The translations under genes and the position numbers were made by a program. The notes under the pieces were generated by a model. That model saw only the letters and a list, made by a program, of their open reading frames with translations, had not been told where the DNA came from and did not search any database. A stretch of DNA of 59,449 nucleotides, taken from a virus (taxonomy: Duplodnaviria; Caudoviricetes). Below, one piece after another: positions 1 to 59,449 of this stretch. Numbering within the stretch: position 1 is the first letter of the stretch; each line of letters opens with the position of its first letter. Location: the IMG/VR virus record IMGVR_UViG_3300016265_001128, positions 1 to 59,449 of that record; one strand, written 5' to 3'.

Positions 1-192
1 CCGTCTAGCGCCCGCAGCAGCCAATCGCCTTCCATCGCTTCTAGGCGACCACCGGCGGTATTAACCTTCCAAACGCTGCCAAGCGACTCATGTCTGCCGC
101 CAAAAATGACATCCGCCCGTTGCATTGCCATCGTAACAAACGGCGGTACCGGCGCTATCTCTGACGCTGGAAACCTCCAGGCATCAAACACA
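1..192. repeat. Terminal direct repeat / circular assembly overlap, left copy
   Basis: Bases 1-192 (ccgtctagcg...gcatcaaacaca) are identical to 59258-59449. Confidence 0.95.
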
Positions 193-236
193 GGTGCATC
201 CACTCCCGTGGGCGCTATCTTAAGTGTCACTCTCAC
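1..236 (-). CDS. 5' part of the junction-spanning gene (SH3/PGDYG-like domain + Tad2/DUF2829-like domain)
   Basis: GTG at 236 overlaps the TGA of the upstream gene (GTGA); reads MRVTLKIAPTGVDAPVFDAWRFP and joins in frame with ORF 58939..59448. Confidence 0.75.
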   Translation of the reverse strand, partial: MRVTLKIAPTGVDAPVFDAWRFPASEIAPVPPFVTMAMQRADVIFGGRHESLGSVWKVNTAGGRLEAMEGDWLLRALD

Positions 237-562
237 AACTTGCCCCCATCGTTTAAATTGATAGAAACGTCGAAGTAGCCCTTTTCCTGCCGGTCCCACT
301 TCAAGAGCTTGAGTTGCCCCTGCGTGTAATACGAAGCGACAGCTACCACTGCACCGATGGTCAGTGGATCTCCGATCAGCAGAAGGTAATCGTCAGTCGT
401 GATAGACTGAAGACGTTCGTGGATTGTCGGAATAAGGGAGGGCAGGTGGAACCCAGCGTCATGCGGTAGTACGGTGATGATTTCGCCATACGTACGCGCT
501 GGTCGTATGTTCTTGGTAGGATCTGCTTGGGTCACAAAGACCCGCGCGCCTGGGAACTTCAC
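233..562 (-). CDS. Conserved phage hypothetical protein, first gene of the replication operon
   Basis: GTG at 562 after AGAGAGGAG RBS; DYLLLIGDP...LLKWDRQ..Y motif recalled from phage genes next to SSB/helicase clusters. Confidence 0.7.
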   Translation of the reverse strand: MKFPGARVFVTQADPTKNIRPARTYGEIITVLPHDAGFHLPSLIPTIHERLQSITTDDYLLLIGDPLTIGAVVAVASYYTQGQLKLLKWDRQEKGYFDVSINLNDGGKL

Positions 563-655
563 TCGGCTCTCCTCTCTAGTATAGGTGCTCACGTCAACCT
601 AGGTATTATAGGCTATGCGTTATATCGAAAGAACCTGAAAATTTTTCGTTTGGCT

Positions 656-685
656 ATTTACCGCTGACCGCAAGCGGTGTACATT
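656..685 (+). promoter_or_regulatory. Putative early promoter (ATTTAC-N18-TACATT)
   Basis: Variant of the repeated promoter motif; palindromic spacer ACCGCT..AGCGGT; followed by AGAGAGGAG RBS. Confidence 0.4.
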
Positions 686-732
686 TAAGAGATGCAGAGC
701 CGCGGGGGCGCTGCTATAGAGAGGAGACACGC

Positions 733-1308
733 ATGACGGTCAACGTCCTTGCGCAGATGCCTACCGGAGTTTGGCGGGCATTCGACAACCAGGCCCGAGC
801 GAGGGCTTTCAACCTTCCTGAGAACTATCAGCGTATTTTCACGAGCGTCGACCAGCTGGCCAAGCGTTTGCCGCTTGACGACCTGAAGGCGGAATATGTG
901 CGAATGGTCGGCTGTCAATATTCTGGTGAGCCGGCTGAATTGCCGGACATTGTGTGGGGCTTGTTGCAGCAGACCACGCCCAACCCCTTCATCGTTAATT
1001 GCGAGACTGGCGAAGAAATCCGTCAGCACAATGGCAAGCGGGCGTCGATGGTTTACGAGCCGCTGTATGATCCGTCAAACGCTGAACATGCGGCGGCGTT
1101 CAAGGGCTTGCCGAAGCAGGCGAAGCTTTGTCTGCTGGTCATCATCGAACTCGTCGAGAAGCACCGCCACGTGGGCAATGACTTGCTATACAAGGAGCTG
1201 TACAAGCGCGCCGTCGAGCTGAAGACCAAGCAGGATCCTTGGCGGGTCTTCAAGTATTATCAAGCCAAGCTCATCGAGCTGGGCCTGCTCCGGCTGGGGA
1301 GGCGGTGA
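733..1308 (+). CDS. Hypothetical protein with C-terminal winged-helix-like domain (paralog 1)
   Basis: Strong RBS; C-terminal LPKQAK...LKTKQDPWRVFKYYQAKLIELGLL motif shared with 7532 and 50869. Confidence 0.75.
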   Translation: MTVNVLAQMPTGVWRAFDNQARARAFNLPENYQRIFTSVDQLAKRLPLDDLKAEYVRMVGCQYSGEPAELPDIVWGLLQQTTPNPFIVNCETGEEIRQHNGKRASMVYEPLYDPSNAEHAAAFKGLPKQAKLCLLVIIELVEKHRHVGNDLLYKELYKRAVELKTKQDPWRVFKYYQAKLIELGLLRLGRR

Positions 1309-1511
1309 TGGCCTACAAGCTTCCCACGAAACCCGGCTTGGAACCCCCGAAAGGTTCTGTCGTTCGTCGGTGCGGCGACTTGCCACCTAAGACGGGAAAC
1401 GTGATTGTTGTTCAAGTTATTGAACAGCTTCCTGAAGGATGGCTTGTAAAAAGCATAAGCTTGGAAAAGCGCGACTTCAGCGTTTGGCTTCCCACCAGAG
1501 AGGAGAATTAG
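1308..1511 (+). CDS. Small hypothetical protein
   Basis: ATG in TGATG overlap with GGAGG RBS. Confidence 0.55.
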   Translation: MAYKLPTKPGLEPPKGSVVRRCGDLPPKTGNVIVVQVIEQLPEGWLVKSISLEKRDFSVWLPTREEN

Positions 1512-1514
1512 GTT

Positions 1515-1787
1515 ATGGCAAAGAACAACATTGCGCAATTGAACAAGCTGTCGACCAAGAAGAACAAGGCTTACCGCCGTCGGCAGCCGGATCCCGAGTT
1601 AGATCTTGTCCGGTCGCTGATCGAGAAGTCCGGCTGGAGCATTGCCCAGCTGCAGGACAAGACCGGCATGGCCTACTCGACAATCGCCAACATTGTCCAC
1701 GCCAAAACCCAGCGGCCGCAGAACGCGACGATCAACATGATCGCCCGCATCTTGGGCTACGAGCGGCAGTGGGTGAAGACGCGCTGA
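1515..1787 (+). CDS. XRE-family helix-turn-helix regulator
   Basis: WSIAQLQDKTGMAYSTIANIVHAKTQRPQNATINMIARILG is a typical XRE HTH. Confidence 0.8.
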   Translation: MAKNNIAQLNKLSTKKNKAYRRRQPDPELDLVRSLIEKSGWSIAQLQDKTGMAYSTIANIVHAKTQRPQNATINMIARILGYERQWVKTR

Positions 1788-1795
1788 ACTAACCG

Positions 1796-1832
1796 CGGGC
1801 CCTCGGAGAAATCCCGGGGCCCGAATTATTTT
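1796..1832 (+). terminator. Putative intrinsic terminator
   Basis: GC hairpin cgggccctcgg..ccggggcccg followed by AT-rich tail. Confidence 0.5.
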
Positions 1833-1852
1833 CGGTAAATGCATAGATTTGT

Positions 1853-1882
1853 GTGTACTCAGTGGCGCAATCGCCATAGGAT
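1853..1882 (+). promoter_or_regulatory. Putative early promoter GTGTAC-N18-TAGGAT
   Basis: Intergenic; same motif at 5335 and 50790. Confidence 0.65.
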
Positions 1883-1918
1883 GCTTCTATCAACAACGAC
1901 TTTGCGGGGGCAAAGATT

Positions 1919-2821
1919 ATGACCAGCGTAAAAGAGAAGATCAAGAAGCTGCTTGAGATGACCCAGGCGAACGGCGCCACGGAAGCCGAGGCCGCAGTCG
2001 CCATGGAAAAGGCCCAGAAGCTTCTGGCTGACCACAACCTCTCTGAGGCCGAGATTCTCGGCGTCAAGATCGACAACAACTACCGTGAGCAGGGCGATTT
2101 CCTTGCCTTCGCTTGGGCGAAAAACATCGCCGAGTCTGTCGGGATGCTGTACGACTGCCGATACCACACGCGCCGTAGCGAGAAGAAGAACCACTTCTCG
2201 TCTGTCTTCATTGGCCGGCAGGGCAACGCTGAGACGGCCAAGCTGATCACCGAGTTTGTCGTCAAAACGGTGCTGAAGCTTAGCCGGCAGGCTCAGAAGG
2301 AAGCCGGCGCAGACAACCGCTTTGCGACGGACTTCCAACACGGCTGCGCGGCGCGCGTCAGCGAGACGGCCCTCAAACTCTGGCGCGAAGCGAACAAGGA
2401 GCAGATTGAGCAGGAGACGCGGGCGGCCCGCGAAAAGGCTGAGCACCGCAAAAGCATGCAACCAAACGAAAGAGACCCGAAGCCCGGTCTTTATAGGTTG
2501 GTGCTGCTGAACCAGCATTACCTCCCCAAGTCGGAAGAGCAGCTAGACGAAAAGGCGGTCTTCAAGCGGATGACGCAGATTGGTTGCAACCCGCCGCGCG
2601 GCGTCTACTACATGGCCCTCCAGTGTGTGGAGGGTGAACTGAAAAGCAACTACGTCTACTACTACAATGTTCAAGCTTTGCCCGCTAGCCGGCGTGGCAG
2701 CCTTGGCGGTCGCGAGCTGGTGAAAAACAACGAGGTCTACAACATGGGCCGCGAGGCCGGTCAGAACATTGGTCTGCGGATTCAGATGGGCGGCAACCCG
2801 GACGCTAACAAACTGACGTAA
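1919..2821 (+). CDS. DUF2786-domain protein
   Basis: N-terminal KIKKLL...ATEAEAAVAMEKAQKLLADHNL is the DUF2786 signature. Confidence 0.8.
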   Translation: MTSVKEKIKKLLEMTQANGATEAEAAVAMEKAQKLLADHNLSEAEILGVKIDNNYREQGDFLAFAWAKNIAESVGMLYDCRYHTRRSEKKNHFSSVFIGRQGNAETAKLITEFVVKTVLKLSRQAQKEAGADNRFATDFQHGCAARVSETALKLWREANKEQIEQETRAAREKAEHRKSMQPNERDPKPGLYRLVLLNQHYLPKSEEQLDEKAVFKRMTQIGCNPPRGVYYMALQCVEGELKSNYVYYYNVQALPASRRGSLGGRELVKNNEVYNMGREAGQNIGLRIQMGGNPDANKLT

Positions 2822-2849
2822 TGGGTTTCATCTGCAATCACGTCTTTCA

Positions 2850-2878
2850 GTGTACGTCGCACTGGAAGGCGTGATACT
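2850..2878 (+). promoter_or_regulatory. Putative early promoter GTGTAC-N17-GATACT within a 17-bp inverted repeat
   Basis: Motif match; followed by AGAGAGGAG RBS. Confidence 0.5.
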
Positions 2879-2909
2879 CTTCTCGTAGACGTTAGAGAGG
2901 AGAATCTTC

Positions 2910-3107
2910 ATGAAAAACGTTTTCTATCTCCGCGGACCCGGTATCACCACCGGCATCACTCTCCACCAATTTCCGGATACCAAAACTTGGATGGCCACGT
3001 CCAAGACGTCTGACAACCACGTCTCCGCCATCGCCTACGGACCTAGTCCAGAACAATGTTTTGCGGACATCGTCGCCATCCTCCGTAAAAACAAAGAATT
3101 GATATAA
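2910..3107 (+). CDS. Small hypothetical protein
   Basis: ATG with AGAGGAG RBS. Confidence 0.6.
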   Translation: MKNVFYLRGPGITTGITLHQFPDTKTWMATSKTSDNHVSAIAYGPSPEQCFADIVAILRKNKELI

Positions 3108-3120
3108 CCCCGACCTTGCA

Positions 3121-3188
3121 AAAATATGCGGATTTTTAGCGAAATCCGCATATTTTCTATGTACGGCTTTCAGCGTTCATACTAAGAT
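3121..3188 (+). promoter_or_regulatory. 15-bp perfect inverted repeat followed by promoter ATGTAC-N18-TAAGAT
   Basis: AAAATATGCGGATTT..AAATCCGCATATTTT, then the motif at 3159-3188. Confidence 0.55.
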
Positions 3189-3223
3189 ATCTTTATTGAA
3201 TAACGCAACGCGGGGAATATCAA

Positions 3224-3559
3224 ATGCTCAAGACAGACATCCTTGTTAAGTCGCATCTTGCTAACGACGCCACAGGCTTGCTCGAGCGTGTAGACGTTAT
3301 TGATCGCGACGGCAATATCGTCGTGTGTCCGATTTGGCGCGGTGTTGACCGCCCGAGTGCCGGCGGCATTTCGCTTGGCCATAAGGACGATAAGTCCGTG
3401 TCGCGCTATCTCCCGCGAGTGGTCGCCTGCATATTGGCCGGCGCGTTTCACGAAGTTCACGGCATCAAAACTGACGTCTACGGCAAGACCTACGTGAACG
3501 CTACGGCAAAAGTCTACGGGCGGCATCTCAACGCAGATCTTAAGAAGCTGGGGTTTTAA
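3224..3559 (+). CDS. Hypothetical protein
   Basis: ORF between a promoter motif and a terminator-like hairpin. Confidence 0.65.
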   Translation: MLKTDILVKSHLANDATGLLERVDVIDRDGNIVVCPIWRGVDRPSAGGISLGHKDDKSVSRYLPRVVACILAGAFHEVHGIKTDVYGKTYVNATAKVYGRHLNADLKKLGF

Positions 3560-3576
3560 CCTTTTCTCTGTTCCCT

Positions 3577-3610
3577 CTCCCCCAACGGCACGCTAAAGTT
3601 GGGGGAGTTT
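3577..3610 (+). terminator. Putative intrinsic terminator
   Basis: ctcccccaac..gttgggggag stem followed by TTT. Confidence 0.5.
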
Positions 3611-3667
3611 CCTTCCGTGGGTGACTAGTCGTCTGGTCTTCCACGGAAGGAAACATAGGAGCTTGCA

Positions 3668-3907
3668 ATGGCTTTTGAAATAGGCGACGATGCCGTCGAC
3701 CTCGTCATGTCTTTTGGCGGTGGTCGCGTGGCGCTGCTCAATGAGACCAAGCCGGATGGCGACGTCCGGTATATCTTTATGGTGTACGACTATGACAACA
3801 TGTCCCTGCACATCGAGCTGACCCGCGAAGATGTTGTCGCCTTGGCAAAGGGTCTGCTGACAACCATTGATGACGAGATTGGCCGGACGATGGAGGCCAA
3901 AGAATGA
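3668..3907 (+). CDS. Small acidic hypothetical protein
   Basis: AGGAG RBS and ATG. Confidence 0.65.
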   Translation: MAFEIGDDAVDLVMSFGGGRVALLNETKPDGDVRYIFMVYDYDNMSLHIELTREDVVALAKGLLTTIDDEIGRTMEAKE

Positions 3908-3936
3908 AGACACACAACCAAGAGAGGATATCTGGC

Positions 3937-4068
3937 ATGCATCAGCCTACGACTAATACGGTCTACCACATGATTGTGCCACCCCGTCTCAAACGGACCG
4001 CACGGCCCATCTGGCCATGGTTCCTTGTCGGCGTCGCCATTGGCCTTCTGTTCGGGAGCGCCGTGTAA
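3937..4068 (+). CDS. Small membrane protein (43 aa, below the ORF-track cutoff)
   Basis: AGAGAGGA RBS; MHQPTT...PIWPWFLVGVAIGLLFGSAV; TAATG overlap with next gene. Confidence 0.55.
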   Translation: MHQPTTNTVYHMIVPPRLKRTARPIWPWFLVGVAIGLLFGSAV

Positions 4069-4313
4069 TGGCCCCCGCTACATTGGTGGACGCTTGGGAG
4101 ACCAGCGATGGCAAGCTTTTTAAAGATCGTAAGGCGGCGCTTTTTTACGAAAAATACACCGAGTTGCGCGGGTGGTTAGAAAAAGATTTGTTTGGCAGCG
4201 GAAGCCTGCCAAACGCCGAGCTTGATCGACTGACCACGCAGCTGCTTAAATGCTGGGATATGGTCCGTGTAGTCCCGGATGCTGAACTTCCAGATATACG
4301 CGAGGTGCCATGA
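4068..4313 (+). CDS. Hypothetical protein
   Basis: MAPATLVDAWETSDGKLF; translationally coupled on both sides. Confidence 0.6.
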   Translation: MAPATLVDAWETSDGKLFKDRKAALFYEKYTELRGWLEKDLFGSGSLPNAELDRLTTQLLKCWDMVRVVPDAELPDIREVP

Positions 4314-4531
4314 AACCCACCTTCTGGGACAATGCACTCCTCTGGGCCTTTACTTGGGGAGCGCCAAATACGGCCATCTCAGCCTTCGCCTTTGTCCTTA
4401 CGGGCGATGTCACCGTCTTCAACATGTGGGCGTGGCCGCCGTATTTTCAAATCGCGTCGGGCGGTTGGTTCATCGTCAGTGGTATCGCCATCTGGTGCGA
4501 TTTTCTCCAGCTTAAAGGATTAGACGAATGA
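4310..4531 (+). CDS. Small two-TM membrane protein
   Basis: Two hydrophobic segments; ATGA overlaps. Confidence 0.55.
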   Translation: MKPTFWDNALLWAFTWGAPNTAISAFAFVLTGDVTVFNMWAWPPYFQIASGGWFIVSGIAIWCDFLQLKGLDE

Positions 4532-4719
4532 GCGTTCCCGATATTGGCGTCCACGGTGTCAAGGCCATTCGCATCTTGACGCAGCGCTATATGTTGCAAC
4601 CATCTTCGTCTCAATTTAGCGTAACAAAGATTTTTGTTGATACTGGAGAAGGCGTTGTACTTGAGCTGCGCTTGCATCACGACAGCGGCCTGAATATCAT
4701 CTCCGGACAAAAGCTGTGA
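4528..4719 (+). CDS. Small hypothetical protein
   Basis: Coupled ORF with AAGGA RBS. Confidence 0.55.
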   Translation: MSVPDIGVHGVKAIRILTQRYMLQPSSSQFSVTKIFVDTGEGVVLELRLHHDSGLNIISGQKL

Positions 4720-5162
4720 CCCGCATTAACTGCGTTCCCGTCGAGTCGCTATGTGATCAGCATTTGCTGGCGGAATACCGCGAGCTGCCCCGAGTCTTTG
4801 GCTTGGTGACAGCCGCGGTTAAGCGCGGCGAACGGCCGGACGACCCCAGAAACCCAAAGACATATACGCTGGGATCAGGTCACGTGCGGTTCTTTTACCC
4901 GCGATTGTTTTGGCTGAACGTCCGGCAAGATCAGATCGTCACAGAAATGTTCTGGCGTGGCTTCAAGCCGCAGTTCACAGACAGCTTGTGGAGTCAATTC
5001 AACGAGGCCATCCCCTTCAAAACCGGCTGGTGGGGGGTCTGGGTTCCCTCTGAGGCAGACATCGCCCTCAACCAAGCCCGCATCAACGAACGACTGCCAG
5101 CCAAGGCGCGGTGGTCTTATCCAGCTGGGAGGAAACAAGAGTGCAGCGCTACGACCCAATGA
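4716..5162 (+). CDS. denV: Pyrimidine-dimer DNA glycosylase / endonuclease V (T4 DenV-like)
   Basis: MTRIN...DQHLLAEYRELPRVF and LGSGHVRFFY match T4 DenV catalytic motifs (Thr2, Glu23). Confidence 0.92.
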   Translation: MTRINCVPVESLCDQHLLAEYRELPRVFGLVTAAVKRGERPDDPRNPKTYTLGSGHVRFFYPRLFWLNVRQDQIVTEMFWRGFKPQFTDSLWSQFNEAIPFKTGWWGVWVPSEADIALNQARINERLPAKARWSYPAGRKQECSATTQ

Positions 5163-5332
5163 GGCAATGCCCAAAGTGCGGCTGCAGCCAAGTAAAGACG
5201 CTGCACGTCGCGGCTGGAGAGCGGCAACCGTGGAGGGAACCAGCGCCTTGTGAAGAATACCTGCGGCGTGAATGCGACCGTTGCCAGTATGTCTGGCACG
5301 AAATGTCGCTAAACCAAAATATTTTCTTTTAG
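5141..5332 (+). CDS. Small zinc-ribbon protein
   Basis: CPKC...CDRCQYVW; GTG with GGAGG RBS. Confidence 0.6.
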   Translation: MQRYDPMRQCPKCGCSQVKTLHVAAGERQPWREPAPCEEYLRRECDRCQYVWHEMSLNQNIFF

Positions 5333-5334
5333 CT

Positions 5335-5363
5335 GTGTACAAGCTCGCTAGACGCTGTAGGAT
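5335..5363 (+). promoter_or_regulatory. Putative early promoter GTGTAC-N17-TAGGAT
   Basis: Repeated motif; followed by AGAGAGGA RBS. Confidence 0.65.
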
Positions 5364-5398
5364 GCTTTTATCGAAACGCTTCTAGAGAGGATACAAGC

Positions 5399-6349
5399 AT
5401 GGCACACATGATCGAGACGATGGCCTACGCCGGCGCCACCCCGTGGCACGGCCTGGGCGAGCAAGTCGACCCCAGCCTGTCGTCCCTGGAGATGCTGAAA
5501 GCCGCTGGCCTGGATTGGTCTGTGGAAAAGCAAGCCATGGTGACGGGCGACCTGCTCGATATCCGCATGCCTGACCACTACGCCCTGATCCGCTCATTCA
5601 GCGATGGCCGCAAGGACGTGCTGGGCATTTGCGGCAAGGACTACCAGGTCACCCAGAACGAAAAGGCCTTTGAGTTTTTTAATGAGTTCGTCACGTCCGG
5701 CGGCATGGAGATGCATACGGCTGGCGCGCTGAACGGTGGCCGTCGCGTGTGGGGCTTGGCGTCGATCAAGCAGGGCTTTACTCTGCCCGGCGGCGACGAG
5801 GTTCACGGCTTCCTCCTGCTCAGCCATCCGCACATTTGGGGTGAGGCCCTTCGCGTGATGTTCACGACCGTGCGCGTCGTCTGCAACAACACGCTGACCT
5901 ACGCCCTGGCGAGGTCCGGCGGTTTCCGCATGACGCACAGCTACGTTTTCGACGACGACATGCAGCTTAAGGCCAAGGAAACCCTGGGTCTGGCCGTTGA
6001 GCAGCTGGAGCAAGCTGAGGCGGTCAGCCGGAAGCTGGCTTCCACAAAGGCGACGGACGAGATGCTCAACTCGTTCTTGACCAAGCTCTTCCCGAAGCCG
6101 GACGCTGACAATGACGAGTTGAACCGCACCGGCAAGCTGGTGCTCGACGCTCTCAAAACCCAACCGGGCGCCGAAATGGAGTCGTCTGCTGGCACGATGT
6201 GGGGCGCCTTGAACGCGGTCACTTACGTCGTCGACCATAAGCTTGGGCGTACGGCGGAAGGCCGGCTTGAGAACGCTTGGTTCGGCAGTCGCGCCGAGCT
6301 GAAGCGCAAGGCCGTCAGCACCGCCATGGAGCTTGCTCTCGCGGCGTAA
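5399..6349 (+). CDS. DUF932 / phage-plasmid-like protein
   Basis: MAY..TPWHGLG, AGLDWSV, TAGAL.GGR.VW, VRVVC.NTL and GT.WGA.NAVT motifs. Confidence 0.9.
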   Translation: MAHMIETMAYAGATPWHGLGEQVDPSLSSLEMLKAAGLDWSVEKQAMVTGDLLDIRMPDHYALIRSFSDGRKDVLGICGKDYQVTQNEKAFEFFNEFVTSGGMEMHTAGALNGGRRVWGLASIKQGFTLPGGDEVHGFLLLSHPHIWGEALRVMFTTVRVVCNNTLTYALARSGGFRMTHSYVFDDDMQLKAKETLGLAVEQLEQAEAVSRKLASTKATDEMLNSFLTKLFPKPDADNDELNRTGKLVLDALKTQPGAEMESSAGTMWGALNAVTYVVDHKLGRTAEGRLENAWFGSRAELKRKAVSTAMELALAA

Positions 6350-6365
6350 CAGTTCCTCCCAGCCT

Positions 6366-6396
6366 TGGGGACCTCGAAAGGGGTCCCCATTTTTTT
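6366..6396 (+). terminator. Intrinsic terminator
   Basis: tggggacc-tcgaaagg-ggtcccca followed by T7. Confidence 0.85.
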
Positions 6397-6461
6397 CTCC
6401 GTATCTTTTAAGCTGACCTTTTGGGATAATGAACCTTCTCTCTTGTAGAGCGAGGTTTACC

Positions 6462-7412
6462 ATGAAAGCCAAAACCATCCGCGCAACCTTGCGGAAAAAG
6501 GTTAATGACTGGCTTGAGTCGATCGACGACCCAGTCGTGAGAGAAATTGCCTCCAAGCAGACAATCGTCACCGGTGGCAGCATTGCCTCGATGCTGCTTA
6601 AGGAGCCGGTCAATGACTACGATATCTATTTCTTGACCAAGGACGCCGCCAAGGCAGTGGCCGAATACTACGTCAGCCGGTTCAAGCCAAAGACGGTCAG
6701 CGGGATCCCGGCAAATATCTGCGTCTTCGACGACCCCGCTGACGGTCTGATCAAGATCGTCGTTCAGTCTGCCGGCATTGCGTCAGAAGCCGGCACGGCT
6801 AAGCCGTATCAATACTTCGAAAGCTCGTCAAGCGACGTTGCCGCCGGCGAGTATGTTCAAGACATCATTCTTGGGGGCGAAAACAATGTTGACGCGCAAG
6901 ACGACATGGAAGAGCTGGCTCCTCAGGACGACAGCCCTGACAAACCCAAGTACCGTCCCGTATTCCTATCCACGAACGCCATCACGCTCTCGGGCCAAAT
7001 CCAAATCATCATCCGCTTCTTCGGCGAAGCGGACAAGATCCACGAAAACTTCGACTTCGTCCACTGCACAAACTACTGGTGCAGCTGGAACGACGAGCTG
7101 ACCCTGCGGCAACCAGCCCTTGAGTCGCTGTTAGCCAAAGAGTTGCGCTATGTCGGCAGCAAGTACCCCGTTTGTTCCGTCATCCGGCTGCGCAAGTTCA
7201 TCAAGCGGAACTGGACGATCAACGCCGGCCAAATCCTGAAGATGCTGCTGCAGGTTTCTGAGCTTGATCTGACGGATCCGAAGGTTCTGCAGGACCAGCT
7301 GGTCGGCGTCGACGCTGCCTACTTCTGCGAGCTGATGACGAAGGTTAAGGCCAATGATCCGGACAAGGTCAACTCCGCCTACCTTGTCGAAATCATCGAC
7401 AGGATGTTCTAA
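6462..7412 (+). CDS. Pol-beta-superfamily nucleotidyltransferase-like protein
   Basis: TGGSIASMLL.E.VNDYDIYF (GG/S + DxD) and FDFVHC; ATG 6462 with GAGG RBS. Confidence 0.7.
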   Translation: MKAKTIRATLRKKVNDWLESIDDPVVREIASKQTIVTGGSIASMLLKEPVNDYDIYFLTKDAAKAVAEYYVSRFKPKTVSGIPANICVFDDPADGLIKIVVQSAGIASEAGTAKPYQYFESSSSDVAAGEYVQDIILGGENNVDAQDDMEELAPQDDSPDKPKYRPVFLSTNAITLSGQIQIIIRFFGEADKIHENFDFVHCTNYWCSWNDELTLRQPALESLLAKELRYVGSKYPVCSVIRLRKFIKRNWTINAGQILKMLLQVSELDLTDPKVLQDQLVGVDAAYFCELMTKVKANDPDKVNSAYLVEIIDRMF

Positions 7413-7531
7413 AGGCTGCCCTAAAGAGTAGTCCAGCCTGCGCATTTAGCGGTTTTTAAGTCGCGTTTGCCGTGATAGATTTCAATTATCGAAACGTTGA
7501 GCGCTGCTTAGAGCGCATGGAGTAAGGAGCT

Positions 7532-7843
7532 ATGGCGAAAAAGAAGAACGTTGAAGCGGCCGAGACGGCTGCTGTTGAACCGAAGACCACGCAGGTGAAG
7601 GTGTTCCGCGCTGGCCGCGCGCTCGAAGACGACGACAAGCTGTCGCCGCAGGCAAAGGCCATTGTCGCGTTTTTCCAGGACAACGCGGATCGTGAATTTA
7701 CCCGCAAGGCCCTCATCGAAGCCCTCGAGGCCGACGGCCGGCTGGTGACCAAGCAGCCCATCACGAACATCTTCAACTTCTACCAAAAGACCCTGGTCGA
7801 CAAGGGCCTCGTCCTTGACGAACTGGTCTCCAAGGCCGCCTGA
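7532..7843 (+). CDS. Winged-helix-like DNA-binding protein (paralog 2)
   Basis: LSPQAK...LVTKQPITNIFNFYQKTLVDKGLV; TAAGGAG RBS. Confidence 0.75.
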   Translation: MAKKKNVEAAETAAVEPKTTQVKVFRAGRALEDDDKLSPQAKAIVAFFQDNADREFTRKALIEALEADGRLVTKQPITNIFNFYQKTLVDKGLVLDELVSKAA

Positions 7844-7859
7844 CCTTCTGGTCGGCGCC

Positions 7860-7943
7860 ACGCCAATCTGAATGCGCCCCCGCCAGATTGGCGTTAAAGA
7901 ACCCCGCAGCTTCCCCCTTTCCCCGGCTGCGGGGTTTTCTTTT
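7860..7943 (+). terminator. Tandem hairpins ending in an intrinsic terminator
   Basis: acgccaatctg..cagattggcgt, then aaccccgcagc..gctgcggggtt followed by a T-rich tail. Confidence 0.75.
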
Positions 7944-8023
7944 GTGAATTTCCCGGTTCTCTCAGCTTCAGCATAGCGTTATAATGAGCCCTCTGCTAAT
8001 GAATAGCAAGGAGGCCTATATCT

Positions 8024-8221
8024 ATGGCTAAGTTCTTTCTAGCCACTGGCGTTATTGTTTGGTCTATTAACGCCTACCTGATTTTGTTTGAATTTCTCTC
8101 AAGGCCTACGTGGTGGCGCTTTACGCTGCTGTGTCTAACTGTGCTTTTTACGCACTTTACGGCCCTCGTGTGGCGTGAACTCTATAACCGGGAGACTGAA
8201 AATGGCCAATGCCAGCGGTAG
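8024..8221 (+). CDS. Small two-TM membrane protein
   Basis: AAGGAGG RBS; TATAAT at 7980; two hydrophobic helices. Confidence 0.65.
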   Translation: MAKFFLATGVIVWSINAYLILFEFLSRPTWWRFTLLCLTVLFTHFTALVWRELYNRETENGQCQR

Positions 8222-9071
8222 AAAGGTGGACACAACCCATCTTTCTTGGGAACAGACGGCCGAACGGCTGATCTTCCACAGGGATACACAGGCTCACTTC
8301 ATGCGGTGGAGCCATGTGCTCAAGTACCTCCAAAACTCAAAACATCGGGGCGAAGCGCGGGTCCTTGAACTCGGCTGCGGCAAGGAGCTGCCGTTGCCCC
8401 GGCTGCTGTACAGCAACAAGTGCGTGCCGAAGGCCTACTGCGGCGTCGATTACCGCAAGAACCTTGACCGGCCTGAAATGTTGGCAAAGGTTATCGAGTC
8501 CGGCAAATTCAATTTCAAGCTTTTGCCCAGCCAAGATGCGGCGACCGTCTCTAAGGAGCAAATCGGCTTTACGCCAGACGTGATTGTCAGCTTCGAGTGC
8601 ATCGAGCACGTCGAGCCGCTTCACGCCAGGAACATTTTGCTCAACGCCCGCTACCTGCTGGCGACCGGCGGCGTGATGTTCTTGTCCACGCCCTGCTACG
8701 ACGCAAATGTCGGCGCGGCCGATAACCACGTCAGCGAAATCACCTACCAAGCGCTCGGCTCCCTGCTGGAAGATCTGGGCTTCACTATTGACGGGGTCTG
8801 GGGCACTTTTGCCTCTATCCGCGACTATGAAACTGCCCTTGCTAAGCAGTACGGGAAAGCCGGCACCGATATCTTCAATAAGCTCCGGGAATATTATGAC
8901 ACAAACATCCTCGCCAACGTCTTTGCCCCCCTCTTCCCCGAGCACAGCCGAAACGCCCTTTGGCAGCTCTCCTACGACCCACAAACCAGCCTCGATCGAC
9001 GGTACCCTCCCCTTGCCGACGTTAAAGGACCCTGGACAAGCAGCGCCGCCTGGGCAACTCTTGCCGGCTAA
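8202..9071 (+). CDS. Class I SAM-dependent methyltransferase (not a canonical DNA MTase)
   Basis: VLELGCG motif I, GVD motif II, SFECIEHV and LSTP; no PC or DPPY motif. Confidence 0.85.
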   Translation: MANASGRKVDTTHLSWEQTAERLIFHRDTQAHFMRWSHVLKYLQNSKHRGEARVLELGCGKELPLPRLLYSNKCVPKAYCGVDYRKNLDRPEMLAKVIESGKFNFKLLPSQDAATVSKEQIGFTPDVIVSFECIEHVEPLHARNILLNARYLLATGGVMFLSTPCYDANVGAADNHVSEITYQALGSLLEDLGFTIDGVWGTFASIRDYETALAKQYGKAGTDIFNKLREYYDTNILANVFAPLFPEHSRNALWQLSYDPQTSLDRRYPPLADVKGPWTSSAAWATLAG

Positions 9072-9474
9072 ACACGTCGGCTATTCGCCGTTCAGTTACT
9101 TCGAGGCTGTCGCGTCGTTCCACATCCGCTTTGGCCTAGAGTACAATGGCCCAGGGCGGTTCTTGTCTGACGAGTCCGAAGAGCTGGAAGCCTTTCGGGT
9201 CAAGTTCCTCTATGAGGAACTGGAAGAATACGTCGAAGCCCTAGCCATGGCAAATAAGGCTCAAGCCCTCGACGCGTTGATCGACTTGATCTACGTAGCC
9301 CTAGGCAACGCCTATCTCCACGGTTTCAAGTTCGACGAAGGCTTCTGGCGAGTGCACGAAGCCAACATGGCAAAGGTTCGCGCTGAACGGAAGGGCGACA
9401 GCAAGCGCGGTACCACGTATGATATCGTCAAGCCGGCAGGCTGGACGGCTCCAGACCTTGGAGATTTGGTATGA
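9061..9474 (+). CDS. MazG-like nucleoside triphosphate pyrophosphohydrolase
   Basis: EELEEY...DALIDLIYVALG...VHEANMAK..KPAGW; start taken as the in-frame TTG overlapping the MTase end (uncertain). Confidence 0.85.
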   Translation: MPAKHVGYSPFSYFEAVASFHIRFGLEYNGPGRFLSDESEELEAFRVKFLYEELEEYVEALAMANKAQALDALIDLIYVALGNAYLHGFKFDEGFWRVHEANMAKVRAERKGDSKRGTTYDIVKPAGWTAPDLGDLV

Positions 9475-10472
9475 CCATCAGAGGCATCATCGTTCTAGAT
9501 GGGCCTGACGCATCTGGCAAGTCAACGCTTGCCAAGACGATGCAGGAACTCTACGGCGCCAAGATACTTCATGCCACCTACCGCTTTAAAAACAACATGT
9601 TTGCCTACCACACGGCAATCTTGAAAAAGGCTATTGCGGAAAGCCAAAAAGGTTTGGTTGTCATTGACCGCCTGTGGCTCAGCGAACAGGTCTACGCCAA
9701 CGTTTTTCGCGGGGGTAGCAAGTGGCCGCTTGCCGGTCGCTTTATCGATCGAATGCTCCTCAGGTTTGGGGCGTTGAACGTCATCTGCCTGCCATCGGCG
9801 GTCACGGTTTCTGTAGAAAACCACCGCAAAAACCTCGATCCCAGCCACCCGTACGATGACGATAAAGTCCGTGAGCTTTACGCCGGTTATGACGCGGCTT
9901 GGGGACGCCTGAAGTATCGACACGACTATGCTCGCTATAGCTTTGACAAGGACGGACAAAACACTTACGATTACGCGGACTACTTGGTCGTTCGGCTGAT
10001 GCAAGTTCAAGCCCTGCAACCGAATGACCTAGACGCCAGGCAGTGGCCGGAATTTCGCAACTTTGGAGGTTCGGTCAAATTGTCAAAGACGCTGATCGTA
10101 GGCGAACGGTCCAACCCAAAGTGGAACAGCGTCAACTGGCCGTTCTACGAGCACGGGAACTCAAGCCTATTTCTAGCAAAGGCGCTAGAAACGATTGGCG
10201 CCGGCGAACCATCCCTATGCTTTATGAACGCTGTAGAAGGCGGCCGTTTCCAAAACACTACTGAACTTTGGATTAGTCGTCTCGCTGAAACCAAGCGGGT
10301 GGTCTGCCTCGGCAACGTGGCCTATCGTACTGTCCGTCGGCTTGTGCCTGGAACGAAGCGAGTCAGGTTAGTTCCGCATCCGGCGTACTACCAGCGGTTT
10401 AAGGCCGCCGACGCCGTATCCTACGAGCGACTTCTTTGGGAGGCTATCAGTGACATACCATACGGCGACTGA
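9471..10472 (+). CDS. dNMP-kinase domain fused to a uracil-DNA-glycosylase-like domain
   Basis: N-terminal LDGPDASGKST and IDRLWLSEQVY; C-terminal LIVGER..., FMNA, VVCLGNVA, PHP pattern of the UDG superfamily. Confidence 0.8.
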   Translation: MTIRGIIVLDGPDASGKSTLAKTMQELYGAKILHATYRFKNNMFAYHTAILKKAIAESQKGLVVIDRLWLSEQVYANVFRGGSKWPLAGRFIDRMLLRFGALNVICLPSAVTVSVENHRKNLDPSHPYDDDKVRELYAGYDAAWGRLKYRHDYARYSFDKDGQNTYDYADYLVVRLMQVQALQPNDLDARQWPEFRNFGGSVKLSKTLIVGERSNPKWNSVNWPFYEHGNSSLFLAKALETIGAGEPSLCFMNAVEGGRFQNTTELWISRLAETKRVVCLGNVAYRTVRRLVPGTKRVRLVPHPAYYQRFKAADAVSYERLLWEAISDIPYGD

Positions 10473-11289
10473 CGCTTGGGTATACCTTTTGACTAACGTC
10501 GCAATTCTTGGCGAACGGCAAAAGCCCAGGGGACTCGAGACTCGAGAATTGCTGGGATACCAATTCCGAGTAGATATGGAGTATCCAGTGGTCAACGTCA
10601 AGGCCCGTGAATTAGGCTTTCGCTTCCTTGCGGCAGAAGCCTTCTGGATCCTAAATGGCGACAACCGCGTCAGCACCATCTCACCGTTTTCCAAAGCCAT
10701 CGCCAATTTCAGTGACGATGGCGTTTATTTTGCCGGCGCCTATGGACCTCGCGTGGTTGATCAATTGAGTTATGTCGTCGATCAGCTCGTTGCTGACCCC
10801 TCGACGCGTCAAGCCGTCTTAACGATCTGGCGACCCAACCCCAGGCCTAGTAAAGACATCCCCTGCACGATTGCCTGCCAGTGGCTTATTAGACCACACT
10901 GGGAAACCAAGGAGCCGGCGCTGTACTGCATTGACACGATGCGCTCGTCCGACGCGTGGCTGGGGGTGCCGTACGACGTCTTTAATTTCAGCCAGCTAAG
11001 CTTGCGCATTGCTCTGCTGCTGCGCAACCGCGGACTCCTAGTACGGCTAGGTGGTTTGGTTTTGCAGGCCGGCTCTCAACACCTGTACGAAAAGGATTGG
11101 GAAGCAGCTAGGAAAATCATCACGGGTCCTGGCCTTGATCCTGAGCCAGACCTCAAAGTCAATCCGCATTTCAAAGTGTCGGAATTTGCCGACCCCGAAA
11201 CGCATCTTGACTTCCTCAGCCACGCTCTTAACGACGGCAGATCTTGGTTTGAAGCGGCGTGGCCTGCTGAAGAAGGTTCACAAAAATGA
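10450..11289 (+). CDS. Thymidylate-synthase-family enzyme, predicted dCMP methylase/hydroxymethylase
   Basis: PRG, AYGPR, TRQAV, DIPC (catalytic Cys), MRSSDAWLGVPYD and HLYE; Asp at the E. coli TS Asn177 position. Confidence 0.85.
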   Translation: MTYHTATDAWVYLLTNVAILGERQKPRGLETRELLGYQFRVDMEYPVVNVKARELGFRFLAAEAFWILNGDNRVSTISPFSKAIANFSDDGVYFAGAYGPRVVDQLSYVVDQLVADPSTRQAVLTIWRPNPRPSKDIPCTIACQWLIRPHWETKEPALYCIDTMRSSDAWLGVPYDVFNFSQLSLRIALLLRNRGLLVRLGGLVLQAGSQHLYEKDWEAARKIITGPGLDPEPDLKVNPHFKVSEFADPETHLDFLSHALNDGRSWFEAAWPAEEGSQK

Positions 11290-11771
11290 CAAGCCGTATT
11301 TCCTTTGACGAGTACGCCATGAACTTGGCGTTCGTCGCCTCGTGGCGTGGAACCTGCGCTCGCCGACAAGTTGGCGCTGTATTAGTCAATCGCCGAAACC
11401 ACATTTTGGCCATTGGCTACAATGGGGTGGCTTCGGGAGTTGAGCATTGTCGTGGCTCTAACCCGCTATGCCCCGGGGCTCAGCTACCGTCTGGTACCGG
11501 TCTAGATCTTTGCGGAGCCATCCACGCCGAACAGAATGCGCTGCTGCAGTGTCGTGACGTCTACGACATAAAAACGGTTTACTGTACACTCAGCCCATGC
11601 TTACATTGCGTCAAGCTTCTGATGAACACCGGAGCTGAGCGCATTGTATTTGCCACGCCCTACGCCCATATTGAAAGCGAAGGCTTGTGGGTGTCAAGTC
11701 GAGCCGGGAGGCAGTGGGATTACTTCGACGCCTTCCTGCCGCCCGTCATAGGAAGAGCCGAGCTTGTCTAA
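11286..11771 (+). CDS. dCMP deaminase family protein
   Basis: C.RRQVGAV, GYNG, HAEQNA and SPCLHC Zn motifs. Confidence 0.92.
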   Translation: MTSRISFDEYAMNLAFVASWRGTCARRQVGAVLVNRRNHILAIGYNGVASGVEHCRGSNPLCPGAQLPSGTGLDLCGAIHAEQNALLQCRDVYDIKTVYCTLSPCLHCVKLLMNTGAERIVFATPYAHIESEGLWVSSRAGRQWDYFDAFLPPVIGRAELV

Positions 11772-13671
11772 GCAAAAGTTTATACCTGGGCAATTGTCGC
11801 TCTTTAAGCCCCAAACGACGTGGACACCGCCGCAGCCGTCAGACTGGCCTGATTTCACCAAGGCCAGTCTGATTTCCATTGACACGGAAACAAAAGATCC
11901 AGAGCTTAAGACCAAGGGACCTGGGTTTGCCCGGGGGAAAGCTCATATTGTCGGCGTAAGCCTGGCAGCGGAAGGCCTAGGCTCGATCTACTTGCCCATC
12001 CGCCACGCCGGAGGCGGCAATGTTGACGAGCAACGGGCGCTTGAGTACTTACGACACACCCTCAAAACGCCTGTTCCTAAGGTGGGCGCAAATATCATAT
12101 ACGACCTTGAGGCCTTGCAGGCCGAAGGGGTCGAGGTAGGCGGTAGTGCCTACGACGTTCAGACAGCGGATTCACTGCTAGACGAGACTCAAAACTCTTA
12201 TTCTCTCGGGGCTATTGCTAAGCGTCGACTAGGCGAAAGTAAAGACGAGTCCATGCTTCAGGCTGGCGCTGAAGCATTTGGTGTCAACGCCAAAGACGGC
12301 ATGTGGCAACTGCCGTCTGGTTATGTTGGACAATACGCTGAGACGGACGCCTTTCTGCCGCTGGCCATTTTCAAGGTTCAGCAGCCGCTTCTTGAGGCTG
12401 AAGAAATGAGTCAAGTCTTTGATCTAGAGACAAGACTTATCCGAGCCGTACTGGCCATGCGGTTTAGGGGAGTCCGTGTCGATCTAGACCGAGCCGATCG
12501 TCTGCGCAAAAGGCTTCAGGCTGAAGAAGAAGCCCTGTTGACTGAGATGAAAAAGCAAGCAGGGATTCCGTTCGAGGTGACTCAGCCGCGTTCGATGGGG
12601 CGTGTGTACGATCAGCTTGGTATCCCGTATTTCCTCACGCCGAAGTCAGGAGAACCGTCGTTCACTGCTGAATACTTGAAGGCTCAGGTCGACCCATTTA
12701 GTGCGATGTTCCTCAAGGTCAAGCGTCTCCAAAAAGCTAGACGAGACTTCATTGACGGCTTGATCTTTAACTTTGTCACAGACAAGGGACGCATACACCC
12801 AACGTTCAGAGCTTCTAGAACGGAAGATGGCGGGGCTCGCTCTGGTCGATTTTCGGGCGAACTACCCAACCTTCAACAGGTACCAGCTAAAGACGACGCT
12901 TACGGCCCTGAGATAAGATCCTGCATTATCCCAGAAGACGGCTGTCAGTGGGGAGCCCTTGACTATAGCCAGCAAGAGCCTCGTGTCACAGTTCATTTGG
13001 CCTACAAGCTCAAACTGCGAGGTTCCGCCATTGCTCGGCAGCGTTACATCGACGACCCAAGCACTGACTACCACGCCATGGTCGCCTCGCTGGCCGGCAT
13101 TGAACGCAAGCCTGCGAAGACTTTGAACCTCGGGGCGGCTTACGGCATGGGCATTAGCAAAATGATGGTGCAACTTGGCATGGACCCTGAAAAAGCTAAG
13201 GCTACTTACGAGGCCTACCACCAAGCTATCCCGTACGTAAAGGAGGCCGGTCAAATCTGTTCTAATCTTGCGCAAGAACGAGGCTGGATAAAAACGTTGC
13301 TCGGTCGTCGTCGTCGGTTTAATTTGTGGGAACCGAGGGATCGTAACAAGGGCGAGGCAATTATTCCGACGACCTTAGAGCAGGCTAGGCTTCTTTGGCC
13401 TGATCGACCCATTAGGCGGGCGTTCACTCACAAGGCCTTGAATGCCGCCGTTCAGGGGGGTTCTGCAGACATGGTAAAGAAGGCTATGGTTGACATCCAC
13501 GAGGCTGGCCTTAATACAATGCACTTAACCATGCACGACGAACTTGGCGTTTCGCTAGAGTCTGATGCCGTAAAAGATAAAATCGTTCAGCTCATGCTTG
13601 ATTGTGTAAAGCTTGAGGTTCCACTACGCGTAGACGCCGAGGTTGGGCCTAGCTGGGGAGAAGCCAAGTGA
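11764..13671 (+). CDS. Family A DNA polymerase with 3'-5' exonuclease domain
   Basis: DTET exo I, YAETD exo III, SGRFS..PNLQQ, DYSQQEPR, K..NLG..YG, QG..AD and HDE. Confidence 0.95.
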   Translation: MSKQKFIPGQLSLFKPQTTWTPPQPSDWPDFTKASLISIDTETKDPELKTKGPGFARGKAHIVGVSLAAEGLGSIYLPIRHAGGGNVDEQRALEYLRHTLKTPVPKVGANIIYDLEALQAEGVEVGGSAYDVQTADSLLDETQNSYSLGAIAKRRLGESKDESMLQAGAEAFGVNAKDGMWQLPSGYVGQYAETDAFLPLAIFKVQQPLLEAEEMSQVFDLETRLIRAVLAMRFRGVRVDLDRADRLRKRLQAEEEALLTEMKKQAGIPFEVTQPRSMGRVYDQLGIPYFLTPKSGEPSFTAEYLKAQVDPFSAMFLKVKRLQKARRDFIDGLIFNFVTDKGRIHPTFRASRTEDGGARSGRFSGELPNLQQVPAKDDAYGPEIRSCIIPEDGCQWGALDYSQQEPRVTVHLAYKLKLRGSAIARQRYIDDPSTDYHAMVASLAGIERKPAKTLNLGAAYGMGISKMMVQLGMDPEKAKATYEAYHQAIPYVKEAGQICSNLAQERGWIKTLLGRRRRFNLWEPRDRNKGEAIIPTTLEQARLLWPDRPIRRAFTHKALNAAVQGGSADMVKKAMVDIHEAGLNTMHLTMHDELGVSLESDAVKDKIVQLMLDCVKLEVPLRVDAEVGPSWGEAK

Positions 13672-14024
13672 ACGAAGCCGACTTTTACCGTACTATTTCA
13701 AGGAACCTTAAGCCTCTTGGCTACCTGTTCCAGCGAATAGAGACGTCGACGCAATCAGGCGTATTTGATACGGTCGTCATGAAGAAGCCGTACACGGCTT
13801 GGGTAGAGTTTAAGATTGACAGAGGTCGAGCTGACCAACTGCTGAGACCGTCGCAGCGCGCGTGGGTCTTGCAGGTTAAGCCTTACTGCCAAGAGCTATA
13901 CGTTTTTCGGCTTGAGAAAGATAAGATTTCAGTGTACGGCGCCATTGAAGAAGCGCTACTATTCTCTCATGAGCTTGACGACTGGAAAGCCTTTGCTCAG
14001 AAGTGGCCTAGAGCTTTTCGATAG
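13668..14024 (+). CDS. PD-(D/E)xK nuclease (VRR-NUC / resolvase-like)
   Basis: E..F, RIET...GVFD, WVEFK and LRPSQRAW; typical partner of phage PolA. Confidence 0.8.
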   Translation: MNEADFYRTISRNLKPLGYLFQRIETSTQSGVFDTVVMKKPYTAWVEFKIDRGRADQLLRPSQRAWVLQVKPYCQELYVFRLEKDKISVYGAIEEALLFSHELDDWKAFAQKWPRAFR

Positions 14025-14092
14025 AGAGGAGTGATGACATGGGCGACGATACGGTGACGCCATGACCGCAGCCGTCAGAAAGGGAGAGTGAA

Positions 14093-14755
14093 ATGAAAAC
14101 AACACTAGCGGCAATACGCGCCGAATCGCCATGCACAGATGGCTGGAAAAAGTTGATAAACCATCTCGGCGGGGTCAATCTTTATGGGCTGACCACTCCG
14201 CTTGACGTTGCCACCATCCTCGAAAGCAACGGCTTTGATGACGCGCTATGGGTTCTCGATAAAGCCTGCGGACCCGATGGCACGCGCCTTTGTCACGTCT
14301 TCGCCTGCGACGTGGCGGAAAGAGTTTTGCCCATTTTCGAGCGGGCCAGCTCGAATGACACTCGGCCTCGTAAAGTTATAGAGATCAAACGGCTGTGGAT
14401 TGCCGGTGAAGCGACGGACGAAGAATTATTTGCTGCCTGGGAAGCTGCCTGGGAAGCCGCCAGGGCCCCTGCCAGGGCCGCCGCCAGGGCCGCCGCCAGG
14501 GCCGCTGGCTGGGCCGCTGGCTGGGAAGCTGCCTGGGACGCCTGGGAAGCCTGGGACGCTGCAAGTGCCGCCGCCTGGGACGCTGCCTGGGACGCTGCCA
14601 GGGACGCTGGCTGGGCCGCTGCAAGTGCCGCCGCCTGGGACGCTGCCTGGGACGCTGCCAGGGACGCTGACTGGGACGCTGACTGGGACGCTGCCTGGGC
14701 CGCTGAACGCAATTGGCAAATAGCGCACCTGCACGAGATGCTAAAGGGGGAGTGA
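14093..14755 (+). CDS. Phage protein with Ala/Trp-rich (AAWD) repeats
   Basis: PC.DGW.KL, ILESNG.DDALW, FACD.AE.VL, D.RPR, then a tandem repeat. Confidence 0.8.
   Translation: MKTTLAAIRAESPCTDGWKKLINHLGGVNLYGLTTPLDVATILESNGFDDALWVLDKACGPDGTRLCHVFACDVAERVLPIFERASSNDTRPRKVIEIKRLWIAGEATDEELFAAWEAAWEAARAPARAAARAAARAAGWAAGWEAAWDAWEAWDAASAAAWDAAWDAARDAGWAAASAAAWDAAWDAARDADWDADWDAAWAAERNWQIAHLHEMLKGE
14430..14705 (+). repeat. Coding tandem repeat, about 12-bp unit GCTGCCTGGGAC with a 60-bp higher-order duplication
   Basis: Directly visible; block gctgcaagtgccgccgcctgggacgctgcc at about 14558 and 14618. Confidence 0.9.
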
Positions 14756-14756
14756 A

Positions 14757-15104
14757 ATGTATAAAGTTGACATTACCAAAGAGCAGCTCGATAAATGGCT
14801 CGTTGCACTAAGAAGTGATGAATACAAACAAAGTCGTCATATGCTTCGCTCTACTGATGGCGGTTTCTGTTGTCTTGGACTGTTAGCATACGTTATAAAC
14901 CCAGAAAATTATGATGATACACCAAACGAATCTGGTGGATATATATATCATAGTTCTCAGCGGTCCTCTGCATATTCATTGGCATTTGATTGGCTTTCTA
15001 CAGGAATACAAGATAAGCTTACTGTAATGAATGATGAATCTAAGTTATCATTCAAAGAGATCGCTGATTGGATTGAAGCTAATCTAAAACCAACAGATGC
15101 GTGA
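14757..15104 (+). CDS. Hypothetical protein, AT-rich
   Basis: KWLVALRS.EY.Q...FCCLG...MND...SF.EIAD.IE phage family pattern; visibly lower GC. Confidence 0.75.
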   Translation: MYKVDITKEQLDKWLVALRSDEYKQSRHMLRSTDGGFCCLGLLAYVINPENYDDTPNESGGYIYHSSQRSSAYSLAFDWLSTGIQDKLTVMNDESKLSFKEIADWIEANLKPTDA

Positions 15105-15185
15105 AACAATGACCGATTACGACCAGATCGCTGCGGGCTTATGCGACACCCGCGCCCCGAAGTATCGAAAGAGGAGGCTGGAGCC

Positions 15186-16133
15186 TTGAGACCGTTGTGT
15201 ATCTATCACGGCAACTGCGCGGACGGCTTTGGTGCTGCTTGGGTTGTTCGAAAAGCCCTTGCTGGCAAAGTCGATTTTCATGCTGGCGTATACCAGAACC
15301 CGCCGCCGGACGTGTCCGGCCGTGACGTAATTTTGGTCGATTTCAGCTACAAGCGTCCGGTGCTGGTGAACATGCTGCGCTCTAGTGACATTCAGCAGGC
15401 GAACACGATCCTTATTCTGGATCATCACAAAACGGCGGCGACTGATCTGGCGGAGATTGAGCCTCCAGAGAAAGGTTTGGGCTATGACCCAGGCCGCTGG
15501 CGCCGCGAATGGGAAAGCTGGGCCGTCTGGCCGGTGCGCGCGGTGTTCGACATGGAACGATCCGGCGCAATGATATCGTGGGATTACTTCTTTCCCGGCC
15601 AGGAACCGCCAGCACTGCTGCGCCACATCCAGGACCGCGACCTATGGCTCTTCAAGCTGGACGGTACGCGAGAGATCCAGGCCAACCTATTCAGCTATCC
15701 CTATGACTTCGATGTCTGGGACAAGCTGATGGACATGGACGTGCAGACGCTGCGCATCGAGGGTGCCGCAATCGAGCGCAAGCACCACAAGGACATTGGC
15801 GAGCTAGTCGGTGTGACAAAGCGCCGCATGGTGCTCGGTGGTCATAACGTGCCCGTCGCCAATCTGCCCTACACCCTGACCAGTGACGCCGGCCACCTGA
15901 TGGCGGAGGGTGAGCCTTTTGCGGCCTGCTATTGGGACACGCCAGACGGGCGCGTCTTCTCCCTGCGATCCACGGATGAAGGGCTCGACGTGTCCGAGAT
16001 TGCCAAGAGCTACGGCGGCGGCGGGCATCGCAATGCTGCGGGCTTTCGCATGTCCATTGGCTGGGAAGGCGATGGGCGTCTATCAAGCTATGCGAACTGC
16101 TTGCAGCAGCCATCAGAAAGGGGGAGTGAATGA
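15186..16133 (+). CDS. DHH/DHHA1 family phosphoesterase
   Basis: YH.NCADG, VDFS, LDHHKT, D.DLW, SLRS and GGGGH.NAAGF; start may instead be 15141. Confidence 0.9.
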   Translation: MRPLCIYHGNCADGFGAAWVVRKALAGKVDFHAGVYQNPPPDVSGRDVILVDFSYKRPVLVNMLRSSDIQQANTILILDHHKTAATDLAEIEPPEKGLGYDPGRWRREWESWAVWPVRAVFDMERSGAMISWDYFFPGQEPPALLRHIQDRDLWLFKLDGTREIQANLFSYPYDFDVWDKLMDMDVQTLRIEGAAIERKHHKDIGELVGVTKRRMVLGGHNVPVANLPYTLTSDAGHLMAEGEPFAACYWDTPDGRVFSLRSTDEGLDVSEIAKSYGGGGHRNAAGFRMSIGWEGDGRLSSYANCLQQPSERGSE

Positions 16134-16666
16134 CCGATATCAAGGAACGGCTGCGGGCGGTTGCTGAAACTGTGCTTCAGCCAGGGTCAAAGATGCCTAG
16201 CTGGATGGCACATACGGCACAAGACGCCCACGCAGAGATCGAGCGCCTGGAGAGTGCCATCGTTATGCGGAAGGCTGCGTTTGAGGCAGTGAAAGACGAC
16301 AGCATAGCGTTTGCATCTGAGAACGTCAGTCTTCGCGCCGAACGTGACGCACTCCAGGCCAGCAACGAGCGGATGGAGGCGGCGCTTCGTCGGGCACGTG
16401 ATGACATGGAGGGCTGGGGGGCATACGCCGCTCCGAATTTCCGCGAGAAGTGGGATTTGGACGGAGACCTCGCAGCAATCGATGAGGCGCTGACCCTCTC
16501 CACCCAGCCCGTCGAGACAGACGAAGAACGGGATGAACGAAGGGCAGACGTGATTGACCCGGAGGCGGCTATACGGCGCACATTATTTGGCCAAGTTGAG
16601 CCGTGGGATATTGCACTCAGTAAAGCACGCGCCATCGCGGAGAGCGATAAAGCGAGGAAGTCATGA
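16130..16666 (+). CDS. Coiled-coil hypothetical protein
   Basis: GGGGAG RBS; C-terminus resembles that of 17085..17528. Confidence 0.65.
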   Translation: MTDIKERLRAVAETVLQPGSKMPSWMAHTAQDAHAEIERLESAIVMRKAAFEAVKDDSIAFASENVSLRAERDALQASNERMEAALRRARDDMEGWGAYAAPNFREKWDLDGDLAAIDEALTLSTQPVETDEERDERRADVIDPEAAIRRTLFGQVEPWDIALSKARAIAESDKARKS

Positions 16667-16738
16667 GTTTCCTCATCGGGATGGCTGTCAGCCTTTTCTT
16701 ACATCTACTGCTGGGTTGGCTTTTCGGGGAGCGAGACT

Positions 16739-17092
16739 ATGACTGACGACCTCATCGCCCGCCTGATCGTGGGTCCGGGAAGCCGGGAACTGGATGCGGA
16801 GATCGTAATGTTCTGCTACCCAGATATTGGAGCGCCAGCGCCGCATTGTGCCGGGGATGAACCCATCTTCTGGCACGAACCGTACCGCAAGAAGCCCGTC
16901 CCCAAACTCACCACCTCCCTCGACGCAGCCGTGGCTTTCGCGGTGGCCGTGCTGGGGGCTGAACGGGCGCGCTATCTGGTCAGCCGAACAGTCTACATAC
17001 AGTGGGACGAAGACGAAGACGGGCAGACCGCCCTCGACGCCCTCCCCCGTCACATCGTGGCGGAGATCCTGAAAGCGAGGGGCGATGACTGA
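16739..17092 (+). CDS. Hypothetical phage protein
   Basis: G.SRELDAEI...P..TTSLDAA pattern common in proteobacterial phage accessory genes. Confidence 0.65.
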   Translation: MTDDLIARLIVGPGSRELDAEIVMFCYPDIGAPAPHCAGDEPIFWHEPYRKKPVPKLTTSLDAAVAFAVAVLGAERARYLVSRTVYIQWDEDEDGQTALDALPRHIVAEILKARGDD

Positions 17093-17528
17093 CAAGGAAA
17101 GAGCCGTGATCAAGGCGGCGCAAACAATTAGGCGGGCAGCTTACCTGTGCTCGCGTTGCCAATGCAGCGTCATAGCGAAACACCACATGCAGAAGCTTAT
17201 TGACGCCCTCGCAGCCCTCGACGCGGACAAGCCCGTACAGAAGGAGCCAGCAATGGAGACGCCTGAACAGCGCCGGGAACGGCTGGCGCGGATCATCGAC
17301 GGCAGTGCGTTCATCCAGCTTGAGTTAATGGGGCCGGGCCAGAATGACATCGTGTCGCGATGGAGTTTCAAGGAACGCATAAAGAGTGCATATGCCATAG
17401 CCGACGCCATCATCGCATCCGACGAGGCTGCGGGAATGGTGGTGGTGGTGCCGAAAAGCGAATGTGCCGATCTCGCAAGCTTGCGCGAGAGGCTTGATGT
17501 GTTGCTCGCCAAAATGGCGAAGGAGTGA
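17085..17528 (+). CDS. Hypothetical protein
   Basis: Coupled ORF with GAGGGG RBS. Confidence 0.6.
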   Translation: MTDKERAVIKAAQTIRRAAYLCSRCQCSVIAKHHMQKLIDALAALDADKPVQKEPAMETPEQRRERLARIIDGSAFIQLELMGPGQNDIVSRWSFKERIKSAYAIADAIIASDEAAGMVVVVPKSECADLASLRERLDVLLAKMAKE

Positions 17529-17531
17529 GCA

Positions 17532-17783
17532 ATGATCCAATGCTTGGTACACGACACCGAAGACAAAGAAATCCTGCGTTTCTGGGCGCGCCAAGTTCCG
17601 CGTGTCGGAGAGTTGCTTTGGCTGGCCGCAAACGAGGATCGGGAGCAGGCGAAGGCGGCCAACCGACCGGCGTCATATCGGGTGACCGAGGTCGCCCACT
17701 GGGTCGGCAGCAGCTGGTCTCCCAGCACCCATGCGGGAGATCCGATCCATTCGGTTTGTCTCTACGTCGAACCAGTGACCTGA
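17532..17783 (+). CDS. Hypothetical protein, last gene of the + arm
   Basis: AAGGAG RBS; VPRVGE motif; converges on the structural operon. Confidence 0.6.
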   Translation: MIQCLVHDTEDKEILRFWARQVPRVGELLWLAANEDREQAKAANRPASYRVTEVAHWVGSSWSPSTHAGDPIHSVCLYVEPVT

Positions 17784-17829
17784 ACCGGTCAATGAGGATC
17801 ACTATGGCAAAACCTACCGATATAGCCGA

Positions 17830-19785
17830 TCAATCAGGGCTGTTAAACACGTCTCCAGACAAAAGCCCGAGGCCGCCAGCCGTGCCAATATACCGGTTGG
17901 CCACGCCTCTGGCTTGTCGCTCAATCTCAGCTTGCCGTTCGCCAAGTTGACGAAGCGTCGTTGCGCCGACGCCGCTGTCAGGCGTCGGGATCTGTCGAAA
18001 CAGCAAAGATCCAATCTCGTCTCGAACCGATGGGGGTAAACCAGCCGCCCGCAGCAAGGCGTTGTTAATGCCGTTACGAACGCCTTGAGACGGTTGGCCC
18101 TGCAATACACCTTTGACGATCCCGTTCATGGCACTCGTATCAACGTCTTCAGCCTTGGCGATACGCCGCGCTGTGGCAGGACCTCCCAGCACGCCGCGAG
18201 TTTCGTTAAAGCGGTTTTCGGTTGCCATCTTTGAGGCAAACCGCTCGAAGTCTTCCGGATCCTTAAACAGGACCCCAAGACGATCCCGCATGCCTCGGCT
18301 GTTCCAGAATCGAGCGATTTCGTTACCTGAGTCGCGGGTGTCCCGCATCATTGACCGCAAAGCCTCGGCGGCGCCAGCACGGAAATAGTCCCGCTGAACA
18401 GCCGTCAGGTCTCCAAACGCTTCGCGCAGTTCACCAGGTTGCATCTTGTGGAAATCACGCCCAGCGATCAGCGAGTCAAGCTCCCCAGACGGCATGCCAA
18501 ACTTGCGACGAGCCTCCTTAAATGCTGGGTTCACGTCATCGACGACGCTCAACATTTCGTTCTTTAAGGCTCGCAACGAGCGGGCGCGGCTCGGCGACGC
18601 ATTCTCTATCATCTCGTCAAGGCCGCGCTTGACGTAGTCGAGGTGCATGGTGTCGAGGCCACGGATTTGGCTTAGGTTGCCAGTTTGGTCGTAGACGTAC
18701 TTGATGTCGAGAGGATTACCCTCGTCAGCCGCGTACCGCTTGGCCTTGCTAAGCGCTAACTTGACCGAAGGCCTTGACAAAACGTTCTGCAAGATGCCAA
18801 ACTGATCTGGGCTCATCTTTGCAGGATCCGTAATCTCGCCAAACGAATAGGCCTGCTGGTAAGCCGGCGTCGACTCAAGTTCACGGCGGGCCTTGATGTC
18901 TTTAATCTGGGCGTAGTAATCCTTGCCTGCCGTCTTCGTCAGGTCTGAGTCAATAGCCCGATCAACGCGGACGTCTTGCCCCTCATGCCGCGCTTCAAGC
19001 ATCTCCTTGGCAATCGTTCGAGACTTTCCAGGCGCGTTAGCCACGCTATCGGCTAAGGACAACGTGGCTTCCTTGCCAGCATCAGCGATTGACGCTTCGG
19101 GACCCATCTGCCTCAGCGTGGCTTTCAGCTCGTCGAGGCTAATTTCGTCTCGCTTAAGATCACGAAGAAGTCGCTCCAATGCCTCTTTCTTGGCGTTAGA
19201 TAATCCCAGGGCCGTAATGGCCGCGTCCCAAGTCTTGCCGCCAACCGCCAACAAAGCGCCAGCGCCGGCAGACAACGCCGCTCCGGCGGTTCCGCCTACT
19301 ACAGCCCCTTCAGCGCGTTCGTCTGGATCAGCCCCGCCAGCGCCGGCAATAGCCCCGCTGATACCTCCAGCAAGTGGAACCTTAGCTTTCAGCGGCATTG
19401 CCTCGAGGGCCTTCTGGATCGGCTTACCGATCTTAGGGATGGCTCCAATGATCTTAGGGCCAAGTTTTGCCGCGGCTACTCCTCCACCGACGCCGCCGAT
19501 AATATCAGTAGCAATAGCACTGGCGGGATTTTCATCCTGCCAAGCGTTAATCTTAGCCCCTTCTTCAGCGACAGCCTCGCCTAACGGCTGGTCGGATGTT
19601 GCTGACTTTCCAACGGCGACAGCCTCATCGAGCCAGTTGCCGGTGACAGACTGGCCCAGCTGCCGCAGCAAGCCTTCCAGATAGTCAGGCTTATCCTTGA
19701 CTGGCTTGCCAGACTTCTTCTCCTCTGACAGGATGCGAATGGCCTCTTCGAGCTGTTCGGAAGTCAACGAGCTAAGATCAGCCAT
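17830..19785 (-). CDS. Putative DNA-ejection (internal virion) protein
   Basis: Large helical protein with Gly/Ala-rich TM-like segments; last gene of a podovirus-type structural operon. Confidence 0.65.
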   Translation of the reverse strand: MADLSSLTSEQLEEAIRILSEEKKSGKPVKDKPDYLEGLLRQLGQSVTGNWLDEAVAVGKSATSDQPLGEAVAEEGAKINAWQDENPASAIATDIIGGVGGGVAAAKLGPKIIGAIPKIGKPIQKALEAMPLKAKVPLAGGISGAIAGAGGADPDERAEGAVVGGTAGAALSAGAGALLAVGGKTWDAAITALGLSNAKKEALERLLRDLKRDEISLDELKATLRQMGPEASIADAGKEATLSLADSVANAPGKSRTIAKEMLEARHEGQDVRVDRAIDSDLTKTAGKDYYAQIKDIKARRELESTPAYQQAYSFGEITDPAKMSPDQFGILQNVLSRPSVKLALSKAKRYAADEGNPLDIKYVYDQTGNLSQIRGLDTMHLDYVKRGLDEMIENASPSRARSLRALKNEMLSVVDDVNPAFKEARRKFGMPSGELDSLIAGRDFHKMQPGELREAFGDLTAVQRDYFRAGAAEALRSMMRDTRDSGNEIARFWNSRGMRDRLGVLFKDPEDFERFASKMATENRFNETRGVLGGPATARRIAKAEDVDTSAMNGIVKGVLQGQPSQGVRNGINNALLRAAGLPPSVRDEIGSLLFRQIPTPDSGVGATTLRQLGERQAEIERQARGVANRYIGTAGGLGLLSGDVFNSPD

Positions 19786-21290
19786 TACTTAGAACCTCCG
19801 GCTTCACGACGAGCCTTCTCTTCCTGGAGCCGCTTAAGCAAGGCGGCAGGGTCTTCAGGAACTGGCGCTGCAGCTGGCGTCTTTACCCCAAAGAACTCTT
19901 TGTAGCTCTTGCGGTCTGGGTTTAGTTCAATTTTATCCGGCGCTTTAGGGTTAAAGATTGGGTTAGACGACAGGTACTTCTTCCAAGCCCGATCCCAGCC
20001 CAGCAGGTGACCGTTGACGGCACCGTAATCCCGCTTAAACTCCTCACGGTCAATAGCGTTCTGTGCTGCCTGCAGCCGAGCCCTGGCAGCCATTTCGTTG
20101 ACCTCTGGGGCATTCTTAGCCGACAAGGTCGCCTTGATGAACTGCTTAGCGTCGAAGTCAGAGGTAGCCCCTTCTCCAGGCTGACGCTCTTTGCGAGACA
20201 GCTCAGCCGTAATCTGCTCCATTCGCTGCAGCTTCTTGTTAAACATGGCCGCGCCCGCTTGAGCCGTATCGCCAAGCACGCCTGGCGCACGGAAGACCCC
20301 GCCAGTAGAGACTTCTTTGTTGAGTTCGGTAAACTCCTTGATTAGATCAATGGCTTGCTGATGCGTGGCCATCGCAGCCTCAGAACCTGAGAACTCCTTG
20401 TCCATCGCCTGCTTGTATTTCGACGACAGGGCTTCAGCCCCCTTGGGCGTCATGCCCTTAAAGGGGTTGATATCACTTATTGGAACGCCAAGAGCCTCAG
20501 CTAGCTTGGCATCGGGCTCGTAAACAAACTGGTCGTTCTGGCCTTTCAGCAGGAGCTTGTTCAGAGCTTCGGTAAATTCCGGTGTTCCCCGCTTATGACC
20601 CATGGCGATGACATTCTTGATGGCATCCGTATCTTTGCCCTCGGCGGCATCAGCCCTCATCTTGGCAATAGCCATGGCCACGCGCATCTTCTGCTGCTCG
20701 ATTGAGAGCTTGCTTTCAACGGGAGCCACGACTCGACCGGTGGTGGCATCGACGGCCCCGACGCCTGGAACGGAAATAATGTTTCTACCGACCGCCGCGG
20801 CCTTAATCAGCGCCAAGCCAGTCGAGACGTCTTCTTGGTTTTGTCCGTAGCCAAGCTTGGAAGCTTCAAACTTAGCCTTGGCTCCCTCCAAGTTTTCGCG
20901 ACGCACCATCTCCTGGTTACGGGCTAAAGCCGGCACCAGGGCCGTTCCGGCGTTGCCGAGACTTTCAAAGAAACTGCCGGTAACTGTGGGCTTCAGCATT
21001 GCCGAAGCCCAAGCCAAGATTGGGATGCCAGAATTGCTAGACCTCTGCTGGTATGCCGCAGTCATCTGGTCAGCGGCTTCTTGAAGCTTAGCCCTGGCAG
21101 CACCCTTGTCTCGCAGGCCGGAAAGTAGCTGCGATCCGCCAAGGCTAGTCAAGGCCCCGCGCATCGGAGCTGACAGACCCGCGGAATTTGATCCTGCTGA
21201 CCGTAGAGAGTCGTCAGAGAGCGTCGACAAACCTCCCGACGCTTCCGGGCTCTCGACGTCGTCTTCAAGCAGAAGATCTTCTGGATCCAT
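19785..21290 (-). CDS. Putative ejection protein
   Basis: Helical/coiled-coil; G..SDFD motif; position in operon. Confidence 0.6.
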   Translation of the reverse strand: MDPEDLLLEDDVESPEASGGLSTLSDDSLRSAGSNSAGLSAPMRGALTSLGGSQLLSGLRDKGAARAKLQEAADQMTAAYQQRSSNSGIPILAWASAMLKPTVTGSFFESLGNAGTALVPALARNQEMVRRENLEGAKAKFEASKLGYGQNQEDVSTGLALIKAAAVGRNIISVPGVGAVDATTGRVVAPVESKLSIEQQKMRVAMAIAKMRADAAEGKDTDAIKNVIAMGHKRGTPEFTEALNKLLLKGQNDQFVYEPDAKLAEALGVPISDINPFKGMTPKGAEALSSKYKQAMDKEFSGSEAAMATHQQAIDLIKEFTELNKEVSTGGVFRAPGVLGDTAQAGAAMFNKKLQRMEQITAELSRKERQPGEGATSDFDAKQFIKATLSAKNAPEVNEMAARARLQAAQNAIDREEFKRDYGAVNGHLLGWDRAWKKYLSSNPIFNPKAPDKIELNPDRKSYKEFFGVKTPAAAPVPEDPAALLKRLQEEKARREAGGSK

Positions 21291-21293
21291 GTT

Positions 21294-22178
21294 TTAGACC
21301 TTGCTTAAACCGTAGGCCGTGCCGACGGCGCCAGCCAGCTGCGCCAACGGAGAGGCTCCCATCGAAGTTGCCGGGGCGTTGGTGTTCGTCGACTGCTGCG
21401 TCGGCGGATTGAAGCCGCGGATCATCTGGTTGAGGAACTGCGCCTGCTGCTGCGGGTAGTTACGCTGTTCCAAGAAATCCTGATAGGCGACGTCTGCCGA
21501 CTTCTGACCCTGTTGCTGCTGCGTGTCGCCGACCGCCTGAAGGGCTGCGGCATCTCGCAAGCCAGCCTGTTGCGTTAATTGGCCGAGCGCCCCTAGCTGC
21601 TGACCAGCGTTGATTTTCTGCGTCTGCCCCGTCTGAAAGGCGTTCATCGCAGAGTTGTAGCCGGTGTTGAGCGCCTGCGTTTGGGCGTTCAGAATAGCTT
21701 CGTTGGTGTCGCGAAGAGCACGGCTAGTGAAGTCGCCCCAACGAGAACCACCAAACGTGCCAGAGCCGGTGAACGTGCTGTTGACCTGGGGCAGAAGCTT
21801 CTCGCTAAGGTTGCGAGCCCCCAAGGTGGCGATCTGATCAACGACGCCGGACGTATGCGGGTTAAGGTACCGCTCGAATTCATTCTGATTAAACCCGCCA
21901 GCTCCAGCCGACAAGGCCCCACCCGCTTGATCGGTGTACGGCTGATAAGAGCCTTGGTTGTTGCGAACGGCGTCAAAGGCCGCATTTTGGTCGGCATTGA
22001 GCGGCGCAACGCGTGGTTGCGTGTACGGCTGAAAAGGCTCAGCGGCAATGGCGTTGGACTTGCCAAGCAGTCCTCGCAGATACTCCTGATACCAATCAGG
22101 CATGCTCGTCTGGCTGACGGTCGCAGAGTTAACGTTTTGCGGAGGGCTTCCCTCAAACAGGAAATCCAGGACAGCCAT
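21294..22178 (-). CDS. Putative ejection protein (Gln/Ala-rich)
   Basis: PDW, Y..PRVAP, YLNP, GTFGGSR and hydrophobic C-terminus typical of podovirus DNA-transfer proteins. Confidence 0.7.
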   Translation of the reverse strand: MAVLDFLFEGSPPQNVNSATVSQTSMPDWYQEYLRGLLGKSNAIAAEPFQPYTQPRVAPLNADQNAAFDAVRNNQGSYQPYTDQAGGALSAGAGGFNQNEFERYLNPHTSGVVDQIATLGARNLSEKLLPQVNSTFTGSGTFGGSRWGDFTSRALRDTNEAILNAQTQALNTGYNSAMNAFQTGQTQKINAGQQLGALGQLTQQAGLRDAAALQAVGDTQQQQGQKSADVAYQDFLEQRNYPQQQAQFLNQMIRGFNPPTQQSTNTNAPATSMGASPLAQLAGAVGTAYGLSKV

Positions 22179-22181
22179 TGC

Positions 22182-23612
22182 TTATGCTCCAGCCAGATAG
22201 GCAAGCGGGGATCGAGCCTTAGGAGGATATTTCCCATGGCCCGTCTTCTGTTGACGAATTTGGTTTAAGGCCTCGTCTAAACGCTTAGCCCCAGACTCGC
22301 TAGAACCATCGCCAAGGTGAGCCACGACATCTGCCGGGATAACGTACTCCCCGACAGACAGCCTCGCTGGCACGGTGTCATCTTGGCCTCCCGCTGGTGC
22401 AGCGACTTGAGCCAAGCCGCCACGCTTCATGGCTTGCGGGGCTCGCGGATCAATAAACGTAAATGATGGACCCTGGCCATATCTGTAGATGTCGCCCGAA
22501 TAATCGTAGCGCTGGCGAGCCTGCGGGTTTGACGAGTTGACGTACTGATACGACGGCAACGGCGATCTGAATAGCGGGTCGGCTTGAGGCTGCACCGCCG
22601 ACTGAGGCTTCTTTTTACCGGCCCTTGAGGCCAATGCCGTGATTAGACCGAGAGCCCCCACCGTTTGCAGCGGGTTGCGCGTGATCGTTCCGCCGATGCT
22701 TTCGCGAAGACCACCGAGGTCGGAAATTCTTTCTAGGAAAGGCCGGTTGTCTTCACCAACCCCAAGAGGAAATTGCATAGCCGTGTTAGACGTAGGCCCA
22801 GGCGAGTTGACGCTAAACCGCATGGGTCCAGTGGCAGGTTGGTCGAATCCGCCAAATTGAGGAGGTGCGGCTGATGCCGGAGGCCCGTACATTTGATCCT
22901 GGTAACCTGCAACCAGCGCATCTGGCGCATCGTAGCCAGAAGCGTCAAATATTGCGTCGTCATACGGATCAGCGCCATAGGTCAAGTTGCCCATAGGCGT
23001 CGTCGAGCCGCTAGGTGCCATTGCCAACGAGGACAACGTGCCAGTTGGCGTAGAGACCGACGCTTCTCCAGTATTGACAACGGTTTCAGGACTTGGGCCT
23101 TCAGAAGCAGCCCCTTTAATCCCGGCCGACAAGCTGCCCGTCATCGCGCCAGATAAGGCAGCCTCCAGCGGATCTTGACCTGTGACCGCCGTTCGGCCGA
23201 GGCTCGACAAGCCACCGACCAAGGCGCCGTTACCGATCGGGCCTAGGTTGATGCCCATTTCTGGCAGAGCCGCGCCAATGCCAGCTCCAAGGCCTCCAGA
23301 CAAGGCCCCGCCAAGGACACCTTTGCCAATGCTGCCGCCAGTCAGACTAGAGCCAAGACCACTCAGGCTGCCGCCAAGAATTGCTGAGCCAAGGATCGAA
23401 GCGCCGGTACCAGAGGCTCCAAGGGCGGTACCAATTGCTGTACCAAGGCCAGGGGCAAGAACCGATAGCGCAATCGGGGCCGCCATGGATGCGATAGACG
23501 CCACGCCACCACTTTTCTTCCCCTTGAACCGGTGGCCTAGGGAAGTTGACAGTTGCGGTCTATAGGCGTGCGTGGTGTGGCGGCGCTCGTGCGCTAGTAC
23601 GCTATGGATCAA
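22182..23612 (-). CDS. Putative ejection protein with Gly-zipper hydrophobic N-terminal domain
   Basis: TTG start with GGAGG RBS directly after the acyltransferase stop; FKGKKSGG; long GxxxG segments; C-terminal GGQDD.VPARLS.GEYVIPADVV. Confidence 0.7.
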   Translation of the reverse strand: MIHSVLAHERRHTTHAYRPQLSTSLGHRFKGKKSGGVASIASMAAPIALSVLAPGLGTAIGTALGASGTGASILGSAILGGSLSGLGSSLTGGSIGKGVLGGALSGGLGAGIGAALPEMGINLGPIGNGALVGGLSSLGRTAVTGQDPLEAALSGAMTGSLSAGIKGAASEGPSPETVVNTGEASVSTPTGTLSSLAMAPSGSTTPMGNLTYGADPYDDAIFDASGYDAPDALVAGYQDQMYGPPASAAPPQFGGFDQPATGPMRFSVNSPGPTSNTAMQFPLGVGEDNRPFLERISDLGGLRESIGGTITRNPLQTVGALGLITALASRAGKKKPQSAVQPQADPLFRSPLPSYQYVNSSNPQARQRYDYSGDIYRYGQGPSFTFIDPRAPQAMKRGGLAQVAAPAGGQDDTVPARLSVGEYVIPADVVAHLGDGSSESGAKRLDEALNQIRQQKTGHGKYPPKARSPLAYLAGA

Positions 23613-24062
23613 CTATTCCTCCGACGCGCGCGTGGGTCGTATGCTTAAGCGGACGTAACGTTCGCCCTTCTCGCGGTAAAAGTAGACTTGGCGGAAGCCT
23701 TGGTTGGCTAGGGCACCAGCTACGTGCTTTGCGATTTCCGCGCCATGGCCAAACGGCGCGATCAGGTCGACTAGCCACGCCTCTTTTCCAGAGACCCAGT
23801 CGGTAGGGCTCCACTGCTTGGAGCCATCGAGAATACCCTCGCTCGTCTCTGGCGTTGTAAAAGCAATCGAGACAAAGCCAACAAGGTCATCCTCGATATA
23901 GTACGTATACCCCTGTCGCCATGCAAGAGGCGGAACGATCAGGTTCTTAAAGTCTGTCTCATCGTAATCCTGATGGGACTTTGATTGCGAGACTAACTTG
24001 GTAACAACCTCTAGCTCGTATATCGAGCAAACTTGGGGGCGTAAACCTATCTTGGTTGTCAT
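23613..24062 (-). CDS. RTX-toxin-activating lysine acyltransferase (HlyC/TAAT family)
   Basis: S27-x-x-H30, IVPP...Q, VGF...A and DW.SG..AWLVD99LIAPFGH match the HlyC/ApxC family. Confidence 0.85.
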   Translation of the reverse strand: MTTKIGLRPQVCSIYELEVVTKLVSQSKSHQDYDETDFKNLIVPPLAWRQGYTYYIEDDLVGFVSIAFTTPETSEGILDGSKQWSPTDWVSGKEAWLVDLIAPFGHGAEIAKHVAGALANQGFRQVYFYREKGERYVRLSIRPTRASEE

Positions 24063-24089
24063 TATACGCCAAGTCCTTTCAGTTGGAAA

Positions 24090-24317
24090 CTAAATTACAA
24101 ACGTTTCCTTCACTCGAGCGGCCCAGTCCTGCCAATCATCAAACATCGTAGGTTGCGGAACCCCGGAATACCCCGACTGTTCGTAAACCCTGGCGGCCCA
24201 ATCTTGCCACGGTTCAAACGGAGCTGGTAGAAACAAGCCAGCCGCTTCAACCAGGCGAGTTCCCCAAGTCTGAAAATCAGTTGCGTACGGATCAAGAATG
24301 ACAGCGGTATTGCTCAT
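24090..24317 (-). CDS. Small Trp-rich virion-module protein
   Basis: WQDWA twice; coupled to upstream gene. Confidence 0.7.
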   Translation of the reverse strand: MSNTAVILDPYATDFQTWGTRLVEAAGLFLPAPFEPWQDWAARVYEQSGYSGVPQPTMFDDWQDWAARVKETFVI

Positions 24318-25837
24318 TGGCGCGCAGATCCGATTGACAGGTGAAGAAGCGGTTGACCCATTTGGTAGTTGCCGCCGGCCACATTGCTCTCAAACTTAAT
24401 ACGCATCTGGCGGCGCTGCTGGTTGATGTCAAACTTCTCTGTAGTGGGATCGAAGTAGTAGACTGTTTCCTGAGTTTCAGTCGACTGCGCATACTTCTTA
24501 CCAAGGATGGTAGCCGTCATTTGACCAGTTTGGACAAAGTCAGGCTCAATGCGATCAATGCGAGTCCAGCGGTCAACACCAATCCAGCTTTCGCCAGGAC
24601 CTGAAGCACACCAAGAAAGATCGCATGTCGTAAAGTACGATTGAATGGCCTGGGCTTGGTTCTCTATCACCTGATCCACGCCAGTCTCGTGGACCCAGAG
24701 ACGGTACGTATCGGCTGCCGTCGGGTCAACGCCAAACCATAGCGGGTTCCTGAAAACTTGCGAGAAGTAACCGCAAGACCTAGCGATCGATGTGTCATAC
24801 CACGTGCTTTCGCGAACGTTGTAGATGACGGCTCTACCGCACTCGGCTTGGTTCATTGTCGGATAGAACCACCAGATTTCGCCATACCTGGGAACCTTGG
24901 TGCCCCAGACTTTTTGGCGCTGCGAGAAATTCAGATTGTCGAAGAACCAATTAAGGTTCATCTGGTTTGGAACTTCCCTAACAACCCCGTTATACACCAA
25001 GAACCTGTCAACGGCTGGCCAGAAGAACAAACCGTCATACTCAATCACCGCCGACGAGGACAGGATTGACATTTCGCGAGCGACAGTGTCAACGTTGAAA
25101 ACTGAGTCGCCTCCGGTGTAACTTACGCGTAGCAAACAATCCAGCGACCAAAAGAGACCAGAAGGTGCTGTCGTGCCACCTGCTCGGCTATGCGCCCCGT
25201 AGACAATCTTTTCAGCCGTAACTCGAGCAGAACCGGCATCGCCGGTTGCAAAGTTTGTTGGCTCGTTGACGTTGCTCCAAGCAAGGTACCCATCGTTACC
25301 ATAGACAAAAAGATACTGACCAAGCACACAGGCTCCGCCGCTAACGCTTTGACCTGTCGATGTTAGTGCCGCAGTACCGTAGATATCTCCGTAATACACC
25401 GGGGTGTCAACGTCAGACGCAATGCTCGCAAGGTTTTGACCAGCGTGCGCGATAAGCACTGAGCCACTACCGCCGGCGTCGAACATTGAGTCGAATTGCC
25501 AAACGTTGAGGTCACTAGTGGCAAATCCTGAAGGTGTCCGGTCGATTAGGCCAGAGACAGAACCGTCTGGAAAGATCGTCAGCTTCTCAAGCACTTCAGC
25601 CGAGCCGGCGTACACGTCGATGGCGTCGTTGGCCGAGCTGACAAAACACCCGCGCACTGGGCCGGCTAGGGCATCAGTGATCTGTTGGTAACCGCCCATC
25701 TTACGAGGAAGACCTCGCTGAAAACGACACCATTGCCCGTCTAGATAGAAATTGCCCTCAAACTCCGTGCCATCCCGCTTAATACCGGGTTTGGTCGTGA
25801 TCGGAAAAACGTCTTGTTTAGGAGGCTGTGGAGGCAT
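24314..25837 (-). CDS. Putative tail nozzle / DNA-stabilization protein (P22 gp10-like position)
   Basis: Beta-rich; RF..G.P.KMGG, WS, EIWWFYP and YN...W motifs. Confidence 0.65.
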   Translation of the reverse strand: MPPQPPKQDVFPITTKPGIKRDGTEFEGNFYLDGQWCRFQRGLPRKMGGYQQITDALAGPVRGCFVSSANDAIDVYAGSAEVLEKLTIFPDGSVSGLIDRTPSGFATSDLNVWQFDSMFDAGGSGSVLIAHAGQNLASIASDVDTPVYYGDIYGTAALTSTGQSVSGGACVLGQYLFVYGNDGYLAWSNVNEPTNFATGDAGSARVTAEKIVYGAHSRAGGTTAPSGLFWSLDCLLRVSYTGGDSVFNVDTVAREMSILSSSAVIEYDGLFFWPAVDRFLVYNGVVREVPNQMNLNWFFDNLNFSQRQKVWGTKVPRYGEIWWFYPTMNQAECGRAVIYNVRESTWYDTSIARSCGYFSQVFRNPLWFGVDPTAADTYRLWVHETGVDQVIENQAQAIQSYFTTCDLSWCASGPGESWIGVDRWTRIDRIEPDFVQTGQMTATILGKKYAQSTETQETVYYFDPTTEKFDINQQRRQMRIKFESNVAGGNYQMGQPLLHLSIGSARQ

Positions 25838-27045
25838 CAGGTCACCCAAAACGGCATCAAGCAGCCAGACGAAACGTTAACCGAAGTCAACCGACCCTGA
25901 GCGTCGACAACAAAACCAAGCTCGCCGTAGGTGCCAGGAGTCACAGCCGTATTAGCAAGGCTGATAGTGCCTGAGCCTGTGATTGGGCCGCCAGTCAAAC
26001 CTGTGCCAGTTGCCACAGACGTGACGGTACCACCGCCACCTTCGTCTGGGTCAATAATGTCGGTACCGTCGCAGGCGACCATCTCCCAGGTGCCTTGAGC
26101 AATCTCAAGTCCCGTCCCAGCAGACGTCTTGACAGTCAACGTATAGGCCCCGGTCGTATTGTTGTAGATCCAATAGACGGCAGCATTCGTTGGCTCAATA
26201 ACATTAATGTTACCGGTCAAGGTGCCCGTAAACTCTTGAAGCTGGTTAGCTGCTTGGGCAGAGGTTAGGGTAACATCAGTGTTACCGGCAACTGACAACG
26301 TGAGCTTAGACACCGTCACCGTCGGAGATTGCCCAAGGCCAAGCGTGTAGAACGAGGTGCCGCCGCAGATGATGAAACAGGCGTCGCCCGGGTTCATTGT
26401 CAACGAAGACTCTCCGTCGATCGTCCCTTGCGGATCAACAGTAAGAGCCCCAGAACCAGAATTGCTGACGCCGATAAACCAGTTGTTGCCTAGCGTGGCC
26501 GCGGCCGTAAGGGTCAAGGTTCCCACGCCGGCCGTCCAAGCAATCAGGTTAGCCCTGTCGTTGACATTTGCGGTATACGCGCTGTTTTTGGTAACAACGC
26601 TAAAGCTTTGGTTCAGTAAGCCCGCAGCCGCAACCAAACCAGCTCCTGCCAAGCTAGCGGCGTCAACGTAGCTAGCCCCAACTCCAAACTGTAAGGTTCC
26701 CCAAGTGCCAGCTGCCGTTGAATTAGTCTTGATGTACGTATAATAGGCTTGGCCGGCACCGACAGTGCAGATGGTGCCGCCAGCGTTGTCGAGGACGCTG
26801 AAGGAGTATGCCCCCAGGTTCCTCCAAATCGTATCGTAGCCAACTCCAACGTTACGAGCATCGTCTAACGTGATCGTATAGCCGCCCGCAGACGGTGTGA
26901 CGTCCATGATGCGAGCAACAACGTCGTCCGTGTCGACATATTCTTGTGGCCACAGCAGGTCAATACTGGCAGTTAACGCGATGCCTCGGTAAGCAACTTC
27001 CGAAGCAACGACTGGAGAACCGCTAAAGACGTCTGTATACGGCAT
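25837..27045 (-). CDS. Putative tail fiber / tail structural protein
   Basis: Thr/Gly-rich beta repeats; GTVTSV.TGTGLTGGPIT.SGTISLA and DAQGRLTS. Confidence 0.6.
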   Translation of the reverse strand: MPYTDVFSGSPVVASEVAYRGIALTASIDLLWPQEYVDTDDVVARIMDVTPSAGGYTITLDDARNVGVGYDTIWRNLGAYSFSVLDNAGGTICTVGAGQAYYTYIKTNSTAAGTWGTLQFGVGASYVDAASLAGAGLVAAAGLLNQSFSVVTKNSAYTANVNDRANLIAWTAGVGTLTLTAAATLGNNWFIGVSNSGSGALTVDPQGTIDGESSLTMNPGDACFIICGGTSFYTLGLGQSPTVTVSKLTLSVAGNTDVTLTSAQAANQLQEFTGTLTGNINVIEPTNAAVYWIYNNTTGAYTLTVKTSAGTGLEIAQGTWEMVACDGTDIIDPDEGGGGTVTSVATGTGLTGGPITGSGTISLANTAVTPGTYGELGFVVDAQGRLTSVNVSSGCLMPFWVT

Positions 27046-27049
27046 GGCC

Positions 27050-27673
27050 TTACCCCTTTACCACGGCGCCAGCATCCACTGTGCGGCTCTTGTTCTCGCT
27101 ACCGAGGGCCTGGGCAGCTCGGTCGTATCTCGATTGCCAAACCTCGATCTTGTCCATCTCTTGCAGGTACGGGATGGCCTCAAGCAGAGTGGCGTACAGG
27201 ATCAGATCTGGCGCGTATTGCGTCAGCCAGTTGGTGCTGACTTGATCCGACAAAGGCTCAGGCAGCTGGAAAAAAGACAGCTCGAAGTTGGATGCAGCTA
27301 CCGGGGTCGGCGCAATTAAAAAGTAGTCGAACGAATAGTCAGCAAAATATTTGGGAGCCCCGGTTTCTGTGGCCGTTGGCCAATAGTTGCGGCAGAAATC
27401 GAGCGGCCTCAGAAATAACTGAGTACGCTCCGGGCCGTAGAAAAACCACAGCGTTTCACGCCAGCGAGCAGGCTTCGGGAGTGTTGGGCTGCCTGGGGTA
27501 AAGTTGCCAGTGACAAAGGACTCGAGGCCAAGAACCTTCACCTCGCGGGCAATGCGAGCCTCAGCCAAGGTGATCAAGGTGGGGATTACCGCCACAAACG
27601 TTTCGTCGGTGCGCTCGGTCCAACGTTGGACGTCTTGCTGCAACGAGGTGTACGTCATGTTTGGCACGGGCAA
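27050..27673 (-). CDS. Putative head-tail adaptor
   Basis: TY.SL, I.LAE.RI.R, G.P..F, PTP and TNWL...PD..LYA.L.EA. Confidence 0.7.
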   Translation of the reverse strand: MPVPNMTYTSLQQDVQRWTERTDETFVAVIPTLITLAEARIAREVKVLGLESFVTGNFTPGSPTLPKPARWRETLWFFYGPERTQLFLRPLDFCRNYWPTATETGAPKYFADYSFDYFLIAPTPVAASNFELSFFQLPEPLSDQVSTNWLTQYAPDLILYATLLEAIPYLQEMDKIEVWQSRYDRAAQALGSENKSRTVDAGAVVKG

Positions 27674-27727
27674 CGCTCCAATTAAACCAAGATGATCCTA
27701 TCACCTTGACGCGTCCAGGGGAACAAA

Positions 27728-28183
27728 TCAACTATCGGGTTGGTGCCAGAGCTGTACTTCTAAAGCTCTACGTTTGATCAAGCCTGGAAGCTTTACGCCT
27801 CCGCCATAGATCCACTTTGACATTTCAGCGGGAACTTCGCTGTAGTTACCGCGGTTCAATTTTGCCCTTAAGGTCGATCCGCGAAACCTTCCTGAGCCAA
27901 GATTAAAGACCCAGCTTGTCAAAGCGTCCCGCTGATTAGCCGTTAACGGTACGGAAACCAGCCGACAGACACTGTTACTTGCCGAAACTAAGTCTTCCTT
28001 AAGCCACGCCTCAGCCTGTTCTCGCGTACACGGCGGCGAGTTCGGTAGACATAAGTGACCGTACCCAACAGTCCAATAACCCGCCGGACAGAGGTAGGGA
28101 GCAGCCATCGGAGGAGAACTAAGCTTGACAACCTTGTGAAACCCCTCGCACTCCTTGACCAGCTCAACTAACCTTATGGCCAT
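27728..28183 (-). CDS. Endolysin, GH24 lysozyme
   Basis: EG...YLCPAGYWTVGYGH, Q.DAL.S..FNLG and LPGL..RR..E; ATG at 28183. Confidence 0.92.
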   Translation of the reverse strand: MAIRLVELVKECEGFHKVVKLSSPPMAAPYLCPAGYWTVGYGHLCLPNSPPCTREQAEAWLKEDLVSASNSVCRLVSVPLTANQRDALTSWVFNLGSGRFRGSTLRAKLNRGNYSEVPAEMSKWIYGGGVKLPGLIKRRALEVQLWHQPDS

Positions 28184-28667
28184 GCCGAATAGTCCTATCG
28201 ACAAACCAGAAGCCAATGATGGTACCCAAGATGGCCCCATCAGACGGCGTCCAGATACGCGTGTTAAACTCCTCAAGGCTCTTGGACGTATTCCAAGCCA
28301 AGCAAATGGCCACGACCTTATGGACTGTGAGCAGGGTCATCCACCAATACGTGATTATTGGACGGACCGACGCGTTAAGAGCATCAACCCAACGGATTCC
28401 AGTAGGTTGAGCCTGGGCCTGCGTTGCGGCGACAATCGCCTGGATGTCAGCAAGTGACAGCTGGCCTTGAAGCTGAGAGTCCATCTGACGAGCGGTTTGA
28501 TCAGCCAGCTTGGCGGCAGCTTCGATATCAAGCTTCCGCATGTCCAACTCGTGCTGACGATCAGCCTTAGACTGAAACATCCGCAAGACTTCGGGTGCCA
28601 ATCGAAGTAAGCCGCCTGCAATGCCGCCGGACAGAAAGTTCGCGGCAAAGCCAAGAAGGTCCATCAT
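28164..28667 (-). CDS. Holin (GTA 3TM-holin-like)
   Basis: D..HEL, WVDALNASVRPIITY and I.GFWF..R; adjacent to the endolysin. Confidence 0.7.
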   Translation of the reverse strand: MMDLLGFAANFLSGGIAGGLLRLAPEVLRMFQSKADRQHELDMRKLDIEAAAKLADQTARQMDSQLQGQLSLADIQAIVAATQAQAQPTGIRWVDALNASVRPIITYWWMTLLTVHKVVAICLAWNTSKSLEEFNTRIWTPSDGAILGTIIGFWFVDRTIRHGHKVS

Positions 28668-28999
28668 CTGTGTTTCTCCACAGCTTCGCGCATGGCAGAC
28701 ATAAGGCGACTTTCCATGTTGCTCAGGTCAACTTTAGAGGGAAACTCGCGCAGCATCATCTCGCGTGTTTCCTTCATGTCTTCGCTGTGCTTTTCAAGGT
28801 GTTTCCAGACAACCTCTTGGTCCTTAGAATATTCTTCCTTAGACACGACCTTCTGAAGCTTGTCGCCTTGACCTTTAACGTTGACGTCAATCAAGTTAAC
28901 CCACCTCGTAATAAGCGCCACGACTGTTCCCCCAAGCAAGACAATAGCTCCCCAAGCCCAGTCTAGGACCCTTGCTTCTGATATTGGGAAGTCGGCCAT
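28664..28999 (-). CDS. Single-TM coiled-coil protein in the lysis cassette
   Basis: N-terminal TM followed by a charged helix. Confidence 0.65.
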   Translation of the reverse strand: MADFPISEARVLDWAWGAIVLLGGTVVALITRWVNLIDVNVKGQGDKLQKVVSKEEYSKDQEVVWKHLEKHSEDMKETREMMLREFPSKVDLSNMESRLMSAMREAVEKHR

Positions 29000-29015
29000 A
29001 GCACCAACCTTTTTG

Positions 29016-29522
29016 TTAAAACACAGCCGCTAGGTAAACGCCTGCAACATCCGCCGCGTAGGCTAAACATGCGCCAAAAATAAGTCCCGCCCCAGCTTCG
29101 CCAGCGGCCACGTATCCGTCAATGAACCGTCCGACCGTCCAGTTACGCGGCCAAAACCAATCAGCCAGCAGCCAGCCTAACGAACACGGCCCATAGCGAA
29201 CGATATTTGCAACCTGCCAACCAGGACCGGCAAAACGGTGGTTAGGCAGAAACGGGGCGCCGTTCCAAAAGACCACCGTAAAGATAGCCCCAACAAAACC
29301 AGACCACCAAGGCCCAAAAGCTATAAACGGAGCGGCAGCTAAAAGAGCCATGAGAACCAGCGTCGGCGTGCGGCGTGGCTTATACGCGCTGCCATCAAAT
29401 TCCCAAAAGAGCGGTTGCGCAAATGTACCAAAAAACGGTTGGTAAATTGTCGGGGCGCCGCCAAGCGTACGCCTGAGAACCATGAAGGCAAGCGCTAATC
29501 CAAAAGCCCAAAAAATCAACAT
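29016..29522 (-). CDS. Multi-pass membrane protein
   Basis: About 4-5 hydrophobic segments. Confidence 0.65.
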   Translation of the reverse strand: MLIFWAFGLALAFMVLRRTLGGAPTIYQPFFGTFAQPLFWEFDGSAYKPRRTPTLVLMALLAAAPFIAFGPWWSGFVGAIFTVVFWNGAPFLPNHRFAGPGWQVANIVRYGPCSLGWLLADWFWPRNWTVGRFIDGYVAAGEAGAGLIFGACLAYAADVAGVYLAAVF

Positions 29523-29532
29523 TTATTCCATC

Positions 29533-30345
29533 CTAGTAGATTACCACTCGGCCGTTGCCGCCGACTGTGCTAGCCGCGCCGCCGACCCCGACCCCAGCTG
29601 CATAATCAGCGTCGCCGGTTCCGGGTGGCGTTGTGCCGCTGCCTGCCGTCGTGGTGGCCGTGCCGCCGATGCAGCCGCCGATATAGCCAGACCCGCCGCC
29701 TGCACCCTTGTCGTTAAGGTTGGTTCCGCCGCCACCGCCGTAATAGCCGCCGCCACCGCCACAGCCCGTGGCCGTCGCGCCATCCGTCAGGCCGGCGCCA
29801 CCGCCGCCGTAGGCATTGCCGGAAGATGTGGCTCCAGGGCCACCATTACCGCCCTGGAATGCTGAGCCTGCCTGCGTGCCGCTGCCGGAATTTCCGCCTG
29901 CTCCGCCCGCTGATTGCGTTCCGGGACCGCCTGCTCCGGATGCAACAGCCTCACCTTGGTTGCCGCCGCCTGCCCAGCCGTTGCGACTAACACCGGCGGT
30001 GGTGCTACCACCACCACCGCCGCCAGCCGTGGCGAGTTCGGTTGACGAACGACGTATGGCAGAACGACCGCCGCCGCCCGCTGTATTGCCGTTTCTCTGG
30101 CCGCCTTGCCCTACAACCACCGTTAGCGTTTCGCCGCCAGTGACCGCGATCTCACCATAGGTCCAGCCGCCCGCGCCGCCTGCCGCGCCTGACCCCGCGC
30201 CACCCGCCCCCCACATCTTGAAGCGGATAATCGAGACGCCCGCGGGCACGACATAGTTCTGGTTAGCGCCAGTGTATGTCAGCGTCGTTTTGCTGGAAGG
30301 GTAGGTAGTATTTACAGTCGAGGGCAGTAGGGCTTCTGCAAACAT
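29533..30345 (-). CDS. Glycine-rich-domain tail/receptor-binding protein
   Basis: YTGA.Q.YVVPAGV...WGAGG, GGGGGYYGGGGG and GGNGRVVI. Confidence 0.7.
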   Translation of the reverse strand: MFAEALLPSTVNTTYPSSKTTLTYTGANQNYVVPAGVSIIRFKMWGAGGAGSGAAGGAGGWTYGEIAVTGGETLTVVVGQGGQRNGNTAGGGGRSAIRRSSTELATAGGGGGGSTTAGVSRNGWAGGGNQGEAVASGAGGPGTQSAGGAGGNSGSGTQAGSAFQGGNGGPGATSSGNAYGGGGAGLTDGATATGCGGGGGYYGGGGGTNLNDKGAGGGSGYIGGCIGGTATTTAGSGTTPPGTGDADYAAGVGVGGAASTVGGNGRVVIY

Positions 30346-30770
30346 CAGCTTATGGTCTTTGCCGCCGAGAGGAACACGCGTGCCGTCGACGTGATGTGGT
30401 AGTAAACGTTGTCCTGAGCATTAGCCCCGGTCGACGTCGTGATAGAGGTAATCCCGCCAGCCGCAGCGTAGACGCCGGACGTTGCAAATGTATAGGTTCG
30501 ACCGCCGGTGCCATCCTGATTGCACTGGATCATGCCTCGTTGACCCACCATGTCAGACGTCAGCGTCGGCGCGGCAATTGCCACGGCTTGCGTCGCGGTG
30601 TAGTAAAAGTCCTGGTACAATGCCATATTAGGTGTCTCAGTCGAAGCTGCAGATGTGGCCGTATACCGAGCCCCGGGTCGCTGTGGAGCCGGCCAAGACT
30701 GAGCCGTGAAGAGTCTGGCGAAAGGCCCAAGCAGACCGGCGCCAGACCAAAGACCGCCACGTTGATCCAT
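30345..30770 (-). CDS. Putative tail fiber component
   Basis: QDGTGGRT...T.ANA.D motif common in phage fiber proteins. Confidence 0.55.
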   Translation of the reverse strand: MDQRGGLWSGAGLLGPFARLFTAQSWPAPQRPGARYTATSAASTETPNMALYQDFYYTATQAVAIAAPTLTSDMVGQRGMIQCNQDGTGGRTYTFATSGVYAAAGGITSITTSTGANAQDNVYYHITSTARVFLSAAKTIS

Positions 30771-31126
30771 TACGAAGCCCTCAAGACGTAGCCAAAGATC
30801 GACACGACGCTACCTGTTGTCGTGGCTCCGGAGACCACTAGCGAGTTGCGAAGCAACAGACCGGACATAACCGGCGTCGTAGTGACCGGCGGCAGGCTGA
30901 ACTTCATCAAGTCGTTGGGGTCCGTGCTGCCACCGAAGCCGATCGTCAAGGTAATCGGTGACGAGCTGGAGTTGTAGGCGTACAGCACCACTTCATCTCC
31001 CAAGCCGTCAGTCGTGACAGCTTGAGCTGTGTGAAGCGTCGTGCCTGAACCGATCGCTGTCGCCGTGACAAGGACGCCACGACCGTTTGTCGACGCAGAA
31101 AGCGGGATCTTTGTTAGAGTGGCCAT
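30770..31126 (-). CDS. Putative tail structural protein
   Basis: LS.ST.GR, DEV.LYA.N and I.GYV; beta-sandwich-like. Confidence 0.6.
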   Translation of the reverse strand: MATLTKIPLSASTNGRGVLVTATAIGSGTTLHTAQAVTTDGLGDEVVLYAYNSSSSPITLTIGFGGSTDPNDLMKFSLPPVTTTPVMSGLLLRNSLVVSGATTTGSVVSIFGYVLRAS

Positions 31127-31133
31127 GTCGTCC

Positions 31134-32144
31134 TCATGCAAACCAGAAGCGAGAAAGCATTGCGTAGTCGTCGTTGATCGTCAGTGTAGGATTACCGGCA
31201 ACGCCGTCGCCGTTTGTTACGTCAAGCCCAGCGGATCCCGTTAGGGTCCTAGCGGTTACGGCCGTGGCGCTTGTCTTTACGAGGATGCCGGTGGCGGTAA
31301 GGGCCGCCAGGGAAGAGACAAGGTCGGGCACGCCTTGTACCGAAGCCCACGTAGGCGTCACCGTCACATTCGACGCCGTCGTCAGTCGACCGTATAGGTC
31401 AACTGTAAACGTGCCTGTCTCAGTAGAATTTCCGTAAGATCCCGCGGTAACCGTCGACGTCGCCGCGGCTACTGCCGCAGTGGTTGCGGTTGTTATCCTG
31501 CCATATGCGTCGATCGTTATCACTGGCACCAAGGACCCACTGCCCACGGTTGCCGGAGTCACTGTCGTTGTTGCCAAGGCCAATGTAACATCAGAAGCCA
31601 ACGTGCCGCCGCCAGCTAATCCTGTCCCGGCCGTGACTGCCCTTGTCGTGGTCGGAACATTCGTAATTCCATAACCGGAAGCTGTCGTCGGCGTGCCGGT
31701 GACCACGCTCCATGGCACGGCTGTAGCCGATGAAACGGCAATTGTTGTGGCTGAGGTTACCCGTCCATATGCGTCTACGGTTAAGACAGGGATAGCGTCC
31801 CCGGCGCCATACGTCCCGGCTGAGACGCCGGAATTTGGCAAATCAGCCGCAGCAAAGGTCCTGAACAGGGGAGCGCCGGCTGAGCCGTTAGGCGATGCAA
31901 ACATCAGGTTAGCGGTCTGCGAAGCCCACGTAGCCGTTAGCGTGCCTGTTGTTGTAACTGGGCTTCCAGACACCGTTAGCTCAGACGGAAGCGACAGACC
32001 CACCGACGTCACAACATCGAGAGTTGGCGCAATCTGGCCAAGTGTGCCTTGATATGTAATACCTCCCTGAACGACAATGATCAGGTCGGTACTCGCCAAG
32101 GTCGTGGCGACTGGCAGCTGCGGGATTTGGATAACGCCTGACAT
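31134..32144 (-). CDS. Putative tail fiber with internal repeats
   Basis: Three repeats of G.Y/G...TVD.YGR.T.A; NGDGVAGNPT. Confidence 0.65.
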   Translation of the reverse strand: MSGVIQIPQLPVATTLASTDLIIVVQGGITYQGTLGQIAPTLDVVTSVGLSLPSELTVSGSPVTTTGTLTATWASQTANLMFASPNGSAGAPLFRTFAAADLPNSGVSAGTYGAGDAIPVLTVDAYGRVTSATTIAVSSATAVPWSVVTGTPTTASGYGITNVPTTTRAVTAGTGLAGGGTLASDVTLALATTTVTPATVGSGSLVPVITIDAYGRITTATTAAVAAATSTVTAGSYGNSTETGTFTVDLYGRLTTASNVTVTPTWASVQGVPDLVSSLAALTATGILVKTSATAVTARTLTGSAGLDVTNGDGVAGNPTLTINDDYAMLSRFWFA

Positions 32145-32437
32145 CAGCTGGCCACCAATAAGTTATTGTTGTTGTCCGTGATGTACCAGTTCCCCTCAGG
32201 CGACGTCCCAAGGTAAACTGAGTTATCAGCAATGCTAGTATCAGGCCTCGGATGCTGCAACGTCAACGGGTCCGGTTGACGCGGCGGTAACCGATAAGGG
32301 TCTATAGTATCCCAACATTCTCCACAAACCTTCAGACCCGGGCTATTGCCGTCAGGACGCAACATCTGGTACGGCAACTTGGTGCGGCACCTGTCGCAAA
32401 TTGCAATCGAGAGTTGGCCGTCAGCGATCATTGACAT
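32144..32437 (-). CDS. Small conserved Cys-containing protein
   Basis: AICDRC...VC.ECWD...PRPD. Confidence 0.7.
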   Translation of the reverse strand: MSMIADGQLSIAICDRCRTKLPYQMLRPDGNSPGLKVCGECWDTIDPYRLPPRQPDPLTLQHPRPDTSIADNSVYLGTSPEGNWYITDNNNNLLVAS

Positions 32438-32439
32438 GG

Positions 32440-33516
32440 CTACCTCGTATACACTGAGATGCCAGGGACGTAGTAAATCGGACTGTTGTCGCGTTCTTCC
32501 TGCTCAGCTTCGTACGTAGCCCGCTGAGCCATCTGGTCCAGCAAAGCAATCCGAGCCTCATCAACATTTGCCAGCTCAAGGGAAAGTCTTGAAGCGCAGT
32601 TAGTAATCAGCGCCTCGATCCAGCGCTGTGGGGCTGAAATGGTGTCCGTCAAGCTGCCAACATCCTCGATCTGGCTGTGCGTAAACATGACCACTTGATC
32701 GAAGTTGTTGTTTGGCACAGGCCACAGGTACAACGTCGGGGCATCAACAAGCCTGTCCACCCAGAACTGACGAGGCGGGTTAGCCTGCACCTTGTTTGGC
32801 AGTGACGAATAATCGTCGCGGTTCAGTCTGGCCATCGGCGTCTCTGATGGCGTGTTACCAAAGAATAGTTCACGACAAGCTAGCGTGGCTCCGCCAGTCT
32901 CACGCCAACGGAGACCAGTTGCCGAGGCAGGCCGGGTGATATCCCACCAGTACCATGTTTTGTCGGTCATCGCTATAGACGTCGAGTCAGGGTCAGGCGG
33001 GGGCGTGAAGTAGGTTTCCCACGTGACACCTCCGTCGACTGTAAACTCAACCACCGGGGTCAAGTCTAGATCTCCGTATGGCATAAAGCCGACAGAGGTT
33101 ACGGTTGTGCTTGAGGCAAACTCATAACTGATGTTGCCGTTGGCTGAGGTCTGCTGGCACCAAGTATCGATGTCTTCGTCAAATGCGAAGGATGCCGTGC
33201 CGCCAGCCGAGGAACCTGGGTTACCGTACTGCTGACGAGCTAAGGTACGCGCATTGACATTCAGAACGTCAACGATGCCGCGTGGCAAAGGCATAGAAGC
33301 TTGGTTCAAGTATTGACCAAGGATCCGGCGCTTAATCGTCCAGAGGCTGATCCCGCGGTTAGCCAGTGCCGACGTATAGAAATACAGCGCATCGCGGCCA
33401 ATCTCCAACACTTCACCGGTTATCTGGGAAGATGGAAGCTTGCACCGACGCGCCGCATGTTCTATAATCTTGGCTACGTTGATCTGGGTTAGACCAACAG
33501 TACCGCTTGTGGCCAC
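32440..33516 (-). CDS. Putative head-tail connector / tail tubular protein
   Basis: MATSGT, IIE.A..RC, ANRG..LW, Y..LPNK...P.Q, LWPVP, P.RW and EER. Confidence 0.65.
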   Translation of the reverse strand: MATSGTVGLTQINVAKIIEHAARRCKLPSSQITGEVLEIGRDALYFYTSALANRGISLWTIKRRILGQYLNQASMPLPRGIVDVLNVNARTLARQQYGNPGSSAGGTASFAFDEDIDTWCQQTSANGNISYEFASSTTVTSVGFMPYGDLDLTPVVEFTVDGGVTWETYFTPPPDPDSTSIAMTDKTWYWWDITRPASATGLRWRETGGATLACRELFFGNTPSETPMARLNRDDYSSLPNKVQANPPRQFWVDRLVDAPTLYLWPVPNNNFDQVVMFTHSQIEDVGSLTDTISAPQRWIEALITNCASRLSLELANVDEARIALLDQMAQRATYEAEQEERDNSPIYYVPGISVYTR

Positions 33517-33526
33517 AAGTCACCCC

Positions 33527-33688
33527 TTATTTGCTACGGGGCCGAGGCGAGTCCTTCTTAGGTCTACGCTTGTCGGCGTCCGAGAACTCTTTGCCAACGC
33601 TCTTCGGGATGCCTACCTTCTTTGCGAAGGTTGGGTTATTCGCTACGGCGCGCATTAGATTTGCCTGCGCCTTAGACTTAGACGGCAT
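33527..33688 (-). CDS. Small basic virion-associated protein (53 aa, below cutoff)
   Basis: MPSKSKAQANLMRAVANNPTFAKKVGIPKSVGKEF...; fills the gap in the operon. Confidence 0.7.
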   Translation of the reverse strand: MPSKSKAQANLMRAVANNPTFAKKVGIPKSVGKEFSDADKRRPKKDSPRPRSK

Positions 33689-33689
33689 G

Positions 33690-34001
33690 TTACTGCGTGC
33701 CCTGCTGCGTAATCACCAGGCCAAACGTACCTGCAGCGCTAGCCGTGATACGGAACGCTCGCACCGGAAGCGTAACAGCACCGGCCGTGGTTGTCGTCAA
33801 GGCCTGAAACGCCGTCGACAGGACAAAACCGTATGGAGTCGTTGTTGCAAACACGTTATCGTACGTGCCCTCAACTTGGCAACCGGCGCCAGTTGACGTG
33901 ACTTTTAGCCCGTAGATCGCGTTCGGGACGTACGCGTCAACCGGCAGCCAGTTGCTTGAACCAGCCGCCGTGGCAGTAAACGTATAGCTGATTGGCCTCA
34001 T
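33690..34001 (-). CDS. Putative virion structural protein
   Basis: Beta-rich, Thr/Ala-rich; coupled in the capsid operon. Confidence 0.65.
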   Translation of the reverse strand: MRPISYTFTATAAGSSNWLPVDAYVPNAIYGLKVTSTGAGCQVEGTYDNVFATTTPYGFVLSTAFQALTTTTAGAVTLPVRAFRITASAAGTFGLVITQQGTQ

Positions 34002-34654
34002 GTCGTTGGCACCTCCGGCGCAGATTTCTTCACAACGTACCGCTGCTTCTCAACGTCAGCCGAAACCTCGATCTTTTCCCGATAGCCGTAGAACGTGCGG
34101 ATCGGTTGGTTCGAGTCAAGCAGAGAACTGCTTGCGGCAACGTTAATCTGGATCCCACGACTGACAGCGACGCCAATCAGAAACTCCACGCAACCGCGAC
34201 CTGTCTCGCTGGCATGCGCGTTCTCGTAGGTGAAGTCACAGCCCCACAAAGAAATGGCTGAGACTTTCTCCAAGATTGCCAACGCCACGGCATACGCCAC
34301 TGAGTTGTTCAGGTAGGCGAATCCGATAGCGTTGATCACGTCTTCGAGCGGATACTCAACGCTGGTAGGGCAAAGGTCAGGAATTACCCGAGTCGTATAG
34401 ACCGGCACCTTTGTCTGCTTCAGCGTCTCTACGTAGGCCTTAGAGCCTTCGTAGCCATGCTCGTTAACGTATTCCAAGTCATCCATGGCGATCACGCGAT
34501 CGCACTGAATAACCCCAGCCATGTGATTAATGGCCCAAACTTCGTCTGCAATCGCATGCCGATTGCCTTGGACGACCGCCCCTAGGACGTAGTCGCGATG
34601 GGAAAGACCCATCGCGACGATCGCCACTGTCTTGCCTTTAGGCTTGGCTGACAC
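33998..34654 (-). CDS. Putative glycosyltransferase (Maf/DUF115, sialyltransferase-like fold)
   Basis: VAIVAMG.S, VWAIN, D.V.AMD and NSVAYA.ALA......I.LWGCDF. Confidence 0.55.
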   Translation of the reverse strand: MSAKPKGKTVAIVAMGLSHRDYVLGAVVQGNRHAIADEVWAINHMAGVIQCDRVIAMDDLEYVNEHGYEGSKAYVETLKQTKVPVYTTRVIPDLCPTSVEYPLEDVINAIGFAYLNNSVAYAVALAILEKVSAISLWGCDFTYENAHASETGRGCVEFLIGVAVSRGIQINVAASSSLLDSNQPIRTFYGYREKIEVSADVEKQRYVVKKSAPEVPTT

Positions 34655-35354
34655 CGTAGACTTGCTCCTTGGTTTGATTTCCGCCGAGCAAGATCAAGGC
34701 CGAAAACAGCTTGGACGAATCCGGGGTAGTCGTTGGCACCACCGTGCCGCGAACGTCACCCGTCGTTGCCGTCGACACGGCTGTGGTCGAAAGACCTGCC
34801 GTAACCACGGTCGTCGTTGCCGTTGCTGTCGAGTCAGCTTGGCCATTCACGTAGATGCCAAGCAACTTGCCCTTATCCGCCAAGCGGTGGCTGAAGCCGA
34901 GAGCTGGGCCAGAACCAACGTTCACAGCCGTGGACACGGCCGCAGTCGTCGTCGGAGCGCCCACCAGAAGGAAAGCTTTCAGGCCGTACACCGTGGTGTT
35001 GTTCGGGCCCGTAATGTCTTCCGTCGTCGTTTCGCCGTACTCATCCTCGCCCGCAAACGAGAAAGTCAGGCCAGACAAGTTGCCCGTCGAGGTGATGCTA
35101 AGGTTACGCGGCACGTCAAAGACGGCCGTGGCACCAGACATCAGCGCGCCGGTTGCTGACAAGGTTCCAGCAGCTGTCGAGGTAACGGCATCGCAAATGC
35201 CGTTAGGGTCAGCGACAACGACCGCGCCGAACTGCTGCACGACCAGCCGGGGGATTTCAACCCCGTTGGTCGAGCTGTCGGTACGCGTCGCCAGCACGTT
35301 CGCAGGCGGGTAATAAGCAGCCCCGACGTAGAGGTCGTCAGAAAACTGAGTCAT
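34638..35354 (-). CDS. Putative capsid decoration protein
   Basis: Follows the MCP; DVPR, G.D.YG, G.KAF and TATTGDVRGT..P. Confidence 0.6.
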   Translation of the reverse strand: MTQFSDDLYVGAAYYPPANVLATRTDSSTNGVEIPRLVVQQFGAVVVADPNGICDAVTSTAAGTLSATGALMSGATAVFDVPRNLSITSTGNLSGLTFSFAGEDEYGETTTEDITGPNNTTVYGLKAFLLVGAPTTTAAVSTAVNVGSGPALGFSHRLADKGKLLGIYVNGQADSTATATTTVVTAGLSTTAVSTATTGDVRGTVVPTTTPDSSKLFSALILLGGNQTKEQVYGVSQA

Positions 35355-35369
35355 CTGTCATCCTCCTCA

Positions 35370-35399
35370 ATAAGAGGAGGGGGCCGAAGCCCCCTCGCC
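35370..35399 (-). terminator. Hairpin after the major capsid gene (partial terminator or mRNA stabilizer)
   Basis: GAGGGGGC-TTCG-GCCCCCTC with a UUCG tetraloop. Confidence 0.65.
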
Positions 35400-36314
35400 T
35401 TAGATGCCAGGGGTCCCGAACAACGCGCGCGGGTCGGTCCAGCCGGGGATGTAACGCTCGGTGGCCTTGTAGCGCATGCTGTCGGTTTCGAAATCGCCCT
35501 CCATCGACTTCTCCAGCTTCCGGCGCATCATGAGCTTCATGCCTTCCGGCGTGTCGGTCTTCACCCACCAAGCGGTGGAGGAAGTGACGCGGCTCATGAC
35601 CGCAAGACCCTGGGAGAACAACCCGAGCGACTTGACCGGGTTGATGTCGTTGTTGGCGGTGCCGGCGCGCAGAACCGACTTGAGCAGGACTTCGCCTTGG
35701 AAGACGTTGTTCGTGCTCACGACGAGCCGCTTGGGCTCGAGGCGGATCTTCTTGCCGTTGTTGTCGACGGCCTGGCGGACCTGAATGCACATCTGTTCCA
35801 GACTGGTCTGGGAGAGCGCGGCCGGGGTCGTCAGGAGGTTCGAGAACGTACCATTGACGATTGGGTGGTTGGTCACGTTCAGTGCCACGCCGTCGCCGCC
35901 GGTGTAGGAGCCGTTGAAGGCTCGGTTCAGGATGTTCGCGCACAGCGTCTCCTTCGTCTCGATCAGCGACTGCGCCAGATGGCGAGAGTAGATCGTTCCG
36001 AGTCGGATGTGATCGCCGTCTTCGACGAGCACCTTGGTCAGGGCAAAAGCCAGACCGTAGACCTTGTACACGTAACGGGCGATGAAGAGAATACCGCCCT
36101 GTTGGTAGGTGATGGGAGTGCCGTCGGGAAGTTCCGGAGCGGCGCCGAAGCCGTACAGAACAGGCTCTTCGTGGTAAGTGCGCGGAATACCCTGCTTCTC
36201 GTCGAAGACCTGGGCCCATTCATCCGCACGCTGGTCGTACAGGCCATCGAACTCTTCGTTGAGGATCGGCTCAACGATTGCCCGAAAGTCTGTACTGCGC
36301 ATAACTGTTGCCAT
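35400..36314 (-). CDS. Major capsid protein
   Basis: 304 aa, strongly C/G-ending codons, follows the scaffold; DFET..MRYKA.ERY..GW.DPR. Confidence 0.85.
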   Translation of the reverse strand: MATVMRSTDFRAIVEPILNEEFDGLYDQRADEWAQVFDEKQGIPRTYHEEPVLYGFGAAPELPDGTPITYQQGGILFIARYVYKVYGLAFALTKVLVEDGDHIRLGTIYSRHLAQSLIETKETLCANILNRAFNGSYTGGDGVALNVTNHPIVNGTFSNLLTTPAALSQTSLEQMCIQVRQAVDNNGKKIRLEPKRLVVSTNNVFQGEVLLKSVLRAGTANNDINPVKSLGLFSQGLAVMSRVTSSTAWWVKTDTPEGMKLMMRRKLEKSMEGDFETDSMRYKATERYIPGWTDPRALFGTPGI

Positions 36315-36326
36315 GCCTCAGACTCC

Positions 36327-36899
36327 TCAGATGGCCGTTTGCGGGTAGACGAACTGATGGTAGGCAACCATCACGCGCAGGGTGGTGTAGGCATCACCCC
36401 AGTCGTTGTTCACGTCGTAGGACTTGTCGATGATGCGCAGCTGGCCCTGCACGCCGGACCCCGTCGGGGTGGCGCTCACGGTGCACTGGCTCAGACCGGT
36501 CGTCGTCGAACCGTTGGTCAGGTTCGAGAAGTTGACCTGGTCACCGACGGCGGATTGGGCGACCGAACCGTCGGCCTGGATTTCGTAGATCATGTTCGGA
36601 TCATCCACGAAATACACGACGATGTCGGTGGCCGCGGTATTCGCCGGCCAATAGTTCGACTCGCGACGGCGGCCGGTCGTGTCGGTGTACTCGACGCCAA
36701 CGAACGTGCCCATAAAGGCTTCGGTGGCCGTGACGGGGGCGATGTAGCCGGTGGTCAAGAGCTTGACCGGCTGGTTTTGATAGATGGTCGAGGTATAACC
36801 GGTCGGCAAACCGCCGGGGAAAGCACGAACGCCTCGAGTGCCATACCCGGAGATGTGCTGCTCGGACCTCAGACCAAAGGGTGCGCTAGTGCTGGGCAT
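36327..36899 (-). CDS. Putative capsid cement/decoration protein
   Basis: APFGLR, G.F.G.EY.D..G and DDP...YEIQ; directly upstream of the MCP. Confidence 0.65.
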   Translation of the reverse strand: MPSTSAPFGLRSEQHISGYGTRGVRAFPGGLPTGYTSTIYQNQPVKLLTTGYIAPVTATEAFMGTFVGVEYTDTTGRRRESNYWPANTAATDIVVYFVDDPNMIYEIQADGSVAQSAVGDQVNFSNLTNGSTTTGLSQCTVSATPTGSGVQGQLRIIDKSYDVNNDWGDAYTTLRVMVAYHQFVYPQTAI

Positions 36900-36908
36900 C
36901 CAATGCTC

Positions 36909-37436
36909 CTATTTGCGAAGGCCAAAGTCAGGTCGTCCACGGAGAGGTTCGGACTTCATGCCATCACCGATTTCTGCAACAAGACTGTTGCCACGGCCGT
37001 CACGCATGAGTTCAAGCTGCGCTCGAAGTTTCTCCTCCTCCTCGAGCGGAGCGGTGTGATGCAGCTCGGTCATATACTTTTCCCATTGCTCGATCGGGAG
37101 CTTGAATGCCAACATTTCGTTGACGCCGATCATGCCGTCGTACTCGCCAGACTTCATCTTCAGGTTTTCAAAACCCGGAATGTCGGCGGCCGTGACTGGG
37201 GTATAGCCAAGACGTATCCTAGCTTGGATAGTATCTCGAGGATTTGTAGTTGTTAACCAAATTGTTTTGTAGCCTGGAATATTTGGCAAATTTGGCAACG
37301 CGTCGAACGAGAACTCATTACGAAACGACACAGCGGGGATTGCTTCTTCGCGAGGGTCGTTGTCGGTAGCGGCCCCGCGGTTTTCACGGCCCGTGTCAGC
37401 GGCCTTCTTCAGGCGGTCATCAGTGGAGTTTGCCAT
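36909..37436 (-). CDS. Conserved head-module protein
   Basis: P.IPGY...W, R.GY.PV and G.IGVNEML.FK.P. Confidence 0.7.
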   Translation of the reverse strand: MANSTDDRLKKAADTGRENRGAATDNDPREEAIPAVSFRNEFSFDALPNLPNIPGYKTIWLTTTNPRDTIQARIRLGYTPVTAADIPGFENLKMKSGEYDGMIGVNEMLAFKLPIEQWEKYMTELHHTAPLEEEEKLRAQLELMRDGRGNSLVAEIGDGMKSEPLRGRPDFGLRK

Positions 37437-37447
37437 GTCTGAAATCC

Positions 37448-38434
37448 TTATTTCTTCTGCGCTTTATCGTGCGCGATGTAGGCCTTGATCATCTTGTTGC
37501 GCTTGGCAACGTCGTCCCAGGCGCCAGCCTCCTTCAAGGCCGCGACGCGCTCCGCAGACAGCGTGATCTTGGTACCTGATGAACTTGACGCCGACACCGA
37601 GCCTTTGCCAGAGCCGCCGGTCACAGCGCGCGGACGATTTTCACCGTCCCGGTGAGCGGCCTGCTTGTAACGATGCGGCAGACGACGTTTCAGGCGGCGA
37701 TCCAGCTCGTCCCAATACTCAGGGGTTGCTGGGTCGTAGCCTTCCTCGATCACCTTGGTGTCGATAATCAGGGCAATTCTGGAATCCTCGTCGCCACGCT
37801 TGGGATCGTACCAGCGATTGCGACTCATCCAGTCTTCGCCGTAAGACCGGACCAACGGATCAATCGTCGCCCGCGGCGGTTGACGGACGGCATGTTTTTT
37901 CAGCTCGGATAGTTGTTCAACCGCTCGGCTGGCCTCGTACCACTTCTCCTGAGCCAACGCAAGGGTCTCGCCGTCACCTTTAGTCGCCGCGTCGGCCACC
38001 AATTGGCGATATTGAGCTGCAGCATTAGCCGCGTTGCGCAAGGCCGTGTCGATCTGCGTGACGTCCTGAGAAACCGAGCGACGTTCGGCCGCGTCAAGAC
38101 GCTTCTGCATGTCAGAAAGCATCTTTCTGGTGGCCTGCAGCTCAAGATCCTTGGCGCGGTCGTAGTTCCGCTTCTTTTCCTTGCGCTCTTGGCGTTCGCG
38201 CCGTCGACGTTCGCGTTTTTCTTCAGCGGTTTCGCCGTCGACGTCATCTTCTTGGTCGCCGTCGTCCTTTTCAGGCTCGACGTCGCCCTCGTCGGAGCCT
38301 TGGTCATCGTCTGGCTCATCCGAGTCGTCATCTTCTTGGTCAGTTTCCTTAGATTTCTTCTTCGGATCCTCTTCGATGATCTCAAAAGTGACGTCGTCTT
38401 CCTTCTCGACCTCAGCCGTGATTTTCTCAGCCAT
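37448..38434 (-). CDS. Putative scaffolding protein
   Basis: Acidic N-terminus, coiled coil, W..RN.WY, GYDP...EYW.ELD.R. Confidence 0.75.
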   Translation of the reverse strand: MAEKITAEVEKEDDVTFEIIEEDPKKKSKETDQEDDDSDEPDDDQGSDEGDVEPEKDDGDQEDDVDGETAEEKRERRRRERQERKEKKRNYDRAKDLELQATRKMLSDMQKRLDAAERRSVSQDVTQIDTALRNAANAAAQYRQLVADAATKGDGETLALAQEKWYEASRAVEQLSELKKHAVRQPPRATIDPLVRSYGEDWMSRNRWYDPKRGDEDSRIALIIDTKVIEEGYDPATPEYWDELDRRLKRRLPHRYKQAAHRDGENRPRAVTGGSGKGSVSASSSSGTKITLSAERVAALKEAGAWDDVAKRNKMIKAYIAHDKAQKK

Positions 38435-38444
38435 TTAGACCTCC

Positions 38445-38864
38445 TTAGACGAACGCTTTGATCGTGCGGGGGTCCACGGTGACGTGGCCGATCAGCTCGT
38501 GGTCATTGAAAATGACGAAAAGGGCCTCATCGTCGCCCCCTTTGCCAGGGATTTTGACGGCCCAACGGTCACCGCCAAATTTGGGCACGCGAACGTAGTC
38601 GCCGACGCTCGCCCAGGCGCCTTCCGGCCAAGGTTCGAGCGAATCGCGCTTCTTAAAGGCCAGCGGGCCAATGGCGCGAACCTTTGCGACAGTCGTGTTC
38701 CACTTTTCGACGTCCACGGCGTCAGCGACGATGATAATGCCGCCCTTTGACTTGGTCGCCGGGGTCCGGATTTGGACAAGGACGCGATGGCCGAGAGGCA
38801 GAACGCCCGGATCTAGGTTCGGGAACGCGTCGTCCATGCTTTGGTATTCGTCAAGCGCACTCAT
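38445..38864 (-). CDS. groES: GroES-like co-chaperonin
   Basis: PLGHRVLV, SKGGII, V.AIGP, VGD.V...K.GG and ND. Confidence 0.85.
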   Translation of the reverse strand: MSALDEYQSMDDAFPNLDPGVLPLGHRVLVQIRTPATKSKGGIIIVADAVDVEKWNTTVAKVRAIGPLAFKKRDSLEPWPEGAWASVGDYVRVPKFGGDRWAVKIPGKGGDDEALFVIFNDHELIGHVTVDPRTIKAFV

Positions 38865-39037
38865 ATCTCATCTTCCTCTTCTAAGATGCCTTTGACTATG
38901 TTCAGGGCTTCTTCCAAGCCCTCGTAACGACCTTGAACGCGGAGAAAAGCTTCCCAGTTACCGCAGCTTTTTACAGCCCCTAGGGCTAAATCAGCTTTTC
39001 TCCGCTCAAGTTGGTCGATGAATTTTTCGACTAACAG
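38861..39037 (-). CDS. Small hypothetical protein with CTG start (58 aa)
   Basis: GGAGGT RBS then CTG; in-frame TAA two codons upstream excludes an earlier start; ATGA overlap with groES. Confidence 0.6.
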   Translation of the reverse strand: MLVEKFIDQLERRKADLALGAVKSCGNWEAFLRVQGRYEGLEEALNIVKGILEEEDEI

Positions 39038-39204
39038 GCTTTACCTCCTTTCTTAAACCCCTTCGGCGACTTCTTGGTGTAGCCGGCGGGGTTCTTTTCG
39101 ACTTTCTCGTTGGCGGCCATTTTGACGAAGCCGCCCTTCTTCATGCCAGTAACCTTTTCCCCCATGGCCATCGCCTTGTGCTGGGGAACCTTGCCGTTAG
39201 CCAT
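39031..39204 (-). CDS. Small Lys-rich protein with two [MF]KKGG motifs (57 aa, below cutoff)
   Basis: MANGKVPQHKAMAMGEKVTGMKKGGFVK...KGFKKGGKAC; GAGGAG RBS. Confidence 0.7.
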   Translation of the reverse strand: MANGKVPQHKAMAMGEKVTGMKKGGFVKMAANEKVEKNPAGYTKKSPKGFKKGGKAC

Positions 39205-40756
39205 AGTTCTGATGCTCCTCTGTCACGACGCCGCCCTTCTTGAAGAGAGGGAAACCCTCCTTCAAGAGCTTATCACGGGCCTCTGGCGTCAGGCGAAGGC
39301 CGTGAACTGGGTAGGAACTAAGCCTCTCGTCTGGGGTGTTGGCCCAGTGGTGAACGATGTCTTGGAATTTATCAAACAGATCTTCTATAAAATCCTCTGG
39401 AGCTTGCGGCCCAGACGCGGGCAGCATCTGTTGATAGCTGCGCTGCCAGTTTAAAATATCAGGCACTATTTCGGGAGGTACGAGTGTGGTATCAAACAGG
39501 CGATGGTTTTGAGCACTTGGGACGGCTAAGGCGCGATCATTTGCAAGTCGCTCGAAAAGCTCTAAAGGTGAGTCGATGTCTTCACGAAACCGCTCATATT
39601 CTTCTCGAACAATGTTTCTAGCGTCTCGTTGAGGGCGGGTTAATAATTCGGGAGTGTCAGACATGTCCACCATCCTGGGTCCATCAACCCCCAGACGACG
39701 AGCTTCTTTTGCCATGACTTTGCCCATACGGCTGTCATAATTTAGGACATTCCCAGCTTCCTGCTTGCCACCGAGCTGTTGGGCGTTAACCTGTGTCTTC
39801 AACCGGCCAGGTGTCCAGGTAACTGCGTCTAAGCCACGCGTAGCCGCGTCGTATAGCGCTTGGCGAGCCGCGGCGTTTAGGTAGCCAGGGGCGCCGCCTA
39901 TTTCAGTCAGGAAAGGGGAATATGGGACACTGGCTTCGTAGTTGTTTTCTAAAAACTGCTCCACCCTATATTCAGGCCAACCCTGGCCCAGAAGGGGTTT
40001 TCTGATCTGTTTGATCATTGGCCCAGGCGGCGCCATGGTCTGTTCTTTATCCCGCACCGCCCGCTCAAGGTCGGATTGAATTTCTTCAATCAGAAGAGCT
40101 TTAGACTTGTCAGGCAGCTCGCGGTCAGACTGACGGCGCCAGTAGGCTGGCTTATCGCCATTAATCTTAAAATGTCCTCCGGTGGCATCGCCGTACGCTG
40201 GTTGCGTAGCCCACTTTGTAAGGACCTCGTTATAGTTTTCAAAGGGTCCGGGGAGACGTTGAAAACTTGCGTATTCTGGATCTCGTGCTTCCGGGTAATT
40301 AATCCAGGAATCGCGGATTGCTTGGCGGTGTGGTTCTTCTTCTCTAATACGACGCTGAAGCCACGCCATTCTCTCAGCGTCTGTTGTATTTAGCCCAGGT
40401 CGAGGTGAATTGTCCGCAATGGCCTCTATGGCTTCGTAGGCTTGGCGCTGGGCGGCATCGCGAGCGTCGGCAACCGATGGATCAACCTCGCGGCCAAGAT
40501 ACTCATCCCTATACCTCTGCCCTTCTGGCGGTGTTTGGATCAGCTCGCGCAACTCGTCCGCCGGCACCTTTTCCCGGCCCTCAAATTTGCTGGCAAAGTC
40601 GTATATGTCGGCTTCGGCCTTGGGCACGTTCTGATTATTGCCCAGCCACTTCAAGAACTGTTCACGGGTCATCTTGCCCGACAGCTTCTCAAGCTCGTCG
40701 CCTAAACGAGAGGTGGCTCCCTTAATCCCGAGATAACCCTCGCCCCAGTTAGGCAT
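39197..40756 (-). CDS. Polyvalent-protein-type domain protein with C-terminal FKKGG tag
   Basis: GHF......R..DR.......LIEEIQSD and A..G.DAV.W.PG motifs recalled from large polyvalent proteins. Confidence 0.65.
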   Translation of the reverse strand: MPNWGEGYLGIKGATSRLGDELEKLSGKMTREQFLKWLGNNQNVPKAEADIYDFASKFEGREKVPADELRELIQTPPEGQRYRDEYLGREVDPSVADARDAAQRQAYEAIEAIADNSPRPGLNTTDAERMAWLQRRIREEEPHRQAIRDSWINYPEARDPEYASFQRLPGPFENYNEVLTKWATQPAYGDATGGHFKINGDKPAYWRRQSDRELPDKSKALLIEEIQSDLERAVRDKEQTMAPPGPMIKQIRKPLLGQGWPEYRVEQFLENNYEASVPYSPFLTEIGGAPGYLNAAARQALYDAATRGLDAVTWTPGRLKTQVNAQQLGGKQEAGNVLNYDSRMGKVMAKEARRLGVDGPRMVDMSDTPELLTRPQRDARNIVREEYERFREDIDSPLELFERLANDRALAVPSAQNHRLFDTTLVPPEIVPDILNWQRSYQQMLPASGPQAPEDFIEDLFDKFQDIVHHWANTPDERLSSYPVHGLRLTPEARDKLLKEGFPLFKKGGVVTEEHQNYG

Positions 40757-41544
40757 TACTGATCTCCCTGACGACGGCGGAGGTAATCGTAGGCTTTCTG
40801 CAAGGACGCCTCGGAGGCCTGCATATTCCTCCAGAGCTGCTTGGCGTACGCTGTTGCGCCTTTAGGAGCTGCCGCCAACTCTTCGTCGGTAGGAGACTCC
40901 GCTATAACACCGCCAACGACGGCGGGTGCTGCTAGCTTCTTAGCAAAGAGAGAACTTGCAAGAGACCCGGCATCCATGATTGACGGCAGCAAGTGCTCTG
41001 CTACCTTTGCGGCGCCTTTGATCGGAGCCCCAGCCAAATACGTTGCCACATCAATCGGGGCAGCGACTCCCGCAAGCAGGCTGTTCGTCACCCCTTGACC
41101 AGTATCACCTCGTTGGTAAGCCTCGCGACCCTCGCGAAGCATACTCATGGATGGAGGCTCTACAACGCTATAGAGCATATCAAGCGCGTCTTTCATGGTG
41201 ACTTGGTTGCCGTAACGAATCGCGTCGCCAAACATTCCCTCGCCGGAGAACGGACGATCAAAGGCGCCTGCCTTGGCTGCGTCGACAACGGCCTCGCCGG
41301 CACCAACCCCTGGGCTAAAGCGGTTCATCATGGCCAAGGCGCCGGAGAGCGAGGGGGACGAAGACACCGGCTCAGGTGTAGGCCTTGATGGGTCGTACCA
41401 GCTCTGTCCTTCCCGCAGCTGCGACAAGGCCGAGTTGCGCGGGACGTTTCGCATATAGGCTCGAGCCCGCAAGGCCTCAAGCTGCTCAGGCGATAACGAC
41501 TGCAGGTCTTGGCGGCGTGCGTTCCTGTTGGTTGGCGACATCAA
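40756..41544 (-). CDS. Hypothetical cargo-like protein
   Basis: 262-aa ORF coupled in the portal-GroES interval. Confidence 0.65.
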   Translation of the reverse strand: MMSPTNRNARRQDLQSLSPEQLEALRARAYMRNVPRNSALSQLREGQSWYDPSRPTPEPVSSSPSLSGALAMMNRFSPGVGAGEAVVDAAKAGAFDRPFSGEGMFGDAIRYGNQVTMKDALDMLYSVVEPPSMSMLREGREAYQRGDTGQGVTNSLLAGVAAPIDVATYLAGAPIKGAAKVAEHLLPSIMDAGSLASSLFAKKLAAPAVVGGVIAESPTDEELAAAPKGATAYAKQLWRNMQASEASLQKAYDYLRRRQGDQ

Positions 41545-41611
41545 AACCTACCACCGTGACAAAGGCGTTAAGACTGTAGCACGAAGACGTGGACCTAGGG
41601 AACGGGTTTGT

Positions 41612-42562
41612 TTATTCATCTCGAACCTTAACCCAATTTGGCAGAGGCTCATCGTATTGCATAAGATGCTCGTCTGCAAGCCTATCAAAGGCATCTTTCG
41701 AAAGGCCACGTGTTTTCACCAAGTTAACAACTTCAGGTGGCCAATCTTCAATTGGCGTGCTTGATAGCAGATCTTCAAATGTTTCGTGCCCTATCTTCCC
41801 GCCAAAATTAGACAAGTTATAATCCATGTATTCTGCGCCCTGGCTTTCCATTTCTTTAAAGGCGTCAACTAATTCAGGGTCATGCTTTTTAACCAGGTTT
41901 ACGTAGTCATCGCCAGTGTAGTTTTTACCAGCGTGTTTTAAAAGCATAAACTCGTCTTGAGGGACGACCTCCAACGGATTGTCGTTGGTTCGGTAATCGA
42001 ATAACGTTCTAAAAGACTCCTTTGGAGAGGAATACCCAAGCCCGTCTCCGAATGGGTCAAGCCGCAACCTATCCTGCTGATACGTCGTCAAAAAACTACG
42101 AGCGTCGTCAAGGTCGTCGCCGGATAACTTCTTCTCTAAAAAACGATCAAGGTGTCGGATTGGACCTTCGCCTTCATCCATCATGCTAGTCATAAAATAC
42201 GGTTTTAGGCCGGGACGCTTAAGGATCTCTTCAATCAGGGATAAGACCGGGTTAATAGCCGGAGGAGCTGAAGCTTGCCCTAAACCTCCAACTAGCTTTT
42301 CCGCCAAACCGACTCTCCCCGGTATTGAAGCGGCGGCAGCGGCATTTCGCATGCCTTCCAAAAACTCACGGCGAGATGGTTCCGCCTCTAAAACAGATCT
42401 TCCCGCCTGACCAAGTCCACCTTCCGTGAGAGTCGGCAACTGCGGAGTCTCAACGACCGCCTGCGGGTTAGCAACTGGCGGGGCCTCTTTTGGGGCAAGC
42501 ATCTGAAAAAGCTTTCGCTTTCCTAAGTCCACGCCCTCCTCTATGATTTTCTTGCCAGCCAT
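41612..42562 (-). CDS. Hypothetical cargo-like protein with internal SRREFL motif
   Basis: ATG 42562 with GGAG RBS; long ORF after the portal. Confidence 0.7.
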   Translation of the reverse strand: MAGKKIIEEGVDLGKRKLFQMLAPKEAPPVANPQAVVETPQLPTLTEGGLGQAGRSVLEAEPSRREFLEGMRNAAAAASIPGRVGLAEKLVGGLGQASAPPAINPVLSLIEEILKRPGLKPYFMTSMMDEGEGPIRHLDRFLEKKLSGDDLDDARSFLTTYQQDRLRLDPFGDGLGYSSPKESFRTLFDYRTNDNPLEVVPQDEFMLLKHAGKNYTGDDYVNLVKKHDPELVDAFKEMESQGAEYMDYNLSNFGGKIGHETFEDLLSSTPIEDWPPEVVNLVKTRGLSKDAFDRLADEHLMQYDEPLPNWVKVRDE

Positions 42563-42594
42563 CAGTAGGTACTCCAAAGAGTGGAATGATTGCG

Positions 42595-45255
42595 CTATTC
42601 TACAGCGCTTGGCGGAGGTTCAACAACGTTTTCTTCTGTCACCAAGCCGCCCGCAGCCATCAGCCGACCAGGGTCGATGCCGTCACCATCTTTGAGGTTG
42701 CCAGTACCTTGGCCTGAGGCAACGCGCATCGACGAGATGTTGATGGCCGTCTGGTTGTCCTGCATATTGGTGGTCAGCTTGATCTGCATTTCTCGCATGT
42801 TGGCCTCAAGATCAGCGGCGATTTTCTCGCGTTCAAGGCGCATTTCCTCGATGAACTGCTGTTGCTTGGCCTGCATCTCGGCAATGTCCTGCTGCAGCTT
42901 GACCTGCTCCGCCTGGGCCTTGTTGGCGGCTTCTTGCTGGTCAACGTTAAGCTTCGCCTTGTCCAGCTCAAACTTCTGTTGATCAGCGGCCTTCTTACGC
43001 TCGATCTCAGCTTGGCCAAGCTGCATCTGAACCTGCGACGGATCAACCGGCGGAGGCATCTGCATCGACCGCATCAGGTCAACGGCCTTCTTGATGACGT
43101 CCTCGATTGGCTGAATTGTCTGCAACACTTCCTGGTTAATCATCGGGCTAGCCGCAGCCAACAGCTGCTCAACGGCCTGATCGACCTCGTCGCCCATCTT
43201 CATGAAGTCCGATAGCTCCTGACCAGCGGCGGCCGACGCTTTCTCGTACATCATGACCGTGTACAGCATGGCGATGTGCTGTTTCAGATGCTCAATGCAC
43301 AACGGCGCAAACTTCGGGATTGCCAGCTCGTTGCCGCCCAAGGCCGGGTTCTGCATGAAGTCGATGTGGACGGCGATGTGGCTCAGGTGATCCTGCGTAA
43401 TGAACGCCAAGGCCGGAGAACCCATGAGCATGGCGACATTCTCGTTCACCGGGTTCATGCGCTTGGGTTCGGGCGACTTGGCGAGAAGCTCCTCAAAGTC
43501 AGGAACCTTCATCATCTGCAAGATGCGCTTCTCAACCGTCCTAAGGTCGTACAGGCCAGGGACGGCTGCTGCCCGCTGAGACACCGCATTGATCTGGGCA
43601 AAACGCTGAGTTTCAGACCAAATCTGCGGGTCAGACACGGGGATGACGTCCATGTCACCCTCGTAGTCTTCCTTGCGGACGATCAGCTCGTCATCGATCC
43701 GAACCTCGTTATCCATGTACATCCGGTTAAGCCGGTGCAGGATGGCGAGCGTCTTCTCCTGGCTGGCGTGAAGGCGAGCGTGAATGGCCGAAAAGACCTT
43801 GCTGCCTTGCTCAATCAGCGCCATGGCCGTGCCGACCGGCATGTTATTACCGGCCTCGCTGATCTTCTCCTCAGCCGTCGACACGACACCCTTGGCAGCG
43901 TCCGTCAGCCAACCGAGTAGCTGGAACAACACTGTTGACGGCGGGTTGAACGGCATCGGCATGGCGAGCTTGCGGATGTCGTCAACGCCAGCCGAACCTT
44001 CAATCTCTTGAATCTGGGTAACGGCAACTTCGTCAGACTGACCCGACAGGCGGGCGCCCTTCATCTTCAGCAGGGTGGCGGCGTTATTGATGTGGGCCGA
44101 GTCAAGCAAGGCTCGAAGCGCCCCAGTAGCTGCCCCCGACAGGCCGCCAATCAGGTGCGGCAGGCCGATGCCGTAAGCCCCGCGCCAGGGGATAAAGACG
44201 TATTCAACGATCCAATCGAGCTTTTGCTGGAGCTCGTCGTTTTCTTCCCAGTTGCGGTAAATCGACAGCACGGTTTGGGTCGTTTCATCAACCGTGATGA
44301 TGTACGGCGCAGGTTCACCCTTGGTGGCGTATTCGTCTTCTTCAAATTCCCAAGTGGTATAGACCTCGTAGTCGATCCGAAGACCGTCTTCGTTGTAAGC
44401 GGTCTTATCCTTGCCTTCAATCTTGTCGTTGGCCTTCTCGGCCTTGGTGCGATCGGGTTCCTGCGAGGCGACAATGATGTCAACGTCGCGCCACAAGCCG
44501 GTGTTGATCCGGTTAAGGTATTCGACCTCGTCCAGCTCCATCATGTGCGTCGCGCGGCTGGACGTGTAGAAATTGGTAGCCGAATAGGGAAGAATGATGT
44601 TGTCGATCGGCACAAACTCGACGTCTGGGCGCTTCAACTTGAAGTTCCAGAACATTTTCATGTACTGAGAACCGCCCAACGGCAGCTGGGTCAGCATCTG
44701 CTCCAGCTCAGGCCGGTAAGATTGGATCTCCTTTGTGAGCTGCAGGTTCATGTGCTGGGCTTTACGGTAAGCCTTGGCCTGCTTTTTCTCCGTGTCCTTG
44801 CCCAAGATCTGAGTCTTCACCGGCCCGTTTGGCGGGAAGATTTCCTTGATTGCCGCAGACTCAAAGTCAACGCAGGCCTCGGCCAAGCACGGGTGCACGA
44901 CCTTAGAGGCGCCGTTGAATTGAGCCCCACCGGGGGCATCCTTGCCGAGGCCAGTCCGACGCAGGCCTTCTTCGTACTGCTCGTCGCGTTTTTTCCGGGC
45001 TTCTTTGTCCAGCTTGATCTTCTCAAGCAACTCGGTCGCAATAGACTTCAGCTCGCCTTCGTCCATATCTTCGGCAAGGTTTGCGTAGAAGTCAGTTTTA
45101 TCGGCGGCCTCTTTGGCATCGCCCTCGAGCGAAACAATGGCCGAGCCGTCTGGAAGCTCTTCGACCTCCGGCTCGTCGTCCGCTGGTGCCTCGATCTCCA
45201 AGCCACCAACGGCCTGCTCGTCGAGTTCTTCCTGGTCGTCCTGACTAATAGGCAT
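42595..45255 (-). CDS. Portal protein (P22-like, long C-terminal coiled-coil barrel)
   Basis: F.ANLAE, F.GAS.V.HP, P..GPVKT, YG.GL.HLIGGL..AAT.ALR.L.D and PVGT..AL.EQGSKV.SAIH.RLH. Confidence 0.9.
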   Translation of the reverse strand: MPISQDDQEELDEQAVGGLEIEAPADDEPEVEELPDGSAIVSLEGDAKEAADKTDFYANLAEDMDEGELKSIATELLEKIKLDKEARKKRDEQYEEGLRRTGLGKDAPGGAQFNGASKVVHPCLAEACVDFESAAIKEIFPPNGPVKTQILGKDTEKKQAKAYRKAQHMNLQLTKEIQSYRPELEQMLTQLPLGGSQYMKMFWNFKLKRPDVEFVPIDNIILPYSATNFYTSSRATHMMELDEVEYLNRINTGLWRDVDIIVASQEPDRTKAEKANDKIEGKDKTAYNEDGLRIDYEVYTTWEFEEDEYATKGEPAPYIITVDETTQTVLSIYRNWEENDELQQKLDWIVEYVFIPWRGAYGIGLPHLIGGLSGAATGALRALLDSAHINNAATLLKMKGARLSGQSDEVAVTQIQEIEGSAGVDDIRKLAMPMPFNPPSTVLFQLLGWLTDAAKGVVSTAEEKISEAGNNMPVGTAMALIEQGSKVFSAIHARLHASQEKTLAILHRLNRMYMDNEVRIDDELIVRKEDYEGDMDVIPVSDPQIWSETQRFAQINAVSQRAAAVPGLYDLRTVEKRILQMMKVPDFEELLAKSPEPKRMNPVNENVAMLMGSPALAFITQDHLSHIAVHIDFMQNPALGGNELAIPKFAPLCIEHLKQHIAMLYTVMMYEKASAAAGQELSDFMKMGDEVDQAVEQLLAAASPMINQEVLQTIQPIEDVIKKAVDLMRSMQMPPPVDPSQVQMQLGQAEIERKKAADQQKFELDKAKLNVDQQEAANKAQAEQVKLQQDIAEMQAKQQQFIEEMRLEREKIAADLEANMREMQIKLTTNMQDNQTAINISSMRVASGQGTGNLKDGDGIDPGRLMAAGGLVTEENVVEPPPSAVE

Positions 45256-45261
45256 TGACGT

Positions 45262-46047
45262 TTACTCTCTATCAAAGAAAATGCTTTGCAGCGGGCTACC
45301 GGTTTCTACTTTTGAGAAGTGTTGTGGATCACGACTTAAGCTTGGCAATTGAGACCGGTACAGACTCAGCTCATCCAGTAGGTGCTCAGGTAGGTAAGTA
45401 GCGTAATCCATCAAACCGTCATCGGCCATGCCAGACAGCACCGCTCGAAACCCCATGCTCGACTTAAATGAGGGGTCGGTTTCAATGGCTTTACCCCAAC
45501 TGCGACTTGCCTCGTGTTTTAAAGCGTTGTAAATCGGGAGGTTTACCGGGCGACCGTTTAACACGCGGTCAGTGGTCCCAAAAGGCTGGTTCATAAATGC
45601 CGAGTCTAGGCTAAACCCCCCAAACTCATCTGGGGCAACGGCCATGTGGTCAATACCTCGAAAGTTGTCGACAAGCATCATATCTTGTGGCGATAACGGA
45701 GTATACTGCCAGCCGCCCAATAAGCCACTTGGGTGGGTGTGCATCGCGTACGGGTCCTCAACAGACGGACCTAGTCTTTTATTTCCGCGGTAGTTCATCG
45801 AGTTAAAGTACTCGGCTGCTTGCGGCGGTATCTTTATGCTATCAACATCGCCAGCGAGCATCTCAAGTGGACCTTTCAAGCGGTCGCCATACTCAAGTAC
45901 TTCTTGACCAGCCGTTTGATTTGACTTTGTTGCGGCTATAATTCGTTTTGCGGCATCCTCAACCCACGTAGGCAAAGACTCTAAGACCTTAAACCGCACA
46001 TCTTCAGCCGGCTTGCCAGGAATAGGCTTAGGCGCTCTAGTCGGCAT
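45262..46047 (-). CDS. JAB/MPN-like metalloprotein
   Basis: Upstream Glu (GQEV), MHTHPS and LSPQD give the E...HxH...SxxD pattern. Confidence 0.6.
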   Translation of the reverse strand: MPTRAPKPIPGKPAEDVRFKVLESLPTWVEDAAKRIIAATKSNQTAGQEVLEYGDRLKGPLEMLAGDVDSIKIPPQAAEYFNSMNYRGNKRLGPSVEDPYAMHTHPSGLLGGWQYTPLSPQDMMLVDNFRGIDHMAVAPDEFGGFSLDSAFMNQPFGTTDRVLNGRPVNLPIYNALKHEASRSWGKAIETDPSFKSSMGFRAVLSGMADDGLMDYATYLPEHLLDELSLYRSQLPSLSRDPQHFSKVETGSPLQSIFFDRE

Positions 46048-46660
46048 GGTGATCCTTCATTTGGGCAAGGCCGCCTTTAGCGAAAGGCTTGAAGTAGTCG
46101 GAGAAATCTAACGGTTCTGGGTCATCACGCCGAAAACCTCTTTCTGGGACAACGGACCTTACCTGCCTTAGGTTTTCAAGTAGGGAATTAATGCTTTCGT
46201 CGTACAGCACGTTTTCCCCTTTAAGGGGACCGTATCCAAAGTATGGAAACAACCCGAGGATCGTTTTGTCTTGGCCTTGGTTAACTAAGCCTCGGTTTCG
46301 GTGGCGACCTTCGTGGCCGGCTATTCGGGCGACTGACAGATCTGACGGATCTCTTGGAATAATACTTAAGTGTGGCACGCTTGAAAAGCCGCCCTGATCC
46401 AAATACTTTTCTACCTTGGTTACATTCTTCAATGTCTGCTTTGCGCGATGCTCGGGAAGTCCAATGGCTAGTTCCTCAAACCGAGACGGGTCAAACGGCG
46501 TGATTGCAGCGCCAGCGTGGTTAAACAGGTGCGACAACGCCCCGTCCGTAAATTGTTGCTCAATTGCCGGAACCTCATCGGTTGCGCGTTCTAACCGACG
46601 GGCTCCAAGCACGCCTCGGCTCTGGGCTAACGCTCGGATTAACGCGGGGATGTCAGCCAC
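46037..46660 (-). CDS. ParB/Srx-like domain protein with C-terminal FAKGG tag
   Basis: VP.L...I.GHEGRHR motif; GTG with GGAGG RBS. Confidence 0.6.
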   Translation of the reverse strand: MADIPALIRALAQSRGVLGARRLERATDEVPAIEQQFTDGALSHLFNHAGAAITPFDPSRFEELAIGLPEHRAKQTLKNVTKVEKYLDQGGFSSVPHLSIIPRDPSDLSVARIAGHEGRHRNRGLVNQGQDKTILGLFPYFGYGPLKGENVLYDESINSLLENLRQVRSVVPERGFRRDDPEPLDFSDYFKPFAKGGLAQMKDHHAD

Positions 46661-46975
46661 GGGTACCTCCACTGGCTTGGGCGAGGCCGCCTTTTCTAAA
46701 ACCTAAACGCTTAGCAAAGGGAATGTCTTCGAACTCTTGCGGGGAATGGTTGTTGTCGTAAGGTAGTAAAGGGATATGGGTCCGCTGTTCAAATCTTGAA
46801 GCCTGCTCAGATGGAACGATAAGCGCAGACACGTCATCAAGCGTCACGGGTTTATGCACTTGGGCCTCAACATACGGGGTGGCTTGCTTCAGCATATCCT
46901 TAGACGCTCCCAAGCGTCGTCGCCCTTAGCTAGCCACTTGGTAAGTACCTTTCTCAAGGCATCGACGCTGGCCAA
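46653..46975 (-). pseudogene. Broken cargo gene: 28-aa N-terminal ORF out of frame with a C-terminal fragment (YVEAQVH motif, FRKGG tag)
   Basis: TTG 46975 (GAGGA RBS) ends at 46889; the other frame encodes PYVEAQVHKPVTLDDV, resembling DUF3626/ART-like C-termini. Confidence 0.5.
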
Positions 46976-46978
46976 TCC

Positions 46979-48376
46979 TCAAACTCCGTACGGATTTTCG
47001 CGCGGTTGGCGCGGCTCGGGTTCAGGCTCTGGGGGATCAATCGTCAACCACCGCTGGTCGCGCAGCAAGGCAAGCGCTTGGGTGAAAGAGTCGACGTAAT
47101 CGTCATGTTCTAACACGCTATCGTCGCCGTTGAACACACAAATTTGGTCGAGAAAAGGCGTAGCCCAGTCACAAAACATACCGGGACGCCGCTTTGACTC
47201 AGGGATCCAGACTCTCCCGTTGACGGGGAAGTGGCTCACGGCGTGCGCTCGCTGAGCCTTGTCAGCACGCCCCGGGTTGTAAGGCCGAACCGGCACGCCA
47301 GCCCGATGCAGCTCTTGGCAAAGAGAGATACCGGAGCCCTTGTCCTCAATCAGCAGGATATCAGGACGACGCGGCGGATCGCCATATTCTGCGATTGCCT
47401 CTTCCTTTGCCTTGGCCCGCAAGTCTGGAAACGTCAGGCGATCGGCCCAGGCGTCGCACAGCAGGACGTTAAGCTGCCGCTCAGGCCCGTGCTCGAAGAC
47501 ACCCCACGTAGTGCAGGCGGTCTGGTCGTTGATCGTCTTGTCCGTGAACGCCGTGTCATACGACTGGACAACGTACAGAAACTCAGGCAGATCCTTGTTA
47601 CTTGGCCAGAGTCGGAAGTCCTTGCGCTTGAAGATACCGCCCTCTTCAAGGTCAAGCAGTTCGCCGTACAGCTCTTGGCGGCCAATGGCCGTGCCCTCGT
47701 ATTGGGCGATGGCGGTGAAGAACGACGGGGCTAGGTTCTTGCGGTTCTCGTACGTTGTCCCCATGACCTTCATGATCCGGGGATTATTCACCAGGTCTCG
47801 GATAATCTTCTTGGGTTTTGGCGTCGTGGCCATGAGGATCTTTGGCCGTGTGCCGAGGCGGAGGCCAAACTGCATCATGTCCCAGGTGTCTTGGGGCCGA
47901 ACCCAGGCGGCAACCTCGTCACACAAGACGGCGTGATGCTGCGGACCACGAAGGCGTTCCGGTGACTCGGACGAGAAGCCCTTGAAGATGGTGCCGTTTT
48001 TCAACACCATCTCGAACAGCGACTTGTTGTAGTTCTCTATCAACTCGGGCGGCGTCGAGGCCAAGAGGCCGGACTCACCCTCAAAGCACGTGTCTCGGAC
48101 GTCAGAGCTTGTTGGAGCAATGACAGCGATGCGCCAGTTGGCGTTTTTGTAACCAAGCCACCAACCAGCTTCTGACAGACACTTGGTCTTGCCAAAGCCG
48201 CGACCAGCGAGCCACAAGATGCCGTCCCAATCTTCGTGGTCGGGAGCTAGTTGCTTGGGTCGAGCCTGCCCGATCCATTCCGTTCGCTTGGCAATAGCCG
48301 CCAAGTCCTCCAATGGCAGATCATACAGATCGCTCTGGAGGTTAAACAGCTCAGCGTCGTTCAGCAGAAAAGACAA
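46979..48376 (-). CDS. terL: Terminase large subunit
   Basis: AGRGFGKT Walker A, LRGPQ...CDE Walker B, TTP, SYDTAF, IEDK.SG and HDD.VD. Confidence 0.95.
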   Translation of the reverse strand: MSFLLNDAELFNLQSDLYDLPLEDLAAIAKRTEWIGQARPKQLAPDHEDWDGILWLAGRGFGKTKCLSEAGWWLGYKNANWRIAVIAPTSSDVRDTCFEGESGLLASTPPELIENYNKSLFEMVLKNGTIFKGFSSESPERLRGPQHHAVLCDEVAAWVRPQDTWDMMQFGLRLGTRPKILMATTPKPKKIIRDLVNNPRIMKVMGTTYENRKNLAPSFFTAIAQYEGTAIGRQELYGELLDLEEGGIFKRKDFRLWPSNKDLPEFLYVVQSYDTAFTDKTINDQTACTTWGVFEHGPERQLNVLLCDAWADRLTFPDLRAKAKEEAIAEYGDPPRRPDILLIEDKGSGISLCQELHRAGVPVRPYNPGRADKAQRAHAVSHFPVNGRVWIPESKRRPGMFCDWATPFLDQICVFNGDDSVLEHDDYVDSFTQALALLRDQRWLTIDPPEPEPEPRQPRENPYGV

Positions 48377-48664
48377 TGGTTAATAGCCCTGGGTCATGAA
48401 CCAAGGCTATTGTAACCCGAGATATGACTTAGATGAAACGGGTTAAGGCCGCGGCCTCACCAGATAACGGAACGCTGAATTGTCAGCGTAGCTTCCGAGG
48501 ATCAAGGCTTTGTAATCCAATCACCTGGGGGCTTTCGACTAGCGGGCGGAAACACACAATTTCCACCGTCCGCGTTGACCCGGAAAGAGGGCACAATATC
48601 CACCGGGCCTGTTCGCCGCCGTCATCTGGCGAGGTCGCTACTCAATCCCGACTAGCGGGTAGGC

Positions 48665-48778
48665 TTGACGCGACGACGGAGGGAGTCGAACCCCCGGCAG
48701 GGCCAGCCCGTCAACGGCTATTGGCCTCAGTCTTGTTGGCGTCACGTTTAAGCCATCTCACGCACGCCGCCGCGTCAA
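48665..48778 (-). ncRNA. tRNA-like element (class II-like) with unpaired anticodon arm and extended acceptor helix
   Basis: Acceptor GGCGGCG/CGTCGTC, D-arm CGT-GAGATGGCTTAA-ACG, T-arm GGGGG-TTCGACT-CCCTC, long variable arm; no CCA. Confidence 0.6.
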
Positions 48779-48805
48779 CTCTGTGCCATTGTTGGAAAAA
48801 TCGGT

Positions 48806-49141
48806 CTATTTCCCTTCTCGTATGGCTGCGATCATTGACGTCAAACGCTGCCTCATTTTGATTTCAAACTTCTCTCGCGGCGAACAGTGGGAAGCCTTTC
48901 GCCAAAACCCGCTTGGAAGTTTATTCATATCAGAAAACGCCCGCTCTATCACCGCGTCACTCGGCTTTTCCAGTTCGGAAAGGATGGCGTCGATGACCGG
49001 CTGAAGATAAAAATCCCCGTCAAGAACCACGTAGGTAGAAACGCCATTGGCTTGGCGCTGCTCGCAGAAATCTTGCTCATTCAGCGCGTCAAATGCCGCC
49101 TTGACCAGCCTATCGCGGGTTGACTCAGTCATTTGAAACAA
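48806..49141 (-). CDS. Hypothetical protein
   Basis: AIL.EL..PS...I and AMIAA pattern; start may be 49132. Confidence 0.6.
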   Translation of the reverse strand: MFQMTESTRDRLVKAAFDALNEQDFCEQRQANGVSTYVVLDGDFYLQPVIDAILSELEKPSDAVIERAFSDMNKLPSGFWRKASHCSPREKFEIKMRQRLTSMIAAIREGK

Positions 49142-49225
49142 CCACCGGAGATTGAGTCGCCCGTGGCGACTCAGCCTGCGACGCGCAGAAGATGCTCAAT
49201 GCCGTTGCCAACGAAATCAAGAAGC

Positions 49226-49843
49226 TCACGACTCTCTCCCGTGGTGACGGCAAAACTCTTTGCCGAGCTTACGATGCGCGCGACAACCGTCCTTTGCGCA
49301 GAGCATCGTGGGGTTGACGTATGGCTTATTTCCGGCTAATCCTAACCTAAGAACCTTTTTCTGTACATAGCTCATTGAGCAGTTAAGCTTTTCTTTGATC
49401 TGCCGATAGCTAAGGTCGGACCGGTAAAGCTCGATGAACTCCTCGTCCGTAATTAGCTTCTGCCGCGTCCGTTTTGTTAAGCCGGCGTTATCCTTCCAGT
49501 GACGCAGCGTCGTCATCCCGATGCCAAGCTCAACCAAGATAACGGAAGTCTTCTCGCCGTCTCGGAACATCTGTAAGGCCTTGGCCCTAATAGACGCTGG
49601 CTTTTTGTTGCCGACCTGTCTTGGAGAGACTAGGCCCTCAACCCATTTGCGCATTGTCCGAGGCGCTATCTTCAGCTCTTCTCGGATCTTGCGCGGATTA
49701 ATGCCAGCCTTGAACAGCTGGATTGCCCGCGTTCGCTTATCGTTCCATTGGATTCGATCGAGCTTCTCGGTCGCGTAGTTCGGAACAAGGTTGACACGCT
49801 GCTCCAACGGCAGCGGCAAGCGGACGCGAACGTCCATCGTCAC
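49226..49843 (-). CDS. Multi-HTH DNA-binding protein
   Basis: Three tandem HTH-like units (RKIREELKIAPRTMRKW; ELGIGMTTLRHW; SYRQIKEKLNCSMSYV) and C-terminal Cys/His. Confidence 0.7.
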   Translation of the reverse strand: MTMDVRVRLPLPLEQRVNLVPNYATEKLDRIQWNDKRTRAIQLFKAGINPRKIREELKIAPRTMRKWVEGLVSPRQVGNKKPASIRAKALQMFRDGEKTSVILVELGIGMTTLRHWKDNAGLTKRTRQKLITDEEFIELYRSDLSYRQIKEKLNCSMSYVQKKVLRLGLAGNKPYVNPTMLCAKDGCRAHRKLGKEFCRHHGRES

Positions 49844-49845
49844 GG

Positions 49846-50046
49846 CTAAAGCTCCCCCTTGCCAAGGCGATACGCGACTCGGATAGAACGTTCTATGGCC
49901 GCGGCCAGCTTAATGGGATCGTTTGGGTATAGGTTAACCAGTTCCAGCGCCGACAATGAGCTATTGCTGTGGTAAACAATTGGACCAGGGTCAGCCGTGT
50001 ATGGGTTTTGCCACCGCAGCAAAGCCTCAATGAGAGCCTCGTCCAT
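49846..50046 (-). CDS. Small hypothetical protein
   Basis: GAGGG RBS; packed in the operon. Confidence 0.55.
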   Translation of the reverse strand: MDEALIEALLRWQNPYTADPGPIVYHSNSSLSALELVNLYPNDPIKLAAAIERSIRVAYRLGKGEL

Positions 50047-50226
50047 TCAACCCTCTGACAGCATCTTGGCTCGGTGTTTTTCCATGCCAATGCGCATCAA
50101 CTCTTGCGCCACGTAGCGATCAACGGCTTTGTTGACTAAGTCCGTCTTGGATTCGTGCGTAAGCCGCGACAAAGTGTACAGTCGCTCGGTAACCTCCTTG
50201 CGGAGATGGTACGCGTTGTCTGACAT
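50047..50226 (-). CDS. Ribbon-helix-helix-like protein
   Basis: YHL..EV.ERL..LS..T..SKTDLVNKAVD.Y. Confidence 0.65.
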   Translation of the reverse strand: MSDNAYHLRKEVTERLYTLSRLTHESKTDLVNKAVDRYVAQELMRIGMEKHRAKMLSEG

Positions 50227-50411
50227 CAGGCAGCTCGCGACTGGCGACCGCGCCACGGCCAACCGTTTACCACCGCGGTCCGCTCAAGTCCGGGATCCGG
50301 GTTAGCTTTGCCGTCCAGCAGGAACTTGTACCAGATGTCGCGCAGCTTGCCCGGGTTCTTGGCGGCGAGACGCCGCCGTTCACCGCGGTAGGTGCTCTGA
50401 TCTCTTGCCAT
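50226..50411 (-). CDS. Small basic hypothetical protein
   Basis: GAGGA RBS; TGATG overlap. Confidence 0.55.
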   Translation of the reverse strand: MARDQSTYRGERRRLAAKNPGKLRDIWYKFLLDGKANPDPGLERTAVVNGWPWRGRQSRAA

Positions 50412-50431
50412 TGTCTATCCTCAGGCTGCCG

Positions 50432-50698
50432 CTATTCGACCAATTCATAGGTCAATTCGAAAATGTCCGGCTTGCACGGGTAAAATTCGCTCTTCACGCC
50501 CTTGATGATCCAGTCGCCAAAATTGGCTTCCATCTCGCCTTCAAGCGTAGGGATCTGAATGATCCGGTCTTGCGGAGGGAGCCGTGTACCCCGCAACGAG
50601 CCGCCACACCATTCCGCCAGCCGGTTTTGCTCCGCCATAACAATAGAGTCAAAAGGCTTGGCCTCGATAACAACCGGCTTCTTTCTAAACTTGGGCAT
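50432..50698 (-). CDS. Conserved phage protein (KKPVVIEA / PGDYG-like family)
   Basis: KFRKKPVVIEA...TLEG.M.A..GDWIIKGV..EFYPCKPDIF..TYE. Confidence 0.8.
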   Translation of the reverse strand: MPKFRKKPVVIEAKPFDSIVMAEQNRLAEWCGGSLRGTRLPPQDRIIQIPTLEGEMEANFGDWIIKGVKSEFYPCKPDIFELTYELVE

Positions 50699-50789
50699 GT
50701 TCTTACCTCATTGGCGTTTGCTCGCATATCTTACGCGGAGCAGGCTAAACAGGGAACAGAAAAATAATTGCGAATTGCCCACATTTTCT

Positions 50790-50819
50790 GTGTACGACCT
50801 GCATAGAACCGTATAGGAT
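50790..50819 (+). promoter_or_regulatory. Putative early promoter GTGTAC-N18-TAGGAT
   Basis: Same motif as 1853 and 5335; drives the isolated + strand gene. Confidence 0.65.
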
Positions 50820-50868
50820 ACCTATATGAACAACGCGCATCCCGCGCGTCCAGAGAGGAGAGACGAGC

Positions 50869-51306
50869 ATGACCAAGAAGCAGCTGATCGCCCGCGCCAC
50901 CGAGCTGAAGATCGTCGGCCGTTGGGACATGACCACCGAGCAACTGACCAACGCGATCGCGGTCATCGAGCTGGCCAACAAGCCCAAGCGCCGCAAGGGC
51001 AACGGCGAGCGCAAGCCCTACCACTTCAAGCTGTACCGCCTCTCGGCCGTCCGTAACACGCGGTCGCTGAAGGACGAGGCCCGTCAGGTTCGCGCGATGG
51101 TCGCCGCGATGTACAAGGCCGGCACGCCGATGATTGGCTCGCAGATCGCCCAGCTGGCGATCGACATCGGCTTCATGAAGACGAAGTCCGATCCGGCCGT
51201 GATCTTCGCGTATTACCGCAAGCGTCTGGAAATCTACGGCCTCGAGTTTGTCGGCTACGCCAACGCCGAGGACATCGTGTCGCTGAAGCTGGCCAAGCTC
51301 GCCTAA
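50869..51306 (+). CDS. Winged-helix-like protein (paralog 3)
   Basis: ARQVR...MKTKSDPAVIFAYYRKRLEIYGL; AGAGAGGAG RBS. Confidence 0.75.
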   Translation: MTKKQLIARATELKIVGRWDMTTEQLTNAIAVIELANKPKRRKGNGERKPYHFKLYRLSAVRNTRSLKDEARQVRAMVAAMYKAGTPMIGSQIAQLAIDIGFMKTKSDPAVIFAYYRKRLEIYGLEFVGYANAEDIVSLKLAKLA

Positions 51307-51391
51307 TGGGCGAGCAGCTAGCGATCTACTCCGCCCTCGCTGGAATGGGCTTGGGCGGAGTTGTGTTTCTGATACTGCTGTGGAAAGGATG

Positions 51392-51416
51392 AAGGGCTGG
51401 AGCGATCCGGCCCTTT
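51392..51416. terminator. Putative bidirectional terminator
   Basis: aagggctgga-gcga-tccggcccttt between convergent genes. Confidence 0.55.
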
Positions 51417-52095
51417 ACCTATCGAGCCAGTGGCGAACTAAACCGCCGTGAGCAAACCAACCGCCGGCATCTCCAGCGGCACCGAAGCCAGCTGAGCCGT
51501 CGACGCCACCTTGGCTGCCGCCGCCGATGTCACCGCCCTGGTCACCTGAAGTATCGAACGAGAAGTCGTCGCCCTCCATGTCGACATCTTGGCTCAGGTC
51601 CGCGACGTTCCCCGGCAAGTCATAGGACAAACTGTTCGAGTCCACGTTTGACGCATCAATGCCGGGAAGGCCCATGATGCCGTCAATGGCGATCGTGTTC
51701 AGGTTGCGGTCGCGGGCATTGGTAACCGAGGTGCCAAGCATCCCTAGACTTAACGAGTTGACCAGGCCGCTGAAGTAGTCGCTAACGCCAAGGCCGAGAC
51801 CAGCTTGGTCGTTGGCCGCCGAGATAGAGTCGTTGGCATTCGAGATGTCGAATGCATTGCCGATGGCCGAGCCGATTGGACCGGCAAGTGAGCCGAGACC
51901 AAGCATCCCGGCTAAGGTGCCAGCATACCCCATGGCCGTGGAGTTGGACATATCGTTCCAAGCCGACGATATCGAACCCAAGGCGCCTTGTGCGGCAGCC
52001 TCGGCGTCCAAGTCATTGACCTGACCATCAAGGTTAAAGTCCTGCGTAGGACCTTGACCGTTCACGCTGCCAGGGGAATAGACCTCTAAAGCCAT
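51415..52095 (-). CDS. Acidic Gly/Asp/Ser-rich protein with TM-like segment and C-terminal FAHGG tag
   Basis: Follows TerS; AGGA RBS; GxxxG hydrophobic stretch. Confidence 0.7.
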   Translation of the reverse strand: MALEVYSPGSVNGQGPTQDFNLDGQVNDLDAEAAAQGALGSISSAWNDMSNSTAMGYAGTLAGMLGLGSLAGPIGSAIGNAFDISNANDSISAANDQAGLGLGVSDYFSGLVNSLSLGMLGTSVTNARDRNLNTIAIDGIMGLPGIDASNVDSNSLSYDLPGNVADLSQDVDMEGDDFSFDTSGDQGGDIGGGSQGGVDGSAGFGAAGDAGGWFAHGGLVRHWLDR

Positions 52096-52163
52096 GTCAC
52101 CATCCTAGGCCACGTTGTTTCACGATCATTTCCTTGGTCAAAACCGCGCGGTTTAGGTCGTCC

Positions 52164-52529
52164 TCATTCCGAACTGCCATCTTCGCTCTCCTCTCTCTTC
52201 TGCTCGGTTGCTCGGGCCAAGGCGCCGAACAGCTTGTCGACGATTTGCATCTTGGCCTCCATGTGCACGTCGATATCGCCAGTGATCTCGACGGCCTTCA
52301 ACTGGGGCCTAATGTACTTTGCCGCTTCCTTGTGGGCCGTGGTTCGGATGTCAAGCGGGTTTGTCAGGGTGTTGGCGATCTCAGCCAAGGCGATCACAGG
52401 ATCGTACTTTTCGATGCCAAACTTTTCCTTCATCTCGCGCTGCATACGCTCGACGAGTTCAGCCGGCCCGCGGTTCTTGACGCCGGGCTTTCGACCAGCG
52501 GGATTGCCACTCTGTCCTTTGACAAACAT
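52164..52529 (-). CDS. Putative terminase small subunit (DUF5681-like N-terminus)
   Basis: FVKGQSGNPAGR.PG..N, DP...LA.IA and A.Y..PQLKAVE. Confidence 0.7.
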   Translation of the reverse strand: MFVKGQSGNPAGRKPGVKNRGPAELVERMQREMKEKFGIEKYDPVIALAEIANTLTNPLDIRTTAHKEAAKYIRPQLKAVEITGDIDVHMEAKMQIVDKLFGALARATEQKREESEDGSSE

Positions 52530-52578
52530 TCTATTTTGCTCTGTCTTTGCTAAAAACAAACTTCACTACGAAGCTTTC

Positions 52579-54039
52579 TCACAAAACATCCAGCAGTTGT
52601 TTCCACTCGCCAAGAACCTTGGCTTCTAGTTCCTGCTTACTGCGAAGGGCATTCAATACCCTTTCATCGATAGTACCTTGACTTATTAAATCAGTGTACA
52701 AACAATTTTGCCGTTGGCCAATTCTATGGGTTCTATCTTCACTCTGACGGCGCTCCTCGGCCTTAAAGCTATTGCTATAGTATAGCGCGTTTGAGCTTGC
52801 CGTGAGCGTAATGCCGTAGCCTCCGACTGCCGGGTTGCCAAGAAAGAACCTCGCATCACCTGACTGAAACCTATCTAGGCCTTCGACGCGTTGCTCCTGA
52901 GTAGCTCCTCCCCAATACTCAACCACGGCCGCGGGTCCTCCCCACTTGGCTCGGAGGTGGTTGCCAACAAGCTTGATTGCCTCGCGATAGTTTGTCCAGA
53001 TGATCAGCTTGCCGGCCGTCTCTTCAATCACCTCATCTAGGGCATCGAGCCGATTGTTGGGCAGGTGGCTCACGGTGCCATCGTCGTGCAAAAGAAAGCC
53101 AAGAGCAATCTGGTGAAGCCGTACCAGCTTTGTCAGCGCGTGGGGCGTGCTCGTCACAAGTCCTGCTTCAAATTCGTGCACCAGCTTTTCGCGCAGGTCC
53201 TTATACGCGCGCGCCTGCTCACGCGTAAGCTCGACCGCGCGCGTGGCATATATCTTCTCCGGCAAATCCAAGCAGTCAGCCTTGAGAAGCCTCGTGCTGA
53301 ACGCCTTCATCTTCTCGCCAAGCTCATCGAGCATCCGGTAGCCGCTGACATACACAAAGCTTCGATTGCCGTATTGCTTGATGTCTTCAATGGCGTACCG
53401 CTCCTTAAATGCCGTGTAGCTCGTAAAGCCGAGAATGCCGTGTCGCAAAAACTCGCATTGCCCCCAGGCATTCAGCGGGCTTTCTGGTAATGGGCTGCCT
53501 GTCATGATGCGCTTTGCCACCGCTGATTTGCCAAGCTTGACGATGGCTTTGCTCCTGCCTGACTTGTGGTGTTTGATGACAGTCGACTCATCGACAACCA
53601 TCAGGATCTTCCGGCCTTTCATAAACTTGGGCAGCTCATCAAGCAACCGCTGGCTGCTAAACGCCTCGACGTTGATTGCCAAGATGACAAACTTGTCTTT
53701 GGTCTTGCAGGCCCGTTCCCATTGTCTTTTCCACTCGCTTGTTTGGTAGCTGCTCCAGTACGCCAGCTCCACCGGTTCGTCGTCAGGCCAATGGGCTGGA
53801 ATCTCAAGCCTCAGCCAATTCATGTAACTACCCTTATTGCCGATAACGATCATTGCGTCGATGCGCTTTTCTCGCCACATCCACAACGCCGTCGCCAGAG
53901 CAATGAGAGTCTTGCCCAGCCCTTGCTCTAGCAGCAGTGCCCAGACGTCTTCCGCTCGACTGCGCAGCCACGTCTCCGCCTGGTGGGCGAAGGGTTTCGT
54001 CTTCATTCCTAGCTTCAAAAACTCTCCAAAAGCGTCCAT
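52579..54039 (-). CDS. SNF2-family helicase
   Basis: EQGLGKT, VVDES, MTGSP, GGYGITLT and QSEDR.HRIGQ; ATG 54039 with GAGG RBS. Confidence 0.92.
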   Translation of the reverse strand: MDAFGEFLKLGMKTKPFAHQAETWLRSRAEDVWALLLEQGLGKTLIALATALWMWREKRIDAMIVIGNKGSYMNWLRLEIPAHWPDDEPVELAYWSSYQTSEWKRQWERACKTKDKFVILAINVEAFSSQRLLDELPKFMKGRKILMVVDESTVIKHHKSGRSKAIVKLGKSAVAKRIMTGSPLPESPLNAWGQCEFLRHGILGFTSYTAFKERYAIEDIKQYGNRSFVYVSGYRMLDELGEKMKAFSTRLLKADCLDLPEKIYATRAVELTREQARAYKDLREKLVHEFEAGLVTSTPHALTKLVRLHQIALGFLLHDDGTVSHLPNNRLDALDEVIEETAGKLIIWTNYREAIKLVGNHLRAKWGGPAAVVEYWGGATQEQRVEGLDRFQSGDARFFLGNPAVGGYGITLTASSNALYYSNSFKAEERRQSEDRTHRIGQRQNCLYTDLISQGTIDERVLNALRSKQELEAKVLGEWKQLLDVL

Positions 54040-54060
54040 TTTAACCTCATTGTTTTTGGT

Positions 54061-54365
54061 CTGTCCAAGGTCTGACCATACCCTGCCCATCGCCCTGCCC
54101 ATGCTTTTCCAAGGTTCCGAACAGCCAAGCCCTTATTATTATTATCTTTTTTTAAATAATAATAATAATGGTCAGGGCGAACAGGGCGGTCAGGCACTAT
54201 CGCTCCATGTGTGCGTGTGTCGCGTACGCACGCACGCACGCCGACGCACACACGCACACACACATGGTAATTTGGGGGTGCCCAGACCGCTGGCCGCGCT
54301 GACCAAGGCTCACCATGCTCTTGATATATAACATACAATCATGGTCAGGCCCACGGTCAGCCATG
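54061..54365. other. Putative replication origin
   Basis: AT-only 13-bp inverted repeat 54133-54168, (GT/CA)n inverted repeat and several GGTCAG/CTGACC iteron-like hexamers right after the primase gene. Confidence 0.5.
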
Positions 54366-54446
54366 TTTTTCAATGTCATTTTCTACGTCGATTTTAGGTT
54401 TTAGGCTGTCCACAGAATTACCTCGACTGTCCATAGAAGTGGTCAC

Positions 54447-56765
54447 CTAGAAAGGCAGGTCATCAGTTCTGGCCTGTTCACCGTCGATCTCTTCTGGCCA
54501 GTCCACGACTTGCTTCATGGCCTCTTCGAATAGCTGGCGGCACTCCAATAGGTCAGGGATGGCGTAACCGTTGGCCTTTTTCTTTACCGCGTACTGCCCG
54601 CTGCCAAACGTTGCCCAACGGCGACTGGGGTTCAAAGTCTTTGCCATGATCTTGTTCATCTTAATCCAGAACTGGGCATCAGTCATCTTGAAATGCTGCC
54701 CGACTCGTTGCAGGCTGCTGATGTAATCCCCATACAGCTTCTCGCTTGGAACCCAGTCGCCAAAATTCCAGTCGTCGCTCTCTAGATCAAGGTCTCCGTT
54801 TCGCAGCTTACTGAACCACCAGCCTTCGAATGCCGGCAAGCTATGAAGCTTCTGCTCAACCAGGCCTTCTGTCTGCGGTACCGTCCTCACCGAGAAATCA
54901 CTTAGGTCAAGCGTCTGCATGTCGTGCAGCCAAGCCTCGTAGCCGCCATCTTTCAGCTGGTCTTCAATCGCCTTGAAGTACCCTTCTTTCTGTGCTTGCT
55001 CTTCTCCAACCTTAAACACGGCAAAGCGACGTTCGTCCATGCCTGCTGGCACCACCCACTCGTTGTTGCTTGCCATGACAATGTGCAGCCTGTTCGGCAC
55101 CGTGATCATCTTGCGGCCTTTTGGCTCCACGTTCAGCGTATCACCGGTCACCAGCGTCTTCAGCACATTCTCGCTTGCCTTGTCGCCAGCCCAGAACGCC
55201 TCATCTGCAAACAGCAGCACCACGTCTCTCAGATGCTCGTTAAAATTCCCGGTGACGTGTTTGCTGTTGCTCACCATCAGATAGTGTTGCCCAAAGAGAT
55301 ACCCAAACTGCTTCACAAAGAACGTCTTGCCCGTCCCTCGCTTTCCCTGTAGTACTAGGGCAACTTCTCCTTGCACCCCAGGATGCTGGACTGCGGTCGC
55401 CATCCAGCCTACAACATAGCGATAATATTCCCTGTTCTTCCCGCAAATATTGTCAAAGATATGTCGCTTCATCAGGTCCCACGACCCGGGCTTTGCCTCA
55501 ACCCTCCAGCCTCTCCACAGGTTATATACTCCCGGTCCCACATCAACGTCTGGCGAGAACCTGACGGCCTCGTATTGCCGTCTGTTAGGATGCTTTAGCC
55601 AGTACTCGCCGACAGTCTGAACCTTGGGGATCCCGTCGCTTCCCACACTAAGAATAGTCCTGTTCATGTAAAAGTGCGTGAAGTCCGTAAAGCTCATGTA
55701 ATTCAGCAATGTTCGTTGGCGATGTTCATCCAGTTCTTCTTCGATTACCCAAGTTTTTCCTGACTCCTTGGCAACGGCGTATTTGGCGTTTAAGTCTATT
55801 AGCCATTGGCTACCCGTTGTACCCTCGCCTAACCCTTCTAAGATCTGGTCATGTTGATTTGGCCCTTTTGACCCATCATCCTCCCCTTGGCCGCCTAGAG
55901 ACGTCGCTTGGTCCATAACCTGCCTTACCGCCGCCTCTCCTTCGCGCATCAGCACGTCATTCAGGTCAGTTCCCGGCTTGTCTTCATAGGCATGTGGTTG
56001 GGCCACGCGAACCCTTAATCCTCTCTTCTGATAGACTCTAATTCTCTTGATCAGCGCCTGATGCGCTTGGCCTCGATCGTCGTCCGCTTCGCCAGCGATC
56101 ACGACCTCATCGACGTCTCCAAGCTTTGGATTATTTGTCAGCGTCAGCGTCGCCATCACGTGCAGGCCGGTGGCTTGCCAGATAGACAGGGCTGTCTCGA
56201 CCCCTTCTGCAATCACGAGGGGACCGCGTCCGGGCAGCACCACGGCGCCATCTTTTGGATTGCCGAAGGTCCTACGATGCGGCGTCAGTTTGCCCTTGGC
56301 GGACAAGCCTTCTTTCGTCAGATACGTGTGCTGATAGGCTAGAAGCGTGCCATCTTCGCCCATCACGAAGCTCGTCAGAGCATCGAAAACTTCGTCAGAA
56401 TCTCGGTAAGCGTCCTTCGTAAAGCGTATCCCAGGTGGAGGAAGTAGGGTAATTCCTCTACTTTTAAGATATGTCTCGGCACCTGTTCCCTCTATACCTA
56501 CGCTATAATCCCAGGCTTCTTTGATCTTCGGCTTGGCTGGTTTAGCACCGGTTACGTAGCCTTTTTCAGGCCAGAGATTGCGTTTTGCTAGGGCCGCGAC
56601 CACGCTATCGTATGAGCAGCCGGCGTAGCATTTCAGCCCAATCGAGCCGCCCGCGTCGTATAGCAGGAGCGAGGGGCTGTTATCGTCGTGGGCCGGACAG
56701 CGGCATTGCCAGCCGTGACCGGTCCTCCTTCCCCCTAGACCTTGCGCGATTTCTTCTAAGCGCAT
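54447..56765 (-). CDS. Primase-helicase (Zn finger, Toprim, SF3/DUF5906 helicase)
   Basis: CPAHDD.SPSL...C.AGC, YL.SRGI, EG.ETALS, G.RGTGKT, FADEA, SN and ERRF. Confidence 0.92.
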   Translation of the reverse strand: MRLEEIAQGLGGRRTGHGWQCRCPAHDDNSPSLLLYDAGGSIGLKCYAGCSYDSVVAALAKRNLWPEKGYVTGAKPAKPKIKEAWDYSVGIEGTGAETYLKSRGITLLPPPGIRFTKDAYRDSDEVFDALTSFVMGEDGTLLAYQHTYLTKEGLSAKGKLTPHRRTFGNPKDGAVVLPGRGPLVIAEGVETALSIWQATGLHVMATLTLTNNPKLGDVDEVVIAGEADDDRGQAHQALIKRIRVYQKRGLRVRVAQPHAYEDKPGTDLNDVLMREGEAAVRQVMDQATSLGGQGEDDGSKGPNQHDQILEGLGEGTTGSQWLIDLNAKYAVAKESGKTWVIEEELDEHRQRTLLNYMSFTDFTHFYMNRTILSVGSDGIPKVQTVGEYWLKHPNRRQYEAVRFSPDVDVGPGVYNLWRGWRVEAKPGSWDLMKRHIFDNICGKNREYYRYVVGWMATAVQHPGVQGEVALVLQGKRGTGKTFFVKQFGYLFGQHYLMVSNSKHVTGNFNEHLRDVVLLFADEAFWAGDKASENVLKTLVTGDTLNVEPKGRKMITVPNRLHIVMASNNEWVVPAGMDERRFAVFKVGEEQAQKEGYFKAIEDQLKDGGYEAWLHDMQTLDLSDFSVRTVPQTEGLVEQKLHSLPAFEGWWFSKLRNGDLDLESDDWNFGDWVPSEKLYGDYISSLQRVGQHFKMTDAQFWIKMNKIMAKTLNPSRRWATFGSGQYAVKKKANGYAIPDLLECRQLFEEAMKQVVDWPEEIDGEQARTDDLPF

Positions 56766-56780
56766 ATTCGTCCCCTGAAG

Positions 56781-56812
56781 AAAATAAGGGCCCGAGCGAC
56801 AACCCGGGCCCT
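56781..56812 (-). terminator. Putative terminator after the SSB-like gene
   Basis: AGGGCCCGGG..CTCGGGCCCT followed by TATTTT. Confidence 0.6.
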
Positions 56813-56828
56813 ATACCTAAGTCTAGTG

Positions 56829-57635
56829 TTAAACGACTTCGCCGGTATCCGGGTCAACCTTCTCGACAGGTTGACGACTGACTTGGACGGCGCCGCTCGA
56901 GACCAGTTCGGCAAACTCGCGGCCGGCCTTGAGGATCTGGCTGTTGACCAGACCTTCATTTTCGATCTTCCAGCCCATCCAGTTGCCGTCATTATTGGAC
57001 TCAGGCACCGTCGTCAGGCGGTATTTGTGGCTGTAGGTCGGCGGCGTGAAGAAGCCGTTTTTGCCCGACAGCTTGATTTCAGCCATGATCGAGTTCCACG
57101 CACGGCTTTTCTTGAGCTGCGTCGACGTCATGCCGATGACGGCTCGTCCCGGCGTGCCCGACTCTTCGTCAAGGATGATGCCGTAGTGATAGGCCGTCAG
57201 CACGAGAATGTTGCCGTTCGGCAGCACGTCTTGCTTCTTCTCGTTCTTTCGCGTCCGATAGATCAGGTCGGTCGTCGCCGGATGGGACGCCACCAGACCA
57301 CCACCGGCCTCTCGCGGGGTCCATTCGTTCATCGCCGATTGGAACGAACAGGGAACAAACAGGATCCCGCGATCACGCGAATAGAGGCGCTTGTTGACGG
57401 TGTTGATGATCACGCCGGGCTTGGCGCCGTCGATGTACTCGCCGAGTGCCTCGTCGCATTCCGGGCTGCCCTTCTGAAGGATCGCCAAGAACGGGATCGA
57501 CATATCACTGGCGGTGACATTTTCAAGGCCGCCGCCAGCCAGACCTTCGAGTTCTTCCATATCCAAGTCGGTGACTGTGACCGCCGTCGACTCGTCGTTG
57601 ACAGTGACTTCTTTACTACCCTTGGCTGCAGCCAT
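56829..57635 (-). CDS. Putative ssDNA-binding protein
   Basis: G.EN....D..IPFL.ILQ..SP, EW.PR and M.STQLKKSR.WNS; acidic C-terminus; position before primase. Confidence 0.6.
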   Translation of the reverse strand: MAAAKGSKEVTVNDESTAVTVTDLDMEELEGLAGGGLENVTASDMSIPFLAILQKGSPECDEALGEYIDGAKPGVIINTVNKRLYSRDRGILFVPCSFQSAMNEWTPREAGGGLVASHPATTDLIYRTRKNEKKQDVLPNGNILVLTAYHYGIILDEESGTPGRAVIGMTSTQLKKSRAWNSIMAEIKLSGKNGFFTPPTYSHKYRLTTVPESNNDGNWMGWKIENEGLVNSQILKAGREFAELVSSGAVQVSRQPVEKVDPDTGEVV

Positions 57636-57663
57636 AGCAGCTCTCCTTTACAATGACTGTGGA

Positions 57664-58233
57664 TTAGGCCTTTTTCCTCGTGATGACCGCCTTGGTGCCC
57701 ACGTGAACGCCAAAGAGGTCCATCGGCAGCGGGTGGCCTTGTTCCAGCTGCTCCTTCACAAAGCTCTTGAGGGTGGCAGAATGCACGCCCTCCTTCTTGA
57801 TGTAGCTGGCGCCTTGCTCTTGAAGCTCGGCCTCCAGAGAGAGGGCCATATTGTCCTGGCCCATCTTCAGTTCTACCTCAAGCTTGTTCTTGATAATGTC
57901 GCCGAAGCCATTTGTCCGCAGCCAGTCATGGGCCGAGGCGGCGCGGTCTTCGCTGATATGCGCCGCGTAGAACGGCTTGCACTGTACCTTTGCCCCATTC
58001 TCAAGGGCAAAATCCTTCATCTTCAGCTCCTGCATCGCCATCGGCAGGCGGACCTCGCTGACCTTTCGGAGCTTCTCCTTTAGATCCTTGACATAGGTTT
58101 CCGCCTTGGCGATCTGGTCTTCGAGCTTGACCATATAGTGCGCCAGCTCGGAGACGGCCTTCAGCCCTTCGTCGCTGACCGGCGTTTCTTGCTCAGACAG
58201 CTGCTCGAGTTCTGAGAGAAGATCGTCTGTCAT
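57664..58233 (-). CDS. Conserved replication-module protein
   Basis: LP.AM.E, WLR.NG.GDIIKN and VH..TLK.FVKE. Confidence 0.7.
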   Translation of the reverse strand: MTDDLLSELEQLSEQETPVSDEGLKAVSELAHYMVKLEDQIAKAETYVKDLKEKLRKVSEVRLPMAMQELKMKDFALENGAKVQCKPFYAAHISEDRAASAHDWLRTNGFGDIIKNKLEVELKMGQDNMALSLEAELQEQGASYIKKEGVHSATLKSFVKEQLEQGHPLPMDLFGVHVGTKAVITRKKA

Positions 58234-58499
58234 CGCCGTTTCTCCCAAACCTTGTAATCCGGCTGGATGTTCCAGTCATCAAGGTATTCCATCGCCACGT
58301 CGACGCGCACGTCGTGGGGGAAGTTGTTCCACTTGGCGATCAGGTGCATCGGTGGCTTGCTGCGAGGCGCCGTCTTGAAGGCCGCGTGAATGATTCGAGC
58401 CTGCGCGCGGGCCAACTCCTTGAGCGGCGTTTCAGGTCCCGGCTTCCATTTGGCCAGCGGCGGGTACCGAAACTCTTCGGGGGTAATCAGGTCAACCAT
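58230..58499 (-). CDS. Hypothetical protein
   Basis: ATG 58499 with GAGGAGG RBS. Confidence 0.55.
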   Translation of the reverse strand: MVDLITPEEFRYPPLAKWKPGPETPLKELARAQARIIHAAFKTAPRSKPPMHLIAKWNNFPHDVRVDVAMEYLDDWNIQPDYKVWEKRR

Positions 58500-58749
58500 G
58501 CTCGGGTACCTCCTCAAAGAGCAGGCGGAATACCTCGTGAGCGTACACCGCCAGACCGTGCTGGCTCTTGACCACCCACCAGCCGGGGGGCGCCGCCGAC
58601 ACTTGGGTTGGCTGCGTGATCTCCATATAGCCACCGGGAAGTATGGTGATCCGCGAGCGGTCCTTCTCCGTCAGCCAGTCGATGCCGTTGAGCTGGGCAT
58701 CGGAGCCAGACCAGCGGAACGCGTCCACTGGCTTAAGTCGATACTTCAC
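58492..58749 (-). CDS. PGDYG-like family paralog
   Basis: MKYRLKPVDAFRW...PG.WVVK.......F...FE; AGAGGAG RBS. Confidence 0.65.
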   Translation of the reverse strand: MKYRLKPVDAFRWSGSDAQLNGIDWLTEKDRSRITILPGGYMEITQPTQVSAAPPGWWVVKSQHGLAVYAHEVFRLLFEEVPEHG

Positions 58750-58750
58750 G

Positions 58751-58942
58751 TTACTCTCCTCTCTTTGTTGCCGTCACGAGGCCTTGAACGACGGCCTCCA
58801 TTTCCTTAGCCGCAATACGCGGTGCCAGGGCAACCACGTTCTCGGCACTGAAGCAGTGCACCAGCACCGCCGTAGCATACTCTGCTGACACGCCGCAGCG
58901 TTTGCAGAAGCCTGTTCGTTGACAGAAGCTGTGGAGGCTCAT
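58751..58942 (-). CDS. Small Cys-containing protein
   Basis: ATG 58942 in ATGA overlap; C.RCG. Confidence 0.55.
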   Translation of the reverse strand: MSLHSFCQRTGFCKRCGVSAEYATAVLVHCFSAENVVALAPRIAAKEMEAVVQGLVTATKRGE

Positions 58943-59449
58943 GCGACCTCCCAATCTTCGGCGAGCAGGTCGTCGCTGCTGAGGGTAACGGCTCGCGACT
59001 CGCCTCGGGCAGTCAGCCAAAACAAGACGGTTTCGCCGGCATGATCAATCAAGGACATGGGAACCGTCCAATGGCCGCGCTTCACCCTTTCCCCAGCCTT
59101 TGCCCGTCGCACTGCTTCGCCAATGCCAAAGGTCTTCGGTGCTTCCGGCTTTGAGGCGTCAGTGACCACGTCAAAGCCGCTCTCGCTCCGATCCCACGGG
59201 TCTTTGTGCTGGACAAACGTCTGGCGGAAGGCCGTGTCGTTGTAGACGTACAGCTTGCCGTCTAGCGCCCGCAGCAGCCAATCGCCTTCCATCGCTTCTA
59301 GGCGACCACCGGCGGTATTAACCTTCCAAACGCTGCCAAGCGACTCATGTCTGCCGCCAAAAATGACATCCGCCCGTTGCATTGCCATCGTAACAAACGG
59401 CGGTACCGGCGCTATCTCTGACGCTGGAAACCTCCAGGCATCAAACACA
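58939..59449 (-). CDS. 3' part of the junction-spanning gene; C-terminal Tad2/DUF2829-like domain
   Basis: F.IGEAV...K.G.RV.R..W...S.DDLLAEDWEV; upstream domain T..G...A.EGDWL.....G..Y.Y....F..TF. Confidence 0.7.
   Translation of the reverse strand, partial: VFDAWRFPASEIAPVPPFVTMAMQRADVIFGGRHESLGSVWKVNTAGGRLEAMEGDWLLRALDGKLYVYNDTAFRQTFVQHKDPWDRSESGFDVVTDASKPEAPKTFGIGEAVRRAKAGERVKRGHWTVPMSLIDHAGETVLFWLTARGESRAVTLSSDDLLAEDWEVA
59258..59449. repeat. Terminal direct repeat / circular assembly overlap, right copy
   Basis: Identical to 1-192. Confidence 0.95.

Follow-up and report, generated by a model that had tools for sequence, protein, structure and literature searches.

Known and proposed peptide signals on phage-head proteins

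The T4 capsid-targeting sequence (CTS) lies at the N-terminus and binds the scaffolding core; the prohead protease cleaves it off at L/I-x-E. The portal and ejection proteins of P22 are recruited by one assembly factor, in a scaffold-dependent way and without proteolysis; we know of no peptide common to these P22 proteins. The adenovirus protease has the consensus (M/I/L)-X-G-G-X, cut after the second Gly, and ubiquitin-like C-terminal sequences of the form ...RGG are processed by JAB/ULP enzymes. The mobile loop of GroES is characterized by three consecutive hydrophobic residues. Phage polyvalent proteins, as described in passages of Iyer et al. (2017; PMC5512222), are delivered by fusion to MuF/portal domains, and MPTase peptidases process them; these passages describe no shared Gly-Gly peptide, and neither "glycine" nor "linker" appears in the main text of that paper.

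The window analyzed here, i.e., the whole 59-kb stretch of DNA (59,449 nucleotides), is a complete podophage genome. Its kin are Caulobacter phage RW, which is the closest cultured relative, and HTVC023P-type phages, among which a GroES-like gene is listed as a core gene in passages of PMC9599517. A short motif on the portal tail and on unrelated late proteins of this phage, for which no description was found in print, may serve to address or assemble proteins that are carried in the head. Like the CTS of the T4 internal proteins and Alt, it is a short peptide on unrelated, putatively head-internal and injected proteins, with cargo that may be swappable; unlike the CTS, it has a Gly-Gly core, often occurs in multiple copies, and has no protease found for it. 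The analogy with the T4 CTS drawn in the earlier note fails on cleavage consensus and also on position, the window motif being found within proteins or near their C-termini and not at the N-terminus. Similarity to the fused polyvalent effectors, as passages of PMC5512222 present them, is seen in the predicted virion-associated, multi-domain effectors beside portal and terminase genes, and one relative of a tagged protein (519 aa, see below) has the InPase domain described there; the difference is that the window proteins are mostly single-module, with a peptide in place of the fusion. The head genes of the window podophage resemble the P22 kind. As in adenovirus protease sites, a bulky residue and then Gly-Gly are found in unrelated, putatively internal or core virion proteins, including small basic DNA-associated ones, but the window motif has two residues, not one, between the bulky residue and GG; the window phage showed no adenain-like or ULP-like enzyme, and a JAB-like string is present in one of its proteins only. 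The phage GroES-like loop, K-[ST]-x-G-G-[IV]-[IVL], also resembles the tag; the tag, however, has no stretch of three hydrophobic residues behind GG, and its carriers lack the GroES fold.

Motif copies in the window and in other genomes

The motif is enriched, restricted to the late operon and the virion module, and recurrent across unrelated protein families and phages. Its extended, seven-residue form is PHI-[AKR]-x-G-G-x-[VA], where PHI is a bulky residue. All eight copies of [FM][AKR]xGG in seven proteins listed in the earlier note were found in place on the minus strand; for the copy in the ejection-like protein, the range 22413–22430 takes in the next codon, and MKRGG occupies 22416–22430. 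A six-frame scan of the window yields 11 five-residue matches, i.e., these eight and three others in short non-coding frames of 34, 66, and 107 codons. Per-protein shuffles of 81 window ORFs (18,473 aa; picked mechanically, with some shadow ORFs included) bear out the enrichment: eight copies are observed vs. 1.57 expected (0 of 2000 shuffles reach eight), six vs. 0.13 in the band 6–25 residues from the C-terminus (0 of 2000), and six vs. 0.25 with L or V after GG, although these figures overstate the significance somewhat, since the motif was defined after looking. Six copies are indeed close to the C-terminus, starting 8–21 residues before the protein end, and the tails behind GG are short (10, 10, 10, 8, and 16 residues). 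The replication genes have no copy, as had been noted: all eight are in late minus-strand ORFs (37 ORFs; 9,771 aa), with none in the other 44 (8,702 aa; binomial p = 0.006), and on the plus strand the motif is missing from, among others, the genes of DNA polymerase A, thymidylate synthase, and a methyltransferase.

Independent recurrence in other genomes is a stronger test than shuffles of the window. With the strict motif [FYMW][AKR]xGGx[VAIL] and 500 shuffles for each complete genome, observed and expected counts are 8 vs. 0.84 for the window, 8 vs. 1.0 for MW202675.1, and 10 vs. 0.77 for MW202545.1 (0 of 500 shuffles in each case), i.e., the motif is 8–13-fold enriched in the two complete relatives, in virion-module proteins only and with no copy in their replication genes. 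In MW202675.1, the motif is carried by four large proteins encoded one after another in the interval that separates the portal from the GroES-like gene, by an ejection-like protein of 197 aa, and by "internal virion protein D"; in MW202545.1, it is carried by a protein of 900 aa that abuts the portal, by a basic protein of 449 aa that follows the major capsid protein (MCP) and has at least seven copies, by a 171-aa protein ending in FKKGGKVNW, and by a 639-aa ejection-like protein. This restriction to portal-region and ejection/internal proteins fits a label for head-resident proteins. Caulobacter phage RW is not enriched (3 vs. 0.88; 38 of 500 shuffles reach three), and two of its three matches look spurious; the cultured phages CRP-901 and HTVC023P have sparse or degenerate copies only, in the regions examined.

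Tagged proteins, their families, and their neighbors

The tagged genes, and the untagged genes given below between positions 35400 and 48376, are all on the minus strand. The portal protein (886 aa; 42595..45255; phrog_1216 portal, E 7.5e-21), with tblastn matches to portal/connector genes of Caulobacter phage RW and others, carries MAAGGLV (42640..42660; MAAGG at 42646–42660) 21 residues before the C-terminus. The tag is on an extension of about 22 residues past the G-x-(I)DP end shared with the closest homologs, and the extension is absent in the closest relatives whose tails were compared. The form [LM]AHGGQV is seen on the tails of 3 of 79 portal homologs, which appear to have gained the motif independently.

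Around the portal, the 211-aa ORFan between TerL and the portal (46037..46672) has FAKGGLA (46064..46084; FAKGG at 46070–46084), and the 86-aa ORF directly downstream of TerL (46653..46913) has FRKGGLA (46680..46700; FRKGG at 46686–46700), each 15 residues before the end. For the former, the homology search found no relatives and Pfam gave no match; for the latter, relatives were sought through family scans alone. The DNA of these two tags is nearly identical, as reported earlier, with AAAGGCGGCCT(T/C)GCCCAA common to both at 17 of 18 bases, spanning just six codons, KGGLAQ. The suggestion that tag DNA serves as a recombination point for cassettes is weak, because most of the shared bases follow from the identical residues and from codon preference; in the other tag pairs, DNA identity does not go beyond the residue requirement. 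The only carrier outside the contiguous head–tail block, the glycine-rich 226-aa ORFan (51415..52095) at the edge of the replication genes, is downstream of an SNF2 helicase gene and is followed by a terminator-like hairpin; it has FAHGGLV (51436..51456; FAHGG at 51442–51456) 13 residues before the end, and the homology search gave no relatives. The untagged genes in this region include that of the terminase large subunit (46979..48376; Pfam Terminase_6N/6C), with LLRDQRWLTI at the corresponding site, and two ORFan genes of 262 and 321 aa (40756..42577) that make up the rest of the insertion separating the portal gene from that of the 519-aa protein.

The 519-aa protein (39197..40756), ending in ...LTPEARDKLLKEGFPLFKKGGVVTEEHQNYG, carries FKKGGVV (39224..39244; FKKGG at 39230–39244), homologous to the module-end motif of its family. 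The phmmer search (1.84 billion representatives) gives 44 matches at E ≤ 1e-3, including P0033 (InPase PF18823 at the N-terminus) and P0018 (SLT domain), and by these matches the protein is a divergent single-module member of an uncharacterized module family in phage polyvalent proteins. The 43 proteins of this family have 29 motif copies vs. 1.48 expected (0 of 300 shuffles); the carriers are 16 of the 43, with the motif after 16 of 35 module ends and, in multi-module proteins, also between modules. A giant internal protein of a cyanophage has the family module and no motif. Among the folds that the earlier note assigned to tagged proteins, the polyvalent domain thus holds for the 519-aa protein, while the ParB-like and ART-like folds, both for the 211-aa protein, come from language-model leads that are weak (0.80/0.78).

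Two tags, MKKGGFV (39124..39144; MKKGG at 39130–39144) and FKKGGKA (39037..39057; FKKGG at 39043–39057), the latter followed by C and the stop codon, are seen in the lysine-rich 57-aa protein (39031..39204). Its family comprises small basic proteins with a GGK(A/M)C end, with members in RW (gp092c), L036 (78 aa), L072 (138 aa), and MW202545.1 (449 aa); the exact motif copies of the 57-aa protein are absent in the closest relatives. At 24 non-redundant loci of portal relatives, the motif occurs 28 times vs. 3.0 expected, in clusters of neighboring small basic proteins, including those of distant relatives; one motif-bearing small basic protein matches PHROGs named "virion structural protein". 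In the relatives, 22 residues behind GG of the small basic proteins are strongly conserved.

The 476-aa ejection-like protein (22182..23612), whose gene adjoins that of a "DNA ejection protein" (21294–22178; phrog_4287), has an internal tag, MKRGGLA (22410..22430), immediately upstream of a conserved C-terminal domain (...DDTVPARLSVGEYVIPADVVAHLGDGS...) with 95 homologs. The motif is at most 45 residues upstream of the conserved core, as located by a regular expression, in at least 49 of 79 ejection-family homologs, and is kept as MARGGYA in RW and as MKRGGKI in MW202675.1. Two of the seven window carriers could be checked in orthologs, and conservation is therefore established for the motif class, not for each tag.

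Possible roles of the motif

We tentatively favor the reading in which predicted head-internal proteins dock or assemble through PHI-[A/K/R]-x-G-G-x-[V/A], without proteolysis. It would be a short linear motif that occupies disordered tails and linkers; the carriers predicted to be inside the head are the innermost C-terminal tip of the portal, ejection proteins, cargo-like/polyvalent proteins, and small basic proteins. The seven residues would form a tight Gly-Gly turn binding a common part of the assembling head, or other copies of the tag; the partner could be the scaffold, the portal/core, or a multi-copy basic hub protein. The tagged proteins would collect at the portal and core, to exit with the DNA afterwards, and in the window phage the tag would have been added to the portal tip and to lineage-specific genes inserted around terL/portal. 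Virion residence of the inserted proteins is suggested by gene position only; we also infer that the carriers in general reside in the head, that the motif binds a partner, which partner this could be, and that no cleavage takes place. The scaffold as the partner in the window phage is a conjecture by analogy, and the candidate receptor would be the 328-aa protein (37448..38434; phrog_28737, unknown function) in the scaffold position between the GroES-like gene and MCP, syntenic with RW gp089c. In an AlphaFold2 (AF2) model (56 sequences) the motif region is disordered (pLDDT <50) beside a confidently folded domain. The residues flanking GG range from basic to acidic, which is unusual for one binding pocket.

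Cleavage during maturation, which the earlier note had raised, is unlikely: here, a phage or host peptidase would cut after Gly-Gly, trimming tails and separating polyvalent modules, much like the adenovirus protease or processing of the ubiquitin type. Such a role agrees with the motif at module boundaries of multi-module proteins, with small residues at the would-be P2/P1 preceded by a bulky and a basic residue, with the short tails after GG, and with the 22 conserved residues in the small basic proteins of relatives, as in a possible removable targeting peptide. However, some copies end the protein (FRRGGAV*, YMDGGRV*, FKKGGKAC*), tandem pairs are 8–11 residues apart (FKKGGKVKKFAEGG, YKKGGSVKKYASGG, RYADGGLAGYADGG), and the +2 residue after GG is conserved; a binding or structural unit fits better than a cleavage site, because copies are 2–3 residues from the C-terminus or in such tandems. 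The PHROGs/Pfam scans show no prohead protease among 40 window proteins, nor a protease family of any kind among the 30 of them that belong to the late operon, and MCP (304 aa; 35400..36314; capsid halves of phrog_4523 and phrog_133; phrog_371) lacks a long, cleavable N-terminal extension. The enzyme in the window phage could be the untagged 261-aa protein between the 211-aa gene and the portal (45262..46047), with an HTHP...SPQD string resembling a JAB/MPN metal site and with Toxin-JAB1 and Prok-JAB as the nearest named language-model neighbors (0.87, a lead only); but the HxHP...SxxD signature is in no other locus among those examined, although the motif is widespread, the language-model structure lead is MuF-like, not JAB, and the AF2 model failed (pLDDT 41); this protein is a candidate processing enzyme, not an established one. 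A structural turn or hinge with no specific partner is rather unlikely, too; long, partly unfolded internal proteins would use it to fold back, to thread the portal/tail, or to form beta-meanders with one another after ejection, and the Gly-Gly turn would be shared with tape-measure-like proteins. Regularly spaced tandem arrays in lysine-rich proteins, predicted disorder, variable flanking charges, and the position before the ejection-protein domain, which has weak tape-measure PHROGs matches (E 5e-5 and 6e-4), all point this way, but the hinge does not account for the conservation of a bulky residue (position –4) and of Val/Ala (position +2), for the extreme C-terminal placement on globular proteins, or for the gain on portal tips.

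The least credible explanation is that there is no protein signal, and the matches arise by chance or composition, or as by-products of ribosome-binding sites or recombination scars at gene ends. GGC is a favored codon, the motif was defined post hoc, and three tags are exactly 10 residues before stops in genes overlapping the start region of the next gene; still, the per-protein shuffles never reach the observed counts, Shine–Dalgarno strings of the next genes (GGAGG, AAGGA, GAGGAG) are separate from the tags and 3' of them, with 14, 23, 26, 69, 179, and 418 nt from GG to the next start, other genomes have the motif with different codons and at internal positions, and tag pairs share no more DNA than their residues dictate. 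Hence, this explanation is largely refuted. Mimicry of the GroES mobile loop, i.e., binding of the tag to host GroEL, with which the GroES-like protein of the phage itself pairs, so that chaperonin is recruited to aggregation-prone internal proteins, is very improbable. The gene of the GroES-like co-chaperonin (38445..38864; Pfam Cpn10, E 9.4e-7; phrog_3188) adjoins tagged genes, and its mobile-loop region, KSKGGIII, as well as KTKGGIIL (RW), KTAGGILL (CRP-901), and KTKGGVIL (HTVC023P), resembles K-[AS]-K-G-G-x-V copies of the tag, e.g., NKAKGGQV; however, the first residue behind GG in the tags is often charged or polar (E, K, S, R, N, Q), and in distant relatives there is just one G in the GroES-like loop (ETGILK, ESGLIK), while the tags there keep GG.

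Gly-Gly motif copies in the window

All eight copies of the [FM]-[AKR]-x-G-G string listed in the earlier note are present in the window, one each in the portal (886 aa) and in the 519-, 211-, 86-, 226-, and 476-aa proteins, and two in the 57-aa protein. For 81 ORFs, this number compares with 1.57 expected, and none of 2000 per-protein shuffles reaches eight. The clustering near the C-terminus and the absence from replication and early proteins, both claimed in the same note, are borne out by the counts: six copies lie in a band 6–25 residues from the C-terminus, against 0.13 expected (0/2000 shuffles), and all eight occur in late minus-strand ORFs, with none in the other 44 ORFs (p = 0.006). 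The distance to the C-terminus is 8–37 residues for seven copies and 82 residues for the internal eighth, and no copy is N-terminal. A six-frame scan of the window yields three extra matches to the five residues, each in a short non-coding frame.

The agreement extends past these five residues: GG is followed by L, V, F, or K, and then by V or A (VVT, LVT, LAQ, LAQ, LAQ, LVR, FVK, and KAC in the eight copies), and the motif is hence written here as PHI-[AKR]-x-G-G-x-[VA]. [KR]GGLAQ is found in three copies and GG[VL]VTEE in two. The DNA at two of the tags had been described as near-identical and proposed as a recombination point; indeed, 17 of 18 bases are common, but the span encodes only KGGLAQ and shows no excess over what the residues require. 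As the identity of inter-tag DNA is no greater than the residues demand, a recombination scar is rejected. A by-product of ribosome-binding sites is rejected as well: the GG lies 14–418 nt from the next start, and separate GGAGG, AAGGA, or GAGGAG strings are present 3' of the tags.

The record, of 59,449 bp, is complete and has direct terminal repeats. On the plus strand, about 1–17.8 kb is taken up by genes of replication and nucleotide metabolism (DNA polymerase A, thymidylate synthase, methyltransferase, DUF932, Imm5-like). The minus-strand genes run toward low coordinates from the primase-helicase and the SNF2 helicase, through an HTH protein at the small-terminase position, to TerL (46979–48376), three ORFan genes (86, 211, and 261 aa), the portal (42595–45255), genes for 321-, 262-, 519-, and 57-aa proteins, the GroES-like gene, the 328-aa scaffold-position protein, and the 304-aa MCP, beyond which lie the tail, lysis, and ejection genes. 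By portal similarity, the nearest named relatives comprise Caulobacter phages RW, KcrB, RLK, and GB2A (47% identity) together with the spring-water genomes MW202545.1 (51%) and MW202675.1 (31%); Roseobacter phages CRP-901/902 and Pelagibacter phages HTVC023P/027P are further off. RW has just three small genes from portal to GroES-like gene, and its terL and portal genes are separated by a tRNA gene; the 86/211/261 and 321/262/519 groups are therefore insertions specific to this lineage, placed around the portal. The portal-to-GroES-like slot of MW202675.1 (12316–20978) holds four large proteins, annotated as peptidase M15, hypothetical, type I restriction enzyme, and yenB; compared with the three small genes of RW, this slot looks like a hotspot for cargo-like genes.

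The portal tag is located on an extension of about 22 residues past the G-x-(I)DP end common to the portals of the window, RW, and L002, a further portal-relative locus. Searches find no close relatives of the 261-, 519-, and 211-aa proteins in viral contigs, of the 519-aa protein in metagenome contigs, or of the 211- and 519-aa proteins in cultured phages; for the 261- and 226-aa proteins, no homologue is found in a set of 5.8 billion proteins, and a metagenome scan with the portal gives no match above 55%. As no collection searched contains a close relative of this phage, the tags of the portal tip and of the 86-, 211-, and 226-aa proteins are not traceable via orthologues.

The motif in other phages and protein families

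The earlier note mentioned similar GG motifs in other environmental podophages, and the motif does recur in unrelated protein families of the relatives; the tag observation is real and extends well past the window. The strict 7-mer, [FYMW][AKR]xGGx[VAIL], is found 8 times in MW202675.1 (1.0 expected) and 10 times in MW202545.1 (0.77 expected), with 0/500 shuffles reaching the observed count in either case, and no replication gene of the two genomes carries the motif. The motif carriers of MW202675.1 coincide with the four large proteins of the portal-to-GroES-like slot (annotated peptidase M15, an 847-aa member of the 519-aa protein family, annotated type I restriction enzyme, and "yenB"), joined by an ejection-like protein of 197 aa and by "internal virion protein D". 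Those of MW202545.1 are a protein of 900 aa next to the portal, with four copies counted by eye; a lysine-rich protein of 449 aa encoded after the MCP, with at least seven copies and the C-terminus GGPAKC; a protein of 171 aa ending in FKKGGKVNW; and an ejection-like protein of 639 aa. The whole genome of RW shows no enrichment (3 copies vs. 0.88 expected, 38/500 shuffles reaching 3), and in the regions read of the cultured CRP-901 and HTVC023P copies are sparse or degenerate, e.g., FKRGGDV in HTVC023P gp43; gp30 of HTVC023P is a further carrier.

In distant portal relatives, the motif occurs on runs of 3–5 adjacent small, very basic proteins, 6–9 kb downstream of the portal. Many of these share the C-terminus [FYM]K[KE]GGxVS[SA]AS[KR]RADG[IC]Ax[KR]GKT[KR]G+xx, with the motif always 26–27 residues from the end; a second family, including the window 57-aa protein (C-terminal FKKGGKAC) and RW gp092c, ends in M[AK][RS]GGK(A/M)C, the final cysteine being conserved across distant phages. 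Clusters with the conserved C-terminal peptide or the terminal GGK(A/M)C are located at L011:18542–21330, L072:11739–13468, L066:10515–11967, L036:16953–17893, and L137:17626–18849 (L, loci of portal relatives). Eight such proteins tested match no Pfam family, and the N-terminus of one matches PHROGs named "virion structural protein". Overall, 24 non-redundant loci of portal relatives, each of at least 12 kb, contain 28 copies against 3.0 expected, an undercount, because shadow ORFs displaced some small genes during ORF picking. These counts leave out a TerL site, RFRQGGF[IL], found near the C-terminus of 74 TerL homologues and rejected as a tag: the site comes directly after the HDD motif of the nuclease, lines up with LREGMLV in T7 gp19 (8dgc), and is a helix-turn-strand of the fold; the window TerL has LLRDQRWLTI at the corresponding position. 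Among 79 other portal homologues, three have [LM]AHGGQV near the C-terminus, which is an independent gain.

A full HMMER search with the 519-aa protein finds 44 proteins with a common uncharacterized module, whose core resembles SSHWDxPNVLAHxR...LHxEExQSDW and whose end reads [LI]TPExRxK[IL]LKxG[FL]PxF-x-x-G-G-x-V; as the module terminates in the motif, the tag of the window protein is a module end. Many members have 1,000–2,000 aa and several modules, whereas the window protein is a single module and thus lacks the several unrelated effector domains per polypeptide typical of polyvalent proteins. It shares with them the location among late/virion genes beside portal and terminase, its gene being two genes downstream of the portal; a portal-side location is likewise seen in MW202675.1. 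Pfam gives no match for the 519-aa protein and seven of eight relatives; the remaining one, P0033, has the InPase domain PF18823, catalogued for polyvalent proteins, and another member has an SLT domain. The large proteins contain extra copies, usually of the form [YF]A[DE]GGxV with acidic residues behind it, located between modules, sometimes in tandem, and sometimes at the protein end (FRRGGAV, FRDGGMVYR). Across 43 members of the family, 29 strict 7-mers are counted vs. 1.48 expected (0/300 shuffles); they fall in 16 of the 43 proteins and stand after 16 of 35 module ends; a 4,012-aa cyanophage internal protein has the module without the motif. Iyer et al. (PMC5512222) place polyvalent proteins in virions, and the literature on such proteins attributes their delivery to fusions with MuF or portal and their processing to MPTase domains; the main text of that paper contains neither "glycine" nor "linker".

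A search with the last 100 residues of the 476-aa ejection-like protein gives 95 homologues (P0046–P0140), with the consensus PHI-x-x-G-G-x-[LA]-x-G-x-GDGMSDxIPA...QPARLSxGEFVIPADVVSxLGNGS. Among the 79 sequences whose core was found by a regular expression, at least 49 have a copy within 45 residues upstream of this core, and most of the remainder have near variants, e.g., AARGGLM. The RW member, gp066c, retains MARGGYA and ends in YMDGGRV; the MW202675.1 member has MKRGGKI. Two members show weak matches to tape-measure PHROGs over this C-terminal region. In an AF2 model of the C-terminus (56 sequences), the conserved domain is mostly helical with pLDDT 82–93, and the 34 residues containing the motif have pLDDT below 50; the motif thus behaves like a short linear motif with disordered surroundings. 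Foldseek of the domain against PDB gives nothing below E 5, and PDB sequence searches with two ejection-like proteins give nothing meaningful. The C-terminal domain itself (window 22182–22490, minus strand) is widespread in podophage ejection-like proteins; the 476-aa member has no Pfam family.

Possible roles of the motif

The carriers include the tip of the portal C-terminal tail, a protein encoded beside the "DNA ejection protein" gene, relatives of polyvalent proteins, and small basic proteins, and their predicted common trait is a place inside the head. Sequence and gene order lead us to infer a docking or assembly element, which would collect these proteins at portal and core as the procapsid assembles; the protein with at least seven copies suggests a multivalent hub. 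A binding unit is favored over a cleavage site because some copies end 2–3 residues before the stop codon, tandem pairs stand 8–11 residues apart in independent proteins, and the +2 residue is conserved. Cleavage after GG is still a live rival: copies stand at module boundaries, the site resembles those of adenovirus and ubiquitin-type processing, and in the small basic proteins the peptide behind GG is conserved. Against it stand the three features above and the lack of a protease family among the 30 late-operon window proteins scanned. Adenain-type sites, (M/I/L)XGG↓X, have the bulky residue at P4 and Gly at P2, while all eight window copies have it at P5 (F/M-x-x-G-G), and no clan CE cysteine protease is found among the window proteins scanned. 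A hinge without a partner, needed for ejection, is another rival, and mimicry of the GroES loop is the least likely one: in the GroES mobile loop, three hydrophobic residues after GG bind GroEL, whereas the window triplets range from VVT to KAC, and relatives often have E, K, S, or R after GG.

Pfam and/or PHROGs reveal no protease family in 30 late-operon window proteins, with small ORFs covered in part. Of the PHROGs that fuse a protease to a capsid protein, only the capsid halves match the MCP. The 261-aa ORFan adjoining the portal (45262–46047, minus strand) contains HTHP and, 13 residues further, SPQD, like a JAB/MPN metal site; the JAB site, E...HxH...S-x-x-D within the JAB fold, has a shorter spacer. 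This protein has no Pfam match even at E 10; a language model leads to JAB-like families (0.87), structure comparison leads to a MuF-like fold (TM 0.56), and an AF2 model without alignment is unusable (pLDDT 41). The HTHP...SPQD signature is found in no other motif-bearing locus examined, so the idea that a JAB-like enzyme generally accompanies the motif is rejected. This absence, the short MCP, and the lack of a protease family together argue against a phage protease. The HExxH string of the 211-aa protein (HEGRH) is likewise rejected as a zincin site, with only weak leads and no family support; it also resembles the ParB-type G-x-H-R.

The T4 capsid-targeting sequence is a precedent for a common peptide sending unrelated proteins into a phage head; it is an N-terminal signal cut off by the prohead protease from the head module. 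The analogy drawn in the earlier note does not hold in position, sequence, or copy number: no window tag is N-terminal, no prohead protease is seen among the 30 late-operon proteins scanned, and proteolysis is apparently lacking. The Gly-Gly motif thus resembles the T4 system in outcome at most and is not a member of it. The broader direction of that note, a label of packaged and injected proteins, is plausible and is partly supported by gene context in several genomes. As for the partner of the docking element, in P22 the scaffold recruits both portal and ejection proteins, and by this analogy the scaffold-position protein would rank first, followed by portal or core, and then by tag-to-tag contacts. 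Complex prediction for the two-tag 57-aa protein with the scaffold-position protein and MCP gives a score of 0.00 against a mark of 0.34, which speaks neither for nor against binding.

We consider it possible, though rather unlikely, that the 7-mer is a portable and sufficient head-interior address. A single conserved head component would then recognize it in a very large set of aquatic podophages and in polyvalent-protein phages, the portal tip and the multi-copy basic hub would nucleate a tag-held core, and tag gain would turn proteins into injected cargo. If so, genes becoming cargo by gaining a tag would explain the lineage-specific islands around the portal. Cargo choice in podophages without a T4-type protease is poorly understood, and polyvalent and cargo proteins are thought to use MuF or portal fusions; a peptide common to portal tips and to ejection, cargo-like, and small basic proteins would be a simple, testable selection rule. 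Applied to the genome sequences of thousands of uncultured aquatic phages, this rule would flag candidate injected effectors among ORFans. As a small handle, the tag could also bring reporters or enzymes into phage heads. Should it turn out to be a cleavage site or hinge, it is still a strong sequence marker of virion-internal proteins missed by current family databases.

Within the literature searched, no earlier description of the motif was found. Full-text queries with the tag strings return no phage paper, subscription journals and supplements being outside their scope (supplements could hold virion proteomics bearing on cleavage); titles and abstracts on capsid targeting and ejection proteins name no such motif, and the passages found in the HTVC023P pan-genome paper do not mention it (PMC9599517).

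Other features of the genomes

The GroES-like gene (38445–38864, minus strand) lies between the cargo-like island and the scaffold-position gene, and its product has the loop KSKGGIII; the pan-genome paper lists a GroES gene among core genes of HTVC023P-type phages (PMC9599517). Two terminator-like inverted repeats, identified by inspection of DNA, follow the 57-aa gene (38870–39030, GCGGAGAAAAGC...GCTTTTCTCCGC) and the 226-aa gene (51380–51414, AAGGGC...GCCCTT), and suggest transcript ends within the long minus-strand block. In RW (L081), two "large terminase subunit" CDSs are annotated at 37117–39919 with a SAM-dependent methyltransferase gene between them, and the terminase gene may be split or interrupted.

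Among the plus-strand early genes, a DUF932 protein is encoded at 5399–6349 (E 1e-43) and an Imm5-like putative immunity domain, PF21805, at 14093–14755 (E 3e-12). The primase-helicase (54447–56765, minus strand) combines DUF7146, Toprim_3, and DUF5906/VapE-like domains and ends in ARTDDLPF. The acidic C-terminal tip of bacterial SSB is DDDIPF, and the similar end of the primase-helicase may be a mimic docking onto SSB-binding host proteins.
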